Shown: positions 1 through 64,000, counted from the first letter of the stretch. The stretch: 64,000 nt of DNA from Thermoplasmata archaeon (GCA_022750375.1 JAKIVU010000004.1:25076-89075); one strand, 5' to 3'. Program-made: numbers and translations. The notes: generated by a model not told the origin, from the sequence alone.

Positions 1-200
1 GAGCGAGCAGACCGTGTACACGAACTTCCTCCGTCGGGCGTGGAGGTCGCGTGGGGGCCGGTTCCATTTCGGACGTATCCTGATTCAAGACGACCCCGAG
101 CGGACGTCCCGCGAGGTCTAGGTCCTCTCCCGCCCCATCGTACGCCGCGACGTCGGCAGCGCTTCGCCGTCCCGCGTGCTACCGGTGACGGTTCGGCAGG

Positions 201-680
201 TCATGCCGAAGGAATCTCCACCATGAGCTGCAGGAAGAACTCCCCGCTCCACGCCACCGCGAATCGGTCGTCGGGAGAAATGTACAGCACCGCCCTACTG
301 ACGTTGCTCGCCAACCCGCCCAGGACGAACGAGTACGAGGTTCCGCCCGGCTCGGTCCCGTTGCCATGAACATAGCTGCCGTACTGGCTGTACCAACCGG
401 TCTCCCAGAGCCAGAATGTGATGTTGTGGAACGCGACCGGGGCCGGCGAAGTGCTGTTGTTCCCGAGCTGAGGGAACGGGATCGAGTACGACTCCGAGTA
501 GTAATCGTGCCCCGCGATCACGACGTTGGAAGTGATGTGCCCGCCGAGGCCCGGGATGCTGCCGCTGAACAGAGCCGCCCCGAAGGTCAAGGCGACGGCA
601 TACACGGCCACCACTCCGATGATCTTCCGCCGGTTCGGGGGCGGTGTCGAGCGGAGAGGGGGGGTGGTCAAGAGGCTCAT
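201..680 (-). CDS. hypothetical N-terminally membrane-anchored protein with N-glycosylation sequons
   Basis: ATG at 680; 159 aa. One hydrophobic helix (IIGVVAVYAVALTFGAALF) follows a Pro-rich N-terminus. NxS/T sequons present (NNST, NIT, NGT, NVS). Overlapping ORFs on the other strand are R/P-rich shadows. Confidence 0.55.
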   Translation of the reverse strand: MSLLTTPPLRSTPPPNRRKIIGVVAVYAVALTFGAALFSGSIPGLGGHITSNVVIAGHDYYSESYSIPFPQLGNNSTSPAPVAFHNITFWLWETGWYSQYGSYVHGNGTEPGGTSYSFVLGGLASNVSRAVLYISPDDRFAVAWSGEFFLQLMVEIPSA

Positions 681-747
681 TGCGCGACCATTGCCGATGT
701 TCGCAATAGCTTAACTCGCGAACCGAAGTGGCTCCCGTGTCTCACCG

Positions 748-1389
748 ATGAGTCCACCCCCCGCCCCCCGGCCCTCTCCGATCTCCGCGCCCGACCTGAC
801 CGGGCCCACGTCGATCCTCGAATGGCCCATCGCCTCCGCGGGGCCGGGAAAAGCCCGTCGCGCGCGGCCGTTCGGACACCTGCGTCTCGAACTCGACCTT
901 CGCCACGAGCGGCTGAGTGAACCGGAGATCCCGGTACTCCGCCAGTTCGAACGCCTCCTTCGGGAGCGGTCGGTGGTCGAGCCGACCGACCTTCTACGGC
1001 TCGGGGCGGCCGCGCTGCACGCGTTCTCCGTGCGGGGTTTCTCCCGGGTCGATCATTGGGAGATCGAGCCCGGCGGATGGCTGCCGCTTCCCGAGCCGAC
1101 ACACCAGAGCCTCGCCGAACCCGTAAGCCACCTCGTGCGGGCATTGCAAAGCGACGCGTGGCGCCGCCTCGCGCTTGCACGAGAGTTCTCCGTCCGCCTG
1201 TCCGGTCACCCCAAGATGCGGGCCGACCTCGTGGTGCGACGGATCCACCGAGAGCGGGGTCACTCCATCACGGTCGACCTCCGGGGGTGGATTGCCGCCC
1301 GGGAGCTCGACGGTCTCGTACGGGCGCTCCGGGAACGGCTGCCGGTCCTCCGCTCCTCCGTGACCCAGTTCGCTTACCGGGCGGAGTGA
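748..1389 (+). CDS. hypothetical protein
   Basis: ATG at 748, TGA stop; 213 aa with balanced composition. Competing ORFs are Arg/Pro-rich. No family recognised. Confidence 0.5.
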   Translation: MSPPPAPRPSPISAPDLTGPTSILEWPIASAGPGKARRARPFGHLRLELDLRHERLSEPEIPVLRQFERLLRERSVVEPTDLLRLGAAALHAFSVRGFSRVDHWEIEPGGWLPLPEPTHQSLAEPVSHLVRALQSDAWRRLALAREFSVRLSGHPKMRADLVVRRIHRERGHSITVDLRGWIAARELDGLVRALRERLPVLRSSVTQFAYRAE

Positions 1390-1463
1390 GCGGTGGGGTT
1401 CGCGCCGCCTCCCGCGCCGAGGTTAGATAGTTCGCCCGCTCTGGGCGAAGCGGGGCTGGTCCG

Positions 1464-2195
1464 GTGACTGTTCCTTCCGCCATCCAGGCACGGGTACTAG
1501 ATCAGAAGGGAGCCCGCCGACTGGGACTCGGCGCGGGCCTCGGCTTGGCCGGTGCGATCGCCCTGATCGTCGTGCCGCTCGTTTTCCTGTTCGTCGCGGC
1601 CGACTTCCCCGGAGGATTCTTCGTGCTCGATTCGCTGATGGTGGAGGTCACGAGCGTGATCGTGCTCGCCGGCGCGCTCTTGCTCATCTTCTCCTTGATC
1701 GTCTACCGGAACAGCTTCTCGGCGTTGCGGAAGGTCGACCCCCGATTCTACGTCGCCTCGGTGCTGTGCATCCTCGGCTCGCTCGGATTCCTGCTCCTGC
1801 TCGTCGCGGCGGCGCTCGTCGCGGGGAACTCCGCGAGCCTCCTAACGTGCGTCCACGGGCAGCCGAGCCATGCGCTGTCCTGCCTCGAGTCCGGACAGCC
1901 GTTCGGGGCCGTGACGGCTCTCCTCGGCTTCCTGTTGGGCTGGATCGGGGGAGTGGGGATCATGATCGGCCTCTTCCTTGCCGGTAACCGCTTCCGCTCC
2001 GGATCCCTCTCGGGGAGCGCCACCGTCTACGGGCTGTTGTTGCTGATCCTCCTCGTCCCTCTCGCCTCGCTGTTCGTGGCGATCCCGGACGTCGCGTACC
2101 TCCTCCTCCTGGCGCCGCTCTTTGCGCTCGTCGCCCCGGGGCTCGCGCTCCATGGCAGCCTGCGGGCGACCCGACTGCTGACGGGCACGGCCTAG
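1464..2195 (+). CDS. polytopic membrane protein, unknown function
   Basis: GTG start, TAG stop; 243 aa with at least 5-6 long hydrophobic segments (e.g. LAGAIALIVVPLVFLFVAA, VIVLAGALLLIFSLIVY, LLLLILLVPLASLFVAI). Confidence 0.6.
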   Translation: MTVPSAIQARVLDQKGARRLGLGAGLGLAGAIALIVVPLVFLFVAADFPGGFFVLDSLMVEVTSVIVLAGALLLIFSLIVYRNSFSALRKVDPRFYVASVLCILGSLGFLLLLVAAALVAGNSASLLTCVHGQPSHALSCLESGQPFGAVTALLGFLLGWIGGVGIMIGLFLAGNRFRSGSLSGSATVYGLLLLILLVPLASLFVAIPDVAYLLLLAPLFALVAPGLALHGSLRATRLLTGTA

Positions 2196-2239
2196 TCGGC
2201 GCGAGTCACGGGGAACACCAGGGAGTTCCCCCGCAGCGA

Positions 2240-2692
2240 TTACTTTCGCACCACGACCTGGACCTCGGTCCGGGCCCAGGCCTTCGGATTCCGCCACGGG
2301 TCTCCGTCGTACACCTCGCGGTAACCCCCGACGGAGCGGATGGTCTTGTCCCGCTTGCGCCAACGGAGCCAGTCATTCACTCCGTGATACACCACCGCCG
2401 GGGACACTACGTTCGGGTCGAAGACCACGCTCGCCACGGAGGAGGCGGGGAGGGTGCGGACCCGGATCGGTCCGTCGGAGTGCGCCGCGCCCCGAACCTC
2501 GATGGCGACTTCCCACGCACGGGTCCCCGGCTCTCGGAACACCCACTTGCCGGTCCGCAGCCCGTGGGCGAGCGCCCACTTCGACACTCGATCGAACTGC
2601 GCCCGGATCCGGGCTTCGTTCCAGGGACCTTTCCACGACAGGGACGCCACACGATAGGCGGGGGCGCGCCGGATCTTGAAGTCTACGACCAT
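2240..2692 (-). CDS. GyrI-like (AraC effector-binding/SOUL-like) small-molecule-binding domain protein
   Basis: ATG at 2692, TAA stop; 150 aa. The pattern APAYRVASLSWKGPW...REVYDGDPW is typical of stand-alone GyrI-like domains. Confidence 0.65.
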   Translation of the reverse strand: MVVDFKIRRAPAYRVASLSWKGPWNEARIRAQFDRVSKWALAHGLRTGKWVFREPGTRAWEVAIEVRGAAHSDGPIRVRTLPASSVASVVFDPNVVSPAVVYHGVNDWLRWRKRDKTIRSVGGYREVYDGDPWRNPKAWARTEVQVVVRK

Positions 2693-2853
2693 ACGACTTC
2701 CCTCACAGGGGCAAAGCCGCGCTAGGACTTAGAAAGCGCGATTCCGGCCGCGTTCGGTTCCCGGAGGGAACCGGGGTCCCGATCGCATTCTTCCGGCCGA
2801 GCGGCGGAGATTCCGGACCCCGGCCCAGGAGCGCGGGGTCCGGTGGAAATGGT

Positions 2854-3816
2854 TCACTCCGCGGTGGCGACCGCCTCGGGGTTTTCCTGCAGCGGCACGC
2901 TCGTGGAGAACGCCGAGCCTTTGCGGCGGTACCCGATCTCGACGTCGCTTCCGACCGGAAAGTTCGACAGGGCGGCGACCAGGTCGCGGACGTTCCGAAC
3001 CTCCGCCGGGCCGACCCGCGTGACGACGTCACCGGCTTTCAACCCTGCCTTGTGCGCCGGCGAGCGGGGTGCGACCTCTCCGACCAATAGGCCCGAACCG
3101 ACTTCGAGACCGTAACGCAGGGCGACCTCGGGGCGAAGTTCCGCCACGGTGACCCCCATCCAGGGCCGGACGATGCGGCCCTTCGATCGCAGCTCGTCGG
3201 CGATCCGTGCGACCGCGTGGATTGGGATCGCGAATCCGACCCCTTGCGCGAACGGGACCATTGCCGTGTTCACACCGATCACCGACCCCGAGAGGTCCAC
3301 GAGAGGACCCCCGCTGTTGCCGGGGTTGATCGCCGCGTCCGTTTGGATCAACCCTTCGAAGACGAAGTCGGAGCCGGGAAGCGGCCGGCCGAGCGCACTC
3401 ACGACCCCCGTGGAGACCGTCGGCCCCCCGGGCAGCCCGAGGGCGTTCCCGATCGCGAGCACGATCTGCCCGACCCGCAGCTCCTCCGAACGTCCGAGCC
3501 GCGCCGCGGGGAGCCCGGTCGCTTCGACCTTGACCACCGCGAGGTCGGTGACCGGGTCTCCACCGACCACCTCGCCGGTTAGTTCACGGCCGTCGGCCAG
3601 TTGCACCCGGAGCTGGGCCGCCCCGTCCACGACGTGCTGATTGGTCACCAGATAGCCCGCGGGGTCGATGACGAACGCCGTCGCCTCGGCCTGCGCGCCG
3701 AATGGGCCGCCCCACCGGCCCCGCCGCATCAGCCGGAGGCTCTCGACCGACGCGACGCCGGGGCCGACCGCATCGACCGCGGAGATGATCCGGGTCTCCA
3801 GTTCCGTAAGCGGCAT
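2854..3816 (-). CDS. htrA: HtrA/DegP-family serine protease with C-terminal PDZ domain
   Basis: 320 aa. Catalytic triad context TNQHVV / DLAVVKV / GNSGGPLVD. PDZ-like C-terminus (GLLVGEVAPRSPAHKAGLKAGDVVTRV). Confidence 0.9.
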   Translation of the reverse strand: MPLTELETRIISAVDAVGPGVASVESLRLMRRGRWGGPFGAQAEATAFVIDPAGYLVTNQHVVDGAAQLRVQLADGRELTGEVVGGDPVTDLAVVKVEATGLPAARLGRSEELRVGQIVLAIGNALGLPGGPTVSTGVVSALGRPLPGSDFVFEGLIQTDAAINPGNSGGPLVDLSGSVIGVNTAMVPFAQGVGFAIPIHAVARIADELRSKGRIVRPWMGVTVAELRPEVALRYGLEVGSGLLVGEVAPRSPAHKAGLKAGDVVTRVGPAEVRNVRDLVAALSNFPVGSDVEIGYRRKGSAFSTSVPLQENPEAVATAE

Positions 3817-3932
3817 AGAGCCCCCTCAGAGCGCGGGCCCAGTCCCGCGGTGCGGCCAAGGGAGGCTTGGCTGCGGCCCGATCGGCGGGGAGGCAGGAAT
3901 GGGTTCGAAAGAACGCGAGACGTTCATCGAGC

Positions 3933-4193
3933 TTACTCCTCGAGGATCTGCCCGAGCTTCGCGAACAGCTGCTCGAGTTCCTTCTCCTTCTTTCGGCCGC
4001 CTTCCCATCGAGCGTTGACGATCTCGACGAGCACGTCCGCGACCTTGTCGAGCCACGGACCTTCTTGTGCCTCGAACCGCTTCTTCACTTTCTCGCGCAG
4101 CAACTCATTGTGGGCACGATAGGCCGTCCAGACCCATGGTCCGTAGTGGCTGCGTCCTTCGCCGTCGTCGCTCTCTTCGTGTGCGTGTGTCAT
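3933..4193 (-). CDS. small hypothetical protein (charged, helical)
   Basis: ORF 3933-4232. I prefer ATG at 4193 (MTHAHEESDD...) over the upstream GTG. 86 aa, 116 nt upstream of htrA on the same strand. No family recognised. Confidence 0.45.
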   Translation of the reverse strand: MTHAHEESDDGEGRSHYGPWVWTAYRAHNELLREKVKKRFEAQEGPWLDKVADVLVEIVNARWEGGRKKEKELEQLFAKLGQILEE

Positions 4194-4391
4194 TTCGGTT
4201 GCTCCGGAACGTTCCCGTTCCGACCCAGACACCGCTCGGTCGAGGATATTGAGCGGGTCACGCCGAGACCAGTCACACTACACGCCGCGCGACGGGCCCC
4301 CGCACCGCGCTCGTTTCGGGGCGGCGCGGGCCGTATCTGGTGGTGGGTGCGTTACCGACGGGTTAAATCTTGCGCGGCCGATTTCAAGACG

Positions 4392-5006
4392 ATGCCCCCC
4401 GACCGAGCGGACGCCGACATCACCGGTTCGTCGCGGCTCGACGACCGCGTCCTGGTCGCTCTGCAGGAGCTGAACGGTCGGATCGCCTTCAACGGGCTGC
4501 GTCGGGTCTTGCACGCCCACCCGGAATCCCTCTCCCGGGCGCTCCACCGCCTCGAGCGGGAAGGGCTCGTCGAACGGAACGAGGGCGGGTACCGCGCCCT
4601 TCCTCAGGAACCTAGGATGGACCCGGCGGTCGTCTCCCGACTCCACCCGATCGCTCACGTTCAAGTTCCGCTCGGAACTTCCCCCGAGACCGTGCTGGGG
4701 CGCCTCGCCGGTCATTGGTTCGGCAGCTTGCGCTGGGTGGGAGTCATCGACCGGCCGTCCCAGCGGTTGCTCGCGTGGGCTCGGCGGGACGGTTCCGGAT
4801 ATGTACTGCTCGGGATCCGCGGGGGAAACTTGCGCGTCTACGTTCCCGAGCCTCGCGCTTCGGAGGATCTCGAGGAGGCCGAGGACGCCGCTTACGAGCT
4901 CCTCGCGCACGCGGTTGGGGCGCTTCGACCGCACTCCACGGCCAACTCGGTCGCCTTCCTCCGACCGGGCGTCGTCGGGGACGAGCTCCGGCACGCCGAC
5001 AATTGA
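4392..5006 (+). CDS. winged-helix transcriptional regulator with uncharacterised C-terminal domain
   Basis: The track ORF 3867-5006 overlaps the opposite-strand gene, so I trimmed to the in-frame ATG at 4392. wHTH-like segment VLVALQELNGRIAFNGLRRVLHAHPESLSRALHRLEREGLVERNEGGY. Confidence 0.6.
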   Translation: MPPDRADADITGSSRLDDRVLVALQELNGRIAFNGLRRVLHAHPESLSRALHRLEREGLVERNEGGYRALPQEPRMDPAVVSRLHPIAHVQVPLGTSPETVLGRLAGHWFGSLRWVGVIDRPSQRLLAWARRDGSGYVLLGIRGGNLRVYVPEPRASEDLEEAEDAAYELLAHAVGALRPHSTANSVAFLRPGVVGDELRHADN

Positions 5007-5025
5007 ACGGGATGTGCGCACCTCT

Positions 5026-5523
5026 TCAAAGGGCCGCGCCGCACGTAGGACATCGACCGTCCACTTCGTTCCCCAGACTGCCGCAGTAGCGGCAGCGGAT
5101 CTTGACGACCTGGCGTTCGATGGTGTGGGTGAACACGGGGGGACCGGCGGAGGGAGACGGCATCGATCGTTTCGCCAACGCGATCGCGGCGGTCCATGCC
5201 TCCGGGTCGAGGACGTCGAACGCCGGGCGGCCGGCCGTCAACTCCACTTGGAGGCGGGCACGGCCAAGACGACCGCGCCGTACCGACACGTTACGGACGT
5301 GCGGCAGCGGAGCTTCGAGGACGGTGACCGTCTCCCTCCCCCGGACCAGACCCTGGACCAATCCGGCGGAAACGGTCGATTCGAAAAGGAGCCGGTGGGT
5401 CGTGAGGTAGAGCACTCCGGGACCCTGGTACGCGGAAGGCCCGTAGCCTTCGATCACCGCGTACGAGCTGCGAAGCTTGCTCTCCCCCGGGTGCAACAGC
5501 ATCGTGTCCCTAAGGCCGGTCAT
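5026..5523 (-). CDS. PH/GRAM-like domain protein with C-terminal zinc ribbon
   Basis: Trimmed from ORF 5026-5961 to ATG at 5523, which overlaps the upstream TGA (ATGA). The GVLYLTTHRLLFE pattern resembles bacterial PH-like domains. C-terminal CRYCG...CPTCG. Confidence 0.55.
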   Translation of the reverse strand: MTGLRDTMLLHPGESKLRSSYAVIEGYGPSAYQGPGVLYLTTHRLLFESTVSAGLVQGLVRGRETVTVLEAPLPHVRNVSVRRGRLGRARLQVELTAGRPAFDVLDPEAWTAAIALAKRSMPSPSAGPPVFTHTIERQVVKIRCRYCGSLGNEVDGRCPTCGAAL

Positions 5524-6317
5524 CCCTTCCGCGGGATATGAGGCTGGCCGCGTCCGGTCGCGCGGCGCTTTCGAAGCTCGGCCCGTAGCGGCTTCGGCGC
5601 CCGCTCCGTCGCGACCGTGAGAGTGACCGGGGCAAGATGACCCGCATGTCGCCTCAGGAACCGCTCCGTGCGGCGCGGGTTTTGCTTCCAGCACTCCCTC
5701 AACCAAGTCCCGACCGCGCGCTGAACCCAGAACTCGCGGTCCGGGACGAGGAGTTCCAGGAGGCGCAGGGGTCGTTCGACTTCGCCTCCGAGCACGAGGT
5801 CGTGGAGCGCGTACGTGGCCGCTCGTCGCCGCCAGAGGCTGCGAGAGCGGGTCCACGGAAGCAGCTCCGAGTATCGCTGGGGATTTTCCCGCACCATGCC
5901 GGCGATCGGTCCCGCGGCCAAGCTGTCGCTGAGGGCCCACCCCGTCGCTTCGTCCACCCATCTCGAGGCGAGATTCCAGAGGGTCGCATCGTGCACCTCC
6001 CGATACCGGTCGAGCAGTTCGATCGCCAGGATCCGTTCGTCGTAGGTGGTACCAGCCCAGAGACTGCGGAGGATCGGGCGCAGCTCGCGGGAGGACCTCG
6101 GGCCTTCGCGCCGGCGGAACTCCCCGACGATTCGATGCAGGTCCGGAGCGGAAACGGCGAACGTAGGCAGCGGGGATCCGAGGTACTGTTGCAACGACCG
6201 TGCGATCTTCGGTCGGGCCCGTCCGCGGAGCTCGCGCAAGAACCAGCGGTGCTCGACGCCCCCCGTGACCGACAGTGGACCCGCCTCCGGCTCACCAGCC
6301 GATCGGGTGCCCTTCAT
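5520..6317 (-). CDS. DNA alkylation repair-like HEAT-repeat protein (AlkC/AlkD family-like)
   Basis: Family-typical segments YERILAIELL, WALSDSLA, WRRRAATYAL, EFWVQRAVGTWLRE. Start uncertain: ATG at 6317 chosen, giving a 26-nt overlap with the upstream gene. Confidence 0.65.
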   Translation of the reverse strand: MKGTRSAGEPEAGPLSVTGGVEHRWFLRELRGRARPKIARSLQQYLGSPLPTFAVSAPDLHRIVGEFRRREGPRSSRELRPILRSLWAGTTYDERILAIELLDRYREVHDATLWNLASRWVDEATGWALSDSLAAGPIAGMVRENPQRYSELLPWTRSRSLWRRRAATYALHDLVLGGEVERPLRLLELLVPDREFWVQRAVGTWLRECWKQNPRRTERFLRRHAGHLAPVTLTVATERAPKPLRAELRKRRATGRGQPHIPRKG

Positions 6318-8085
6318 TCTGCTCGTCAAGCCATCGGCGCAACGGGGCAAAGTACTCCAGGAGGCCGGCCGCATCCATCCGACGCTCCCCCGTCAGCACC
6401 TCGAGAGCGTCCGGCCACTCTCGGCTCTGACCCAGCTCGAGCATCGCGAGGAGGCGATGCCCGGCCTCGCGCGATTCGAAGATCGACGCCCGATGGAGCG
6501 GCCCGCCGGCCCCGGCATCCTTCGCGAGTGCCCGATGAAACTGGAACTGAAGGATGTCCGCGAGGAAGTAGCGCATGTAGGGAACGTTCGCCGGCACGTG
6601 GTACTTCGCTCCCGGGTCGAACTCCTCCTCCCCGCGCGGAGCGGGGGGCGCCACCCCCTGGTACTGGGTGCGAACCTCCCACCACGTGCGATTGTAATCG
6701 GCGGGCCCGATCGCTCCGGAGAACACCTTCCACCGCCACCGGTCGACCGCGAGCCCGAACGGAAGGAACGCAACCTTCTCCAGGGCCCGATGGAGCAGGA
6801 GCCCCGTGTCGTCCGCCTCGGGCGTCCCCGGCTCCGAGAGTCCGATGCGGAGGAGGTATTCGGGCGTGACCGAGAGCGCGATCGTGTCCCCGACCGCCTC
6901 GTGGAATCCGTCGTGCGCGCTCTCACGGAAAAGGAATGGTTGACGGGCGTACGCCCGCTGGTAGAAGTTGTGCCCGAGCTCGTGATGAACCGTCTGAAAA
7001 TCTTCGCCGGTGATCTCGATGCACATCTTGATCCGAATATCGTCCGCGTAATCGAGGTCCCACGCGCTCGCGTGACAAACGACCTCCCGGTCGCGGGGGC
7101 GCGTGAGCATCGAACGCTCCCAGAATGATGCGGGAAGCGGCTCGAGGCCCAGCGAAACGAAGAACCGCTCTGCGTAGCGTACCAACTGTTCGGGAGTGGT
7201 GCCCCGGCTCACCAGCGCCTTCGTGAGGTCGAAGTGAGCACCTTCCTGCGGAGGGGCGAGGAGCGGGTAGATTCCCTCCCACGACTGCGACCACATGTTG
7301 CCTAGGAGATGTGCGGGGATTGGGCCGGCCACGGGCACTTGGGCGTCTCCGTACGTCCCGCGGAGGCGGCGCCGTACGTACGCGTGCAGCGAGCGGTAGA
7401 ACGGCTCGACCTGCTGCCAGAGCCGGTCGACCTCCTGGGCGAACTGTTCGGGCGGCATGTCGTACTTCGAGCGCCACATGACCCCGGTATCTTCGAACCC
7501 GAGCTCGCGGGCGCCCCGATTGGCGAGGTCCACGTAGCGCGTGAAGTCGGCCCGCATCCCGTGCCCGACCCGGTGCCAGCCGGTCCACGCGTCCTCCAGC
7601 GCAGCCGGGTCCCGGCTCTCGGTGAGGATCCGTGAGAGGGCCTGCAGGTCGACCGGCTCCGAGCTGCCGAGCGGAACGTGCCGGCCCTTCGCATACGCGC
7701 CCTGCATTGCCGCGACGAGCGCGGTCAACTCCTGGGATTCGGTCACGTTGGAGGGCGCCGCCAGGGAGAGCGCGAGCCGGAGAAGCTTCGTCTTTCTGGC
7801 TTCCTCGGGGGACGCTCGGTCCGTCGTATAGCGGGTCGACTCCTTCGCGAGCTCGACCGTCGCGCCGATCAATCGGGAGTTCGCCTTCGCGGCGACCGCT
7901 TCGCTGTCCAGCGTGATGTGCGTGGCGTAGACCCAGTCCGCCTGCTGCGCCTCGATCGAGAGGTCGAGCAGCCGCGACTCAGCCCGGTGGAGGAAGGCTC
8001 CGATCCCCGAGGAAACCCCTCCGCTCACGCCCATCCCGTGAACCCCCGCAGGCGACCGCCGCCATATGAAGGAGTACGGTTCCAT
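6292..8085 (-). CDS. peptidase family M2 (angiotensin-converting-enzyme-like peptidyl-dipeptidase)
   Basis: 597 aa. Zinc motif HHELGH plus downstream HEAVGD, as in ACE. N-terminal ADWVYATHITLDSE resembles the ACE N-terminal helices. No obvious signal peptide. Confidence 0.85.
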   Translation of the reverse strand: MEPYSFIWRRSPAGVHGMGVSGGVSSGIGAFLHRAESRLLDLSIEAQQADWVYATHITLDSEAVAAKANSRLIGATVELAKESTRYTTDRASPEEARKTKLLRLALSLAAPSNVTESQELTALVAAMQGAYAKGRHVPLGSSEPVDLQALSRILTESRDPAALEDAWTGWHRVGHGMRADFTRYVDLANRGARELGFEDTGVMWRSKYDMPPEQFAQEVDRLWQQVEPFYRSLHAYVRRRLRGTYGDAQVPVAGPIPAHLLGNMWSQSWEGIYPLLAPPQEGAHFDLTKALVSRGTTPEQLVRYAERFFVSLGLEPLPASFWERSMLTRPRDREVVCHASAWDLDYADDIRIKMCIEITGEDFQTVHHELGHNFYQRAYARQPFLFRESAHDGFHEAVGDTIALSVTPEYLLRIGLSEPGTPEADDTGLLLHRALEKVAFLPFGLAVDRWRWKVFSGAIGPADYNRTWWEVRTQYQGVAPPAPRGEEEFDPGAKYHVPANVPYMRYFLADILQFQFHRALAKDAGAGGPLHRASIFESREAGHRLLAMLELGQSREWPDALEVLTGERRMDAAGLLEYFAPLRRWLDEQNEGHPIGW

Positions 8086-8374
8086 GGCCAGATTGCGCAG
8101 TCGGTCAGCGGGTTGTCCGCCACCGTGGCCTATCGGGGGCGCCCACGGGACCCCCCCCTTTCCAGTCGAGGCTGCAGATTTATGTATGACGGGCGTCTGA
8201 CACCCTCAGGGAGACCGTGTCGGACAGGTCCGATTCTCGCGAGATCCTGGCTGCGGCGCCTCTGGGGAGTTGGGGCGCAGATGCGACGCGCTACCCGCTC
8301 GCCGTGATTCCCTGTTTGGGACCGCGGTACGACCGAAATGGCTTCCCGACCTTCCCCCGCCGGGACGAGAACGA

Positions 8375-8602
8375 ATGAGCTCGTCGTTCCGGAAAGTTCT
8401 CGCTCCTTCGTCGGAACTCGCGGCCGCTCCGGCCCCTGTCCCACCCCGTCTCTTCCTGGGCCAAGCGACGCCCCGCGGCTACGGCGTTCGGCCGAAGCTC
8501 TCACCCGAGGCGGCGGCGGCGTTCGCGACGTATGTCGACTCCGCGCGTGCCCGAGCGGCTGTCGAGGGACGAACCCTCGTCTACACCGTTCGCTGGGGCT
8601 AG
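8375..8602 (+). CDS. possible small hypothetical protein
   Basis: ATG at 8375 inside ORF 8270-8602; 75 aa. Only ORF-level support. Shares a CTAG convergent stop with rnhA. Confidence 0.3.
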   Translation: MSSSFRKVLAPSSELAAAPAPVPPRLFLGQATPRGYGVRPKLSPEAAAAFATYVDSARARAAVEGRTLVYTVRWG

Positions 8603-9144
8603 TCCGCCGCGTCCGGTTCTGACTCTTCGGAATCTGCCTCGGGATCCGCGGCCCCCTTGGCGCGGAGACGGCGCGCGGCCGGACGCGCCTCCTCGAGCGC
8701 GAGTTTCGAGAGCGCATCGGCGCGACCGTTCTGCTCTCGCGGTATCCACCGCCACTCCACCGCGGCGAACTCCCGGGCCAGCCGTGCCAGCCAGCTCTGG
8801 TACGCCTGGAGGTGCTCCGCCCGAACCTGATACTCTCCGCGCATCTGCCGGATCACCAGCTGGCTGTCCCCCGAGGCGATCACGGCCCCCCGGTACCCCT
8901 GCTCGTGCAACCACTCGAGCGCGCGAGTCGCCGCGACGTACTCCGCCACGTTGTTGGTCGAGTGCTCCGCGTAGGGCGGGGTGGCGAGACCGCAGTCCTC
9001 GAAGTCGAGTCCCTCGCCCTCCACCGTGAATCCGTACGTTGCCACCCCCGGGCCCTTGGGAGGCTGGCACGCTCCGTCGAAATGGACGTGCACACCGTGA
9101 CCGTCGAGGGTCGTCACGCCCCTCGGGATCTGGTCGTCCTCCAT
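8599..9144 (-). CDS. rnhA: ribonuclease HI (type 1 RNase H)
   Basis: DEDD context VHFDGAC / NNVAEYVA / GDSQLV / NGRADALS. 181 aa with a charged C-terminal tail. Confidence 0.85.
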   Translation of the reverse strand: MEDDQIPRGVTTLDGHGVHVHFDGACQPPKGPGVATYGFTVEGEGLDFEDCGLATPPYAEHSTNNVAEYVAATRALEWLHEQGYRGAVIASGDSQLVIRQMRGEYQVRAEHLQAYQSWLARLAREFAAVEWRWIPREQNGRADALSKLALEEARPAARRLRAKGAADPEADSEESEPDAAD

Positions 9145-9154
9145 CGAACTCCGG

Positions 9155-9664
9155 TCAGACGCGCCGTCCGACCGCCGCGCCCATCGCGGGTCGAGGCGGC
9201 AGACGGGGGCAGTTACAGAGGGCTTCGGGTCGAGTGCACCCGGGACAGGTCGCTGCGTCCCGCACGATTCCGAGGGGACGGCCGCAGCTCCGGCATTCTC
9301 TCGGGCGGGAGCAGCGCGGGCATTGGGCGAGGTCGGCGGCGATGATCGTTGAGCAGTAATGGCAGCCGACGGGCTCGCGGGGATGGTACGTCAATCCCGT
9401 TCCGGGGCGAGCGGCTCCCCGCCGTTCTTCGGCTCGCGGGCCGGGAGCATCGGGATTGCCGAACGCCCCTCCGACGGTCGTCAAGCGGGGGTCGTCCGAG
9501 ATCGATCCGATCAAGAGCACGGCCATCGCGGGCGGAATGAAGTACAGCCCCGCCTCCTGCTCGAGGTCGAACTGTTCCTGTCCGGTGAAGGCAATCGGGA
9601 ACGCGATGAGGGCGATGCCGAGCACGAGGATGCCCGCGCCGACCCCGAGGATTGCGCGGTTCAT
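9155..9664 (-). CDS. membrane protein with C-terminal double zinc-ribbon
   Basis: Two N-terminal TM helices. Cys clusters CHYC...CPRC...CRSC...CPGC...CNC. Confidence 0.6.
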   Translation of the reverse strand: MNRAILGVGAGILVLGIALIAFPIAFTGQEQFDLEQEAGLYFIPPAMAVLLIGSISDDPRLTTVGGAFGNPDAPGPRAEERRGAARPGTGLTYHPREPVGCHYCSTIIAADLAQCPRCSRPRECRSCGRPLGIVRDAATCPGCTRPEALCNCPRLPPRPAMGAAVGRRV

Positions 9665-9816
9665 TGTGACGGCCCGAAACGGCTCGGACGCCGTTCCCCG
9701 TTGTTAGTCGCAGCGGCCCAGATAAGCCCGCGTGCGCGAGAGCGCGTTCGGCGGTCGGCGGTCCGGGCAGGGCCCCGAGCCGCGCGTCTTTTAGCCCCCG
9801 ACGGGGTCGGTCCCGC

Positions 9817-10287
9817 ATGGCGAACCCCACGGCGACCCTGAGGACCACAGTCGGCGACATCCGTATCGAACTGTTCCGCGACCGGGCGCCGAAGACCGTC
9901 GAGAACTTCATCTCGCTCACGAAGAAGGGATTCTACAACGGCGTCCAGTTCCACCGGGTGATCCCCGGATTCATGATCCAGGGCGGAGACCCGAAAGGGG
10001 ACGGGACGGGCGGCCCCGGCTACACGATCAAGGATGAGTTCGACAGCACGCTGCGGCACGACGGCCCGGGGATCCTGTCGATGGCGAACGCCGGACCGAA
10101 CACGGGGGGGAGCCAGTTCTTCATCACGCTCGCCAAGACCTCGCACTTGGACGGCAAGCACGCGGTGTTCGGGCGCGTCCGGGGCGGACAGGATGTGGTC
10201 GAGAAGATCGGCGGCGTCCCGCGCGACTCCCAGGATCGTCCGAAGAGCCCGGTTCGGATCGTCGAGGCGACGATCCAGGGCGCGTAG
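9817..10287 (+). CDS. peptidyl-prolyl cis-trans isomerase, cyclophilin type
   Basis: [15 protein letters not shown] and [17 protein letters not shown] motifs. 156 aa, TAG stop. Confidence 0.93.
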
Positions 10288-10299
10288 TCGGATCCCACG

Positions 10300-10797
10300 C
10301 TACGGCGGGTAGTCGAACGGCAGTCGCTCCTTCGGGGCGCTGACGTCCTCGATCAGCGTCACGGCCCCCGCCCCGAGCGCGAGCGCGGGGACGATCAGCA
10401 AGAGGAGGATCAGATTCCCGTACCCGATCGAGACGGTCACCCCGGCCCCCGGGATCCCCAGGTGGTAGGTCGCGTCGAGGAGGATCACGTACAGGTAGAC
10501 GATCGTGACGGCGGCGCTCGCGATGGAGAGCGGGCCGAACGCCGCGGTCGGCTTGAGGATGTAGCGCGCGACGATCAGGATCGTGAGCGCGATCCCCGCG
10601 TACTCGACCGTGGTGATCGGCAGGGGCAGGGCGATGCCGTGCGACTGGAGGAACGTGAGCACCGCGACCGGGACGCCGACCAGGATCACGACGAGCGGGA
10701 TGAGACGGAGGGCTCCGCCGAGGATCCGCCAGCCGAGCGAGGGAACCCGATAGGTTCCCACGGGGGGGCCGGAAGGGGCCGGACCCACGGCCGTCAC
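10300..10797 (-). CDS. polytopic membrane protein, unknown function
   Basis: Trimmed to the GTG at 10797, which overlaps the upstream TGA (GTGA). About 4 hydrophobic helices. Confidence 0.55.
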   Translation of the reverse strand: MTAVGPAPSGPPVGTYRVPSLGWRILGGALRLIPLVVILVGVPVAVLTFLQSHGIALPLPITTVEYAGIALTILIVARYILKPTAAFGPLSIASAAVTIVYLYVILLDATYHLGIPGAGVTVSIGYGNLILLLLIVPALALGAGAVTLIEDVSAPKERLPFDYPP

Positions 10798-11612
10798 GGG
10801 ATCGCCTCTGGGGGAAGCGGCACGGTGAAGCCGCTCCCGACGAACTCGGCGTCCACGTGGCCGCCCGACGGATTGCACCCCGACGCCAAGACGACGTTCT
10901 GGGTCTCATCGTACGAGGTGTCCGAAGGGACGTTCAACGCGAACGCCCCCTGCGAACAATCGGGCCCCGACTGTGGCACGACCTGGTAGGTGAGGCTCCC
11001 TACGTCGGCGAAGTTCGCGTCGTTGGAGAAGGCGAGGGTGACAGGGATCGACTCCGTGCCGTTCACGAGAGCGGGTGTCCCGACCTGGACGGTCAGGTTG
11101 TTGAACGGCGCCCCCCACGAGCGTTCGGTTTGGACGCCGATCGAGACGGAGAACAGGTACGCGTAGCTTGCGTTCCCCCACACGTCCCACTGCAGATACT
11201 GGTTCTCGGTAAGCAGGCTCGTGCCGGCGGCCGTGAGCGGAACATACAGGTCGATGGGAATCGTCTGACTCGCGCCGGCGGGCAAGTTGATCGGACCTAC
11301 GCTCGAATCGACGAGCAGTACGTCGGTGCCGTTCGAGATCCTAAACTGGAGCGCGAACTGCTGGATCGCGAAGTACGTTGGATTCGAAAGGGAGAACGAC
11401 GTAAACACCCCCACCGTCTCGTTCGGCTCGAAGGTGTACGAGGAGTTGCCGACCCGCGGCTGCGACTTTACGACCTGGATGGCCGAGTAGGCGACCACGG
11501 CGACGAACACGATGATGAGCACGAGGACGATCGTGGAGAGGCGGCGAAGGGCGCGCGCGAATCGATAAATGCCGGGAGGAGACGGGCGTTTGGGGTACAG
11601 CGGGCTCGCCAC
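10794..11612 (-). CDS. N-terminally anchored extracellular protein rich in N-glycosylation sequons
   Basis: The upstream part of track ORF 10794-12245 is antisense to the SRPBCC gene. I chose GTG at 11612, just before the TM helix LSTIVLVLIIVFVAVVAYSAI. Many NxS/T sequons (NSS, NET, NPT, NGT, NAS, NLT, NGT). Start uncertain. Confidence 0.55.
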   Translation of the reverse strand: MASPLYPKRPSPPGIYRFARALRRLSTIVLVLIIVFVAVVAYSAIQVVKSQPRVGNSSYTFEPNETVGVFTSFSLSNPTYFAIQQFALQFRISNGTDVLLVDSSVGPINLPAGASQTIPIDLYVPLTAAGTSLLTENQYLQWDVWGNASYAYLFSVSIGVQTERSWGAPFNNLTVQVGTPALVNGTESIPVTLAFSNDANFADVGSLTYQVVPQSGPDCSQGAFALNVPSDTSYDETQNVVLASGCNPSGGHVDAEFVGSGFTVPLPPEAIP

Positions 11613-11774
11613 GGGGCTTGGCCTACCGAATTCAGGTGTACGCCGTCCTTGAATACCTGCCGCCGGGGCTGCGGGCGGCTTGCGGTATCCCGGAGTCCCC
11701 GGCACCCGTCTCCTTCGGCAGCCGAACGGTTGCCTTAAGTATGTCCGATAAATTAGGCAACCCAGTGGTTGCCT

Positions 11775-12263
11775 ATGGGGACGGACCGGATTGAGAAGAG
11801 GGTGCACCTTCACGCCCGACGAGGGCGAGTCTGGCGGGCGCTGACCGATTCCGCGGAGTTCGGCCGCTGGTTTGGAATGCGGTTCGATGGCCCATTTGCT
11901 CCCGGGACCCCCGTGCGGGCGATCCTGGCCCCGAGCTCGGTAGATCGGTCGGGTGACTCCGTTGCCCAAGAGTATGCCGGCATCTCGTTTGTCTTCCACA
12001 TCGAAGAGGTGCAGCCGGAACACCGTTTCTCCTTCCGATGGCATCCGTTCGCGATCGAGCGCGGCTTCGACTATTCGAATGAACCGATGACGCTCGTCAC
12101 CTTCCAGCTGGAGGAGACCCCCGATGGAACCCTCCTCACCGTGACCGAGTCCGGGTTCGATCGAATCCCCCTCGAACGGCGCGCCAAGGCGTTCTCCGCC
12201 AATGAGGGGGGCTGGGCGATCCAGATGCAACGCATCGAGACCCACCTTTCGGGGTCAGGGTAG
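11775..12263 (+). CDS. SRPBCC-superfamily protein (AHSA1/START-like)
   Basis: The N-terminus RIEKRVHLHARRGRVWRALTD..FGRWF is typical for the AHSA1-like family. It lies next to an ArsR-type regulator, a common pairing. Confidence 0.75.
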   Translation: MGTDRIEKRVHLHARRGRVWRALTDSAEFGRWFGMRFDGPFAPGTPVRAILAPSSVDRSGDSVAQEYAGISFVFHIEEVQPEHRFSFRWHPFAIERGFDYSNEPMTLVTFQLEETPDGTLLTVTESGFDRIPLERRAKAFSANEGGWAIQMQRIETHLSGSG

Positions 12264-12282
12264 TCGAGCCGAGGACGGGTCG

Positions 12283-12618
12283 GTGAAGGGGAATGCGCAG
12301 CTCTTCGCCGCGCTGGGGGACGGGACTCGACTCACGCTGGTCGCGCTACTCTCGAAGCGAGGACCGCTCTCCGTCGCGCGCCTCACGGAGCATACCCACG
12401 TCACTCGCCAGGCGGTCTCGAAGCATCTGCGCGTGATGGAACGTGCCGGCATGGTACGCGGAACCCTCCGGGGCCGGACGCGCGTCTGGAGTTTGGAAGC
12501 GGCACGCCTCGAGGCGGCCCGGCGCCAGATCGACCTGATCTCGCAGGAGTGGGACTCGGCGCTCTCTCGGCTCCAACGGCACGTGGAGCAAGGGCGGTCT
12601 GCTTCCCACCGTTCGTAG
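12283..12618 (+). CDS. ArsR/SmtB-family transcriptional regulator
   Basis: GTG at 12283 chosen. LFAALGDGTRLTLVALL and HTH ARLTEHTHVTRQAVSKHLRVMERAGMV. Confidence 0.75.
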   Translation: MKGNAQLFAALGDGTRLTLVALLSKRGPLSVARLTEHTHVTRQAVSKHLRVMERAGMVRGTLRGRTRVWSLEAARLEAARRQIDLISQEWDSALSRLQRHVEQGRSASHRS

Positions 12619-12650
12619 GTCACGACGGGGGTCGGCCCCGTCCGGTCGTC

Positions 12651-13100
12651 TCAGGGCTTCAAGTCGGGGTTGAGCCGGGTCACGTTTCCGTCCGGGTCGA
12701 CCACCTATGCCTCCCAACCCCACGACCTCTTCCTCCGCGGAACGAGGAATCGGACCCCATTCTTCTCGAGGGCGGCGCAGGCGGCCTGGAAGTCTCCCCG
12801 GAGGTCGAGTTGGATCCCGCTGTTCCCCGGTTCGACAGAGCACGCCGGGTCGAAGGTCGGGATATCGCATTGGTGCACTCCCCCATTCTGTCCCTTGCGA
12901 CCGACGACCACCCAGGGCGCGCCCGGCCCGGTGCCCTGCTCGATCACGTCGAGCCCGAAATTCCGCGTGTACCCGGTGACCGCCCTCTTGCGGTCCGCGA
13001 CGACGAGGGCGATGCTGTGGAACGAGGCCTTCGGGACTGGGACGCGAGACCTCTAGACGGGAATGAATCGCCCTGAAGCGGCAGACCGTCCGGTCGACAT
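12651..13100 (-). pseudogene. VOC/glyoxalase-family gene interrupted by two in-frame TAG codons (pseudogene or read-through candidate)
   Basis: Minus-strand frame reads ATG(13100) MSTGRSAASGRFIPV-TAG(13055-13053)-RSRVPVPKASFHSIALVVADRK...GVRFLVPRRKRSWGWEA-TAG(12707-12705)-VVDPDGNVTRLNPDLKP-TGA(12653-12651). The family motif DPDGN lies after the second TAG. It aligns along its length with the intact paralog at 36963-37358. Confidence 0.6.
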
Positions 13101-13146
13101 AACCCCCGCCGGAGTTGGCCGCCCGCCCCGGCGCGACGGGATTCCA

Positions 13147-13219
13147 AGCCACTGGAGGGATTTGAACCCCCGACCTGCTGATTACGAATCAGCTGCTCTG
13201 CCTACTGAGCTACAGTGGC
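13147..13219 (-). tRNA. tRNA-Thr (anticodon CGU)
   Basis: Cloverleaf read by eye: acceptor GCCACTG/CAGTGGC, D arm GCTC..GAGC, anticodon stem GCTGA/TCAGC with loop TT-CGT-AA, T arm GGGGG-TTCAAAT-CCCTC, discriminator T. No encoded CCA. Confidence 0.9.
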
Positions 13220-13246
13220 GCGAACGGGTGGACCACCGGGCGCGGA

Positions 13247-13253
13247 CTATAAT
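13247..13253 (-). promoter_or_regulatory. candidate TATA box for tRNA-Thr
   Basis: The minus strand reads ATTATAG 28-34 nt upstream of the tRNA 5' end. It overlaps the TAG stop of the upstream PLP-enzyme gene. Confidence 0.4.
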
Positions 13254-14500
13254 GGTGCCGCCTTCGAGTGCGTGTCAATCGAGTCCAGCGCCTCCGTGAC
13301 GTCCCGGACCAGGTCGGCCGAGTCCTCGATCCCGAAGGCGAGTCGCACGAGTCCGTCATCGATCCCGGTGGCCTGAAGCTCTTCCTCGGAGAGATGTCGG
13401 TGGGACGTCAGCCGCGGCACGCAGGCGAGGCTCTCCACTCCCCCCAGGCTGGACGCGACGTGGACGAATCGGAGCGACCGCAAGAACTGGTCGACGGCGA
13501 CCCGGCCTCCTCGCAGCGAGAGCGACACGACACCGCCCCGGCCCCGCATCTGGCGCGCGGCGATCTCCTCCTCCGCATCACTCGCGCGACCCGGGTAGTG
13601 GACCCGCGCGACCGCCGGGTGCACCGAGGCCGCCGCCGCGACCCGCGCTCCGCTCGCGTTCTGACGCTCGACTCGAAGCGCGAGCGTCTTCAAGCTCCGA
13701 CCGAGCAGGTAGGCTGCGAACGGGTCGAGGGTCGCGCCGAAGTAGAACTTCGCGTCGACCCGCCCGACGAGCGCTCGGGGTCCCACGAGAGCTCCGGCGA
13801 CCAGGTCGGAGTGGCCTCCAAGGTACTTGGTCGCACTCTCCACGACGAGGTCGGCGCCGAGTGCGAGTGGATTCTGGTTGATCGGAGTGGCGAACGTGTT
13901 GTCGACGAGCAGCATCGCGCTCGTTCGGTCGCACGTCGCAGCCCAACGCGCGATGTCGTGGACGTGAAGCAGCGGGTTCGTGGGACTCTCGAGGAGGACG
14001 AGCCGCGTCGGATTACCGAGCACCGCTTCCGGCATCCCGGCGGCCTCGTCGCGCACGGTGCGCACCCGGACACCGAACCGTGGGAGGAGCTCCGAGAGCA
14101 GGTCGGTGGTTCCTCCGTAGAGCCCGCCGACCGCCACCACCTCATCCCCCGGCTGAACGAGGGAGAGCACCGTGGCGCTGATCGCGCCCATTCCCGACGC
14201 GAAAAGGCGGACCGCCTCGCCGCCCTCCATTTGACGGATCAGCTCGGCAGGGACCTCGACGCTCGGGTTGTCGCTGCGCGTGTAGAGGTAGGTGTTGCCG
14301 TGCTGCGCGGCCTCGGAATACTCCGACGGGAAGTGGTAGGTCGAGGTCTGGTAGATCGGGGGCACTACCGAGCCGGCGTTCCAGTCCGGCCGCCGGGCCC
14401 CATGGACCAGCCGCGTCGTCGGGCCGACCCACGAGGGGATAGGGTCGAACCCCTTCTTGGGAGCGACCGTCGCTTCGGGCTCGCCCGGTGTACTCGTCAC
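13247..14500 (-). CDS. Cys/Met-metabolism PLP-dependent enzyme (cystathionine gamma-synthase/beta-lyase / O-acylhomoserine sulfhydrylase family)
   Basis: PLP-lysine context ESATKYLGGHSDL. YTRSDNPS and DNTFATP motifs. Trimmed to the GTG at 14500, which overlaps the upstream TGA (GTGA). Confidence 0.85.
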   Translation of the reverse strand: MTSTPGEPEATVAPKKGFDPIPSWVGPTTRLVHGARRPDWNAGSVVPPIYQTSTYHFPSEYSEAAQHGNTYLYTRSDNPSVEVPAELIRQMEGGEAVRLFASGMGAISATVLSLVQPGDEVVAVGGLYGGTTDLLSELLPRFGVRVRTVRDEAAGMPEAVLGNPTRLVLLESPTNPLLHVHDIARWAATCDRTSAMLLVDNTFATPINQNPLALGADLVVESATKYLGGHSDLVAGALVGPRALVGRVDAKFYFGATLDPFAAYLLGRSLKTLALRVERQNASGARVAAAASVHPAVARVHYPGRASDAEEEIAARQMRGRGGVVSLSLRGGRVAVDQFLRSLRFVHVASSLGGVESLACVPRLTSHRHLSEEELQATGIDDGLVRLAFGIEDSADLVRDVTEALDSIDTHSKAAPL

Positions 14501-15036
14501 GCTCGTTTTCCTACGGAAGGTCGAGGCAATCCCTCCCGAAGCGTCGCCAGGCGCGCCGGCGCCCGCACCTCCTCGAGGTAGCTCGCGACCGCCGGCGGCA
14601 CCAGCGGCTTCCAGCCGGCGTTGTCCGCGAGAAAGCCCCGGACGAGTTCGCCTTCGAGCCGAGGACGGTCCACGAGCTTCGGGCTCTCCACCGCGTACTT
14701 CGCCTCCTCGAAGAGAAGTCGGGTCAGCGGATTGTTCGTATAGATGCGGTCGAACGACGGGAGCAGCGACTCCACGTAGCGAACCCATAGGGCGTGCCGT
14801 TGGATATCGGGCAACGGGATCGCCACGACGCGGTCGACCTTGGCCTCGCGGAGGGCGCGGGCGATCATCTCGAGGCGTTCGCCGCTCGTGAACGGATTTT
14901 TCCAGGTGTAGGATTCCTGCGCACTGCCGACCCCGAGGATCAGCTCCCGGTCGGCGCTCGACTTTCGGATCTCCTGGACGACGGCGAGGTGCCCCCGGTG
15001 GAACGGTTGAAAGCGCCCGACGAGCAGCCCGCGCAC
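14497..15036 (-). CDS. nadM: nicotinamide-nucleotide adenylyltransferase, archaeal type
   Basis: With the GTG at 15036, the N-terminus reads (M)RGLLVGRFQPFHRGH, as in archaeal NMNATs. GVGSAQES and NPFTSGER motifs. Confidence 0.85.
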   Translation of the reverse strand: MRGLLVGRFQPFHRGHLAVVQEIRKSSADRELILGVGSAQESYTWKNPFTSGERLEMIARALREAKVDRVVAIPLPDIQRHALWVRYVESLLPSFDRIYTNNPLTRLLFEEAKYAVESPKLVDRPRLEGELVRGFLADNAGWKPLVPPAVASYLEEVRAPARLATLREGLPRPSVGKRA

Positions 15037-15049
15037 GGAGCGGCCCAAC

Positions 15050-15292
15050 TCACTCGGGGGTCAAATCTTCCACGTCGTCCAGGAACTCGTCGATGTGGGG
15101 GCAACGAGCGGTAAGGTAGTGCCGGCAGTGGGAGCAATGCTTGTCGTTCCACTGCGGAAGGAGCTGTCGGTTGAACTCGAAGCAGGGTCGGTTCGTGAAC
15201 CGGTCCTCCTCGCCCTCCTCCTCGTCGGGTTCCGTGGGGAATGGCCGCGACGGAAGGGGCGGGTGCACCGGCGTGCGGAACGTGCTCTTCAC
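15050..15292 (-). CDS. small acidic Cys/His-containing protein, unknown function
   Basis: The GTG at 15292 overlaps the lonB TGA (GTGA). 80 aa with C-x16-C-x2-C-x8-C-x-H (CFEF...[15 protein letters not shown]). The competing ORF 14940-15449 is R-rich shadow. Confidence 0.5.
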
Positions 15293-17322
15293 GACCCCGC
15301 CGGTCGTCCCGGAGGCGTGGTCGGGGTCCCGGAGGCGACCGCCGGCAGTTCTTCGCCAGTGCGGCTCGTGGCGTGGACCATTGCGGCGAGCCGCTCGAGC
15401 AGCGACTCCTTCTTCGTGCCGGCACCGACCAGCGCATACTTGAGAACATCTCGGAGGGTACGGACCGGGATGACCTCGATCGCCCCGCGGTAGCGCGACT
15501 CGAGGACGAGGTCTTCCATGTTGTCTTCGGGGATCAGCACCCGCTTGATCCCGGAGTCGGCTGCGGCCTCGACCTTCGCGGTGACCCCCCCGACCGGAAG
15601 CACCTGGCCCCGGACGGAGAGCGAACCCGTCATGGCACAGGATTGGTCGACCGGCACGCCTTCGAGGGCGCTGATGACCGCGGTAGCGATCGACACCGAT
15701 GCGCTGTCGCCCTCGACCCCGTCCGAAGTGCCGACGAATTGAATGTGGATGTCGTAGCGCGAGATGTCCTCGCCCGTGTACTTCTTGATCAGGGCGCTGA
15801 CGTTCTGCACCGCTTCCTTGGCGATCTCCCCAAGCTTCCCCGTCGCCACGACGACGCCGCCGTCCCGTGTCTGGGCCGGCGTCACCTCCGCCACGATCGG
15901 CAGGACGATGCCGGAGAACTCGGCCATACCGGTCTGCGCGTTGATCGCGGCGAGTCCGTTGACGATCCCCACCGCAGCGCCATCGACCGAGAACATGCGG
16001 TACTCCTTGCGGCGTTCGATGTACCGGTCCGCGATCTGCTGCTCGAGCGAGCGACTCGCCCGCTTCGCGCGGACGACCTGCTCGGCGTGAACGATCGGGA
16101 CGCCTTCGGACAGCGCGATGTCTCCCGCGACCCGCACGAGGCCACCGAGCTCACGGAGGCGGAGCGTCAGCTGGCCGGATCGGCCCGACCGCCGCTGCGC
16201 CTCGCGCACGACCTCGAGCACGGCGGCGGTATCGAAGTGAGGGATCTTCTTGTCCTTCAGGATCTCTTGCGCGACGAACCGCACGAGCTTCATCCGGTTC
16301 TCGTTCGTGTCGGGCATCGTCGTCTTGACGTACAATTCGTAGCCGTAGCCACGGATACGGGACCGAAGCGCGGGATGCATCGTCTGCACACTGTCGATGT
16401 TGCCCGCCGCGACGAGCACGAAATCCGAGGGGACCGGCTCCGTCTTCACCATCGCGCCCGCCGAGCGTTCCGACTGGCCAACGATCGGGAACTTGCGCTC
16501 CTGAAGGGCGGTCAGGAGGGAGTGCTGGCTCTCGATCTTGAGGAGGTTGATCTCATCCAGGAACAGCACGCCGCCGTTCGCGCGGTGGATCGCCCCGACC
16601 TCCACCCGGTCGTGCGGGGGCGTCTCGAGACCACCGGACTGGAACGGGTCATGCTTCACGTCCCCCAGGAGCGCCCCGGCGTGCGCACCCGTTGCGTCGA
16701 TGAACGGCGGACGGTCGTCGGGCGTATGGGAGACGAGGAGTTTGGCGACCCCGACGCCGGAATCGTTCCGACCCCCAGAGAATCGGAGGATCGCGTAGAT
16801 CAGGATCACGATGAAGATCCCGATCAAGAGCGCCGTAAGGTCTGCGGGGTGCGTCGACAGCACGATGTAGAGCGTGAACGCCATCACCACGAGGGCGATC
16901 ACGATGAACAGGATCGTTCGCTGTTCCTTTTTCTGCGCCGCCTCCAGCTTCTGGGCTGCGACGATCTCCTTTCCCTTTCCGGCGGGAACGACCCGGATCT
17001 TCGGCTCGTTCGAGTCGTCGTTGTTGGGGTAGGCAAGGATGTCCTGGAGCTGCTCCTTCGGAAGGAAGTCGACCATGGCGCGGGCGAGCATGCTCTTCCC
17101 GGTGCCGGGCTCGCCGATGAGCATCATATGCCGCTTCTGGGTCGCCGCCTTGCGGGCGACCTCGACGGCTTCGTCCTGCCCAATCACCTGGTCGAGGAGC
17201 CGAGGGGGCACTTCGATCTGGGCCGTGGACTGGAACGGCAGGGTCTGTCCCCACTCTTCGAGAGGAGCGACCGGGGGGGCCTCCGACGGCTGGTTCGACG
17301 GTGTATCCGCGCCTTCTGCCAT
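15289..17322 (-). CDS. lonB: archaeal membrane-bound ATP-dependent Lon protease (LonB)
   Basis: Walker [10 protein letters not shown]. Two TM helices are inserted in the AAA+ domain ([34 protein letters not shown]). Protease Ser context EGDSASV and Lys context [17 protein letters not shown] prefer ATG at 17322 over the upstream GTG at 17391. Confidence 0.92.
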
Positions 17323-17381
17323 GATGGCGTCTCGACTCGGTCTCCCCGAGCTGTTCGCCGAGAGAACTATGCGGGGGTCTC

Positions 17382-17387
17382 TATAAA
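17382..17387 (-). promoter_or_regulatory. candidate TATA box upstream of lonB
   Basis: The minus strand reads TTTATA about 60 nt upstream of the ATG at 17322, in a locally AT-richer patch. Confidence 0.35.
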
Positions 17388-17505
17388 TCACTTAGGGGGG
17401 ACCAAGGTAACCACGGGGCTCCGGAGGGGCCGGCCGGACGTCAAAAATGATGCCTCAGGGTCGCTCGTTATCTATCGAGCCGGGCTCCCACACTGGGCCT
17501 GAATC

Positions 17506-18396
17506 GTGACGGAGCGATTGGACGGGAAACCGGTCGCCGAGGCCATCGACGCACGGACCCGTTCGCAGATTCGAGAGCGCCCTGGGGGTGCCGCTCCCTC
17601 GCTCGTCAGCGTGCACCGGGCGGCTTCCAGTCCCTTCCAATTCTATCTTCGACGGCAGGCCCGGGCCGCCGAGGCGGTGGGCGTCCGCTTTCGGGACGAA
17701 GCGTTCGCCGCGTCCGATGGGCCCGACGCACTCATCGCCCGCATGCGGACGCTGGACCGCGACCCTTCGGTGGATGCGGTGCTCCTGGAACATCCGTTGC
17801 CCGCACCGTTCGACTTCCTTCGCGCCGTATCCGAGCTCCGGCCCGAGAAGGACGTCGACGGAGTCGGCACGGCGAACCTGGGGCGACTCGTTACGCAACA
17901 CCCCACGCATGTCCCAGCGGTCGCCAAGGCGGCCCTCGCGATCGCTCGCCACTACCGGCTTCCCATCGCCGGGGAGCGGGTCGTCGTCGTCGGCCGTTCC
18001 GAGACCGTCGGCCTCCCGCTCGCCCTGTGCCTCGCGGGTCGCGAGGAAGGGATGAACGCGACCGTCACCATCGCGCACTCGCGCACCACCGACCTCGCGC
18101 GCGCCCTCGCCGGCGCTCGAACGATCTTTTCCTGCGCGGGCCGACCCGGGCTGCTCGACCGGAAGGTCGTGCCCGAAGGGGCCTCGGTAGTGGACATCGG
18201 CCTCTCGAGCATCGCCGACCCCACGACGAAGAGCGGCGTTCGGGCGGTGGGAGACGCGGACGCGGCCTCGCTGGAAGGCTGGGCGGCCGCGTTGACGCCG
18301 GTGCCGGGGGGAGTAGGGCCGGTGACGGTCGCCGAGCTGATGTCGAGCGTCGTGCGAGCTCGTGCGCTGCGGAGCACCGCCGGGGTCTCCCAGTGA
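17506..18396 (+). CDS. folD: bifunctional methylenetetrahydrofolate dehydrogenase/methenyl-THF cyclohydrolase
   Basis: EKDVDG, VVVVGRSETVGLPLA and PVPGGVGPVT motifs. GTG start; a TTATCTAT element lies about 30 nt upstream. Confidence 0.85.
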   Translation: MTERLDGKPVAEAIDARTRSQIRERPGGAAPSLVSVHRAASSPFQFYLRRQARAAEAVGVRFRDEAFAASDGPDALIARMRTLDRDPSVDAVLLEHPLPAPFDFLRAVSELRPEKDVDGVGTANLGRLVTQHPTHVPAVAKAALAIARHYRLPIAGERVVVVGRSETVGLPLALCLAGREEGMNATVTIAHSRTTDLARALAGARTIFSCAGRPGLLDRKVVPEGASVVDIGLSSIADPTTKSGVRAVGDADAASLEGWAAALTPVPGGVGPVTVAELMSSVVRARALRSTAGVSQ

Positions 18397-18761
18397 GCGA
18401 GCCGCCGGCCTCCCCCTCCGCCCCACGGTCCGGCGCGAAGCCGCCGCTTCACTGTCGGGACTGCCCGATGTGGTACGGGGCGGAGGACGACGGTTGGGGA
18501 CCCTGCTCGATCAAGCACCGCCGGGGGGACCGCCGGTATCTGACGTGGGGCGGGCACGAATGTGACGAGGGCTACGTACCGCCGACGACGGCACCGGTCT
18601 TGACGCGGGCGGACGAGTTGAGCGGATTGCGCTCGACCTCGAGGGCGTCCTCGGTCGGGTACACCTCGACCTCGAAGGCGGGCCAGGGAAGACGACGCGC
18701 GACGCGTCGCAAGATCGCCGGGTCGAGCTCGACGCGCCGGCGCGCCGGATCGACTCGATAG
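18393..18761 (+). CDS. possible small Cys-rich protein (3' end doubtful)
   Basis: The GTG at 18393 overlaps the folD TGA (GTGA). Core LHCRDCPMWYGAEDDGWGPCSIKHRRGDRRYLTWGGHECDEGY looks protein-like. The frame then runs about 190 nt antisense into the radical SAM gene before its first stop. Confidence 0.35.
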   Translation: MSEPPASPSAPRSGAKPPLHCRDCPMWYGAEDDGWGPCSIKHRRGDRRYLTWGGHECDEGYVPPTTAPVLTRADELSGLRSTSRASSVGYTSTSKAGQGRRRATRRKIAGSSSTRRRAGSTR

Positions 18762-19711
18762 TCTTCGACTCCGAGGCGAGCGCGTTTCGCCACCCGAGAG
18801 CTCCAGCGCGCGAAATCACCGCGCCCGCTCGCCTCGACGATCCCGAGCACCACGGTGCCGTCGGCCGTTCGATGCGCGAAGGCAGGCGCCGTCCGTTCGG
18901 CCCGGCGGATCAGCCGTTGCTTGAGTTGCACCCCATCCTTGAACCGAGAGGAGCAGTAGTGGACGGGGACCGAAAGGCGGCTCTCCCGGACGACGCGCTC
19001 GGCGACCGCCCGGCTGCCCCGGACGCCCCAGCCGTTCCAAGGGTCGACCCGGTAGCCGCGTTCGTGCAGCTGATCCTCGTTCGTCTCGGAAAATTCGAGC
19101 TCGTTCAGGTTCACAAAGTCGACGCCGATCTCATCGAGGGTGACGAGCAGCCGTCGGAGCTCGGCTTCCTTCTCCGGCAGGACGGGGATCTCGACGCCCC
19201 GGCGGATCCCCCAGGCCGGCGCCGCCTCGAGCACCGCACGGTAGGCCCCGCCCGACCCCGAGAGCGGACCCCAGAGGTAGTGGGGGATATGGAGCCGGAA
19301 CTCGTCCAGCCCGGCGGTCGCCAACCGTTGAAGTTTCTCCGGGTTCGGCTCGTGCGTGTAGAGGTGGATGTTGTGTTCGGGCCCGAACTCGTTCTTCAGC
19401 AGGCGGACGTAATGCTCGACCCGGTCGACGACCCCCAGCGGGTCGCCGCCCGTGATGCCGGTTCCGGCGGCGCCGATCGCACGGGCCTCCGCGAGGACGT
19501 CGTCGTCGCACGTGACCCGCCGCTCGTTCGCGTAGATCCCATCGATCTGATTCCGGTTCGGGGATACGGGGCAGTAGAAGCAACGAAAGCGGCAGAGCCC
19601 CGTGACGAAGAGCACCATCTTGCGCCCTTCCTTGCACTGCACGCAGGCCGGGGAGAGGTCGCCCCGATAGCTGGACGCCATCGGCAACAAGTGCAGGCCA
19701 CTCGATTCCAT
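18572..19711 (-). CDS. radical SAM protein (archaeal PflA-related, uncharacterised subgroup)
   Basis: CxxxCxxC cluster in VTGLCRFRCFYCP. Trimmed from the 616-aa track ORF to ATG at 19711 (MESSGLH...), 56 nt after the upstream gene's stop. Confidence 0.8.
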   Translation of the reverse strand: MESSGLHLLPMASSYRGDLSPACVQCKEGRKMVLFVTGLCRFRCFYCPVSPNRNQIDGIYANERRVTCDDDVLAEARAIGAAGTGITGGDPLGVVDRVEHYVRLLKNEFGPEHNIHLYTHEPNPEKLQRLATAGLDEFRLHIPHYLWGPLSGSGGAYRAVLEAAPAWGIRRGVEIPVLPEKEAELRRLLVTLDEIGVDFVNLNELEFSETNEDQLHERGYRVDPWNGWGVRGSRAVAERVVRESRLSVPVHYCSSRFKDGVQLKQRLIRRAERTAPAFAHRTADGTVVLGIVEASGRGDFARWSSRVAKRARLGVEDYRVDPARRRVELDPAILRRVARRLPWPAFEVEVYPTEDALEVERNPLNSSARVKTGAVVGGT

Positions 19712-19767
19712 GGGAGCGACGGAGGTCGGGCTCTCGGTAAAAGCGTTGCCCGAAGCGCACCCGCGTC

Positions 19768-20325
19768 TCAGGCGGGCGACCGGCCGCGCAGAACGAGCAG
19801 CGTGCACGTCGCATGCGCGAACAGGGTTCCGGCCCGGTCGACCAGCTTCCCTTCCGCGGTCGAGACCGTCGAGCCGCCGTGGATGAGTCGGCCGTGGGCC
19901 TGCAACGGCCCCGAACTCACGACGACCGGTCGGACGAAGTTGACCTTCAGCTCGAGCGTCGTGTAGCCGACGCCCACCGGCAGGGTCGTCTGAAGGGCAC
20001 AACCCATCGCCGAATCGAGCAGGACCGCGATGATGCCGCCATGGACCGAGCCGAGCGGATTGTACAAGTATTCCGCCGGATCGAATTCGAACGTCGACGC
20101 GGAGGGTTCCACGGAGAGGAGACGCATCCCGACCAGGTCGGCGATCGGCGGCGGCGGGAGCTCCCCCGCCGCGATCTTGCGGAGAAAATCGATCCCACTC
20201 ATCCCCCGAGATGGGGCCGCAACGATCGCCGGGTCCACCCAGTGGATCGTGCGCGTCCGAGATGGCTCCGCCCGTGGGAGGTCGTCCCCGATGGGTGAAT
20301 CTCCCGACCCGTCCCCCGCGACCAT
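19768..20325 (-). CDS. PaaI-family hotdog-fold thioesterase
   Basis: NPLGSVHGGIIAVLLDSAMG core and N-terminal GIDFLRKIAAGELPPPPIADLVG, typical for the family. Confidence 0.75.
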   Translation of the reverse strand: MVAGDGSGDSPIGDDLPRAEPSRTRTIHWVDPAIVAAPSRGMSGIDFLRKIAAGELPPPPIADLVGMRLLSVEPSASTFEFDPAEYLYNPLGSVHGGIIAVLLDSAMGCALQTTLPVGVGYTTLELKVNFVRPVVVSSGPLQAHGRLIHGGSTVSTAEGKLVDRAGTLFAHATCTLLVLRGRSPA

Positions 20326-20501
20326 CGCACCAGTTCGGCGGAACGCCGGAGCGGTTTAGGGCTTGTCGGGCGGCTCCCCGGGGGCGGTTCGTCCCCTTCC
20401 GGTGGTGGCCGAACGCCACCAAGTGAGACCGAGGGGCGGTCGGGGCGCATGCTCAAATCCCCCGCCCGATTGGCCGCGACCGATTCCGGAGGAACTTCGC
20501 G

Positions 20502-21260
20502 ATGGAGATGCAACCCGGCCAGATGGCGTACGACCGCGCGAGCACTGTTTTCTCCCCGGACGGGCGGCTGTTCCAAGTGGAATACGCCCTGCAAGCGATC
20601 CAGATGGGCGGCACGGCGGTCGCCGTCACGTACGACACGGGGATCGTGTTCGTCGCATTCCGCAACCTGCCCGTGAGTTCGCTCGCCGACGCGGGGTCGG
20701 TCGAGAAGAGCTTCGCGGTCGACAGCGGACTCGGCTGCGTAACAGCCGGACTGATCGCGGACTCCCGTGTCCTCGTCGAGTTTCTACGGGTCGAGGCCCA
20801 GCGCCACCGGCTCACGTTCGGTGAGCCCGCACCCTATACCGTGCTCGGTCACGCGCTCGGGACGTTGCTCCAGCAATTCACCCAGTTCGGAGGTACCCGC
20901 CCGTTCGCGGTATCGCTCCTCCTCGGGGGGTTCAACGGTCGTACTCCCGGCTTGGTCGAGCTCGACCCGAGCGGCGCGACGATCGGCTGGAAGGCGTACG
21001 CGATCGGTCGCAACCGGCGGGCCGTCGCCGACTTTCTTGAGGAGAAGGTCACCGACAAGCTCGACGAAGAGGCTGCGTTCAAGCTCGCGGTGCAGGCGGT
21101 CGCGGAAGGTTCCCCCACCCCGTTCCAGCCCGAAGCGCTGGACGCGGCGATCCTCGAGCCCGAGAGCGAGCTCCGGCGACTCCCCGCCTCGGAGGTCACC
21201 CGCCGGGTCCAGGGACTGCCATTCATCGGCGCTCCCGAACGAAAATCGAACGGACGCTGA
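20502..21260 (+). CDS. psmA: proteasome subunit alpha
   Basis: YDRASTVFSPDGRLFQVEYA N-terminal signature. GGAGG lies 11 nt upstream of the ATG. Confidence 0.93.
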   Translation: MEMQPGQMAYDRASTVFSPDGRLFQVEYALQAIQMGGTAVAVTYDTGIVFVAFRNLPVSSLADAGSVEKSFAVDSGLGCVTAGLIADSRVLVEFLRVEAQRHRLTFGEPAPYTVLGHALGTLLQQFTQFGGTRPFAVSLLLGGFNGRTPGLVELDPSGATIGWKAYAIGRNRRAVADFLEEKVTDKLDEEAAFKLAVQAVAEGSPTPFQPEALDAAILEPESELRRLPASEVTRRVQGLPFIGAPERKSNGR

Positions 21261-21311
21261 AGCGCCTCGCCGCCTCCTCGAGGGTTAAGCGGCGCGGTCC
21301 CTGGGCTCAAC

Positions 21312-21851
21312 ATGGTTCGAAGTCTCGGGTTCACTCGTGAGGATGCCCGGGCGATCGTCGACTATAACCGCGCCATCCTCGACCGGTTCGTCCGCCGGGT
21401 GCGACGTCTTCCGGGGAAGGCGGCCACCCGCCGTCGAGGGATCGGTCACGAGTCGCTCTTCGATACCCTGGTCCACGTCCTCAACGTCCAGGAGGTTTGG
21501 TTCGTCTACATCCTTCGGGGACGGAACTCGGACGCCGAGCTCGAGAAGTTGTTCCAGGACCCTCTCCGCCGGCCCAAGGACTGGAAAGGGTTCGACCAGT
21601 ACTCGAAACGAGTCTGGACGGAGGTCGACGCGACCGTGCGGGGTCTCACGCCTCGCGCGCTCGGTCGTCGCGTGAGCGTATTCTGGATGCCGGGTCGATA
21701 CACGGTCCGGGACGGGATCCTCCAGGCGACGATCGAGGAGGCGCATCATCTCGGCGAGATCATCGGCGCCCTCTGGCAGGACGACGTGAAGCCTCCCGAT
21801 ATGACGTGGATCGACGTGCGACGGCCGCCCAAGGGAAAGCGGGCCGGCTGA
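21312..21851 (+). CDS. DinB-family (four-helix bundle, metal-binding) protein
   Basis: His-containing helices HESLFDTLVHVLNVQ and EEAHHLGEI. 179 aa. Confidence 0.65.
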   Translation: MVRSLGFTREDARAIVDYNRAILDRFVRRVRRLPGKAATRRRGIGHESLFDTLVHVLNVQEVWFVYILRGRNSDAELEKLFQDPLRRPKDWKGFDQYSKRVWTEVDATVRGLTPRALGRRVSVFWMPGRYTVRDGILQATIEEAHHLGEIIGALWQDDVKPPDMTWIDVRRPPKGKRAG

Positions 21852-23579
21852 TCAGCCGGACGTCGGTGGAGCGCGGGGCTCGGCCGCCTCGGCAAAATCC
21901 TCGCGGAGCCGCATCCGACGACGGGTCCGATGGTACGTCACCGCGAACCGGTGGGACTCATCGCGCACCGCCCGAAGGAGCAGCATCGGCGCCGCGTTCG
22001 GGTTCGGCTTGAGCGGCGTCGCGCGGTCGGCGAGATAAACCTCCTCCTCCCGTTTTGCGAGACCGATCACGGGGATCCGGTCGGTGAGGTTGAGCGCCGA
22101 GAGCGAGGCCAGGGCCGCGGAGAGTTGGCCCGCTCCGCCGTCGATGAGGAGCAGGTCGGGCAGGATCTCGGATTCTGCGACGCGCCGAAGATACCGGCGC
22201 CGTACGACCTCGGCGATCATCGCGAAGTCGTTCATCCCGGGAACGGTGCGGATCCGGAAGCGACGGTACTCGGAGCGTTTCGGCAGCCCCCGCTCGAACA
22301 CCACCAGAGACCCGACCGCCTCCGACCCCTGGAAGATGGAGATGTCCACGCCTTCGATCCGGTTCGGGATCGTCGGGAGAGACAGGAGGCTCTGCAGGGC
22401 GAGGAGTACCTCTCGGGGAGCCGCTCGCGGAGTCACCTGGTCGACGGTCGCACGCGCGAGTCGCTCGGCGAGACGTCCGAGCCCCGCGTAGCGACCGGTC
22501 GGTCGGAATTGGACTTCGGTGCCTCGCGAGGCGAACAGCTCGTCCAGCGTCGCGTCGATCCCCGCGGGCCGCGGCCCCACGATGTAGATCCGCTCGGGGA
22601 GCTCGATCCTCCCGCCGTAGTACTGGGTCAGGAACTGACGCAGGATCTCCCCGGGGTCCGGGAGGTCGTCCGCAGGGATCGTCACGAGGTGGGGTTCGGT
22701 CTGACGAACCTCCCCTTCCTCGACCCGCAGGAGACCCACGGCCACACGGAGGGTCGAAGCCTCCTGCGGGAAGGCGAGGGCGATCACGTCGGCCCGGGCG
22801 GAGCCGCGTCCGAGCACCGACTGGCGCTCCGCCAGCGCCCCGAGCCCGGCGAGCGCGTCCCGAAGGAGTGCCGCGCGCTCGAACTCCTGACGTCCCGCGG
22901 CCCGGCGCATTTCCTCCTCGACTTCCGGCCGCACGAGGGAGGACTGACCCCGGAGGATCGAGACCGCGCGGTCGATCCGGGAACGGTACGCGTCCCGGTC
23001 GATCGCGCCGATGCACGGAGCGCTGCAGACCTTGAGATGATAGTACAGACAGGCTTCCTTCGGGAGTCGTACGCACCGTCGAAGCTGGAACAGATCCCCG
23101 AGCAATCGTTCCACCCCCCGCGCCTCCCGCGCGCTCGTGTAGGGTCCGAAGAGCAATGTTCCGGGCCGACGACGAGGGCGGCGCACGAGGATGATCCTCG
23201 GGAACTCCTCTCCTGCCGTGACGGCCAGGTACGGGTAGCTCTTGTCGTCCTTCAGGAGCACATTGTACGGGGGCTGGTACTGCTTGACGAGGCTCGCTTC
23301 GAGGAGGAGCGCCTCGCGTTCGGTCGCCGTCGGCACGAACTCCACGCTCGCGCTCTCCGCGATGATCGACCCGTCCTTCTCGATCCGGGCCCGCAGATGG
23401 TCGAGCACGCGTCGGCGTAGGCTCCGCGCCTTCCCGACGTAGATCACGTCACCCTGCGCGGAACGGAAGAGGTAGACTCCGGGGGCATCGGGACCGGTGC
23501 GGAACCCGTCGCCCGACGCCGCCGCAAGCTGGCTCGCCGGTACGAATGCCGGCAGGTCGACCCGCCGTTCGCCGCTCAT
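21852..23579 (-). CDS. uvrC: excinuclease ABC subunit C
   Basis: GIY-YIG context GVYLFRSAQGDVIYVGKARSLRRRV. The ATG at 23579 overlaps the uvrA TGA (ATGA). The track ORF extends spuriously to 24149. Confidence 0.93.
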   Translation of the reverse strand: MSGERRVDLPAFVPASQLAAASGDGFRTGPDAPGVYLFRSAQGDVIYVGKARSLRRRVLDHLRARIEKDGSIIAESASVEFVPTATEREALLLEASLVKQYQPPYNVLLKDDKSYPYLAVTAGEEFPRIILVRRPRRRPGTLLFGPYTSAREARGVERLLGDLFQLRRCVRLPKEACLYYHLKVCSAPCIGAIDRDAYRSRIDRAVSILRGQSSLVRPEVEEEMRRAAGRQEFERAALLRDALAGLGALAERQSVLGRGSARADVIALAFPQEASTLRVAVGLLRVEEGEVRQTEPHLVTIPADDLPDPGEILRQFLTQYYGGRIELPERIYIVGPRPAGIDATLDELFASRGTEVQFRPTGRYAGLGRLAERLARATVDQVTPRAAPREVLLALQSLLSLPTIPNRIEGVDISIFQGSEAVGSLVVFERGLPKRSEYRRFRIRTVPGMNDFAMIAEVVRRRYLRRVAESEILPDLLLIDGGAGQLSAALASLSALNLTDRIPVIGLAKREEEVYLADRATPLKPNPNAAPMLLLRAVRDESHRFAVTYHRTRRRMRLREDFAEAAEPRAPPTSG

Positions 23580-26437
23580 CGACGTCGGGTGCGCAGGAGG
23601 GGCATCGTCGGGGCCAGGACCGGCTTCAGATACCGACCCGTGTGCGAGGCGGGAGTCCGGGCGACCTCCTCCGGCGTGCCCGCCACGACGACGTGCCCGC
23701 CCGCTCCTCCCCCCTCCGGGCCGAGGTCGATCAGCCAGTCGGCGGACTTGAGCACCTCGACGTTGTGCTCGATCACCACGACCGTGTTCCCTCCCGACCG
23801 GAGCCGGAAGAGGACTCCGAGCAGCCGCTCCACGTCCGCGAAATGGAGTCCGGTCGTCGGTTCGTCGAGGAGGTAGAGTGTCTTGCCCGTCGGAGGCTTC
23901 GCGAGCTCGTAGGCGATCTTGATCCGCTGCGCCTCGCCGCCCGAAAGCGTCGTGGCGCTCTGCCCCAGGCGGACGTAGCCGAGCCCGACCTCGGCGAGCA
24001 GGCGGAGTCGGCTCTCGATCCGTCGGTGGTGCTGGAAGAATTCGAGGGCGACGTCGACGGTCATCGCAAGGACGTCCGCGATCGTCTTGCCCTTGAACTT
24101 CACCTCGAGAGTTTCTTCGTTGAACCGCTTTCCGCCGCACTCCTCGCACGCGACGTAGACGTCCGGGAGAAAGTGCATCTCATACCGGATCACGCCATCG
24201 CCCTCGCACGCCTCGCATCGCCCGCCGGCGACGTTGAAGCTGAATCGGCCCGGTGCGAATCCACGCGCCTTCGCCTCCGGCAGGCTCGCGTACAGCTCCC
24301 GCACTGGGGTCATCACGCCGGTGTACGTCGCGGGATTGCTGCGTGGGGTGCGCCCGATCGGCGACTGGTCAATGAGGAGCACCCGGTCGATCTCGTCGAT
24401 CCCCTCGATGTAGTCATGCTTGCCGGGGCTGTCGCGGCCGAGCCCGAGGTGCCGGCGCACCGCCTTGTAGAGGATCTCCTCGAGGACGGTCGATTTCCCG
24501 CTTCCGGAGACTCCCGAGAACGCGACGAAGAGCCCGAGCGGGATCCGTACCTCTTCGCCCTTCAGGTTGTGTTCCCGCGGTCCATGGATCGTGAGGAACC
24601 GCTGACCCAGCGATGCCCGGCGTTCCGGGACCGCGATCGACCGTTGGCCCGAGAGGAACTGCGCGGTCACCGAGCGCGGGGTGCCGGCGATCGCCGCCGG
24701 CAGACCCGAGTAGAGGATCTCGCCGCCGTGGACGCCCGCGCCGGGCCCGAGGTCGACCAACCAATCGGACTCTCGCATCGTCATCTCGTCGTGCTCGACG
24801 ACGAGGAGGGTGTTCCCGAGGTCCCGCAGGGTCTTGAGCGTCGACAGGAGACGTGCGTGATCGCGGGGGTGGAGACCGATCGATGGCTCGTCGAGGATGT
24901 AGAGGACCCCGACCAGTCCCGACCCGATCTGGGTCGCGAGCGCGATCCGCTCGGCTTCGCCGCCCGAAAGGGTCCCCGAACCGCGGTCGAGGGTGAGGTA
25001 GGTGAGCCCGACGTTCTCGAGGAACCGCAGTCGCGACCGAATCTCCTTGACGACCTGGCCCACGATCTGTTCGTCCCGTTCCATCAGGGTGAGCGCGCGA
25101 AACAGCTCGGCCGCATCGAGCACCGTCATCGCGGCGACATCGGCGATCGACTTGCCTTCGACCGTGACCGCGAGGCTCGCCGGCTTCAGACGCTTCCCAC
25201 CGCACCTCAGGCACGGTTTGAACGAGAGGAACCCGAGGTAGTACTCCTTCGCGCTCTCGCTCTTCGTCGACTTCCAGCGGCGTTCGACGGCGGCGACCAG
25301 CCCCTCCCGGAGCCACCCGGTACCCCACCAATGGCCCGGACCGCGGACGGACCAACCGAGGCTTTTGTCCGAACCGTACATCATCGCCTTCCACCCTTTC
25401 TCGGAGAGTTCCCGGACCGGGCGGTTCGGTCGATAGTCGAACATCGCGGCAAAGTCGGCGAGTCCCCGCGCGTCCGGGGTCAATCCCCAGACCGCGATCG
25501 CTTTCGCGAGCGGTTTCTCCTTGTCGGGAACGATCCGGTCGGGGTCGGCGTGGAGCGTCGCCCCGATCCCGAGGCACTCGGGGCAGGCGCCGAACGGATT
25601 GTTGAACGAGAACATCCGCGGGGTGAGCTCTTCGATGGAGAACCCGCACTCCGGGCAGGCGCGCCGACTCGAGAACGTCTCTCGCGCGCCGCCCGGTAAC
25701 CGGAGGATCACGAGGCCGTCACCGAGGTCCCGCGCAAGGGCGATCGCTTCCGCGAGCCGGGTCTCCTCGCCGGGGACGACCTCGAAACTGTCGACGATCA
25801 CCTCGATGGTGTGCTTCTTGTTCTTCTCGAGGTGGACCTCCGGACCCGGGAGCCGGACCTCGACCCCGTCGAGGACGAACCGCCGGTAGCCGGACTTTCG
25901 CAGCCGCTCGAGCACATCCCGGTGCTCGCCCTTCATCGCACGGACGACCGGCGCGATCAGATCGACCTTCGCTCTCTTCGCCCGGGACGTGACCGCTTCC
26001 GAGATCCGGTCGACCGACTGCGGCGATATCTCGTGCCCGTCGTTCGGGCAATGGGGGACCCCGATCCGCGCGTAGAGCAGACGGAGGTAATCGTAGATCT
26101 CCGTCACCGTGCCGACCGTCGACCGGGGATTTCGGCTCCCTGCCCGTTGTTCGATCGCGATCGCGGGCGACAGTCCGTCGATCGTGTCGACGTCGGGCTT
26201 GTCCATCTGGCCGAGGAACTGACGTGCATACGACGAGAGGCTCTCGATGTAGCGGCGCTGGCCTTCCGCATACAGTGTATCGAACGCGAGGGATGACTTT
26301 CCCGAGCCACTCACCCCGGTGATGACGATGAACTTCCCTCGGGGGAGGTCGAGCGAGACGTTCTTGAGATTGTGCTGACGCGCGCCGCGGATGCGAATCG
26401 CGTCGGACGGTTCGGCCACGTTCTCCTCCGGGCTCAC
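23576..26437 (-). CDS. uvrA: excinuclease ABC subunit A
   Basis: Two ABC modules ([23 protein letters not shown]; [12 protein letters not shown]), signature LSGGEAQR, and zinc modules. The GTG at 26437 overlaps the upstream TGA (GTGA). Confidence 0.95.
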
Positions 26438-27156
26438 GCGGGAAGTAGCTGGCGGACCGTTTCGACGAGGCGGTCGAGGACATAGCTCTGCACGCGGTGA
26501 CCGAGCCCGGCGGTCGCGGGGCGAGTGTCGCCCATCACGCTCTCCGGCCACTCTGCCTCCGTTGCGGCGCCTGGGAGGAACGGACTTCGGTGATTCTCCG
26601 CGACGGGCCGCTCGGCGCCCACCGTCTCCGGGGCCAGGGCCAGGACACGCGACGTTTCGAGGAGGCCGGCGTGCCCGTCGGTGGCCGGGGACTCCCGGCC
26701 GCGAAGTTCGTAGACGAACTCGTAATCGCACAGTACGACCACCCGGACCCCCGGATGGGTTCGCATCGTGTCGTCGCCCGCCTCGCGCAGCGCGGCCATG
26801 TGGCCTCGCTCCCCGTGCCCCGAAAGGACGAGGAAACGACGCACCCCCGAGCGCGCGAGCTCCGACAGGACGCCCGCTACGTACGTCTCAAGCGACGCCA
26901 TTGGGAGCGAGACCGTCCCGGGAAATCGACGCGCGCCGGGGGCCGAACCGTACGGGACCGTCGGCGCGACCAGGGCGTCCACCCGTTCGGCGAGCGCACC
27001 GGCCGTCACCTCGGCCTGGATCTGGTCGGCCCCGAGGGGCAGGTGGGGTCCGTGGGCCTCGAGCGCACCGACCGGAACGATCACGAGAGGATTCGACGCG
27101 ATCCGACCCTCGAAGGTCCGGGAATCAAGGTCGATGAGACGGCGGGAATTGTTCAC
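26434..27156 (-). CDS. creatininase-family amidohydrolase (ArfB/creatinine amidohydrolase-like)
   Basis: VPVGALEAHGPHLPLGAD and SGHG motifs. 240 aa. Confidence 0.8.
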   Translation of the reverse strand: MNNSRRLIDLDSRTFEGRIASNPLVIVPVGALEAHGPHLPLGADQIQAEVTAGALAERVDALVAPTVPYGSAPGARRFPGTVSLPMASLETYVAGVLSELARSGVRRFLVLSGHGERGHMAALREAGDDTMRTHPGVRVVVLCDYEFVYELRGRESPATDGHAGLLETSRVLALAPETVGAERPVAENHRSPFLPGAATEAEWPESVMGDTRPATAGLGHRVQSYVLDRLVETVRQLLPA

Positions 27157-27281
27157 GGGAGTAACGACGAGCCCTCGGTATTTAACGCGGGCCGAGAGGT
27201 GAAGAAACGGGCGGCCCGGGAAGCAGGAGGGGCCGACCTCTTAGGTCCGCGACGTGTGGTCGCCGGTTTGCGGCCGGCGGA

Positions 27282-29777
27282 TTACGGAGGGGTCGGTGCG
27301 GTGCCCGCGGGTGCCGGGCCGCGCGAGGCGTCGGACGTTTTCGCGGTCCGTCGACGGGGTCGGGGCGCCGTGCCCTCGGCGGGTGTAGTCGGGACCGGAG
27401 CCGTCGCCCGCTTCTTCCGGGGGCTCTTCGCTTTCGCCTTCGCCTTCGCGATGGCCTCCTTGGCCGCCTTCTTCTCGGCCCTCGCCTCGGCTTCCTTCAC
27501 GCGGGAAGGGCAGGCCGGATTGATGCACAGCGTCCAGGGCGGACGACCGGCCTCGATGGCGGTGACGACCGGCGCGCCACAGTCCGGGCACGGCGGCTGG
27601 TCCTTCTCGAGCTTTCCCCGCTGGGGGAGCGGGTAGGTCACCCGACAGGTCGGGTAGCCGGTGCATCCGACGAACCGCTTCCCGAGGAACGAGTATCGAA
27701 TCTCGAGGGGGTTCTTGCAGCTGGGGCAGGTGCCGATGCGGAACGCCTTGTGGTGCTCCGGACATTCCGGATTGACGCAGTAGAGGTCGGGCCGCTGGCC
27801 TCGGAACGTGATCTTCAGCCGCGGGACTTTGCACGTAGCGCAGAGGAACTCCGGCGCCGGTTCGATGAATCCGGCGGCGGGCAATGCGTAGGTCGCGGTG
27901 CACGACGCCGGGTTGTTGACGCACTGGATCCAACGCGACCCCCGCGGGCTCCGGGCGAGCAGGAGCGCCCCCCCGCACTTGGGACACGGGCCAACGAAAT
28001 GCTGGCGGTCCAGCGCTCCGGTCAGCGTCTCGTGGACCCCGGCGGCGTTCGCTGTGAGGAGTGCGTGGGCCTCGCGCAGCATCTCCCGAGATTCTTCGAG
28101 CACTTCGGCTTTCGGTTTCTTCGACTGGGCGACCAGCTCCATGTCCTCTTCGAGCCGGTGGGTCATCTCGGGCCGCGTGATCACGGGGGCGTGGGCCCGG
28201 AGGGCTTCCGTCACCGCGATGCCCGTCGTGGTGGGCTCGAGTTGACGCTGGTTCACGTAGTGACGGTCAAACAGCTTCTGCAGCACGTCGTGCCGCGTGC
28301 TCTTCGTGCCGAGGCCGAGGCGCTCCATCTCTTGGATCAACGACCCTTGCGTGTAGCGACGGGGGGGCTTCGTGTGGTCCTCCATCAGCTCGACCCTCGG
28401 TATGTTGACGGTCTCACCGGCGACGAGGACGGGCATCGGCGACTGCTCGGGTTGAGAGTAAGGGTAGACCCGGTACCATCCAGGGTCGGTGAGGCGCTGC
28501 CCCTTCCCTTCGAATGGCTCCCCGCGGATCTCCACCGCGGCGATCCGCGCGATGCCGACCGCGTCCGGAGCGAGCGTCGCTAGGAAGCGGCGGACCACGA
28601 GCTCGTAGACTTTCGCGTGGTCGGGGCGCAGCTTCTTCGGGTCGACGACCCCGGTCGGATAGATCGGCGGATGGTCCGTTGTCTCCGTTCGACCGCGGGT
28701 CGGCCGGAAGCTCGGCTGTTGCAGGACGAACTCGGCGGCCTCGGCGAACGGGCCGTCCTTGAACTTCTCGACGAGGGTCCGAAGACCCAGGCCCCGCGGG
28801 TAGACGGTATTGTCCGTCCGCGGGTAGCTGATCAGCCCTTGCGTGTAGAGGTCTTCGGCAATCCGCATCGCCATCGATGCGCCGAGGCCCTGGCGCGTCG
28901 CCTCCGCGACGAAGAGGGTGGTCGAGAACGGGATCGGGGGTCGACGCCGGGTCTCTTCTTCCTTGAACTCCTTGACCAGGCCGTTCGTCGCGCCCTCGAG
29001 CCGCCGGAAGACCGCCTCGGCCTCGCCCTTCTCCTCCCAGATCCCGTGCGTGTGGCGAAGACGGAACGCTTCGCCTCCCTTCTCGCCGTCGGCGGCGATT
29101 TCCCAGTACGGTGTAGGGACGAACTCCTTGATCGCCTGGTCGCGCTCGACCAGCAGGGCGAGGGTGGGTGTCTGGACTCGCCCGACGGAGAGGAACCCCC
29201 GGCCGCGCTGCTGGGCGGTGAGCGAAAGATACCGAGTGAGGAGCGCGCCCCAAACGAGGTCGATCTCCTGGCGCGCGGAGGCGGCTTCGGCGAGGGCGGT
29301 GTCCAGCGTCTGAAGGTTCGTGAAGCTCCGCTCGATCTCGTCCCGCGTGAGCGCGCTGTACCGCGCCCGCTCGACCTTGATCTTCGGGTGAACCTTCTGA
29401 AGGAGTTCGAGGCACTCTTGGCCGATGAGCTCTCCTTCTCGGTCGAAATCGGTGGCGATGATCACGCGGTCGTACCCGCGTACGATCGATTGGAGGGCGG
29501 TGACAATGCCCGTCTCGGTCACCCGCTTCAGGGGGGTCGTCTCGAGGAGTTTCGGTAGACCCGCGAGGGTCCACTCCTTCAGCTCGGGAGGATAGTCAAG
29601 CTCGACTATGTGGCCCCGCAATCCGACGACCGCGTAGGGTCCCTCCGGGCGCTCGAACTCGAAGACGTTCGTCCCTTCGATCCGCGACCGCTTCATGCGG
29701 CCGTCGGAAAGGACCACCGCGATGCGGAGGGCGGTGTTGAACTTCTCCGCGACGACCAGGGTTCGGAGCTTTGCCAC
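27282..29777 (-). CDS. topA: type IA DNA topoisomerase with four C-terminal zinc ribbons and a Lys/Ala/Pro-rich tail
   Basis: Toprim DFDREGE, active-site Tyr context GLISYPRTDN, four CxxC...CxxC modules, and a tail AKEAIAKAKAKAKSPRKKR... Confidence 0.92.
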   Translation of the reverse strand: MAKLRTLVVAEKFNTALRIAVVLSDGRMKRSRIEGTNVFEFERPEGPYAVVGLRGHIVELDYPPELKEWTLAGLPKLLETTPLKRVTETGIVTALQSIVRGYDRVIIATDFDREGELIGQECLELLQKVHPKIKVERARYSALTRDEIERSFTNLQTLDTALAEAASARQEIDLVWGALLTRYLSLTAQQRGRGFLSVGRVQTPTLALLVERDQAIKEFVPTPYWEIAADGEKGGEAFRLRHTHGIWEEKGEAEAVFRRLEGATNGLVKEFKEEETRRRPPIPFSTTLFVAEATRQGLGASMAMRIAEDLYTQGLISYPRTDNTVYPRGLGLRTLVEKFKDGPFAEAAEFVLQQPSFRPTRGRTETTDHPPIYPTGVVDPKKLRPDHAKVYELVVRRFLATLAPDAVGIARIAAVEIRGEPFEGKGQRLTDPGWYRVYPYSQPEQSPMPVLVAGETVNIPRVELMEDHTKPPRRYTQGSLIQEMERLGLGTKSTRHDVLQKLFDRHYVNQRQLEPTTTGIAVTEALRAHAPVITRPEMTHRLEEDMELVAQSKKPKAEVLEESREMLREAHALLTANAAGVHETLTGALDRQHFVGPCPKCGGALLLARSPRGSRWIQCVNNPASCTATYALPAAGFIEPAPEFLCATCKVPRLKITFRGQRPDLYCVNPECPEHHKAFRIGTCPSCKNPLEIRYSFLGKRFVGCTGYPTCRVTYPLPQRGKLEKDQPPCPDCGAPVVTAIEAGRPPWTLCINPACPSRVKEAEARAEKKAAKEAIAKAKAKAKSPRKKRATAPVPTTPAEGTAPRPRRRTAKTSDASRGPAPAGTAPTPP

Positions 29778-29920
29778 GACCCGAAGAGGTCGGCTCGCCT
29801 AGATAAGAGTCGCCCGCTGCCGCCGAGAAAAACCTCCGCTGAACGTGGGCGCGCGCGTTCGACCGGACGGTTCCGGGCGGACGGCGGGAAAACCCATCAG
29901 GGGCGTCGGCTTGAGCCGTT

Positions 29921-30406
29921 ATGGTCGTATTGGAGAACCCACCCGAGAACCCGTGTTTTGGGTGCGGTCCGCATCATGCGCGAGGACTGCGCCTGGAGTT
30001 CACGAAGGAGGTCGGCTCGGACGGCGTCGACGAGATCCGGACCTCGTTCACCCCGCACGCGGACGAGATAGGTTGGCCAGGACTCTTCCATACGGGACTC
30101 CATTTCACGGTGTTGTACGAAGTCTCGTACTGGACGGCCCTCACGTTGGGGGGCCGACTGATGGTCAGCACGGGACCGGGTACCTACGCGCACCAGCGAC
30201 TGCCGCGGGTCGGTCGACCGCACGTCGCGCGGGCCCGGATCGCCCCATGGGACGGAGCGACTCGGATGATTCGCGCGACGACGGAGACGGCCGACGGGAA
30301 GCCGTGCGGAACGTTGGAAACTTCCTGGCGGTTCGTGGATCGTACGGAACTTGACCGCGCGGGCCTGCAACTGCCCGACTACCTACTCTCGGAGGTTCCT
30401 CCGTGA
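29921..30406 (+). CDS. hotdog-fold thioesterase-like protein
   Basis: The N-terminal NPCFGCGPHHARGLRLEF motif is common in PaaI/FcoT-like hotdog proteins. 161 aa. Confidence 0.6.
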   Translation: MVVLENPPENPCFGCGPHHARGLRLEFTKEVGSDGVDEIRTSFTPHADEIGWPGLFHTGLHFTVLYEVSYWTALTLGGRLMVSTGPGTYAHQRLPRVGRPHVARARIAPWDGATRMIRATTETADGKPCGTLETSWRFVDRTELDRAGLQLPDYLLSEVPP

Positions 30407-30460
30407 AGCCAGGACAGGATCCCCGCTCCCGGCAAAACGCAGCGCGGCCGAACGCAGTCC

Positions 30461-30467
30461 TATAATA
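30461..30467 (+). promoter_or_regulatory. candidate TATA box for tRNA-Phe
   Basis: TATAATA lies 28-34 nt upstream of the tRNA 5' end. Confidence 0.45.
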
Positions 30468-30494
30468 CCCAGTACATACCCCTCGCTCCATCGT

Positions 30495-30568
30495 GCCGCG
30501 GTAACTCAGTTTGGGAGAGTGCAAGACTGAAGATCTTGAAGCCGCCGGTTCAAGCCCGGCCCGCGGCA
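30495..30568 (+). tRNA. tRNA-Phe (anticodon GAA)
   Basis: Acceptor GCCGCGG/CCGCGGC, D arm ACTC..GAGT, anticodon stem CAAGA/TCTTG with loop CT-GAA-GA, T arm GCCGG-TTCAAGC-CCGGC, discriminator A. No encoded CCA. Confidence 0.9.
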
Positions 30569-30656
30569 CTCCCCCTCCTCTCGAGCCTCCGCCGACTCCC
30601 AACGGCTACGGCCGGCCACCGGCCTCAGCCATCGCGATAGATCGACGCGCAGAGGC

Positions 30657-32003
30657 TCACGACGGTGTCCCGATCGGGACGTGAACCGACCCCGTGACCG
30701 GAGCGGCGGAGGTCGCCGTCAAAACGATTTTGTCGTTCACCAACTCGGTCGGAGAAATGATGCTAAACTGGCCCCAGACGGAGACGAGGTTCGTGGCGGT
30801 GTCATTCCAGGTGTTGGTCGTGAAGTTGTAGACCGACCAGACCTCCCCCGTCGAATAATTCTGTACCTCTAAGGTGATCCCGGTGGTCGAGATCGGGTCG
30901 CTGGTCGTCGCGTTCTTCAAGGCGACCGTCACGTCCCCCGCGGGCAACCGATCGGTCGTGGTGAGGAACAGAGTGCCATTCGTGACGTAATTGCTCCCGA
31001 CCTTCTCTTGGAACGGGAAGTTGAACTCCTCCAGTTGGCTCTCGAAAGTCGGCTTTCCTCCGCCGGAGTGGGAGGTGCTCAGCGTCGGGCACGCGCTGGT
31101 CGAATTGAGCCCGCGGACCTGGAGTCCGGTCGTGGCGTTCACGCTCGCCAGGAATTGGGCTGGAGCACCGCCGCTCAATGTGGTCCCGTCGTCCGCTCCC
31201 AGGTTGCAGTTGGTATAGTCGATCTCCCAGCTGGCGCCGCTCGTGTTCCCCAGGAAGGTGACGCTCGGCACCAGGATCTCTTCGATGTCGTAGGCACCGT
31301 GGGCCGAGATAAATTCGGAGCCCCCGTCGTCGTACGCGACCGCCGCGGCAGCCGGACTGTTCACGTAGGGGGCGGGTAGGCCGAGACCAGTGAGGCCCGG
31401 AAGACATCCCCCGTACTCCCCTTCGGTCAGCAGCGGAGTTGCGACCCCGCCGAACACCGCGACCTCGAGGAGGCCGAAGGTGACGTTGTGGAAGAAAATG
31501 TCCCAGGCATTGCTCGTGCCGGCGTTCGGCGACGCGCTCGTGGCCGGAATGGACGTGATGGAGGACGCGGTCGAGAGGAGATTCACCTCGCATCCACCTC
31601 CGGACAAAGTGGCGTTCAGTAGGGTCGAATTGACCGTCAGCGCGGTGCCGTCGATGACCCCCGCTCCCCCGCTGAGACTCCAAGGTCCGCCGGAAACCGA
31701 CGACGTGTCCGGCTGCGCGGCGTCGGCCGCCTGCGAGTAGGTCTCCCCTGCTCCACTCCCCCCACCCGGACCGGAAGCCCCCGTGTTGCTGGAGGAGAAC
31801 GGCCCGATGTGTCCCGCATACAGTCCCGCCAGCACGACCGCGACAACGACCACGAGCACGACCGCCACGACAATGCCGAGCTTCGGCTTGGGCCTCGCGG
31901 ACGCAGGCATCGACGACGGAGTCCACGCGGGGGCGGAGTAGTTCGGAGGCGGAGGGGCCGGCGCTTCCGTGGGCGGTGACATTGCGGTCACGGTCGTCTG
32001 CAT
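30657..32003 (-). CDS. membrane-anchored extracellular protein, heavily sequon-decorated (putative surface glycoprotein)
   Basis: Pro-rich N-terminus, one TM helix (LGIVVAVVLVVVVAVVLAGLYAG), Gly/Ser linker, then at least 10 NxS/T sequons (NST, NAT, NVT, NTS, NAT, NST, NGT, NAT, NYS, NFT, NDT). Confidence 0.6.
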   Translation of the reverse strand: MQTTVTAMSPPTEAPAPPPPNYSAPAWTPSSMPASARPKPKLGIVVAVVLVVVVAVVLAGLYAGHIGPFSSSNTGASGPGGGSGAGETYSQAADAAQPDTSSVSGGPWSLSGGAGVIDGTALTVNSTLLNATLSGGGCEVNLLSTASSITSIPATSASPNAGTSNAWDIFFHNVTFGLLEVAVFGGVATPLLTEGEYGGCLPGLTGLGLPAPYVNSPAAAAVAYDDGGSEFISAHGAYDIEEILVPSVTFLGNTSGASWEIDYTNCNLGADDGTTLSGGAPAQFLASVNATTGLQVRGLNSTSACPTLSTSHSGGGKPTFESQLEEFNFPFQEKVGSNYVTNGTLFLTTTDRLPAGDVTVALKNATTSDPISTTGITLEVQNYSTGEVWSVYNFTTNTWNDTATNLVSVWGQFSIISPTELVNDKIVLTATSAAPVTGSVHVPIGTPS

Positions 32004-32206
32004 CCCGGCCGGCCCGAGCCGACTGACCCGTACTTAACAGTTTGGCGAACCTCACCCAGCGTCTCGGTCGCAAACGCCGAGTTGCACCGCGAATCCGCGA
32101 AAAGCCCCGAACCATGACGTCGGCAAATCATTCGTCCGCTGCGTAGCGGCCCGTTCCCCTTTATGACGGAAGACTTGATGATTCGGTGTGGGTTTGGTCG
32201 ACTCCC

Positions 32207-32752
32207 ATGGCGCGAAAGTTCGCACGGCTGCGCCGGGGAAGCGTTCCCGACTCTCCGGATGCGTCGGTGGTGCCCACCGACGGCATGTGTCTCAGCGTTT
32301 TTCTCGTCTTCCGTCCCACCGAAGCGCCGGAAAAAGTGCTCTTCGGCAAGATCGAGCCTTCGGCATCGTGGTACGACCTCTCGGCGCTCGGACCCGACCG
32401 GGTCGGGCGCCTCCTGAATCTCTGGCTCCTCCCGGCGAGTCAGCTCCTGCTGCTGGAGGGCCCGGACGTGGCGGCGCGTCGGGTCGCCCAGGAGCAGCTG
32501 GGCATCGAGCTCCGGGAGCTCCCCGCGCCCCGGGTGTTCTCGGAGACCTCTGCTCGTCCCGGTACCGAGGGCCGAGACCCTCACTGGGACCTGCACTTCG
32601 TCTACGACCTTCCTTGGCCGGCGGGCCGCGCCCTCCGCGCGCCGGCGTGGAAAGACCTCCAGCTCCTCGACGTCGTCCGGACCTCTCGGAAAGAGATCGG
32701 CCGAGGTCACGCCGACGTTCTCGACCTGGTCGGCCTCATCGCCGCGCCGTAG
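32207..32752 (+). CDS. possible Nudix-like hydrolase (degenerate Nudix box)
   Basis: ATG at 32207 chosen. The segment EGPDVAARRVAQEQLGIEL only loosely resembles Gx5Ex7REUxEExGU. Confidence 0.4.
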   Translation: MARKFARLRRGSVPDSPDASVVPTDGMCLSVFLVFRPTEAPEKVLFGKIEPSASWYDLSALGPDRVGRLLNLWLLPASQLLLLEGPDVAARRVAQEQLGIELRELPAPRVFSETSARPGTEGRDPHWDLHFVYDLPWPAGRALRAPAWKDLQLLDVVRTSRKEIGRGHADVLDLVGLIAAP

Positions 32753-32791
32753 CGGCCCTCTCACGCCGGCCGCGGCCTCTCGCCTCGAGCG

Positions 32792-33319
32792 CTAACGCTT
32801 CGGGACGAACCAGACGTCCGTGACCGAATACTTCGGGTTCGGTTCGAAGACGGCTTGGACGGGCATCCCGACGTAGAGGTCGGATTCGACCGCTTCCTTG
32901 AGCCGGACGAGCAGCAGGCTGCCCACTCCGTCGAACTCCACCATCGCGAGGTTGTACGGGGTCTCCTTGAGGAACGCCTCGCTCCCGAAGTGGCAGGTCG
33001 TCCACGAGTGGACCCGGCCCACGGTCGGGAGGTCGAGCCACTCCGTCGGGGCACCGCAGACCATGCAGTGGCCCCGGGGCGTGGCGAAAACGAACCGGCA
33101 CTTTGGTCGCCGGCAGCGTGAGCCCCGGAGGTGACCTTCGGCGAGACCGAGGAAGAAAGGGGAATCCTCGGCGTAACTGTGGATGTAGTTGATGGAGTAC
33201 GGATAGTGGATGATCAGGCTCTCCGCACCCTCCGCGTCCCGGAAGATCGCCGCGCCGCTCCGCTCGAGTTCGGCCTGTACCTCGCGGAACTTGCCGAACG
33301 ACGGGGGGCGGGCCCTCAT
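32792..33319 (-). CDS. DUF35-type Zn-ribbon/OB-fold protein (thiolase partner)
   Basis: Zn ribbon CRRPKCRFVFATPRGHCMVCG followed by an OB-like C-terminus. The ATG at 33319 overlaps the thiolase-like gene's TGA (ATGA). Confidence 0.8.
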   Translation of the reverse strand: MRARPPSFGKFREVQAELERSGAAIFRDAEGAESLIIHYPYSINYIHSYAEDSPFFLGLAEGHLRGSRCRRPKCRFVFATPRGHCMVCGAPTEWLDLPTVGRVHSWTTCHFGSEAFLKETPYNLAMVEFDGVGSLLLVRLKEAVESDLYVGMPVQAVFEPNPKYSVTDVWFVPKR

Positions 33320-34755
33320 TTGAACCCTCGTTCCATGATCGAGACCGTCACGGCGGAGCCGGTACCGGCGTGACTGTGGATCGCACCGCGACGCGCGTCC
33401 GGGATCTGGAGCGCCGGGTCCCCGAAGTGCTTCGCGATCGTTCCCTGCAACTGCCAGAACGCGAAGACGCCCTGCATGAGGCCGGTCGCGCCGACGGGAT
33501 GCCCGCAAGCGATCAGCCCGCCGGAAGGGTTCACCGGGATCTGACCCGCGCGTGGCGTGGGGAATCCGTAGTCGATCCCGGGCAGGAATGGATCGCCTTG
33601 CTCGACGAAGTCGTAGCCCTCACCGTACCGGCAGAGACCGAGATCCTCGTACGTCTGGATCTCGCTCGACGCATAGGCATCATGCAGCTCGATGAAGTCC
33701 AGCTGCTTGTTGGGGTTCGTGACCCCGGCCATTTTGTAGGCCTCGAGGCCGGCGGCCCGGCCTGCGCGGAACGAATGGACTCCCGGATAGCGAAGGTCTT
33801 CGTAGTCACTCGCCCGCTCGTGGGGCATGAGAGGGACCTTGCCGAACGGGCGGTCTGCAAGACGCATGGTATCCGTTCCGGTGCCGACGCCGATGATGCG
33901 CACGGGTTTGTCGGTGAACTCCTTCGCGCGCGCTTCATCGCAAAGCACTACGACCGCGGCGCCGTCGCTCATCGTGCAAATCTGCTCGCGGGTCAGCGGG
34001 TAGCTGATCATCTCCGAGCGAAGCACGTCCTCGACGGTCAGCTTCTTCGGATACTGCGCCCAGGGGTTGTGGAGTGCGTTTCGGTGGTTCTTCACCGACA
34101 CGAGGCTCATGATCCGGCATCCCTCGGCGATCGCGAGCCGCTGCGCCTCGCGCTCGTCCTTGACCCCGGCAAACTTGCCCCGCCGGAGGTACTCATAGAT
34201 GTGGCGCACGACCATCAGGGCGTAGTACCCCGTGTAGAAACCGCCGAGCGGGAAATCGAAGTTGGTATCCGAGGCGAGCGCGATGAACTCGTTGCCTTTC
34301 CACGTCGCCACGCGGCTCATCGTCTCGAAGCCCGCACCGAGGCAGACATCCATACGGCCGCTCGCGACCGCCTCGTACGCCGCCTGGAAGCATTCGCCCC
34401 CGGTCGCGCCCCCCCACTCGATCCGGACGGACCCCTTGGGATTCATCCCGAGGTAGTCCTGGACCATGCTGGCCGCCTTCAACTGCCGGGTGAAATGGTC
34501 CGAAAAGTACGAGATCCGGGTCCCGTCGATCCGGTCGTTCGTGAGGTTCGGGATCCCTTTCAGCGCGTAGTCGTAGGCACGCTTCACCATCAGGCGGAAG
34601 TCCATCGCCGGATGCGCCTTCGCGAACTTCGTGAGACCGCCGGTGACCATGAACACCTTCCGGGCCTTGGTCGACGGGGTGACGGTCCGGTCGGCCGCGG
34701 AGATGGAGCGCACGGGGTTCGCTGCCTTCGACTTTCCCTTCGAACGAGCCGGCAC
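33316..34755 (-). CDS. thiolase-fold (SCP-x-like) protein
   Basis: C-terminal NPSGGLIACGHPVGATG and ASGRMDVCLGAGFETMS. The N-terminal about 30 aa may be an over-extension. See the finding on the missing nucleophilic Cys. Confidence 0.8.
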   Translation of the reverse strand: MPARSKGKSKAANPVRSISAADRTVTPSTKARKVFMVTGGLTKFAKAHPAMDFRLMVKRAYDYALKGIPNLTNDRIDGTRISYFSDHFTRQLKAASMVQDYLGMNPKGSVRIEWGGATGGECFQAAYEAVASGRMDVCLGAGFETMSRVATWKGNEFIALASDTNFDFPLGGFYTGYYALMVVRHIYEYLRRGKFAGVKDEREAQRLAIAEGCRIMSLVSVKNHRNALHNPWAQYPKKLTVEDVLRSEMISYPLTREQICTMSDGAAVVVLCDEARAKEFTDKPVRIIGVGTGTDTMRLADRPFGKVPLMPHERASDYEDLRYPGVHSFRAGRAAGLEAYKMAGVTNPNKQLDFIELHDAYASSEIQTYEDLGLCRYGEGYDFVEQGDPFLPGIDYGFPTPRAGQIPVNPSGGLIACGHPVGATGLMQGVFAFWQLQGTIAKHFGDPALQIPDARRGAIHSHAGTGSAVTVSIMERGFK

Positions 34756-34859
34756 GATAGATTCCTCGCGCGGCCCATTCGGGTCCGGTTCTTAAGTTTC
34801 TGCGCCCCGGGTCTCGGGCTCGCGGAACGCTTTAGGTCCCGCGTCGTTTGCATCGCCCG

Positions 34860-35831
34860 ATGCCCCGACCGCCTCCGAAGAAGGACCTGCTCTCCATCAG
34901 CGACGTAGCGGCGGAGCTTCCGTCTCTCCTCGCCCGCGCGGCCCAGCTCAAAGAGGAGCGGGCCGCCGGGGTCCGTTCTGCCACCCTCCCCGGCCGAAAT
35001 CTCGGGATGATCTTTGAGAAGCCTTCGACCCGGACCCGCACGTCGTTCGAAGTGGCGATCAACGACCTCGGAGGGCACGCGATCTACCTCTCGACCAAGG
35101 ACCTCCAGCTCGGCCGGGGGGAGACGATCGCCGACACGGCTCGGGTACTCTCACGGTACTGCGATGCGCTGGCGTACCGCGCCTTCCGTCACTCCGACAT
35201 GCTCGAGCTCGCGCGGTGGGCTTCGATTCCTGTCATCAACGCGCTCGATGATCTCGAGCATCCGTGCCAGATCGTCGCGGACCTGCTCACGATGAGCGAG
35301 CGGTGGAGCGGCCGGTTCGGGGGGAAGCGGGTCGCTTGGATCGGGGACGGGAACAACGTGCTCCATTCGCTCCTGTTGGGGGCGGCCGCCGTTGGACTCG
35401 ACCTCACGGCGGCGACGCCCGCACAGTATCGCCCCCATCCCGAGGTCCTCGCAGCCGCTCAGGAACTCGCGCGGCGCTCGGGCGCGACGCTCCGCCTCAC
35501 GACGGACCCCGCGAAAGCCGCGGACGGCGCGAACGCACTCTATACGGACGTCTGGGTGTCAATGGGGGACGAGGCGGAGCAAGCGGCGCGGGAGCGAGCG
35601 TTTCAGAATTTCCAGGTCAACAAGGAGTTGCTCGCGAAAGCGGCTCCGGACGCCTTCGTCCTTCACGACCTCCCCGCCCACCGAGGGCAAGAGATCACCG
35701 ACGAGGTCCTGGACGGACCGCGGTCGGCGGCATGGGACCAGGCGGAGAACCGGCTGCACGCGCAGAAGGCGATCCTCGAGCGCCTGCTTCCCGGACCGCG
35801 ACTCGCCGGCCGTTCCCGTCGCGGATCCTGA
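34860..35831 (+). CDS. argF: ornithine carbamoyltransferase-like transcarbamylase
   Basis: STRTR, HPCQ and DVWVSMG motifs. HDLPA occupies the place of canonical HCLPA. ATG at 34860 preferred over TTG at 34848. Confidence 0.85.
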   Translation: MPRPPPKKDLLSISDVAAELPSLLARAAQLKEERAAGVRSATLPGRNLGMIFEKPSTRTRTSFEVAINDLGGHAIYLSTKDLQLGRGETIADTARVLSRYCDALAYRAFRHSDMLELARWASIPVINALDDLEHPCQIVADLLTMSERWSGRFGGKRVAWIGDGNNVLHSLLLGAAAVGLDLTAATPAQYRPHPEVLAAAQELARRSGATLRLTTDPAKAADGANALYTDVWVSMGDEAEQAARERAFQNFQVNKELLAKAAPDAFVLHDLPAHRGQEITDEVLDGPRSAAWDQAENRLHAQKAILERLLPGPRLAGRSRRGS

Positions 35832-35840
35832 CGGGCGGTC

Positions 35841-36290
35841 TCACCCGGGGGCGGCCGGGTCCGCCTTGAGACGGACCTTCAACAGACGTTCGATCCGTCG
35901 CACGAGGTCGTCGGCTGGACGAAAGCTGCCGGATTCGATCTTGAGGACGACCGACTTCTTCTCATTCAGTTTTTTCCCGAGCTCCTCCGGGGTCCAGTGC
36001 AGCGCCTCGCGGGCGATCCGGATCCGCTTCGCCCAGTCGGGCGCCAACTCCATCTCGCCGATCTCGGTGTAGAGGTCGCGCTCCTGCATCGAGCGGCCGC
36101 CCCCGCCGGGGCGCGACGCGCCGCCCGCGTAGGCGGTGCGTCGAGGCCCTGCGGGCGCCGCCATGGGCGCCGGTGGCGGGTCGACCGCCTTCCCGAACCG
36201 AGCGCAGTCACCGCAGAGGTTGAGGGTCGAGCCCTCGACCCTCACTCGGCTCGTCATCTCGACGTCGTTACCGCACATTTCACACAGCAT
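35841..36290 (-). CDS. mbf1: archaeal multiprotein-bridging factor 1 (aMBF1; Zn ribbon + XRE-type HTH)
   Basis: N-terminal CEMCG...CGDC. C-terminal HTH WTPEELGKKLNEKKSVVLKIESG. Confidence 0.85.
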   Translation of the reverse strand: MLCEMCGNDVEMTSRVRVEGSTLNLCGDCARFGKAVDPPPAPMAAPAGPRRTAYAGGASRPGGGGRSMQERDLYTEIGEMELAPDWAKRIRIAREALHWTPEELGKKLNEKKSVVLKIESGSFRPADDLVRRIERLLKVRLKADPAAPG

Positions 36291-36801
36291 GGTGTTCCTC
36301 CTTCTCTACCGCCCGGCTTCGGGCCCGTCGGCGTAGTTCCGTTCGCTGCCGCCCCTCTTCAAAACGTCGACGTTCCTCGTCCGTGGTGAGCGTGAGGCGG
36401 GGCACCGGGATCGGCTCGTTGTTAGGTCCGACCGCGACCATCGTCACGTACGCCTCTGCGACGGGGTGGGGCGCTCCCCCCTCGAGCGGTTCGGCGCGAA
36501 TCTGCACCCAGACCTCCATCGAGGTCCTTCCCACGTACGTGAGCCTCGAGTCGAGGTCCACGACCTCCCCCACATGGACCGGAGCGAGAAAGTCGACCCG
36601 GTCGAACGAGGCCGTGACGCAGTTGGATTTTGAGTGCCGAGTGGCCGTAATGTAGGCGACCCGGTCCACCTCGGCGAGCAACTGACCGCCGAAGACGTTC
36701 CCCATAAAGTTCGCGTCGGTGGGGATCGTGAGTCGCACGACCGAGGCACGACTGTGTTCGACCGTGCGAAGAGAAGGTTCGACCAAGCGAACGGACCTCA
36801 A
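36280..36801 (-). CDS. acyl-CoA thioesterase (hotdog fold, YciA/BFIT-like)
   Basis: ANFMGNVFGGQLLAEVDRVAYITA and VTASFDRVDFLAPVHVGE. Overlaps the mbf1 start by 11 nt. Confidence 0.8.
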   Translation of the reverse strand: MRSVRLVEPSLRTVEHSRASVVRLTIPTDANFMGNVFGGQLLAEVDRVAYITATRHSKSNCVTASFDRVDFLAPVHVGEVVDLDSRLTYVGRTSMEVWVQIRAEPLEGGAPHPVAEAYVTMVAVGPNNEPIPVPRLTLTTDEERRRFEEGRQRTELRRRARSRAVEKEEHHAV

Positions 36802-36962
36802 AGAAGGGGGAGTGGACCGACCGACCCGGGCCCTAAATGCGTTTCGACCGTCTGCGGCCCGCGCCGGCGGACGAGTCGAACGGCCGCGCCCGAACCGTTC
36901 CTCCGCCTCTCAGGGCGCGGTTCATTATCTCCTCCGGCCTCCCCCGGCCGGGTGCACGATCG

Positions 36963-37358
36963 ATGCCCGCAAAGAAGAAGACCGCAAACCTGCCGAAAGC
37001 CACGTTCTCGAGCGTCGCCGTCGTCGTCTCGAACCGGAAGAAGTCCCTGGAGTGGTACACGAAGAAACTTGGGCTCGACCAGATCGTTTCGATGGAGCAT
37101 TGGGTCACGGTCGGGCGGAAAGGGAAGGACGGAGTGATCCACCTTTGCCAGACCTCCGAGTACGACAAGTCGATCCCGCCCGAGAAAGGGAACACCGGTA
37201 TCAACCTCCATATTCCGGGAAACTTCGAAACGTCGTGCGCCGCACTCGCGGCGGCGGGAGTGAAGTTCAGCACCCCGCCAACGAAAGAGGAGTGGGGATC
37301 CTGGGCAGCGGTCAAAGACCCCGACGGGAACGAGATCACCCTCACGCCCGCGAGCTGA
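36963..37358 (+). CDS. VOC/glyoxalase-family protein (intact paralog of the 12651-13100 locus)
   Basis: ATG at 36963. FSSVAVVVSNRKKSLEWY...WAAVKDPDGNEITL. The gene looks less GC-rich than its surroundings by eye. Confidence 0.8.
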   Translation: MPAKKKTANLPKATFSSVAVVVSNRKKSLEWYTKKLGLDQIVSMEHWVTVGRKGKDGVIHLCQTSEYDKSIPPEKGNTGINLHIPGNFETSCAALAAAGVKFSTPPTKEEWGSWAAVKDPDGNEITLTPAS

Positions 37359-37974
37359 GATCCACCGACCCGCTCGGGGTCGGCACCCGATCGTCCGGGC
37401 GCTGATACAGCGTCCGACCGGGTCTCAGCTCCGCCACCGGCCGAAACCCCGCCGACCGGAACAACGGATCGGAGAACCCCGCCCAACTCTTCGGTAGGCC
37501 GAGGAGGCAGTAGCCGCCCGGTCGAGCGACTCGGTAGAGTTCGGAGACTGCGCGGGGGACGTCCTTCGCTTCCATGCAGCAGAGAACGCCGAAGGAGAGC
37601 AGGAGGTCGACCGAGGCATTCGAGATCGGCAGATGGTCCCCGGAGCCGCGGAGCCACCCGGCCGCGGCGGAGCCTCGCCGACGTGAGCCGCGCTGGAGCA
37701 TCGCCCGTTGAGGGTCGAGCACGAGTCGGCGGGCGTACGTGCCGGCCGGGGCGACTCGAGCGGCCTCCTCGGTCCCTATCCCGGTTCCGCCCCCGACGTC
37801 CAGCAGCAGGCCCGCGGTGCCCGTGTGTCCGTCCATCAAGGAGAGCAGACGACGAAGTCTCCAACGGCGAAGCGGCAACCCCTGAAGCCACGCCCACTCG
37901 ACGCGCGCGGACAGGGGCGGCGGCCATCGCATCCGCGGACCGGGACGCCGCCCGGGCCCAACTGCCTCGGCCAT
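37342..37974 (-). CDS. class I SAM-dependent methyltransferase
   Basis: Motif I LLDVGGGTGIG. Methyltransf_11-like core VDLLLSFGVLCCM...LYRVARPGG. Confidence 0.7.
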   Translation of the reverse strand: MAEAVGPGRRPGPRMRWPPPLSARVEWAWLQGLPLRRWRLRRLLSLMDGHTGTAGLLLDVGGGTGIGTEEAARVAPAGTYARRLVLDPQRAMLQRGSRRRGSAAAGWLRGSGDHLPISNASVDLLLSFGVLCCMEAKDVPRAVSELYRVARPGGYCLLGLPKSWAGFSDPLFRSAGFRPVAELRPGRTLYQRPDDRVPTPSGSVDLSSRA

Positions 37975-38083
37975 CCGGACCCGCGGATGGACGGAGCTCC
38001 TCGGGCTAACGGTTGCGGGAACGGTCCGGCCGCGCCGCGAAGCCCGCGTCAGGCCGTCTCTCGGCGGTGCGGAAGAGAACGCC

Positions 38084-38089
38084 TATATA
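38084..38089 (+). promoter_or_regulatory. candidate TATA box for the tuf-rps10 unit
   Basis: TATATA lies 35-40 nt upstream of the tuf ATG at 38124. Confidence 0.45.
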
Positions 38090-38123
38090 GGGGTACCTTT
38101 TGGGCGCGCCCGGAGCCCACGCT

Positions 38124-39404
38124 ATGGCACAGAAGCCCCACCTCAACATCGTCTTCATTGGCCACGTCGACCACGGCAAGTCGACGACCGTCGGTCGACT
38201 GCTGGTCGACACGGGCGTCATCCGACAGGAAGAGATCGACAAGTTCCGTGCGGAAGCCGAGGCGAAGGGCAAGGCGACGTTCGAGTTCGCCTGGGTCATG
38301 GACGACCTCAAGGAGGAACGCGAGCGGGGCGTCACGATCGACATCGCCCACCGCCGGTTTGACACTCAGAAGTATTACTTCACCATCATCGACGCGCCCG
38401 GCCACCGTGACTTCGTTAAGAACATGATCACGGGCACGAGCCAGGCCGATGCGGCCGTGCTCGTCGTCTCGGCGGCGGAAGGGGTCCAGGAACAGACCCG
38501 GGAGCACATTTTCCTCGCGCGTACGCTCGGGGTCAACCAGCTGATCTGCGCCATCAACAAGATGGACCGGCAAGAGGTCAACTTCTCCGAGGCGAAGTTC
38601 GAGGCGGTCAAGGAAGAGCTCACGAAGCTCCTCAAGAACGTCGGCTACAAGGTCGCCGAGCAGGTCGTCTTCCTCCCGATCTCCGCGTTCAAGGACGACA
38701 ACATCAACAAGGCGAGCCCCAACATGCCGTGGTTCAAGGGGCCGAACCTCCTCGCCGCGCTCGACAACCTGAAGGTGCCGGAGAAGGCGACGGGCAAGCC
38801 GCTCCGCCTCCCGGTCCAGGACGTCTACACGATCACGGGCATCGGCACCGTCCCCGTCGGCCGGGTCGAGACCGGGATGCTGAAGGTCGGCGAGAAGATC
38901 ATCTTCCTGCCGAGCGGCAAGTCGGGCGAAGTGAAGTCGATCGAGATGCACCACGAGGCGGTCACCGAAGCCCAGCCGGGCGACAACGTCGGGTTCAACG
39001 TCCGCGGCATCGACAAGAACGACATCCGACGCGGCGACGTCGCGGGACCGTTGTCGAACCCGCCCACGGTCGTGGAGAGCTTCACCGCCAACATCCAGGT
39101 CCTGAACCACCCGAGCGTGCTGACGGTCGGCTACACGCCGGTCTTCCATGCGCACACGGCGCAGGTCGCCTGCGAGTTCACCCAGATCCTGAAGCGCCTT
39201 GACCCGAAGACGGGCCAGGTCGCCGAGGAGAACCCCACGACCCTGAAGACGGGGGACGCCGCGGTCGTCGTCATCACGCCGAAGCGACCGCTGGTCATTG
39301 AGAAGTACAAAGAGTTCCCTCAGCTCGGTCGGTTCGCCGTCCGGGACATGGGACAGACCGTCGCGGCGGGCGTTGTCGTCGACGTCAAGAAGCGCGAGCA
39401 GTAA
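38124..39404 (+). CDS. tuf: translation elongation factor EF-1 alpha
   Basis: [17 protein letters not shown] and NKMD motifs. N-terminus [21 protein letters not shown]. Confidence 0.97.
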
Positions 39405-39444
39405 CGCCGCGCGGGGTTCGACCGACCGAGGGGGTGGGCTATCG

Positions 39445-39753
39445 ATGCAGAAAGCCCGAATCTCCCTGAGCGGCACGGACTCGCACAAGGTCGACTCGAT
39501 CTGCAAGCAGATCCGCGAGATCTCGGTGAAGACCGGGGTCGCGATCGCTGGTCCGATCCCGCTCCCGACCAAGAAGCTCAAGGTGCCGGTCCGCAAAGGC
39601 CCGGACGGTGGCGGGACGAGCACGATCGACCACTGGGAGATGCGGATCCACAAGCGGCTGATCGACATCGATGCCGACGAACGGGCACTCCGCCAAGTGA
39701 TGCGGATCCAGGTGCCGGACGGCGTCAACATCGAGATCGTCCTCACCGGATAG
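39445..39753 (+). CDS. rps10: 30S ribosomal protein S10
   Basis: [23 protein letters not shown]...[26 protein letters not shown]. 102 aa, TAG stop. Confidence 0.95.
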
Positions 39754-39759
39754 GCGCGC

Positions 39760-40386
39760 GTGTTCGCCCCCGGCGCCGGCCGACCGCTCGGGGCGGTGGG
39801 GCTCGTCCTGCTGCTCGTCGGGGGCCTCGTTGTGTTGGGGCTCGTCCCCGATCGTTGGGCCGCGGTCGCCGCGCTCCTCGTCGTGGGGGCGCTCTGGCTC
39901 TTCCTTGCCGTCTTCTTTCGAGACCCGGACCGGGTGCCCGGGGCGGGCGTCGTCTCCTCCGCCGACGGACGCGTCCGCGCGGTCGATCGGGAGGGGGACC
40001 GGTGGCGGATCTCCGTCTTCATGAACGTCACCGACGTCCACGTCAACCGACTCCCGCTGGACGCACGGATCGAAACCGTGGGCGACGCCGGTAGTGGCTT
40101 CCGCGCCGCCTACCGCGCGGACGCCGACCGCAACGTGCAGCGGTCGTACGTCCTTTCGACCGCCCTCGGGCCGGTCGAGGTGATCCAGATGACCGGAGTC
40201 GTCGCGCGCCGCCTGGTCTCGTTCGTTCGACCCGGCAGCGAGGGGCGGAAAGGGGACCGGTTCGGGATGATCATTCTGGGATCCCGGGTCGACGTCCTCT
40301 TGCCGGTCGGACACGCGACGCCGACCGTGCGCGTCGGGGACCGAGTGCGGGCGGGCGAGAGCACGATCGCGCGGGAGGCGACGTGA
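39760..40386 (+). CDS. asd: phosphatidylserine (archaetidylserine) decarboxylase-related proenzyme
   Basis: Two N-terminal TM helices. Self-cleavage-type motif FGMIILGSRVD. GTG start 6 nt after the rps10 stop. Confidence 0.8.
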   Translation: MFAPGAGRPLGAVGLVLLLVGGLVVLGLVPDRWAAVAALLVVGALWLFLAVFFRDPDRVPGAGVVSSADGRVRAVDREGDRWRISVFMNVTDVHVNRLPLDARIETVGDAGSGFRAAYRADADRNVQRSYVLSTALGPVEVIQMTGVVARRLVSFVRPGSEGRKGDRFGMIILGSRVDVLLPVGHATPTVRVGDRVRAGESTIAREAT

Positions 40387-41138
40387 CCGACCGCTGGCGC
40401 GTCGGCGCGAACCTCGCGACGCTCGCGAACGCCCTCCTCGGAGTCGGCGCGATCCTCTACGTGCTCGCCGGCAACAAGCTCTGGGCGATGCTCCTCATCG
40501 CTGCGGCGATCGGCTTCGACGGGCTCGATGGACTGCTCTCCCGTCGCAGCACCATGCCTCCGAGTTCCTTCGGGCGGTACGCGGACTCGGTCGCCGACGC
40601 GATCACGTTCGGTCTCGCTCCCGCGTTCCTGATCGCGGTCCATACCTCGAACCCCGGGATCTGGGCACCCTGGGAGACCGTGGCGTTGGCGCTGGCGGCC
40701 GCGTACTTCGCTGCCGCGATCGGCCGGTTGGTCTACTTCACGGCGCGCGGTTTCCAGAACGCCTACTTTCTCGGAGTGCCGACCCCTCAGGCGGCGCTCG
40801 CGCTGATCGTCGCGCTGTTGTTCCACGACACCCCGGCGTTCCAGACCGTTCAGCCGGTCGCCGTGCTCATCGGCGCGGCCGTCATCGCGGTACTCATGGT
40901 CGTCCCGATCCCCTACCCCAAGATCCGGCGAGGGTCGATCCTCCGGGCCCCGATGGCCGCCACGGGAATCGCGACCGTGGTCGCCATCCTCGTCCTGCAG
41001 TTCCACCCGGCGACCGGCTCCGCGCTGTTCCTCCTCGCGCTCGGCGCGTCCTATTCGATGCTGATCGGTGTCGCCACCTACTACTTCCTCGGTCCTTTCA
41101 CCGTAGATCGACGCGCCACCCCGAAGGCGGCGAGTTGA
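40383..41138 (+). CDS. pssA: CDP-alcohol phosphatidyltransferase (archaetidylserine synthase-like)
   Basis: DGLDGLLSRR...GRYADSVADAI, i.e. the D-G-x2-A-R...G-x3-D-x3-D type motif. The GTG overlaps the asd TGA (GTGA). Confidence 0.85.
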   Translation: MTDRWRVGANLATLANALLGVGAILYVLAGNKLWAMLLIAAAIGFDGLDGLLSRRSTMPPSSFGRYADSVADAITFGLAPAFLIAVHTSNPGIWAPWETVALALAAAYFAAAIGRLVYFTARGFQNAYFLGVPTPQAALALIVALLFHDTPAFQTVQPVAVLIGAAVIAVLMVVPIPYPKIRRGSILRAPMAATGIATVVAILVLQFHPATGSALFLLALGASYSMLIGVATYYFLGPFTVDRRATPKAAS

Positions 41139-41141
41139 TCC

Positions 41142-41555
41142 ATGCCGACCTCCGCACGCATCCACCGGGCATCCCTCTCGCGTCGGGAGGCGCTCCTGTT
41201 CGAAGCCGGCGTGAAACTGGGCGGCGTCTTCCATCAGTACCTCGGGATCCCGGTCACTCCGCGCACCGCGGCGGGGATCGCTCGCATGATCGAGCGGGCG
41301 GTGCGCCTCCAACCGTACGTGGTGGAGGTCCGAGCCGCCGTCGACCCTCGGCAGGGAGGAGCGCTCGGGCGCGGTCGCTTCGCCTACCGGTACCTGACGC
41401 CGGAGATGCTGGACGTCACCGTGCGGCTGCGCGACGGCGCCGAGGAGGTCGAGGCGCGGCTCGCCCATCGGCCCGACCTTCGGTATCCCCTGATGAGCGT
41501 GGTCCGGGTCGGGCGTCCGGTGCGAACGGCGACCCGACCGCAACGATCTCGTTAG
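41142..41555 (+). CDS. probable archaeal dihydroneopterin aldolase family protein (MptD-like)
   Basis: The pattern REALLFEAGVKLGGVFHQYLGIPV...IERAVRLQPYV matches my memory of the MptD/DUF-type archaeal DHNA family. Not verified. Confidence 0.5.
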   Translation: MPTSARIHRASLSRREALLFEAGVKLGGVFHQYLGIPVTPRTAAGIARMIERAVRLQPYVVEVRAAVDPRQGGALGRGRFAYRYLTPEMLDVTVRLRDGAEEVEARLAHRPDLRYPLMSVVRVGRPVRTATRPQRSR

Positions 41556-42682
41556 CCGCGCGCGGCGATCGGCTCGTACGTGAGGTCGGTCGGACCGACG
41601 TACTTCGCGGTCGGGCGGATCAATCGGAGGTCCTGGTACTCCTCGAGAACGTGGGCGGTCCACCCCGCGACGCGGCTCGAGGCGAAGATCGGGGTGAACA
41701 GGTCGTGGGCGATTCCGAGGAGCGAGTAGATCGACCCCGAGTACAGGTCGACGTTCGGGTAGAGTCCCTTCTCCCGGTGCACGACCGCCTCGACCTTTCG
41801 CAGGAGCTCGAAGTAGCGCATGTTCCCCTTCGCTTCGCCGATCTGGCGCGACCACTCCCTCAAGATCGTCGCGCGGGGGTCCTCGACCTTGTAGACCCGG
41901 TGGCCGAACCCCATGATCCGTTCGTGGCGAGCGAGTTTCTCCTGGATGATGGCCTCGGCGAGCTCCGTCGTGCCGATCTCGTTGAGCAGCTCCATCACTC
42001 GCTCGTTCGCCCCGCCGTGGAGCGGGCCCTTGAGCGTCCCGACGGCGCTCGTCACCGCACTGTACAGGTCCGACAGGGTCGATGCGGTCACCCGAGCGGC
42101 GAACGTGGAGGCGTTCAACTCGTGGTCGGCGTGGAGGATCAACGCGACGTCGATCGCACGGGCCTCGAGTTCGGTCGGGTCGCGGTCGACGAGTGCGTAG
42201 ACGAGGTAGGCCGCCTGCGACAATTCGGGGCGCGCTCGAAGCGGCGGGAGCCCCGCGCGGCGACGGTGGAACGTTCCGATGATCGTCGGGAGTGCTGCGG
42301 TCAGCCGCTGCGCGCCACCGATCGAGCTCGCCCCGGGCTTCGCCTCCTCGGGCTCGAAGAGCGCGAGCGCGCTGACGGCGGTGCGGAGGACATCCATCGG
42401 GTTGCTCTCGGGCGGCATCGACTCGATCCGGTCGACGAGGGACGGCGGCAGGGCACGGAGGAGCCCGAACCGTTCACGGAGCTCCGCGAGCTGGGCGGCG
42501 GTCGGCAGCCGGCCGTACCAGAGGAGGTAGGCGACTTCCTCGAAGTTTGACTGGGCTGCGAGGTCCCGGATGTCGTAGCCCTGGTAGATCAGACGGCCCT
42601 GGAGCCCGTCGATGAAGCAGATCCGCGATTCGAGCGCGACCACGTCCTCGAGGCCCCGCTGGACCCCCGGCGCCTCCACCAT
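41552..42682 (-). CDS. gltA: citrate synthase
   Basis: GFGHRVYKVEDPRA and LHADHELNAS motifs. 376 aa. Confidence 0.93.
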   Translation of the reverse strand: MVEAPGVQRGLEDVVALESRICFIDGLQGRLIYQGYDIRDLAAQSNFEEVAYLLWYGRLPTAAQLAELRERFGLLRALPPSLVDRIESMPPESNPMDVLRTAVSALALFEPEEAKPGASSIGGAQRLTAALPTIIGTFHRRRAGLPPLRARPELSQAAYLVYALVDRDPTELEARAIDVALILHADHELNASTFAARVTASTLSDLYSAVTSAVGTLKGPLHGGANERVMELLNEIGTTELAEAIIQEKLARHERIMGFGHRVYKVEDPRATILREWSRQIGEAKGNMRYFELLRKVEAVVHREKGLYPNVDLYSGSIYSLLGIAHDLFTPIFASSRVAGWTAHVLEEYQDLRLIRPTAKYVGPTDLTYEPIAARG

Positions 42683-42717
42683 CCTGCTCGCCCTTCGGAC
42701 CGGGACACGGGTGCGGC

Positions 42718-44133
42718 TTAATGGGGTTTCGCGGTCGCCGCGGCGTCCGAGGCGGACGCCGGCCCGCCCAGTGCTCCCCCCGCGGTGCGCTCAGAGAGCG
42801 GCGGGCCGTGCTTCCGACGTCGGGAGTACGCGACGCCCGCGGCGGTCCAGAGCGGCACCGAGGCCAACAGCGCTCCGGCGGCGACCAGGAAGACGAGACG
42901 GTAGCTCCCAAAAACGGCGAGGACTCCCGAGAGCACCGCCCCGAGTACGGCGGCGGCTCCCCCGAGAGAACTATTGACACCGAGCAGGCCGCCCGCGTCC
43001 CGGCCCTCGAGTCCCCGGAAAAGCATCAACGAGCTCGCGGTGGTGTAGATCGCGATCGCACCCCCGAGGATGCCGAACGCGATCACGTTCGCGGGGAACG
43101 CTCCACCGTGCAGGAAGACGACAAACGTGAAACCGGCCGTGGCGAGGTACCCGAGGCTGCGAACGTAGCTGGACCAGCGGACGAGCGCGTCCGGACCGAT
43201 CCGGTTGGCGAGGCGTCCCGAGACCGGAAAGAGGAGAATCTGGGCGAAGTTGTTCGAAAAGTTGACGAGGAAGATCGCCGCCACTCCGAGCCCGATCGAG
43301 TAAAGGTAGGGAGTGTACGAGATGTTGAACAGGTTCGAGGCAAGGTTGAACAGGAACATCGCCGCCATGACGAGGGGGAGCTCGTGGTGCATCTCCTCCT
43401 GCATCCACGAGCGGAGTCGACGGAACGAATCTCTGCCGAGCGAGGGTCGCTTCGGAAAGAACGGGATCGCGATGCGCAACGAGGCCGAGATGTGGAGTCG
43501 CGATGCGAGGCTCTCGGGGTGCTTTGCTACGCTCTCGCCCGTGAGCTGACGGCGGGCCTCCCGGATCCCGAACCAGAGCGCCACCGCGCTCACGGCCGCC
43601 AGCGCGGAAAGGACGTACAGCAGGGAGAGCAGGGCGTCGTTCGCGACGGTCCAGAAGTATCCGATCAAGAGCCCGCCGACCGAGCCGATCATGCTCATCT
43701 CTTGGAACGAGGCGAACGCGGTCGCGCGCTCGGTCTCGGGGAACTTCTCGAGGATGAGGAGGCTCGACGCGTTCGCCCCTGCGGGGGCGAGCAGCCCGAT
43801 GCCGGTGTAGATCACGTCCAGTAGCGGGAGAGAGGTGACGTGGGTGAGCGCGAGGTAGAGGACCGCGTACCCTCCATAGTTGAGCGCGAGGAACGCCCGC
43901 CGTCCGCGATACCGGTCCGCGAGGTGTCCCCACGCGACCGAGGAGAGGATGACCGAGGCGTTGAACAGCGTCGCCGCGAGCGCGACGTCGGCCCAGCTCC
44001 CGTGCAACGGGATCAGGATCAGGAGGGGCAGGACGACGCCGAACCCGGCCGTCGCGGCGTTGATGGGGACGAAGGCGAGCAGCCAGGGCCGGGCGACCAG
44101 CCGGCTCGGCCAGGTGCGGATCGAGATCGCCAT
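42718..44133 (-). CDS. MFS transporter
   Basis: About 12 hydrophobic helices. The loop motif GHLADRYRGRR between TM2 and TM3 is typical for MFS. Confidence 0.8.
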   Translation of the reverse strand: MAISIRTWPSRLVARPWLLAFVPINAATAGFGVVLPLLILIPLHGSWADVALAATLFNASVILSSVAWGHLADRYRGRRAFLALNYGGYAVLYLALTHVTSLPLLDVIYTGIGLLAPAGANASSLLILEKFPETERATAFASFQEMSMIGSVGGLLIGYFWTVANDALLSLLYVLSALAAVSAVALWFGIREARRQLTGESVAKHPESLASRLHISASLRIAIPFFPKRPSLGRDSFRRLRSWMQEEMHHELPLVMAAMFLFNLASNLFNISYTPYLYSIGLGVAAIFLVNFSNNFAQILLFPVSGRLANRIGPDALVRWSSYVRSLGYLATAGFTFVVFLHGGAFPANVIAFGILGGAIAIYTTASSLMLFRGLEGRDAGGLLGVNSSLGGAAAVLGAVLSGVLAVFGSYRLVFLVAAGALLASVPLWTAAGVAYSRRRKHGPPLSERTAGGALGGPASASDAAATAKPH

Positions 44134-44292
44134 CGCTCGAGCCGGGCGCTAGTCGGACCCTACTTAAGCGGGGTTCCGTGGAGTGGCGACCGTGGCGAGC
44201 CTCGTCCGTAACGGCGGCCCGTTCATCGCGTTGAATCTCAACGCTTATTAGGGGGGGCCGTTGTCGCGCCCTGTCGAGAGGGTGTTTCGAGC

Positions 44293-44526
44293 TTGGCCAT
44301 CGGGTTTGTCCTGATCAGCACCGCCCCTGCGAAGGAGCACGAGGTGTACACCGAACTGCTTCGCGTGAAGGGGATCGTCGAGTTGCACCCGTTGTTCGGT
44401 GAGTACGACCTCATCGCGAAGGTCGAGGCCGAGGACTTCAACGCGCTTGGCCAGCTGGTGGTCGACAAGATCCGCTCCGTTCCGGGGGTCATCGACACCA
44501 AGACGCTCACCGGAATCAAGTTCTGA
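44293..44526 (+). CDS. stand-alone Lrp/AsnC-type ligand-binding (RAM) domain protein
   Basis: 77 aa, TTG start. VYTELLRVKGIVELHPLFGEYDLIAKVEAEDFNALGQLVVDKIRSVPGV. Confidence 0.75.
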   Translation: MAIGFVLISTAPAKEHEVYTELLRVKGIVELHPLFGEYDLIAKVEAEDFNALGQLVVDKIRSVPGVIDTKTLTGIKF

Positions 44527-44536
44527 AAGGTACGCA

Positions 44537-44866
44537 ATGTTCGATGTAGTCGGGTCCACAGTGGCGATTGGCGGCTGGCAGTTCCTCACGATCCTCCTCT
44601 TGGTGTTCGGGCTGTTCCTGATACTGGCGGGTATCTTCACCGCCTACTTTGGCAGTGGAAAGAGCCGTACGATCGGCGTCGCGCTCCTCGTCGTCGGCCT
44701 CGTGGTCGGCGTTCTCGCCGGGTACTTCTACCACAGCGGTACGTTCGGGGGCCAGTCCGGCCAGCTCGGCGCGCTGCTCTGGGAGTCGTTCCTCGTGATC
44801 GTAGCGGCCGTCATCGGCGCGCTCGTCGCGGTCGGGATCTTCCTGGTCGCGATCATGAAATCGTAG
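44537..44866 (+). CDS. small membrane protein (3-4 TM)
   Basis: ATG at 44537, 10 nt after the RAM gene stop. 109 aa, almost entirely hydrophobic helices. Confidence 0.6.
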   Translation: MFDVVGSTVAIGGWQFLTILLLVFGLFLILAGIFTAYFGSGKSRTIGVALLVVGLVVGVLAGYFYHSGTFGGQSGQLGALLWESFLVIVAAVIGALVAVGIFLVAIMKS

Positions 44867-44903
44867 GCGAGGCGTCTCGGGTCGACCCGGGGGGTCGACG
44901 GCG

Positions 44904-45728
44904 ATGCGGCAGCGGCGTGGGCTTCGACTGATCACTCTCACCACCGACATCGGGTCGGCGTATGCCGCCCAGATGAAGGCGGTCCTCGCGCATCGCGTGC
45001 CGCCCGGAAGCGTGGTGGACCTCGCCCACGACCTCCGTCCGCACGCGATCGGGGAGGCGGCATTTCTTCTCCGAGCGATGGCCGTCGGGTTCCCGGCGGG
45101 AACGGTGCACGTGGCCGTGGTCGACCCGGGAGTGGGAGGGCGACGCGCCCCGATCGCGATCGAATGCGCCGACGGTTCGACGTTGGTCGGCCCCGACAAC
45201 GGGGTGTTGATGCCGCTCGCCGACGCCCTCGGTCGACCGAGGGCGTTCCGGATCGAACGCACCAACCTCCACGCCGCCCCAGTCGTCGGCACCACCTTCG
45301 ATGGACGCGACCTCTTCGCCCCGGTCGCGGCGCTCCTCGCGGAGGGCGTCGGAGCATCTCGGCTCGGACGACCGATCCGACCCCACAAGTACGCCCTCCC
45401 GGTCGCCCGTCGGATGCGCTCGGGCGCCCACGGACAGGTGCTGCACGAAGACCGGTTTGGCAATCTCGTGACGAACATTCCGTCGGAGTGGATTCCCGCC
45501 GGGACGGACCGCGTCCGACTCGGATTCGGTCGCGATCCGGCGCGCACGCTCCTGCTGGTGGCGAGCTACGAGCGTCTCGGGAAGGGGCGCGCCGGCCTGC
45601 TCCCCTCGAGCTTCGGCCTCCTCGAGGTTGCCGTGGCGCAGGGGCATGCAGCCCGCCGCTTCCGCGCGACCGTGGGCCACACCGTCACCGTAGGCTGGCC
45701 GACCCGTTCGAGCGCGTCGCGCACGTGA
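44904..45728 (+). CDS. SAM hydroxide adenosyltransferase / SAM hydrolase family protein (DUF62, fluorinase-chlorinase superfamily)
   Basis: LITLTTDIGSAYAAQMKAV, VVDPGVGG, GPDNGVL, FDGRDLFAPVAA and EDRFGNLVTNI motifs. Confidence 0.8.
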   Translation: MRQRRGLRLITLTTDIGSAYAAQMKAVLAHRVPPGSVVDLAHDLRPHAIGEAAFLLRAMAVGFPAGTVHVAVVDPGVGGRRAPIAIECADGSTLVGPDNGVLMPLADALGRPRAFRIERTNLHAAPVVGTTFDGRDLFAPVAALLAEGVGASRLGRPIRPHKYALPVARRMRSGAHGQVLHEDRFGNLVTNIPSEWIPAGTDRVRLGFGRDPARTLLLVASYERLGKGRAGLLPSSFGLLEVAVAQGHAARRFRATVGHTVTVGWPTRSSASRT

Positions 45729-45788
45729 GACGGTAAATAGCCACGGCCCTAGGAGCACCGAGGACGGCGTATCCGGCCTCCCGTGATC

Positions 45789-46922
45789 ATGGCCAAACGC
45801 GATTACTACGAGGTCCTCGGCGTTCCGAAGACCGCGGGCGCCGACGAGATCAAGTCGTCCTACCGCCGCCTCGCACGACAGTATCACCCCGACGTCGCCA
45901 AGGAGGACCCGAAGGGCGCGGAGGCGAAGTTCAAGGAGATCTCCGAAGCCTACGAGGTCCTCGCCGACGAACAGAAGCGCCGGAACTACGACCAGCGTGG
46001 GTTCGACGCGGTCCAGAATGACTTCGGACCCGGCGGGTTCACCTGGCAGAACTTCACGCATCAGGGCGACCTCGAAGACCTGCTCGGGTCGAACCCACTG
46101 TTCCAGCAGCTCTTCGGGAGCTTCGTCGGCGGTTCGGCCGGCCGCTCCGGTCGCGGCAGCGATGTCGAGGTCGCCGTGCGGCTTCCGCTCGTCGCGGCCG
46201 TTGAAGGAGCGCAGCCGACGCTGGAGGTCCCCCTCACCGGACCGTGTCCCGACTGCCAGGGTACTGGCGCGAAGGACGGCACCGCGATCGAGGTCTGCCC
46301 GGAATGCGGAGGGGTCGGTCAGGTGCGGCGCGCTCGCACGCGCGGCTACACCCAGTTCGTCACCGTAGGACCGTGCCCGACGTGCCGCGGGACCGGCCGG
46401 AAGATCCTGGAGAAGTGCCCCACCTGCCGAGGGAACGGCCGCCGCCGAACGGTGGAGCACATCGAGATCAAGGTCCCTCCGGGAATGGAGGAAGGCTCCG
46501 TGCTTCGGATCCCCGGCCACGGCGGGCAGGGACTCGACAGCGAGCGGGCCGGCGACCTGTTCGTTCAGGTCATGTTCGAAGCCTCGGACCACATCCGACG
46601 AGAGGGGACCGAGGCGTACACGGAAGCGACGGTGCCGCTCGCCATCCCGCTGCTTGGGGGCGTCACTACGGTGCGCACGATCGAAGGGCACGCGGAGCTG
46701 AAGATCCCCGCCGGGACCCAGCCCGAGACCCAGTTCCGGATGCGCGGCCTCGGGTTCCCCCGGTTTCGGGGATCCTCTCGGGGCGACCTCGTCGTCACCG
46801 TGCATGTGGAACTCCCCCGCTCCCTTTCGGGGCGCGAGAAGGAACAGCTCCGAGAAGCGCTCGGCGCGGACGGCGCGACATCGACCGGCCGAAAGGAGTC
46901 GTTTTTCCATCGCCGGAGCTGA
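45789..46922 (+). CDS. dnaJ: molecular chaperone DnaJ
   Basis: J domain DYYEVLGV...YHPDV. Four CxxCxGxG repeats (CPDCQGTG, CPECGGVG, CPTCRGTG, CPTCRGNG). Confidence 0.93.
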   Translation: MAKRDYYEVLGVPKTAGADEIKSSYRRLARQYHPDVAKEDPKGAEAKFKEISEAYEVLADEQKRRNYDQRGFDAVQNDFGPGGFTWQNFTHQGDLEDLLGSNPLFQQLFGSFVGGSAGRSGRGSDVEVAVRLPLVAAVEGAQPTLEVPLTGPCPDCQGTGAKDGTAIEVCPECGGVGQVRRARTRGYTQFVTVGPCPTCRGTGRKILEKCPTCRGNGRRRTVEHIEIKVPPGMEEGSVLRIPGHGGQGLDSERAGDLFVQVMFEASDHIRREGTEAYTEATVPLAIPLLGGVTTVRTIEGHAELKIPAGTQPETQFRMRGLGFPRFRGSSRGDLVVTVHVELPRSLSGREKEQLREALGADGATSTGRKESFFHRRS

Positions 46923-46927
46923 GGCCG

Positions 46928-47575
46928 ATGGCCGACGACGAAGAGACGCCGCCGGTCGAGGACCAGTACTTCAGCGAACGACCCCGATCCCGCTCCTCCC
47001 CGCGGACCCTTCGTTTCCTTTACCGGGGGGAACTGCTGACCTTCGTGGTCGATCAAGGTGTGTTCGCCGCCCACGGGCTCGACCCAGGAACCGCGCTGCT
47101 GATCGAGAATCTCGTCATCCGACGGTCGGACCGTGTGCTCGACCTCGGGTGCGGATGGGGCGCCGTCGGAGTCGCCGCAGCCAAGGCCGCTCGGGACGGG
47201 CGAGTGACGTTGACCGAGGTGAACCGCCGCGCGGCGCGGCTCGCCCAGAAGAATCTCGAACGCAACGGGCTGCTGAACGCGGACGTCCGGGTCGGTCCGT
47301 TCTTCGAGCCGGTCGCCGGCGAACAGTTCGACGTCGTCGCTACGAATCCCCCGTACCGCGCGGGCCGTCCCCACGTACTTCGCATTCTCACCGAGGCGTC
47401 CGAACGGCTCCGCCCCGACGGTCGGTTCGTCCTCGTCGGAAAAGGGAGTCACGGGATCCGATTCTATCAGGAGTGGCTGGAATCGCACTGGCCGGGACCG
47501 GTCGAGGTCCTCGCGCGCGGCTCGGGCTACCGGGTGCTCGAGGCGCGACGTCCCGGGGCGAGCGCGAACGCGTAG
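46928..47575 (+). CDS. methyltransferase small-domain (MTS) protein, RsmC/RsmD/PrmC-like
   Basis: ATG at 46928, 5 nt after the dnaJ stop. LDLGCGWGAVG and NPPY motifs. Confidence 0.8.
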   Translation: MADDEETPPVEDQYFSERPRSRSSPRTLRFLYRGELLTFVVDQGVFAAHGLDPGTALLIENLVIRRSDRVLDLGCGWGAVGVAAAKAARDGRVTLTEVNRRAARLAQKNLERNGLLNADVRVGPFFEPVAGEQFDVVATNPPYRAGRPHVLRILTEASERLRPDGRFVLVGKGSHGIRFYQEWLESHWPGPVEVLARGSGYRVLEARRPGASANA

Positions 47576-48252
47576 AGCCGCGCGATGTGCTGCACGTAAT
47601 GCCGGGCCACTGCGCCCCCGAGCTTGCTCTCGCCCGCGAGTCGAGGCTGGAAGACGAACGGGATCTCGACAAGGGGATTGGGGCGACATTTGACCAGGAC
47701 CTCGAGCGCGATCTTGTACCCGAGCGGGGCGAGTTTGGCGCGGCCCAGGACGGCCGCGCGGACCGCAAAGAAACCGGACATCGGGTCGGTCACGCGGGTC
47801 AGTGGTCGGGCGAGCCATCGGGCGGTAGACGAGATAGCCCGCCGGCGAAGCGTGAGCCCGGGAGCGAGCCCGCCCGTCACCCATCGGCTGGCCAACGCCA
47901 TCTCCGCCCCGCCCGTGGTGACAGCGCCCACCATCGTCGGGACGAGTTCCGGCGGGTGACTCCCGTCGGCGTCCATGACGACCAGGATCTCCCCGGCCGC
48001 CTTCGCCACACCCGCGAGGACCGCCGAGGCGAGTCCCCGCACCCCGCGGCGCTCGATCACGGTGCAAGGGACGCGGGCTGTCGAAAGGGTGCGGGCGAAC
48101 GACGCCGTCCCGTCGGGGGAGCTGTCGTCCACGATGATCACTTCCCCGCCCACCGCTTCGACGAACGGGGTGAGGGCAGGGTAGAGCAGCTCCAACGCTT
48201 CGCGCTCGTTGTAGGTCGGTAGAATGACGGAGACTCCCGCGGAACCGCCCAT
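47527..48252 (-). CDS. family 2 glycosyltransferase (dolichyl-phosphate mannose/glucose synthase-like)
   Basis: VSVILPTYNE, IIVDDSSPDGT and VVMDADGSH motifs. Its 3' end overlaps the convergent MTS gene by 49 nt. Confidence 0.85.
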   Translation of the reverse strand: MGGSAGVSVILPTYNEREALELLYPALTPFVEAVGGEVIIVDDSSPDGTASFARTLSTARVPCTVIERRGVRGLASAVLAGVAKAAGEILVVMDADGSHPPELVPTMVGAVTTGGAEMALASRWVTGGLAPGLTLRRRAISSTARWLARPLTRVTDPMSGFFAVRAAVLGRAKLAPLGYKIALEVLVKCRPNPLVEIPFVFQPRLAGESKLGGAVARHYVQHIARLYAFALAPGRRASSTR

Positions 48253-48330
48253 CCGGGCGGACCGAGCGGGCGTGGGTTCATCCCTCTTAGGGTCACGAGC
48301 CGTACCGACCCCTCGCTCGCTCCGAAGTGC

Positions 48331-48336
48331 TTAAAA
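48331..48336 (+). promoter_or_regulatory. candidate TATA box for the rps13-rps4-rps11-rpoD unit
   Basis: TTAAAA lies about 50 nt upstream of the first possible start (GTG at 48383). Confidence 0.35.
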
Positions 48337-48382
48337 GGAAGGGCTTTCTCGGCGGCCGCACCCTCGGAACGAGGGTCGAACC

Positions 48383-49231
48383 GTGGGCCCCGGCTCACGT
48401 TCGACCGTGCGGACCGTGGCCCCGACCAGGGGAGTGACTACCGCGCCCAAGGATTCCAAGGAGACGAAGAAGGACGAGGCGGCGCCGGCCGCGGACGCCG
48501 GGGCGGAGCCCTCGACCGAGAAGTCCTCGAAGAAGGAGAAGGGCGGCAAGGGCAAGGACTCCAAGGACGGCAAAGACGCGAAAGAGGGCGGGAAGAAGGG
48601 AAAGACCGCTCCGGGGACTTCCGGCAAGGCCGCGAAGTACGTCCCCGACAATCCCAATTTCCGCTACATCGTCCGAGTCTCGGGCTCGGACCTCGACGGT
48701 ACTCGCGCGACCGCCCTCGCCCTCACGGGCGTGCGCGGCGTCGGTCTACGACTCGCCGAGGTCGCCTGCCAGCTCGCGAGCGTGAAGGCGAGCGAGCGCA
48801 TCGGCAATCTCACCGAGCCGACGGTCGAAGCGATCGAAGCGACCCTCAGTTCGCTGCCGTCCAAGGTCCCCGAGTGGATGGTCAACCATCGGCACGAGCC
48901 GATACTGGGAGAGACGCTCCACTACGTCGGCCCCGACCTCGAAACGCGGCGGCGGGACGACGTGAACCAGATGAAGATGATTCGAAGTTACCGCGGAGTC
49001 CGCCACGAGCGCGGGCAGAAGGTCCGCGGTCAGCACACCCGCTCCAACGGACGCACCGGCATGGCGGCGGGAGTCCTCAAGAAGGCCGCGAAGGAAGCCG
49101 CGGCCGCGTCGGGCAAGGAAGAGTCCGCACCGGCCGCAGCGACACCGGCGCCCTCCGCGGCGAAGTCGGCGACCACCGCCGCGAAGGCGGCCGCACCGGC
49201 GGCCAAGCCGGCGGCGACGAAGAAGGAGTGA
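48383..49231 (+). CDS. rps13: 30S ribosomal protein S13 with long Lys/Ala-rich N- and C-terminal extensions
   Basis: The S13 core FRYIVRVSGSDLDG...SYRGVRHERGQKVRGQHTRSNGRTG spans residues about 93-231. There is no ATG upstream, and several in-frame GTGs (48383, 48409, 48418, 48436), so the exact start is uncertain. Confidence 0.85.
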   Translation: MGPGSRSTVRTVAPTRGVTTAPKDSKETKKDEAAPAADAGAEPSTEKSSKKEKGGKGKDSKDGKDAKEGGKKGKTAPGTSGKAAKYVPDNPNFRYIVRVSGSDLDGTRATALALTGVRGVGLRLAEVACQLASVKASERIGNLTEPTVEAIEATLSSLPSKVPEWMVNHRHEPILGETLHYVGPDLETRRRDDVNQMKMIRSYRGVRHERGQKVRGQHTRSNGRTGMAAGVLKKAAKEAAAASGKEESAPAAATPAPSAAKSATTAAKAAAPAAKPAATKKE

Positions 49232-49238
49232 GGTCACG

Positions 49239-49832
49239 ATGGGCGATCCAAAATTCCTGCGGCGTACCTACGACACACCGAAGCACCCGTGGGAGGCGAC
49301 ACGGATGGCTGAGGAGCGCAAGCTGCTCGACAAGTACGGGCTCAAGAACAAGCGGGAACTCTGGAAGGCTCAGTCGATCCTCCGTAGGATCCGCGGTCAG
49401 GCGCGCGAGCTGCAAGCGCGCGTGCGGACCGGGGAGGGACAGGCCGAGCAGGAGACCGCCCTGCTGCTCGCCCGCCTCGCACGCCAGGGGATCCTCGGCG
49501 TCGGTACGCCGACGCTCGACGACGTGCTCGCGCTCACTACGGAAGACGTGCTTCGCCGGCGTTTCGAGACCGTCGTCTTCGGCCGGGGCCTCGCCCCGAC
49601 CGCGGAGAGCGCCCGGAAATGGATCGTTCACGGTCACTTCACGATGGGGGACCACCGCGTGACACGCCCCGGCTACCTCGTCCGCCTCGACGAGGAGGGG
49701 CAGATCGCCTACTCGAGCAACAGTCCGTTCTCGAATGACGACCACCCGATGCGCGTCGCGCTCCGGGAGCGGCTCACCGCGAAATCGGTTCCGCCCGAAG
49801 CCCCGCCCGTGCCCACCGAGGGAGGGTCGTAA
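49239..49832 (+). CDS. rps4: 30S ribosomal protein S4
   Basis: MGDPKFLRRTYDTPKHPW...KNKRELW. S4 RNA-binding domain RRRFETVVF...VHGHFTMGDHRVTRPGYLV. Confidence 0.95.
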   Translation: MGDPKFLRRTYDTPKHPWEATRMAEERKLLDKYGLKNKRELWKAQSILRRIRGQARELQARVRTGEGQAEQETALLLARLARQGILGVGTPTLDDVLALTTEDVLRRRFETVVFGRGLAPTAESARKWIVHGHFTMGDHRVTRPGYLVRLDEEGQIAYSSNSPFSNDDHPMRVALRERLTAKSVPPEAPPVPTEGGS

Positions 49833-49835
49833 CGC

Positions 49836-50219
49836 ATGGCGAAGATCGGCATCGCGCACATCTTCGCGAGCTACAACAACATTCACATCACCGTGACCGA
49901 CGTCACGGGAGCCGAGACCCTCGCGAAGGCGACCGGTGGAATGGTCGTCAAGGCCGCGCGCGATGAGTCGAGTCCCTACGCGGCGATGAAAGCGGCCGAC
50001 CAGGTCGCGGCGGCGATCAAGGAGAAAGGGTACGACACGCTTCACGTTCGCGTCCGTGCCCCCGGCGGTAACCGCTCCCGGTCCCCTGGTCCGGGCGCCC
50101 AGGCGGCGATTCGCGCGCTCGCTCGCGCGGGCGTGAAGATCCAGCGAATCGAGGACGTCACCCCGGTTCCGCACGACGGGACGAAGCCGAAAGGGGGCCG
50201 TCGCGGACGGCGGGTGTAG
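49836..50219 (+). CDS. rps11: 30S ribosomal protein S11
   Basis: [18 protein letters not shown]...[26 protein letters not shown]. Confidence 0.95.
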
Positions 50220-50223
50220 GTCC

Positions 50224-51069
50224 ATGTCGGTCACGATCCAGGAGCTCAAACCCCGGTCGACCGTCCTCGAGTTCGACGGGGCCACCGCGTCGCAGATCAA
50301 CGCGATCCGCCGCACGCTGCTCGCGGACGTTCCGAAGCTCGCGATCGAGGACGTGGAGTTCCACCTCGGCCCGATCCGGGACGAGGCGAGCGGGAAGGAC
50401 TACGACTCCTCGACCAGCATGTTCGACGAGGCGGTCGCCCTCCGTCTCGGACTCTTGCCGATCCCCACCGACCTCGGGGAGTTCCGCCGGAAGTCGGAGT
50501 GTACCTGCGGCGGGGTCGGGTGCGTCCACTGCCAGGTCATGTACTCCGTGGACCGGAAAGGACCGTGCACGGTGTATGCGAAGGACGTCGTGCCGCTCGG
50601 CGACGCTTCCCTCGCGATCCTCGAGCCCGACGTGCCGATCGTTCGACTCGGGGCCCGTCAGGCGCTGCTCGCCTACGCGACCGCGGTCGTGGGGACGGCC
50701 CGGGAGCATGCGAAGTGGCAGGTCGCGCACGCGGTGGGCATGTTCCCCCGACCGCACGTCCGGATTTCGAAGAAGGAGGGCTGCTCGGACGCCTGCCTCA
50801 AGCGCACCGCGGCGTCCTGCCCGGTGAACATCCTCGAATTCGGCAACGGAAAGCTCACCGTCACGGACGAGACGAAGTGCATCTACTGCGGGGCGTGCGA
50901 AAAGACGTGCGAGCACGGCTCGATCAAGATCGAGGCGGACACCGAGAAGTTCTTCCTTCGCTTCGAGACCGACGGTTCCCTCGCTCCGCGCGAGGCGCTC
51001 CGCTTCACGCTGAAGGAACTCAAGCGCCGGTTCGAGGACCTGCGCGAGGCCGTTCAGTCGATCCCGTAG
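50224..51069 (+). CDS. rpoD: DNA-directed RNA polymerase subunit D (Rpo3) with ferredoxin-like Cys clusters
   Basis: N-terminal FDGATASQINAIRRTLLADVPKLAIEDVEF. Cys clusters CPVNILEF...CIYCGACEKTC. Confidence 0.92.
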   Translation: MSVTIQELKPRSTVLEFDGATASQINAIRRTLLADVPKLAIEDVEFHLGPIRDEASGKDYDSSTSMFDEAVALRLGLLPIPTDLGEFRRKSECTCGGVGCVHCQVMYSVDRKGPCTVYAKDVVPLGDASLAILEPDVPIVRLGARQALLAYATAVVGTAREHAKWQVAHAVGMFPRPHVRISKKEGCSDACLKRTAASCPVNILEFGNGKLTVTDETKCIYCGACEKTCEHGSIKIEADTEKFFLRFETDGSLAPREALRFTLKELKRRFEDLREAVQSIP

Positions 51070-52129
51070 GGGTCACGCTGCTCGTCCAGTCGTAGCGCAG
51101 GATCGCCGCGACCCGACCGAGCGCCGCGAGTCGGTGGCCCGCCTCCCCGTCGTCCCGGACGACGAAGATCTTCACTCGCGCGGCACGGGCACGGTCCAAG
51201 GTCGACGCCAGGGCCGCGTCCGTAAGCAACGATTCTGAGACGAGCAACGTCTCCGGCGCCCCCGCGTCGACGGCCTCCGCCACCTCAGCGGGACCGACCG
51301 CCGTGCGGCGTCCCCCGGCCAGCGAGCGCACCAGGCGTTCGACGACCTCGGCCTCTTCGGCGGCGACGCTGCCGCGCAGCGCCTCGGTCGCCTTCCCCGA
51401 ACGCAGCAGCTCCTCGACGCCGACCCGGCCGGATTCCGCGGTCGCGTAGACCTTGAGCTTCCGCTTGAGGTCGGGGTGCTCCTCGGCGATGCGGTGCTGC
51501 AGTTCCTCTTTCAGGAATCCGGGACCGACGACGAGGACTGCGGTCGCGGTAGCTCCTTCGCGTTCGAGGATCGCCAGCAGCTCCTCGAGGTACACCTTAC
51601 GGTCTTTCTCGCTCTGACCGCCCTCGTACTGCTTTCCCGCGATCGTGCGACGCACCTCGGCGACGGCTTGGATCGCCCGCCCGCGGAGCCGTACGATCGC
51701 GGAGTCCCCCCAGTCGACCGCCGCGATGAGCAGGGTCGGGTCGTCCACCCCTTTCAACCCTTCCTCGAGGATGGTCCGGTCGGCGGCCGAAGGTCGGGGC
51801 TTGACGACGCTCACCTCCTCCCCTTCGCCGAGGTCGAGCGTGTGGTGGCGCCCGATGTCGAACGGGCCTTCCACGATCGGGCCTGTGACCCGAACGTGCT
51901 TGGTGAAGCCGTGGAACTCGACCTGTTCGGCCCGGACGGCGAGGAACACCCGCCGACGGCTCCGTTCCGCCCCCGCCACGTCCGGAGGAGCCTCGGGGTC
52001 GCGACGCGTGGTCGACGCCCCGACGATCTCTCCTGGGTGCAGAAATCGCGCGATCCTCCAGAGGTCGCTCGGCGTTTCAATCCGGAGCCGGTACAGCCCG
52101 GTCGTCGCGTCGTGGTGGATCTGGCGCAC
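51020..52129 (-). CDS. pelA: mRNA surveillance protein Pelota
   Basis: LYRLRIETPSDLWRIARFLHPGEIV N-terminus and eRF1-like central and C-terminal domains. The 3' tail overlaps rpoD by 50 nt. Confidence 0.9.
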   Translation of the reverse strand: MRQIHHDATTGLYRLRIETPSDLWRIARFLHPGEIVGASTTRRDPEAPPDVAGAERSRRRVFLAVRAEQVEFHGFTKHVRVTGPIVEGPFDIGRHHTLDLGEGEEVSVVKPRPSAADRTILEEGLKGVDDPTLLIAAVDWGDSAIVRLRGRAIQAVAEVRRTIAGKQYEGGQSEKDRKVYLEELLAILEREGATATAVLVVGPGFLKEELQHRIAEEHPDLKRKLKVYATAESGRVGVEELLRSGKATEALRGSVAAEEAEVVERLVRSLAGGRRTAVGPAEVAEAVDAGAPETLLVSESLLTDAALASTLDRARAARVKIFVVRDDGEAGHRLAALGRVAAILRYDWTSSVTPTGSTERPRAGPRTGA

Positions 52130-52356
52130 GATGGACTCCGCGGACCGGAAGGACGGTCGTCGACTACAAGCGCGTTTCGCCCGGACGGGGCGCCGACGCC
52201 CAGGGCGCGCGGCGCGGAAGGCTTATCGAGCTTTGCTCGGGTCGGGTTTTCGCGGGTGGGAGGAAGGACCTGAGTCGATATTCCGACCTGTTCCGACGTC
52301 CGTCGTTCACCGCGTTCCTTTCGGCCGGGGCGCTCCAGTTCGCGGCGCCGGCGTCG

Positions 52357-53595
52357 GTGCTCGTCGTCTTCCTCTACGCCGTCACGCTGGCGTACCCCGT
52401 CGGCGATCGGGTCGTCTACGGCGCCTACGCCCTCACGTTCCTCGGACTCTCCTCCGCGATCCCGACGTTCGTCGGGGCGTTCTTCTCGGGTGCTCTGGCC
52501 GACCGGTACGACCGCGGCCAACTCATGCGGGTCGTCAATCTCGTCTCCCTGCTGGGGGTTACCGCGGCCGCCGCCGACCTGATCCTTGCCCCGTCCGGCC
52601 ATATCTCGATCCCAGTGACCGCGGGCTTCTACCTCCCGATGTGGGTGGTCCTGTTGTATCCGTGCTGGGCCACCGTTGTGGTCAGCTCGACCTTATTCCG
52701 GCCGGCGTACAACTCCTCCATCCCCCGCATGGTCGAGACTCGGGACCTCGGCCGCGCGAACGGGCTCATCTACGCGACCGCCGCGGTCGTTGGCGCGGCC
52801 GCCGCGCTCGGCGTCGGGCTGATCCTGACTTACGCTCCGGACGCCTATGCCCTCGGACTCTCCTTCGTACTCTTCTTCGGGACCCAGGTCATCCTCCTCC
52901 TCGTCGAGGTCGACCTCTCGGTGCCGCCGTCCCCGACGAAGCGGACGATCGCCAAGGACGCGGTCGACGGGTTCGTCTACCTCGGACACCGACGAGAGCT
53001 GCTCCAGATCACGATCGCGACGCTGATCATCAACTTCCTGTCGGCGCTCGCGCTGGTCGAACTCGGTCTCTACGTCGGGAGCTGGCTGGGCCTCTCCCAG
53101 GGGATCTGGTACGGGGCGATGATCACCGCCTCGACCCTCGGGGTCGCGGTCGGCTTCGCGTTGATCTCCCGATTCCACTTTGAACCGCACGCCGGGCGGG
53201 CGATCATCCTGCTGACGATCGCGATGGGCGCCTCCCTCTTCGCGCTCGGACTCGTGCATTCGATCTGGCTCGCGCTGCCGGTGATCTTCGTCTACGGGAT
53301 GATGCCGGGAATGATCATGACGGTCTTCCTCTCCACGGTGCAGGCGACCGTGCCCGACGCGATGATGGGGCGAGTCTTCTCCGCCGACGAGGTCGGGAGC
53401 TACGCGCTCGTGCCGTTCGGCCAGACGGCGGGCGGCCTGCTCACGAGCGCCGTAGGGGTCCAGGGGACGTACCTTTCGGCCGGGGGAGCGATCGTCGTCT
53501 TCGGCTTCCTCATGATCGCGTCGTTCGGTGCGCTCCGGCGCCTCGGCTTCCATCCGCGGGAGGAGGAGCCGCCCGCGGCCGGGGCCGCGTTCTAA
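52357..53595 (+). CDS. MFS transporter (true start probably upstream of the annotated GTG)
   Basis: About 11-12 TM helices and loop motif GALADRYDRG. The in-frame upstream sequence SRYSDLFRRPSFTAFLSAGALQFAAPAS looks like the missing first helix, but contains no ATG/GTG/TTG. Confidence 0.75.
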   Translation: MLVVFLYAVTLAYPVGDRVVYGAYALTFLGLSSAIPTFVGAFFSGALADRYDRGQLMRVVNLVSLLGVTAAAADLILAPSGHISIPVTAGFYLPMWVVLLYPCWATVVVSSTLFRPAYNSSIPRMVETRDLGRANGLIYATAAVVGAAAALGVGLILTYAPDAYALGLSFVLFFGTQVILLLVEVDLSVPPSPTKRTIAKDAVDGFVYLGHRRELLQITIATLIINFLSALALVELGLYVGSWLGLSQGIWYGAMITASTLGVAVGFALISRFHFEPHAGRAIILLTIAMGASLFALGLVHSIWLALPVIFVYGMMPGMIMTVFLSTVQATVPDAMMGRVFSADEVGSYALVPFGQTAGGLLTSAVGVQGTYLSAGGAIVVFGFLMIASFGALRRLGFHPREEEPPAAGAAF

Positions 53596-54533
53596 TCGCG
53601 GCCGACGGGGACCTGGATCCGCTCGGTAGAGTACCAGCCGTGCGACGGACCCAGGCTCCGGACGAACCCGAGGCGTTGATAGAGCCGAAACGCCCGCGAG
53701 TTGCCGTCGGTCACGTTGAGGGCGATCACCGTCTCCTCTCGCTCCCGCAACGCGCGCACGGTCGACCCGAGGACCGCGCGCCCGAGACCACGGCCCTGGC
53801 TCTCGGGGTCCGTCATCACGTCCGCGATCAAGGCACCGTACGGCGCTCGCACCACGAGCGTGGCCGACTCGAGCCGGCCGTTCGTCTCGAGGACGAAAGA
53901 CGCCCACGGGAGGAACTCGCCCCATCGGCCGGTCACGATGTCGCGGATCTGCAGTTCTGCGTCACGGACCGGATCCAGGTCGGCGAGGAAGAGATACCGG
54001 TCCAGGCTCTCCCGGTAAGCGAGCGCGTGCAATCGGACCAGTTCCGCCTCGTCGTCGCCACGGACCGTCCGGAGCCCCGCGCTCGGTGCAACGGCCGGGG
54101 ACGCGGTGTCGGGCGGGAAGCGCATCTCCGACCGCGTAAAACGCGCGAAGCCGAGTTCCCGCATCACCCGCTCCTCTTCCGCGGGCGCGAGGCCGACGAG
54201 GAGGCCGGGGGCCAGGGCGACGGGACCGAACGCGGAGGCGATCTCCGAGTAGAACTCCCGATAGGCGTCGGCAGTCTGCCGCCCGTCGACCAGATAGAGG
54301 ACCTCCACCGTCAGTCCGATCGCGGACGGTGGACTCCAGAGCGCGATCCCGTCCGCCTCCTCCCCTCGCGATCGAAGCACTCCCATCGCGGTACCGCTCG
54401 TCACATCCCGTTCGATGGCAGAGAGGAATCGGCCCGACTCCTCCTCGGATTCGTTCCGGGCGAAGATCGCCTTCCGCGTGAGCGTGCGGGCGGTCTCGGG
54501 GTCTTCGGCAATCGGTCGAAGCGTCGTCACCAC
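53592..54533 (-). CDS. GNAT-family N-acetyltransferase (two-lobed)
   Basis: Acetyl-CoA motif QGRGLGRAVL...NSRAFRLYQRLGF. The track ORF extends antisense over the next gene, so I chose the GTG at 54533. Start uncertain. Confidence 0.7.
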   Translation of the reverse strand: MVTTLRPIAEDPETARTLTRKAIFARNESEEESGRFLSAIERDVTSGTAMGVLRSRGEEADGIALWSPPSAIGLTVEVLYLVDGRQTADAYREFYSEIASAFGPVALAPGLLVGLAPAEEERVMRELGFARFTRSEMRFPPDTASPAVAPSAGLRTVRGDDEAELVRLHALAYRESLDRYLFLADLDPVRDAELQIRDIVTGRWGEFLPWASFVLETNGRLESATLVVRAPYGALIADVMTDPESQGRGLGRAVLGSTVRALREREETVIALNVTDGNSRAFRLYQRLGFVRSLGPSHGWYSTERIQVPVGRD

Positions 54534-54605
54534 CGAATGCCAGCCGGCGCGGAGTTCATCACCCTGCCGCTCCGCCGCCCTCAGGCGAAACCTAGTTAGC
54601 TCGGA

Positions 54606-55280
54606 ATGGATGCCCCGGTCATGTCCGGAGCCGTCCGCCCGATCGACCTCCTCCTCCGAGAACGCCACCTGCTGAAGCACCCGTTCTATCTCGCATGGAC
54701 GCGCGGGGATCTGCCGCTCGACACCCTCCGTTCCTACGCGGGGCAATACTATCACTTCGAATCGAACTTCCCCCGGTACGTCGCCGCCGCGTATGCGCAG
54801 CTCCGCGACCCGGCCGCCCGCCGCGTCCTTCTCGAGAACCTGATCGACGAGGAGGGCCGCACCCCGACCCATCCCGAACTCTGGCTCGATTTTGCCGAGG
54901 GCCTCGGAGTCTCTCGCCGAGCGGCGCGTACAGCGCGACCGACGCCCGCGACCCGCGGGCTCCTCTCGACCTACGAACGGCTGACGAGCCAGGGACCCGC
55001 CAGCGCCCTCGCTGCCCTCTACTCCTACGAGTCGATCTTCCCCGAGATTGCGGCGGAGAAGTCCCGCGGGATCCGTGCGATGTACGGCATTCGCGACCCG
55101 AAGGCGCACGAGTTCTTCCGCGTGCACACGGGAGCGGACGTGGAACATTCGAAAGCCGAGCGCGGCCTCCTCGAGTCGGAGCTTCGGCATTCTCCGGTCG
55201 CTCGCGGCGCGGCCCTCCGCTCCGCGAAGGGAGCGATCAACGCGTGGTGGTCGTTCCTCGACGGCTTCCCCTGCGTTTAG
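54606..55280 (+). CDS. heme-oxygenase-fold iron-containing redox enzyme family protein (CADD/PqqC/TenA-like)
   Basis: HPFYLAWTRGDLPLDTLRSYAGQYYHFESNFPRYV, EEGRTPTHPELWLDFAEGLG and ESIFPEI...HTGADVEH patterns. Confidence 0.7.
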   Translation: MDAPVMSGAVRPIDLLLRERHLLKHPFYLAWTRGDLPLDTLRSYAGQYYHFESNFPRYVAAAYAQLRDPAARRVLLENLIDEEGRTPTHPELWLDFAEGLGVSRRAARTARPTPATRGLLSTYERLTSQGPASALAALYSYESIFPEIAAEKSRGIRAMYGIRDPKAHEFFRVHTGADVEHSKAERGLLESELRHSPVARGAALRSAKGAINAWWSFLDGFPCV

Positions 55281-55370
55281 GACGCCGTCGATAGTCGCGG
55301 AACCCACGACCGCCACGGTTTGCTGCGCCTACCGACAGGAGGAATACCCTCGGCTTTCCTCGAGATTGCC

Positions 55371-55661
55371 ATGGCGCTCTTCGTAGCAGAACACCGACAT
55401 CCCGCCGACCGTTGCCCTGCCGGGAACCCCCAGATGGCCCCGTTCCTTCTCCAGATCCTCTCCGATGAGAACGCCTCGAAGGCGGGCTTGAAGCTCCACG
55501 GCGACGCTGTGGCGAAGGGCCAACACCACCTCTTCGTGATCATCGAGGGACCGAGCGAGACGGCCGTCCGCCAGTACCTCGGTCCGTTCGCCCAGGCCGG
55601 ATCGCTCGACGTCATTCCCGCCTCGACCTGCGAGGAGGTCGTCGACCGCGGCGCTTGCTGA
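55371..55661 (+). CDS. small hypothetical protein
   Basis: ATG at 55371; 96 aa (MALFVAEHRHPADRCPAGNPQ...). Balanced composition. No family confidently recognised. Confidence 0.5.
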   Translation: MALFVAEHRHPADRCPAGNPQMAPFLLQILSDENASKAGLKLHGDAVAKGQHHLFVIIEGPSETAVRQYLGPFAQAGSLDVIPASTCEEVVDRGAC

Positions 55662-55808
55662 CGGCCGAGGCGGACCTCCTCTCCGTGCCGCCGACCCGAC
55701 GGTGAAGGCCTGGACCTCGACGGCCGAGGAGGGCGCATTTGCGCTCCGGGCAAGGACGCCGGGCGAGCGGAAGACGGTTATTCCACTTCCAACATAACTT
55801 TGGACGTC

Positions 55809-57329
55809 ATGGGCGCTTCGCTACCGATTCCGCGGGAGTTGCGAGACTTCCTCAATCTGCCCGGCCCGCAATCGATGCTGCTGCGGGGGCCGCCCGGGTC
55901 GGGCAAGACGAGCCTCTCGCTCGCCCTCCTCCAGTCGTTCTCGGGCACGCGTTGTTACGTGACGAATCGTGTGCCCGAAGATGACGTCCTGATGGCGTTC
56001 CCCTGGCTCGGCGACAACGGCAGCCACGGGATCCAGATGCTGGACAACACGAAGTCGGAGGGGGTCGCGCAGGCCGCGCGGGCACTCCTCCGCGGGTCCC
56101 CGAACCTGGTGAGCGATGACCCGTCCGAGACCCGGGAACTCACCGAATTCCTCTGGCTGCCGGAGCCGCTGCAGCGGGCGTGGGGCCAGATCGACCCCAA
56201 GAAACCGTCGCTCATCGTCATCGACTCCTGGGACGCACTCGTCGAGTCGTACCTCGGCCGCCCCGACGGCGGAATCGATGTCAACCTGCCCACGCGCGAG
56301 GACATCGAGCGCTCCCTCCTCCGTCGTATGGGACATGCGCGGACCCACCTGCTCTTCGTCTTGGAGCGCGAGGAGCAGTCTCAGCTCGACTATCTGGTGA
56401 ACGGCGTGGGGGTCACGAGTCGCGAGGTCGTCGAGGGTCGGCTCGAACGTTGGCTCACGATCTACAAGCTCCGCGGTGTCCGGATCGAGAACCCCCTGTA
56501 TCCGTTCTCCCTGGAGTCCGCCCACTTCGAATGCATCGTGCCGCTCCGACCGTACGCGCAGCTGCGCGGCGGCCCGTTCAATCCGGAGCCCGACCGGCTC
56601 CCCGGAAGACTCTGGCCGGGTTCCGCAGCCTTCGCAGAGAGCTTCGGCCGCCTCCCGCTCGGAAAGTCGACGTTGGTCGAGGTGGAAAAGGAGGTCCCCA
56701 ACCACATCCCCCTCCTGCTCCTCGCCCCCACCCTGGCGAGCACGGTCGCTCGGAACGGGCGGGTGATCTTCGTTCCGGATGCGAGTACTCGCCCGGACGA
56801 CGTCTGGGAGGCGCTCCACGGCTCCGTCGAGCGGGACCGGTTCCTCTCGCACGTCCGATTCCTTCTCCCGCCCGCGGGACCGAACGAGGGAACCTCCGAG
56901 TTCGAGCCCACGATCGTGCGTCTCGGTCAGCCCACCGAGGGGATCGTCCCGGGTCCGAAGGACGACATCGGGATGGACCAGTTCCTACGGTCTGGATCGA
57001 CGGTGGAGTCCCCCGGGCTGTTCGTCGTGTTCTTGCAGGGACTCGTGGCGGCCGCGACGTCCCTCGGGATGGCCATCACTCCCGAAGTCGCGCAACGGCT
57101 CCCGGGCCAGATCCAGGCCGCGGTCCGCGGTTCGCCCATCCACGCGATCGCGGTAGGCTCCTCCCCCTCGCCGCTCTTGGACCCGCTCCGATCGACTGCG
57201 GCCCTGCGCCTGCATATCCGACAGGTGCAGGGGCGGGTGTTCCTCCACGCGTCGGACCCCTGGACGCCGTCGTTCGTGCTGACCGAGGGGACCGACACGT
57301 CGCCGTACGGCCTCCTCCGCATCGTGTAG
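55809..57329 (+). CDS. KaiC/RecA-superfamily double-domain ATPase (second domain without P-loop)
   Basis: Walker A GPPGSGKTS and Walker B-like SLIVIDSWD in the first half. The second half (from about GRLPLGKSTLVEVEKE) lacks GxxxxGK[ST]. ATG at 55809 preferred over TTG at 55800. Confidence 0.75.
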   Translation: MGASLPIPRELRDFLNLPGPQSMLLRGPPGSGKTSLSLALLQSFSGTRCYVTNRVPEDDVLMAFPWLGDNGSHGIQMLDNTKSEGVAQAARALLRGSPNLVSDDPSETRELTEFLWLPEPLQRAWGQIDPKKPSLIVIDSWDALVESYLGRPDGGIDVNLPTREDIERSLLRRMGHARTHLLFVLEREEQSQLDYLVNGVGVTSREVVEGRLERWLTIYKLRGVRIENPLYPFSLESAHFECIVPLRPYAQLRGGPFNPEPDRLPGRLWPGSAAFAESFGRLPLGKSTLVEVEKEVPNHIPLLLLAPTLASTVARNGRVIFVPDASTRPDDVWEALHGSVERDRFLSHVRFLLPPAGPNEGTSEFEPTIVRLGQPTEGIVPGPKDDIGMDQFLRSGSTVESPGLFVVFLQGLVAAATSLGMAITPEVAQRLPGQIQAAVRGSPIHAIAVGSSPSPLLDPLRSTAALRLHIRQVQGRVFLHASDPWTPSFVLTEGTDTSPYGLLRIV

Positions 57330-57450
57330 GCGGTCGGTGGCGCGGGACCGCCGAAAGGCGGCTAACTGGTCTCTCCAACGAGGCTATCTACCCGAAGCGA
57401 CCTCAATCCGGTAGAGTCCGTGGACCGGGCGAGGCCGCGGGCACTCGCGG

Positions 57451-57927
57451 ATGACGCAGCTTCGATACTTGATCGTTGACGACTCACCTACTGTCCGGCT
57501 GACCATCAAACAGGCGCTGAGCCAGGAGAAGGTGCCCCCGGAAAACGTCTCCGAGGCCGGTACAGCGAGCGACGCGGTCGCCGCGTTCGACCGCACGAAC
57601 CCCGACGTCGTATTCCTGGACGTGACGCTGACGGAAGGCCCGGGCAACCCGGGAAACGACCAGTTCCTAGACCTCCTCAACCACCCCCGCGCGATGCCGA
57701 AGAGCGGCAACGACGTGGCGCGGTATCTGCGCGCCCGGAACCCGAGCGTGACGATCGTCGTCTGCACCGGCAATGCCCCCGACGACCCTCGCGTGCGGGA
57801 GCTGATCAAGGGCGGCGCGTTCCAGCTGCTGCAGAAGCCGGTCCACCTCGCCCAGATCCGCGAGGTGCTCCGGCAGGTGCGAGATGAGAAGGACGCCCCC
57901 GGGGCCGCGGCTTCCGCCCCCCCGTAA
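57451..57927 (+). CDS. single-domain response regulator (receiver) with an internal insertion
   Basis: DD (LIVDDSP), phospho-Asp context VVFLDVTL, Thr IVVCTG, Lys LLQKP. The Asp-to-Thr spacing is 49 residues, versus 28-30 in the neighbouring receivers. Confidence 0.85.
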   Translation: MTQLRYLIVDDSPTVRLTIKQALSQEKVPPENVSEAGTASDAVAAFDRTNPDVVFLDVTLTEGPGNPGNDQFLDLLNHPRAMPKSGNDVARYLRARNPSVTIVVCTGNAPDDPRVRELIKGGAFQLLQKPVHLAQIREVLRQVRDEKDAPGAAASAPP

Positions 57928-57945
57928 CGGACCGAGCGGCGGGCC

Positions 57946-59142
57946 TCAGCGCGCCGGGTAGCGCGTCGCGAGGGCGTTCGATACCTCGGGAAAATCCCGC
58001 GCGATCTCCGCGACCAGGGATTTCATGCGAGGGAGGTTGCCGGCCTCGCCCTGCATCTCGAGCGTGGCGCAGCGCCGGGAGAGCGCGAGGGCACCGAGTT
58101 GTGCGCAACTCGACTTGAGGCTGTGGGCGGCGCGGACGATCGCCGGGGCATCCCCGCGCGCCGCGGCGGCCTCCAGCGTCTGGACGAGGCGTCGCCCCTC
58201 CTCCAGGAACGCGGCGACGAGCGCGGGGAGGAACGTGGCGTCCGTGCCCGCGAGCTCTCGCAATTGAACCCACGTCGCCGCATCCAGGGGTTCGTTCGGG
58301 GCGGCGGAGCTTCGGGGTCCAGGATCACCGGGCCCCGAGGACGCACCGGGCGTGGGGCTTACCGTCCCCCGTCGTTCTCGCGAGACCGCACGGAGGAACA
58401 CCACCGTCCAAGACCGGCCCTCCGCGGGGAATTGTCGGACGACATACTCGAGCTGCGCCGGGCGCCCGTCCGGTCGGGCCACGGTCACCTCACCTGCACC
58501 GAACGGCGTCGCCGAAGAACCGTCCCGGTCGAGGCGGCCGCGCGCGTCGGTCCCGACCGACCCGCTGGCGATCCCCGTGAGCCACGGGGGCGTTTCGCTG
58601 GACCCACTGAGGGAGGACCCGGTGAGCTCCGTGAACGCGGCGTTCACCGTCGCGCCCCCACCGTCCATCAACGCTACCACTCCCTCGCCGAGACGACTCA
58701 GCTCTTCGAGAGAGGCGACGTCAGGGATCTGGTGCGCTTCGAGACGGGTCTCGATCTCTCGATGGAGGATCGCGACTCGGATCGCGTGCGCCAGCAACCC
58801 CCGCGGAAAGATCCCCTTCACGAGGTAGTCCTGCGCACCGGCCGCGATCGCGGCCCGAACGAGCGCGGGATTCTCCGAACCCGTGAGAACGACGACGGCC
58901 ACGGCGGGCGCGGCCTCGCGGATGCGCCGCAGGCCGTCGGTCCCCTGGCTATCGGGCAGCCCGAGGTCGAGCAGCACCACATCGACCGCACCGCGCCCGA
59001 GCTGCTCGAGGGCCGCCGCGATCCGACCCGCCCGTTCGCACCGGAACGTTCCCTCCGGTTCGTGTGTCAGCGCCCATTCGACCAACCGAGCGTCGCCCGG
59101 ATTATCGTCGACCACGAGCACGCGAACCGGGGTCGTCTCCAT
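57946..59142 (-). CDS. REC - PAS-like - HPt phosphotransfer protein
   Basis: Receiver motifs VLVVDDNPGD / VVLLDLGLPD / VVVLTGS / DYLVKG. The central about 130 aa are PAS-like. C-terminal HPt signature VRAAHSLKSSCAQLGALALSRRCATLE (His codon at 58123-58125). Confidence 0.8.
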   Translation of the reverse strand: METTPVRVLVVDDNPGDARLVEWALTHEPEGTFRCERAGRIAAALEQLGRGAVDVVLLDLGLPDSQGTDGLRRIREAAPAVAVVVLTGSENPALVRAAIAAGAQDYLVKGIFPRGLLAHAIRVAILHREIETRLEAHQIPDVASLEELSRLGEGVVALMDGGGATVNAAFTELTGSSLSGSSETPPWLTGIASGSVGTDARGRLDRDGSSATPFGAGEVTVARPDGRPAQLEYVVRQFPAEGRSWTVVFLRAVSRERRGTVSPTPGASSGPGDPGPRSSAAPNEPLDAATWVQLRELAGTDATFLPALVAAFLEEGRRLVQTLEAAAARGDAPAIVRAAHSLKSSCAQLGALALSRRCATLEMQGEAGNLPRMKSLVAEIARDFPEVSNALATRYPAR

Positions 59143-59170
59143 CGATGCTCCGAGGCGGGAGCCGGTTCCC

Positions 59171-59623
59171 CTAGCGCATGGGGAGTTCGACGGTGGTGAA
59201 CCAGAAGTTCTCGAGGGTTTTCACGACCTTGTGGAACTGCTCGAAATCGATTGGCTTGCGGACGTAACAGTTCGCGTGCTGGTCGTACGCCCGCGCGATA
59301 TCCTCCTCGGCCTGCGAGGAGGTCATCACCACGACAGGGATCCGGCGCAGGTCCGCGTCGGACTTCACCTCGCGCAGCACCTCGCGGCCGTCCTTTCGGG
59401 GCATGTTCAGGTCGAGGAACATGAGGTTCGGACGGGGGGCGTTCGCGTACTTCCCCTGACGTCGGAGGAACGCCATCGCCTCCACGCCGTCCCCGACCCA
59501 GTGGATCTCGTTCAGCAGCTTGCTATCCCGCATCACCTCCCGGACCAGACGGGCGTCAGCGGGATTGTCCTCGACCATCAGAATTTGGATGGCGCGGGTG
59601 TCTTCTCGTTCCGCGGGCGACAT
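59171..59623 (-). CDS. single-domain response regulator (receiver)
   Basis: ILMVEDNPAD / LMFLDLNMPRKDG / VVVMTSS / CYVRKP. ATG at 59623 preferred; a TTG at 59638 is an alternative. Confidence 0.9.
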   Translation of the reverse strand: MSPAEREDTRAIQILMVEDNPADARLVREVMRDSKLLNEIHWVGDGVEAMAFLRRQGKYANAPRPNLMFLDLNMPRKDGREVLREVKSDADLRRIPVVVMTSSQAEEDIARAYDQHANCYVRKPIDFEQFHKVVKTLENFWFTTVELPMR

Positions 59624-59756
59624 GTGTCGTCTCTCCAATGCGACCTCCGCCCGTATAATCGCTTGGCCGGGGTCAACGACCCCACCGGAGCACGGTGGCC
59701 GGCCGGTCGGACCGCGGGGCGCCCCTCCGAGCCTCGCCCGCCGGAACGACCCGACG

Positions 59757-61022
59757 TCAGACGAGTTCCTTCAGGCGCTCCTCGATCATCGTGAGCGCCT
59801 CGACCTTCGACTGCGCCTCGTTCGGGTCCGCTTCCTTCACCGGTTCGGCGGGCATCGCCTTGCGTTCCGCCGGAAGCGTGAAGAAGAACGTCGTCCCCTC
59901 CCCGGGGCGGCCCGTGCTCTCGACCCAGAGCTTCCCGCCGTGCCGCTCGACGACCTTCTTGCAGATCGCGAGGCCGATCCCGGTGCCGGGGTACTCCTCT
60001 CGGCTGTGGAGCCGCTGGAACAGGACGAAGATCCGCTCCTGGTACTCGGGAAGGATGCCGATCCCGTCGTCCTTCACCGAGAATCGCCAGTCGGGACCCC
60101 GCCGCTCGGCCGAGATCCAGATGTGAGGGTCCACCGCGGCGTGGAACTTGAGGGCGTTCCCGATCAGGTTCTGCAGGACCTGACCGAGCTGGACCGGGTC
60201 CCCCTCCACTTCGGGGAGCGGCCCGTGGACGACCTCGGCCTTCGCCTGGGTGATCGACTCTCGAAGATTGGAGAGGGCGAGGGTGAGCACGTGCTCCATC
60301 GCGACCCGTTGAGGGGCCTGCGAACGCGTGTCGAGCCGGGAATAGGACAGTAGCGCGTCGATCAACTCCCGCATCCTCGTCGCACCCTCCTGGGCGTATC
60401 GCATGAACTCGCGGGCGTCGTCGTCCAACTGCGCCCCGTACCGTTGTTGGAGGAGCTGCGTGTAACTGCCGACCATCCGGAGGGGTTCCTGAAGGTCGTG
60501 GGAGGCGATGTACGTGAACTGCTCGAGCTCTCGGTTCGAGCGGGCCAGCTGGGCGGCGCGCTGGGCGAGGGCTTCGACGAGCTTCTCCCGTTCGGAAAAA
60601 TCCCGAAGATAGAGGCCCGAGACCTTGTCTCCCATCATCCCCTCGACCACCCCGCTCTGCAGGACGACCTGGAGCGGTAGCACGCTCCGATCTTTCCGGA
60701 GGCCCCGGAACTCGGCGCTCGCGAGCGGGTCGCCGGGGGTGTGCGTCTCGACGAGCCGTCGTAGGCTCGCTCGAGAGGTCGCCTCGAACAGGTCGCCGAG
60801 CGGCCGACCGACCACTTCTTTTGCGGTGTAGCCGAGGAACCGCTCGATCGCGACATTGGCATAGAGAACGACCTGGTTCTCGTCGACCAGGATCAGGACG
60901 CCCAATGGCAGGTCGAGCAGCAGGCGCGCGCGCTCGCCCACGAGCGGCTCGCGACGCGGAGGCGTCCGGCTCAGAAATCCGCCGGTCAGCAGAGCCCAGT
61001 GGCCACGAGCCAAGGGTCGCAT
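59757..61022 (-). CDS. soluble PAS-domain sensor histidine kinase
   Basis: PAS (VLYANVAIERFLGYTAKEVVGRPLGDLF), H box FTYIASHDLQEPLR, N box VLQNLIGNALKF, G1 DDGIGI, G2 GTGIGLAICK. ATG at 61022 chosen; an in-frame GTG at 61118 is possible. Confidence 0.9.
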   Translation of the reverse strand: MRPLARGHWALLTGGFLSRTPPRREPLVGERARLLLDLPLGVLILVDENQVVLYANVAIERFLGYTAKEVVGRPLGDLFEATSRASLRRLVETHTPGDPLASAEFRGLRKDRSVLPLQVVLQSGVVEGMMGDKVSGLYLRDFSEREKLVEALAQRAAQLARSNRELEQFTYIASHDLQEPLRMVGSYTQLLQQRYGAQLDDDAREFMRYAQEGATRMRELIDALLSYSRLDTRSQAPQRVAMEHVLTLALSNLRESITQAKAEVVHGPLPEVEGDPVQLGQVLQNLIGNALKFHAAVDPHIWISAERRGPDWRFSVKDDGIGILPEYQERIFVLFQRLHSREEYPGTGIGLAICKKVVERHGGKLWVESTGRPGEGTTFFFTLPAERKAMPAEPVKEADPNEAQSKVEALTMIEERLKELV

Positions 61023-61170
61023 CAAGGCCCCCGCTGACCAAAGTGATGGTGTGGGACGGCGGCCCTTTCGGGTGGCCCGTCTCTCGAAGGCGACGGCGGC
61101 CCCCGGTCGGTCGCCCACCGCGAGTCCTCCCGCTTGACTCCCCGGCTCGGCGGAGTCTCTCCGCTCGTCG

Positions 61171-61968
61171 TCATGGGGGGACGGGACGCTCCCCGGTCGT
61201 CAGCGACAGTTCCTTCGGAGGGGGGGCGCCGAAACGGCGACGCGCCGAGTCGGGAGGGAAGAAGGCGATCAGGCTCATGAGCCCGGGAATCACCTCGAGG
61301 ACGGTTTTCGTGAGGATCAGTGCGTTGCTCGATGCGGGGAACACGGCATCGATCGCGAACCAGAGAAGGATCGCCGTACCGACCAGGCCGATCCGGAAGC
61401 GGGCGTTGGGGTCCCGGGTTCTCCGCAGTAGCGAGAGGTAGAGCACCGCCCCCACCACTTCCGGCACGAGGATCCCGAGGAGGGCCACCGCTTCCAGCCC
61501 CACGTTCGGACTGACCGAGTAGAGCAGCGTCGCCACCCCGTTCTGGACCGCCACTGCGTAGGGCACCTGTGAGAGCGTGTAGTACAAGGCGAGGACGTAG
61601 AAACCGGAATAGAACAACGTCAGTTCGAAGAGATGGTATCGGCCCGTGTAGACGTAGATGAGAAAGCCGACCAACCCCCACAGGAACGCGCAGTCGATGG
61701 CGACCAGGAGGAGACCCAGCGTGAGCGCCAGCGCGAACGGGAGGGCGTTCGCCACCGCGAGAGCGAGGGCGATCGCCTGGATCCCTACGTTCGCACCGAG
61801 GCCTCCCCACCAAATGGAGAATTGTGCGGTAGCCACCCGGGACTCGGACGAGACCGGTCGTTGATAGAGTCGATACCCGATGTAGAGATACACGACCGCG
61901 ACACCGAAGGCTACGACGATCGTCGCCGCCACCGTCGGCAGCGCCGAGGTCGAGACCAGACCGGTCAC
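61171..61968 (-). CDS. stand-alone seven-transmembrane protein (resembles the 7TM N-terminal module of some histidine kinases)
   Basis: 265 aa with seven hydrophobic segments by eye. Short basic loops (YRLYQRP, YVYTGR, LLRRTRDPNARF) recall the HisKA_7TM-type sensor module. It lies directly upstream of the soluble kinase. Confidence 0.7.
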   Translation of the reverse strand: MTGLVSTSALPTVAATIVVAFGVAVVYLYIGYRLYQRPVSSESRVATAQFSIWWGGLGANVGIQAIALALAVANALPFALALTLGLLLVAIDCAFLWGLVGFLIYVYTGRYHLFELTLFYSGFYVLALYYTLSQVPYAVAVQNGVATLLYSVSPNVGLEAVALLGILVPEVVGAVLYLSLLRRTRDPNARFRIGLVGTAILLWFAIDAVFPASSNALILTKTVLEVIPGLMSLIAFFPPDSARRRFGAPPPKELSLTTGERPVPP

Positions 61969-62258
61969 GGACTACGTCGCGATCGCTCCCGACCGCGCAA
62001 CGCCGCTCAGGCGACGACCCATCTTTCCGGCGGGCGGCGGGAGCTCATGCCCAGCCCTCGACCGTCACTCCTCGACGTGAGAGGCGCGGGCACGGGTTAA
62101 GTCACTATCGGGAGAGCGGCAGCCACCGGGGCGGGAAGCACGTCGAACACCGAACGGGCCGTCGCCAGTGCACGGGCTTCCGTCCAGAGGGACGGGAACG
62201 CGCGACCCTTCACCCGCGTCATCGGCTGATTCATATACGAGCGGCTCGATATGTCAAT

Positions 62259-62289
62259 CGTCAGACAAAGCTAGGGGTGTTGTCTGACG
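62259..62289. promoter_or_regulatory. perfect 10-bp inverted repeat (candidate RHH operator or 5' hairpin)
   Basis: CGTCAGACAA (62259-62268), an 11-nt spacer, then TTGTCTGACG (62280-62289), ending 3 nt before the ATG at 62293. A CATATA element at 62232-62237 could be the TATA box. Confidence 0.5.
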
Positions 62290-62292
62290 GAC

Positions 62293-62658
62293 ATGGTCGA
62301 CACGTCGGAGCGGGTAACGGTTCGGATCCCGCAAGAACTTCTCGAGAAGTTGAAGCAGATCCAACAGTCGAAGGAGACTCCGACGATCTCCGACACGATC
62401 CGAGACGGGCTCGAGCAGTACATCGAGCTGAACCTCCCGCCCCAGAACGTGCGGAAGGTGGTGGTCGAGCTTTCGCGGCAGGACAATAACCGGCTCGAGG
62501 AGTTCGTCCGCGAAGGGAACTCGGTCAGCGTCGATGACGCGGTCCGATCCGCGGTGCGCGAGTACATTCGCGGTCGACTGGAACAGCTCGGCCCATCGAC
62601 GCGTTCCCATCGCCGGGAGGGGGAATCGGTCGCCGCCGAGGGCTCCCCTCCGCCCTAG
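62293..62658 (+). CDS. ribbon-helix-helix (CopG/Arc-like) protein with two RHH-like units
   Basis: RVTVRIPQELLEKLKQI... and KVVVELSRQDNNRLEEFVREG...AVRSAVREYI each fit the beta-strand-helix-helix pattern. 121 aa. Confidence 0.7.
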   Translation: MVDTSERVTVRIPQELLEKLKQIQQSKETPTISDTIRDGLEQYIELNLPPQNVRKVVVELSRQDNNRLEEFVREGNSVSVDDAVRSAVREYIRGRLEQLGPSTRSHRREGESVAAEGSPPP

Positions 62659-62673
62659 GCGGTCGGGGGACCG

Positions 62674-63705
62674 ATGTCGACCGATGTAAAACCGCCCGAG
62701 AATTGGGCGTCGCTCGCGCTCGCCCCGCCGTGCGCGGTCGTCGGTCTGGGGGGCGCGGGCAGCGAAGCCGTCCAGGACCTCGTCAATCTCGGCATCCCCG
62801 GAGTGCGTGCGTTCGCCGTGAACACCGACGCGAAGCACCTCCTCCGCATGGGGGTGGAGGAGCGGATCCTCATCGGGGCCCGAGAGCTGCGTGGTCGCGG
62901 CAGCGGAGGCGACCGTGCCTCCGTGCTGCGCGCCGCCGAGGACGGCAAGGAGGAGATCCTGCGCCGCCTCGCCCCGTTCGAGATCGTGTTCCTTCTCGCG
63001 GGCCTCGGAGGAGGCACGGGGAGCGCCCTCCTACCGTTCCTCGCGCGCGAGCTCCGCAAAACCGAAACGTTGCCCGTTCCGGTCGTATTCCTTCCGTTCC
63101 AGGTCGAGCTCGACACCAACCAGGGACGGCGCGAGAACGTCGAGGCGACCATCGCCGAGCTGGAGCAGATGGGGGGCCTCCTCCTCGCCCTCGCGAACGA
63201 GAAGCTCCGTCGGTTCGAGTCGCTCCCGATCCACCGTGTCTTCCACGTCCGGAACGCCTACCTGCATTCGCTCGTCACGAGCCTCGTCGATATGGTCGAG
63301 AATCCGTCCCAACTGAACGTCGACCTCGCGAGCCTAAAGAATCACCTCCGAGAGGCCGGCCTCTCGACCCTCGTGGTCGGCGAGTATCACGTTTCGGAAC
63401 CGGAGCGCCTCGTGCAACAGGCGCTCTCCGACTCGCTCCTCGACTACCATCTCTCCGACTCGACGTCGGCGATCGTCCACCTGGATGGCGGAGCGAACCT
63501 GACGCTCCGTACCCTCGACCGGGTGTTGCGCGCGATGCGCCAGCGTCTCGGCGAACCCCAGCGGCTCGTCTTTGGGACGCGGGTGCGCCCCGAGCCGCGG
63601 GAAGTCGTGCGACTGACAGCGGTGATCGGGGGCCTCCGGCCGCGGAGCGTCCGGGACGCCCTCGTCGCGGGTCCCGCGCGCCCTCCGACGCTCGTCGCCC
63701 GTTAA
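62674..63705 (+). CDS. divergent FtsZ/tubulin-family GTPase
   Basis: VVGLGGAGSEAV, VNTDAKHL, GRGSGGD, GLGGGTGSA (signature deviates from GGGTG[ST]G), T7-like NVDLAS. 343 aa with no extended C-terminal linker or peptide. Confidence 0.85.
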   Translation: MSTDVKPPENWASLALAPPCAVVGLGGAGSEAVQDLVNLGIPGVRAFAVNTDAKHLLRMGVEERILIGARELRGRGSGGDRASVLRAAEDGKEEILRRLAPFEIVFLLAGLGGGTGSALLPFLARELRKTETLPVPVVFLPFQVELDTNQGRRENVEATIAELEQMGGLLLALANEKLRRFESLPIHRVFHVRNAYLHSLVTSLVDMVENPSQLNVDLASLKNHLREAGLSTLVVGEYHVSEPERLVQQALSDSLLDYHLSDSTSAIVHLDGGANLTLRTLDRVLRAMRQRLGEPQRLVFGTRVRPEPREVVRLTAVIGGLRPRSVRDALVAGPARPPTLVAR

Positions 63706-64000
63706 CTTCCCTGCGCGACCTCGCGGAGGTCGAGCGCGTTGTGGACGAGGTCGATCACCTGGGAGGTGCGTAAGGACCGTGGGCCCACCGACAGCCGCGG
63801 CACCCCCGAGTCCTGAAGAACGGCTGTCTCCGCTTCGGAGGGGTCGTACGGGTCGGACAGTACGGCACCAAAGTCCTCGGTGGACGACGCGTACTCTCCT
63901 ATCGGGGATCCCGCCTCCGTCACCCAGACGGTCCCGGGACGGGCGAGGAACGACCGGAGTTCGGTGTCCGGCTCTACCGAGGAGACCCGGAGGCCGGGAG
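63702..64000 (-). CDS. hypothetical protein, 5'-truncated by the window edge
   Basis: The frame stays open from 64000 to the stop at 63702-63704; the track's GTG at 63923 is internal. No family recognised. Confidence 0.4.
   Translation of the reverse strand, partial: PGLRVSSVEPDTELRSFLARPGTVWVTEAGSPIGEYASSTEDFGAVLSDPYDPSEAETAVLQDSGVPRLSVGPRSLRTSQVIDLVHNALDLREVAQGS

Follow-up and report, generated by a model that had tools for sequence, protein, structure and literature searches.

Multistep phosphorelays, REC-HPt proteins and links between receivers and KaiC are already known from several described systems. Four-step His-Asp-His-Asp transfer is the hallmark of unorthodox hybrid kinases such as TorS, ArcB, BvgS and BarA and of the hybrid HK-REC-HPt proteins known in Methanomicrobia (M. 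acetivorans MA2013; PMC5847659, PMC11784639), and partial reconstitution of a relay from Methanosarcina has been achieved (PMC11784639); the original premise for the locus described here, that archaeal HPt domains are mostly confined to CheA, was therefore too strong. For Thermoplasmata, a census from 2018 counted 3 kinases across 11 genomes (PMC5847659). Stand-alone bacterial REC-HPt proteins (‘RRHPt’) have been recorded as rare, with 312 examples from 264 of 7,609 proteomes (PMC4558063), and no description of archaeal members and their gene context was found in the literature examined. Simple kinase-receiver pairs are exemplified by Cph1/Rcp1, while kinase input comes from a polytopic membrane protein both in three-component systems, where an accessory membrane protein controls the kinase, and in 7TM-HK fusions, where a 7TM sensor module is fused to it (the latter noted in PMC13581589). 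KaiC-superfamily ATPases (GvpD, CirA, KaiC-REC and REC-MEDS/DUF835 fusions) are presented as archaeal signalling hubs (PMC5847659, citing Makarova et al. 2017; PMC13464002), and in Haloferax one phenotype responds both to the KaiC-like CirA and to a two-component system (PMC13464002).

In the current study, a 64-kb window (the whole stretch of DNA analysed, 64,000 nucleotides) from a Thermoplasmata genome recovered from a metagenome was found to contain a six-gene unit, in which the genes for a 7TM protein, a kinase, a receiver (REC1) and a REC-PAS-HPt protein converge with those for a GvpD/KaiC-like ATPase and a CheY-like receiver, REC3 (Table 1). The source is an uncultured soil archaeon, its archaeal origin being supported by identical proteins deposited under ‘Thermoplasmata archaeon’ and by an archaeal-type topoisomerase I encoded within the window. 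All ORFs of the originally predicted four-gene cassette were reproduced, and the motifs SHDLQEPLR, NLIGNALKF, DDGIGI, GTGIGL and AHSLKSSCAQLGALALSRRCATLE were each found in the translations. Profile searches, the check proposed at the time, returned Response_reg, Hpt, HisKA and HATPase_c, and PAS_9 in the kinase. With three receivers and one HPt domain, the locus encodes every module of a His-Asp-His-Asp relay, as had been proposed, and its catalytic residues (kinase His207, the Asp/Thr/Lys sets of the three receivers and HPt His340) are all conserved; the premise that such an architecture had not already been characterised also holds, the family being uncharacterised. Both the window and every orthologous locus encode the modules on separate ORFs with their own starts and stops, and an unorthodox hybrid kinase of the ArcB/TorS type, which would combine HK, REC and HPt on one polypeptide, was thus rejected.

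Table 1. Coordinates of the genes, domains and key residues of the six-gene unit, counted from the first nucleotide of the window.
Feature	Coordinates	Strand	Evidence or remark
7TM membrane protein, stand-alone, 265 aa	61171..61968	(-)	AF2 model and charge bias; no Pfam/NCBIfam family
PAS-HisKA-HATPase histidine kinase, soluble, 453 aa	59757..61118	(-)	Pfam PAS_9, HisKA, HATPase_c
Kinase H-box His207	60498-60500	(-)	
Conserved kinase C-terminal tail, KVEALTMIEERLKELV-COOH	59760..59807	(-)	Proposed docking peptide
REC1, single-domain receiver, Rcp1/RcpA type, 155 aa	59171..59638	(-)	Pfam Response_reg, E 5.6e-20
REC1 phospho-acceptor Asp76	59411-59413	(-)	
REC + PAS-like + HPt protein, 398 aa	57946..59142	(-)	Pfam REC and Hpt; AF2 pLDDT 88
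REC, residues 6-135	58738-59127	(-)	Asp59 at 58966-58968
PAS-like domain, residues 142-252	58387-58719	(-)	Predicted fold
HPt four-helix bundle, residues 288-394	57961-58281	(-)	His340 at 58123-58125
REC3, convergent single-domain receiver, CheY-like, 158 aa	57451..57927	(+)	Pfam REC, split into two stretches
REC3 Asp57	57619-57621	(+)	
Two-domain GvpD/KaiC-superfamily ATPase, 509 aa	55800..57329	(+)	Pfam GvpD_P-loop; upstream of REC3, same strand
ATPase Walker A	55887-55910	(+)	
ATPase Walker B	56217-56234	(+)	

The kinase is, as predicted, a soluble protein in which no TM segment was detected; Pfam places PAS_9 at residues 72-153, HisKA at 198-264 (E 6.6e-11) and HATPase_c at 306-418 (E 4e-29), the N, G1 and G2 ATP-binding motifs were located, and identity across orthologous loci is 61-75%. 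Its H-box (ASHDLQEPLR) and REC1, which resembles Rcp1, RcpA and 5te9 (E 1e-45 to 1e-52 against PDB 5te9, 1k68 and 1i3c), recall the Cph1/Rcp1 pairs, although the kinase possesses a single PAS domain rather than a GAF/PHY photosensory module and has gained a docking-like C-terminal tail. No domain other than REC was detected by Pfam in the 155-aa and 158-aa receivers, in agreement with the description of the third gene as a single-domain receiver. REC1 orthologues are 76-92% identical and keep the full active-site set, making REC1 the best conserved of the two-component genes of the locus.

In the 398-aa protein, Pfam recognises Response_reg (residues 8-118; E 3.9e-20) and, in the C-terminal region, a significant Hpt domain (residues 308-384; E 1e-13; 51.7 bits against a cutoff of 24.6), for which AF2 models a helical bundle at residues 288-394 with pLDDT above 90, joined to the PAS-like domain by a disordered linker. 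The best score of the HPt region was obtained with the TorS HPt (TIGR02956 positions 882-952), and His340 lies exactly at the codon predicted to specify the phospho-His. D13, D59, K109, H340 and Q348, as well as the residues surrounding the HPt His, are invariant in 52 orthologues of this protein, the fastest evolving of the set (41-56% identity). For residues 142-252, AF2 gives the order beta-beta-alpha-alpha-alpha-beta-beta-beta (pLDDT about 90), which points to a PAS-like fold; there is no PAS match in Pfam for this middle part, its family profile reaches PAS proteins of the PDB at only E 0.31-0.42, which is not significant, and Foldseek results for the whole model are dominated by the REC domain. 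Pfam thus bears out the REC and HPt parts of the predicted architecture, and the PAS-like label derives from the predicted fold.

The genes of the locus, like the unorthodox hybrids, would provide for four-step transfer and place REC directly upstream of HPt. In contrast to the hybrids, the locus distributes its modules among four polypeptides, has a PAS-like domain separating REC from HPt, pairs a soluble kinase with a separate 7TM protein and lacks a transcription-factor regulator; relative to the Methanomicrobia proteins the lineage, Thermoplasmata, also differs. The REC + HPt architecture is common to RRHPt proteins, from which the window protein is distinguished by its additional PAS-like domain.

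REC3 has CheY proteins as its nearest solved structures (E 2e-7), keeps DD10-11, D57, T and K in 13 orthologues and carries an insertion of 25-30 aa after beta3 with a conserved SGNDVAR. The adjoining ATPase belongs to a family specific to Thermoplasmata and matches Pfam GvpD_P-loop (36.1 bits, cutoff 24) and haloarchaeal GvpD (31-33% identity, over residues 10-250 only; tblastn E 2e-14 against Halobacterium gvpD); its RGPPGSGK and DSWD motifs do not vary across 46 homologues, unlike the Lys of the C-domain. Full GvpD identity was rejected, as the C-terminal half bears no relation to the basic regions of GvpD and there is no gvp neighbourhood: gas-vesicle genes are absent from the window and from related loci whose genes were listed (no Gvp families at L002, L004, L085 and L086). 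The association of a KaiC/GvpD-like P-loop ATPase with receiver domains is reminiscent of the KaiC-superfamily hubs, although here, unlike in KaiC-REC fusions, REC and ATPase are separate genes. None of the receivers at the locus carries a DNA-binding or enzymatic domain, as originally noted, but the accompanying statement that there is no visible output and that the target is unknown is incomplete, since the ATPase, a candidate output, lies just outside the coordinates considered at the time.

The 7TM gene is the most informative part of the locus. The AlphaFold2 model contains the seven helices that had been predicted (pLDDT 90.7), with K+R residues numbering 0 and 13 on its two faces, an N-out/C-in topology and a beta-hairpin between TM4 and TM5, and neither Pfam nor NCBIfam yielded a match for the 265-aa protein. 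This topology and the hairpin are compatible with a GPCR-like fold, the structural matches being weak: the best Foldseek hits are GPCRs, generic GPCR/rhodopsin only, at E 2e-3 to 3e-2 (none at E <= 1e-3), with TM-scores of about 0.4-0.55 and rmsd of 6-9 Å. Neither a ligand site nor a sensory domain was identified. Microbial rhodopsin identity, which would call for a conserved Schiff-base Lys in TM7, was rejected, as K220 is replaced by R in part of the 54 homologues and there is no Pfam match. The 7TM gene had been treated simply as the first of the operon; it represents a large unannotated archaeal family (760 representative clusters) whose neighbours possess a common C-terminal tail.

In the kinase this tail follows a variable Pro/Ala-rich linker, and its core, [AEDQ]RL[KR]ELV, is identical in 20 of 20 orthologous kinases. 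The same tail, [DE]R[LA][KR]EL[VI], ends non-homologous proteins encoded beside 7TM genes: a PAS-HK, a PAS-only protein, KaiC and a giant 1664-aa Ser/Thr-His kinase (Pkinase-GAF-HK). In a background search of 21,648 ORFs (1.77 Mb), all 27 matches adjoined a 7TM gene and none lay elsewhere. The tail occurs on a 7TM-adjacent gene in every informative locus except two, no tail-bearing neighbour being found at L112 and L115; it is lacking from a second Rcp1-type HK of L116, 5 kb from the 7TM gene, and from the ATPase of the window. We infer from this distribution that it is through the tail that the partner docks onto the 7TM protein, which is proposed to be the sensor or the membrane docking partner of the kinase. 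The proposed input resembles that of three-component systems and 7TM-HK fusions, from which it differs in that no fusion between 7TM protein and partner occurs among the 150 best family members, that partners span several enzyme classes and that coupling apparently proceeds through a short C-terminal tail.

The order 7TM > HK > REC1 > REC-PAS-HPt < REC3 < ATPase is found in the window and in L002, L004, L006, L008, L085, L086, L098, L102 and L104, with the ATPase adjoining REC3 in all window-type loci. The block is kept in all relatives with enough DNA, amounting to about nine distinct loci whose outer surroundings are of two unrelated kinds (FtsZ/RHH...TenA and DeoC/PQQ...Fe-ADH), and for this reason the ATPase is the likeliest candidate for the output of the relay. 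L118 contains a rearranged homologous set, REC3-like > HK > 7TM > REC1 > REC-HPt, indicating that REC3 travels with the relay; its REC-HPt is a short form (267 aa) without the PAS-like domain. Genes of the KaiC superfamily also border 7TM family members in three additional and independent settings: L088 and L111, where no two-component genes were found, have the order ATPase > PAS-only protein > 7TM, the ATPase being 45% identical; KaiC > 7TM in L116; and HK > 7TM < MEDS in L117, MEDS being an inactivated KaiC according to PMC5847659.

We lean, with slightly better than even confidence, towards a signalling unit running from 7TM protein to kinase, relay and ATPase. The stand-alone 7TM protein, its N-terminus outside, would act as the input, or at least as a membrane platform, holding the soluble PAS kinase through the tail ...IEERLKELV-COOH. 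Following autophosphorylation on His207, the phosphoryl group would pass to Asp59 of the REC-PAS-HPt protein and/or Asp76 of REC1, then to His340 of the HPt bundle and from there to Asp57 of REC3, which in its phosphorylated state may act on the ATPase by protein-protein contact. The ATPase would be the real output and, in analogy to GvpD and further KaiC-like proteins of archaea, would control how active or how stable other proteins are. Such a unit suggests a route by which the membrane proteins of this large, uncharacterised archaeal family are connected to signalling enzymes in the cytoplasm.

It is conceivable, though we consider it unlikely, that the phosphorelay is self-contained and its output lies outside the locus, the REC-only proteins acting on unlinked targets and the ATPase, perhaps also the 7TM protein, being mere syntenic neighbours. 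REC-only regulators have been proposed as hubs in Methanosarcina (PMC11784639), L118 holds relay and 7TM genes with no ATPase within its 7.4-kb contig, and the ATPase-to-REC3 gap exceeds 110 nt (121 nt here, 114-180 nt across loci), so that co-transcription is not assured. At L087 and L089, which encode more distant homologues of the ATPase (<= 56% identical), neither REC nor HK nor 7TM genes lie nearby; these homologues are therefore independent of the relay, and adjacency in one clade could be inherited synteny. However, the ATPase-REC3 pair stays with the relay in both flanking contexts, and the recurrence of KaiC-superfamily genes beside the 7TM family also argues for the ATPase as output.

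Another alternative, which we likewise consider unlikely, is that the 7TM protein is not the sensor but an anchor in the membrane or an effector under regulation (such as a channel or transporter), with the PAS domain of the kinase sensing a cytoplasmic cue and the tail only localising the enzyme. The kinase does carry its own PAS domain, the 7TM model has no extracellular domain beyond a short beta-hairpin, and the fold matches are generic; Pfam, however, yields no transporter signatures, and the partners are always signalling enzymes, of differing classes, which is more in line with a shared receptor upstream than with a shared target downstream. Less probable still is a main path consisting of a simple Cph1/Rcp1-like pair, from kinase to REC1, with the REC-PAS-HPt protein not a forward relay station but modulating this path, whether as a phosphate sink, as a drain by reverse transfer or as a second input via its PAS-like domain: the clear Rcp1/RcpA type of REC1, the unequal conservation of the two proteins and the well-known phosphate-sink receivers of chemotaxis (cited in PMC11784639) favour it, but the invariance around the HPt His, the retention of a short REC-HPt in L118 and the co-travelling REC3, which needs a donor, speak against it.

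A chemotaxis system was rejected, as the HPt domain is not in a CheA architecture, the 64-kb window holds no further HK, REC or che-like genes, the lack of che genes having been noted originally, and no Che families occur in the orthologous neighbourhoods (L002, L004, L085, L086). An anti-phage defence system was likewise rejected, the sole matches to PADLOC models being marginal and of a generic P-loop or REC kind (E 1e-4 to 4e-6).

Concerning gene starts, ATG 59621-59623 (residue 6) is the probable start of REC1, yielding 150 aa as in its orthologues, the ATPase probably begins at the ATG at 55809, and ATG 61020-61022 (residue 33) is an alternative for the kinase (421 aa). Depending on the starts, the intergenic gaps are 52/148 nt (7TM-kinase), 118/133 nt (kinase-REC1) and 28 nt (REC1-REC-PAS-HPt), and 18 nt separate the convergent stops of REC-PAS-HPt and REC3, all of which reproduce the predicted spacing.

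The original prediction described four genes of the window as a His-Asp-His-Asp phosphorelay cassette of an archaeal genome with no visible output. This observation was confirmed, since all of its open reading frames and motif strings were recovered, the predicted phospho-His is indeed residue 340, the intergenic gaps and the 18-nt spacer separating the convergent stops were reproduced, and the source is archaeal: identical proteins are deposited as 'Thermoplasmata archaeon' and a topoisomerase I of archaeal type is encoded in the window as well. Genes for Pelota, RpoD and archaeal ribosomal proteins occur on the syntenic contigs, and the G+C content of the window is 66-69%. The interpretation found support in part. 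The proposed extent of four genes did not stand, as the conserved unit comprises six genes including a GvpD/KaiC-like ATPase.

This unit was defined from gene calls at orthologues, three GTDB genomes and 26 metagenome loci, the last found by alignment of the seven-transmembrane (7TM) protein; the contigs stem from peat and soil samples. Every contig with enough DNA presents the same order, in which one or two tandem 7TM genes are followed by those for a PAS-kinase, the receiver REC1 and a REC-PAS-HPt protein, convergent with the genes for the receiver REC3 and the ATPase; the complete set occurs in the window and in the related loci L002, L004, L006, L008, L085, L086, L098, L102 and L104. In one subclade the block is flanked by RHH/FtsZ-like genes on one side and TenA/GNAT/MFS genes on the other, and in a second subclade by GlnA/AsnC/DeoC and Fe-ADH/PhoU genes, respectively, and these unrelated surroundings argue that the six genes persist as a unit.

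Features of the window and of related loci (L numbers: loci or contigs fetched for comparison; L088, L111, L112 and L115-L119 carry distant 7TM family members)
Locus	Feature	Position	Strand	Remarks
Window	UvrC ORF, 765 aa	21852-24149	-	UvrC profile begins only at residue 220
Window	GvpD/KaiC-like ATPase	55800-57329	+	Probable start ATG 55809
Window	ATPase C-terminus	57300-57329	+	PYGLLR[IV]V-COOH
Window	REC3, 158 aa	57451-57927	+	Pfam receiver match, split in two by insertion
Window	REC3 insertion	57631-57723	+	25-30 residues
Window	REC-PAS-HPt, 398 aa	57946-59142	-	Pfam Response_reg 8-118, E 3.9e-20; Hpt 308-384, E 1e-13
Window	Predicted phospho-His codon	58123-58125	-	Residue 340
Window	REC1, 155 aa	59171-59638	-	Bare receiver (Pfam)
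Window	Kinase, 453 aa	59757-61118	-	Pfam PAS, HisKA and HATPase_c; no hydrophobic segment
Window	Kinase tail	59760-59807	-	[DE]R[LA][KR]EL[VI]-COOH
Window	7TM protein, 265 aa	61171-61968	-	No Pfam or NCBIfam match
Window	RHH gene, divergent FtsZ-family gene	62293-63705		TIGR00065 188 bits, cutoff 295
L002	Tandem 7TM paralogues	6373-8160
L006	Tandem 7TM paralogues	6695-8586
L091-L095, L100, L101, L104	Tandem 7TM paralogues
L116	Tandem 7TM paralogues	6001-7693
L088	PAS-only protein	9576-10115		...AQRLRELV; GvpD-like ATPase (45% identical) > PAS-only > 7TM, no kinase or receiver
L111	PAS-only protein	9449-9976		...ADRLKELV; order as in L088
L111	Distant ATPase paralogue	12918-14477	-	28% identical over full length
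L116	KaiC	5188-5961		...VERARELV; single-domain KaiC > 7TM
L117	Kinase	4525-5997		...ADRAKELI; PAS-kinase > 7TM < MEDS
L118	Kinase	1909-3399		Variant ...RERLEELA; REC3-like > kinase > 7TM > REC1 > REC-HPt
L119	Giant kinase, 1664 aa	1007-6001		...AKRARELV; Pkinase-AAA-GAF-HisKA-HATPase > 7TM

Phosphotransfer chemistry is established for the HisKA, REC and HPt families. In the proposed mechanism the 7TM protein would act as a sensor or platform holding the soluble kinase, which would be docked by its C-terminal tail and would autophosphorylate on His207; the phosphate would then pass to a receiver Asp (D59 of REC-PAS-HPt and/or D76 of REC1), to His340 of the HPt domain and finally to Asp57 of REC3, whose phosphorylated form would contact the ATPase as the output. 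The step order, the docking and the ATPase output are those that the conserved gene order suggests, and we lean towards this model as a whole, from the 7TM protein through kinase and relay to REC3 and the ATPase, with somewhat more belief than doubt.

Concerning the candidate output, the ATPase matches the GvpD P-loop domain above the Pfam cutoff while its KaiC match is weak, and its identity to haloarchaeal GvpD is 31-33% over residues 10-250, the remainder being dissimilar; phmmer against PDB returned only Walker-A-level matches to AAA+ proteins. Among 46 homologues the Walker A (RGPPGSGK) and Walker B (DSWD) motifs of the N-domain are invariant whereas the C-domain varies at its P-loop-like Lys, a pattern that points to activity in the N-domain and none in the C-domain. 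On the same contigs the ATPase is conserved at 74-80%, as against 46-56% for the relay proteins. That the output instead lies outside the locus appears unlikely. All three receivers lack an output domain. Distant ATPase homologues (at most 56% identical; L087 and L089) have no adjacent two-component genes, and no further kinase, receiver or ATPase paralogue was found elsewhere in the 64-kb window. The C-terminus of the ATPase family is strictly conserved, with P502, Y503, L505, R507 and V509 invariant in the 46 sequences. A second, distant ATPase paralogue in L111 lies 2 kb from the ATPase, PAS and 7TM trio of that locus, with a CLC channel gene in between.

At the candidate input, the AlphaFold2 model of the 7TM protein (pLDDT 90.7) shows seven helices, with TM4 and TM5 separated by a beta-hairpin, and as all 13 loop-proximal Lys/Arg residues lie on the face bearing the C-terminus, an N-out/C-in topology is deduced. 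Foldseek of this model against PDB retrieved GPCRs and rhodopsins only at E values of 2e-3 or above with TM-scores of about 0.5, a likeness that is generic and is not taken as homology. A retinal protein was rejected because the TM7 Lys is not conserved, and no rhodopsin profile match was obtained. An exhaustive profile search yielded 760 representative family clusters at 50% identity (665 at E ≤ 1e-10), and nearly all of the best 150 of these 760 are stand-alone proteins of 245-300 aa. Ten sampled members contain no Pfam domain, where a name is given it is 'hypothetical protein', from archaeal MAGs, and the few members with an organism named in the source record are all archaeal. The 7TM gene is doubled in many relatives, the tandem paralogues being ~47-55% identical to the single copy of the window, which hints at heteromeric or alternative receptors.

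Orthologous kinases (20 of 20) end in ...A[LM][ST][LM]IE[EDA]RL[KR]ELV-COOH after a variable linker, and related tails terminate the differently built neighbours of distant 7TM genes. The tail pattern was sought in 1.77 Mb of fetched DNA (21,648 stop-terminated ORFs of ≥ 40 aa from all six frames), a set that takes in 76 unrelated receiver loci. All 27 matches fell in genes adjoining a 7TM gene of the family, and elsewhere there were none. The tail is missing from a second Rcp1-type kinase of L116, whose gene lies 5 kb away from the 7TM gene. Since an adjacent 7TM gene is the sole feature common to the tail-bearing proteins, we infer that the tail docks partner enzymes onto the 7TM protein. 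Candidate contact sites on its cytoplasmic face are the invariant R37, R192, the LSLLRRT loop and the PPxWxRRR segment. A 7TM protein serving as anchor or effector rather than sensor is improbable in our estimation, although this reading overlaps partly with the preferred model, in which a platform role is also allowed. MEDS, beside the 7TM gene of L117, is described as an inactivated KaiC (PMC5847659). L112 and L115 have none of these neighbour types beside the 7TM gene. Homology of the PAS-only protein of L088 and L111 to the kinase PAS domain is not claimed, the E value being only 0.05. The giant protein of L119 unites AAA_16 and GAF with two kinases, one of eukaryotic Ser/Thr type and one of HisKA/HATPase type, and its gene overlaps the start of the 7TM gene by one base.

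For the REC-PAS-HPt protein, 5.8 billion proteins were searched by word index, which yielded about 55 relatives of full length (36-75% identical, 352-406 aa). Each of these has REC and Hpt domains, and every named one is from Thermoplasmata; an alignment of 52 relatives shows no variation at D13, D59, K109, H340 or Q348. A GTDB genome scan with this alignment and REC peptide patterns gave, among the matches listed, at least three true orthologues and the 76 unrelated REC loci. The AlphaFold2 model (pLDDT 88, pTM 0.85) has four parts, namely a receiver (6-135), an alpha/beta domain (142-252; beta-beta-alpha-alpha-alpha-beta-beta-beta), a disordered linker and a helical bundle (288-394). The middle domain looks PAS-like by topology only: Pfam contains no PAS match, the family profile reached only E 0.3-0.4 against PDB sequences, and Foldseek of the whole model was dominated by REC matches and uninformative here. 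The top profile match, PDB 3pbi, is probably spurious. The more distant lineage of L118 has a 267-aa REC-HPt form without the middle insert. REC1 is of Rcp1/RcpA type (PDB 5te9, 1k68 and 1i3c at E 1e-45 to 1e-52) and is 76-92% conserved, while REC3 comes closest to CheY proteins (E 2e-7) and retains DD, D57, T and K. Its insertion between beta3 and alpha3, unusual in position and next to the phospho-Asp, has a variable start and a conserved end, SGNDVAR. A simple Cph1/Rcp1-like pair, with REC-PAS-HPt as a sink or modulator, is a decidedly unlikely account; the Rcp1-type character of REC1 speaks for it and the invariant HPt His of REC-PAS-HPt against it.

Archaeal signal transduction is poorly understood, the kinases being mostly soluble and the regulators mostly REC-only, and to our knowledge the inputs and outputs are almost never known. 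Bacteria are well known to possess multistep relays and REC-HPt proteins. A survey of 7,609 proteomes counted 312 REC-HPt ('RRHPt') proteins (PMC4558063), archaeal hybrid HK-REC-HPt proteins are reported from Methanomicrobia only, and for 11 Thermoplasmata genomes a 2018 census listed three kinases and four regulators (PMC5847659). Part of a relay has been reconstituted for Methanosarcina, where the downstream HPt step is still open (PMC11784639). Fusions of REC with KaiC have been published, as has the concept of KaiC-like hubs (PMC5847659); in Haloferax the same phenotype is affected by a KaiC-like protein and by a two-component system (PMC13464002), and GPCR-like 7TM folds, some kinase-fused, are widespread in prokaryotes (PMC13581589). 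The literature searched, with Makarova et al. 2017 outside it, contained neither a split relay with REC-PAS-HPt in Thermoplasmata, nor its fixed association with a GvpD-like ATPase, nor the stand-alone 7TM family and shared tail.

The locus thus offers a concrete wiring diagram testable at both ends, the candidate input being a membrane protein recognisable via its partner's tail signature and the candidate output a KaiC/GvpD-like ATPase. As a broader and tentative proposal, which may well prove wrong, a large family of stand-alone GPCR-topology 7TM receptors could recruit interchangeable enzymes (histidine kinases, PAS proteins, KaiC ATPases and Ser/Thr-His kinases) by a C-terminal docking tail, the kinase recruited in this clade driving a His-Asp-His-Asp relay through which bacterial-type two-component signalling would be connected to a native archaeal KaiC-like hub. 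Were tail docking true, partners of hundreds of archaeal 7TM proteins that lack annotation could be assigned by a simple rule read from the sequence, and the locus would show in physical form the merger, proposed earlier, between two-component parts of bacterial origin and the KaiC-based network of archaea; in any case an unexpected and testable lead is provided by the 7TM family together with the partners that carry the tail.

As regards the remainder of the window, PADLOC gave no meaningful match, and intergenic DNA inspected by eye for signals yielded nothing firm. The RHH gene lies directly upstream of the divergent FtsZ-family gene, and the pair is 85-98% conserved in relatives sharing this context (context A), much above the adjoining signalling genes. 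The excess length of the UvrC ORF could reflect an extended N-terminus, fusion to another domain or an ORF that was called too long.
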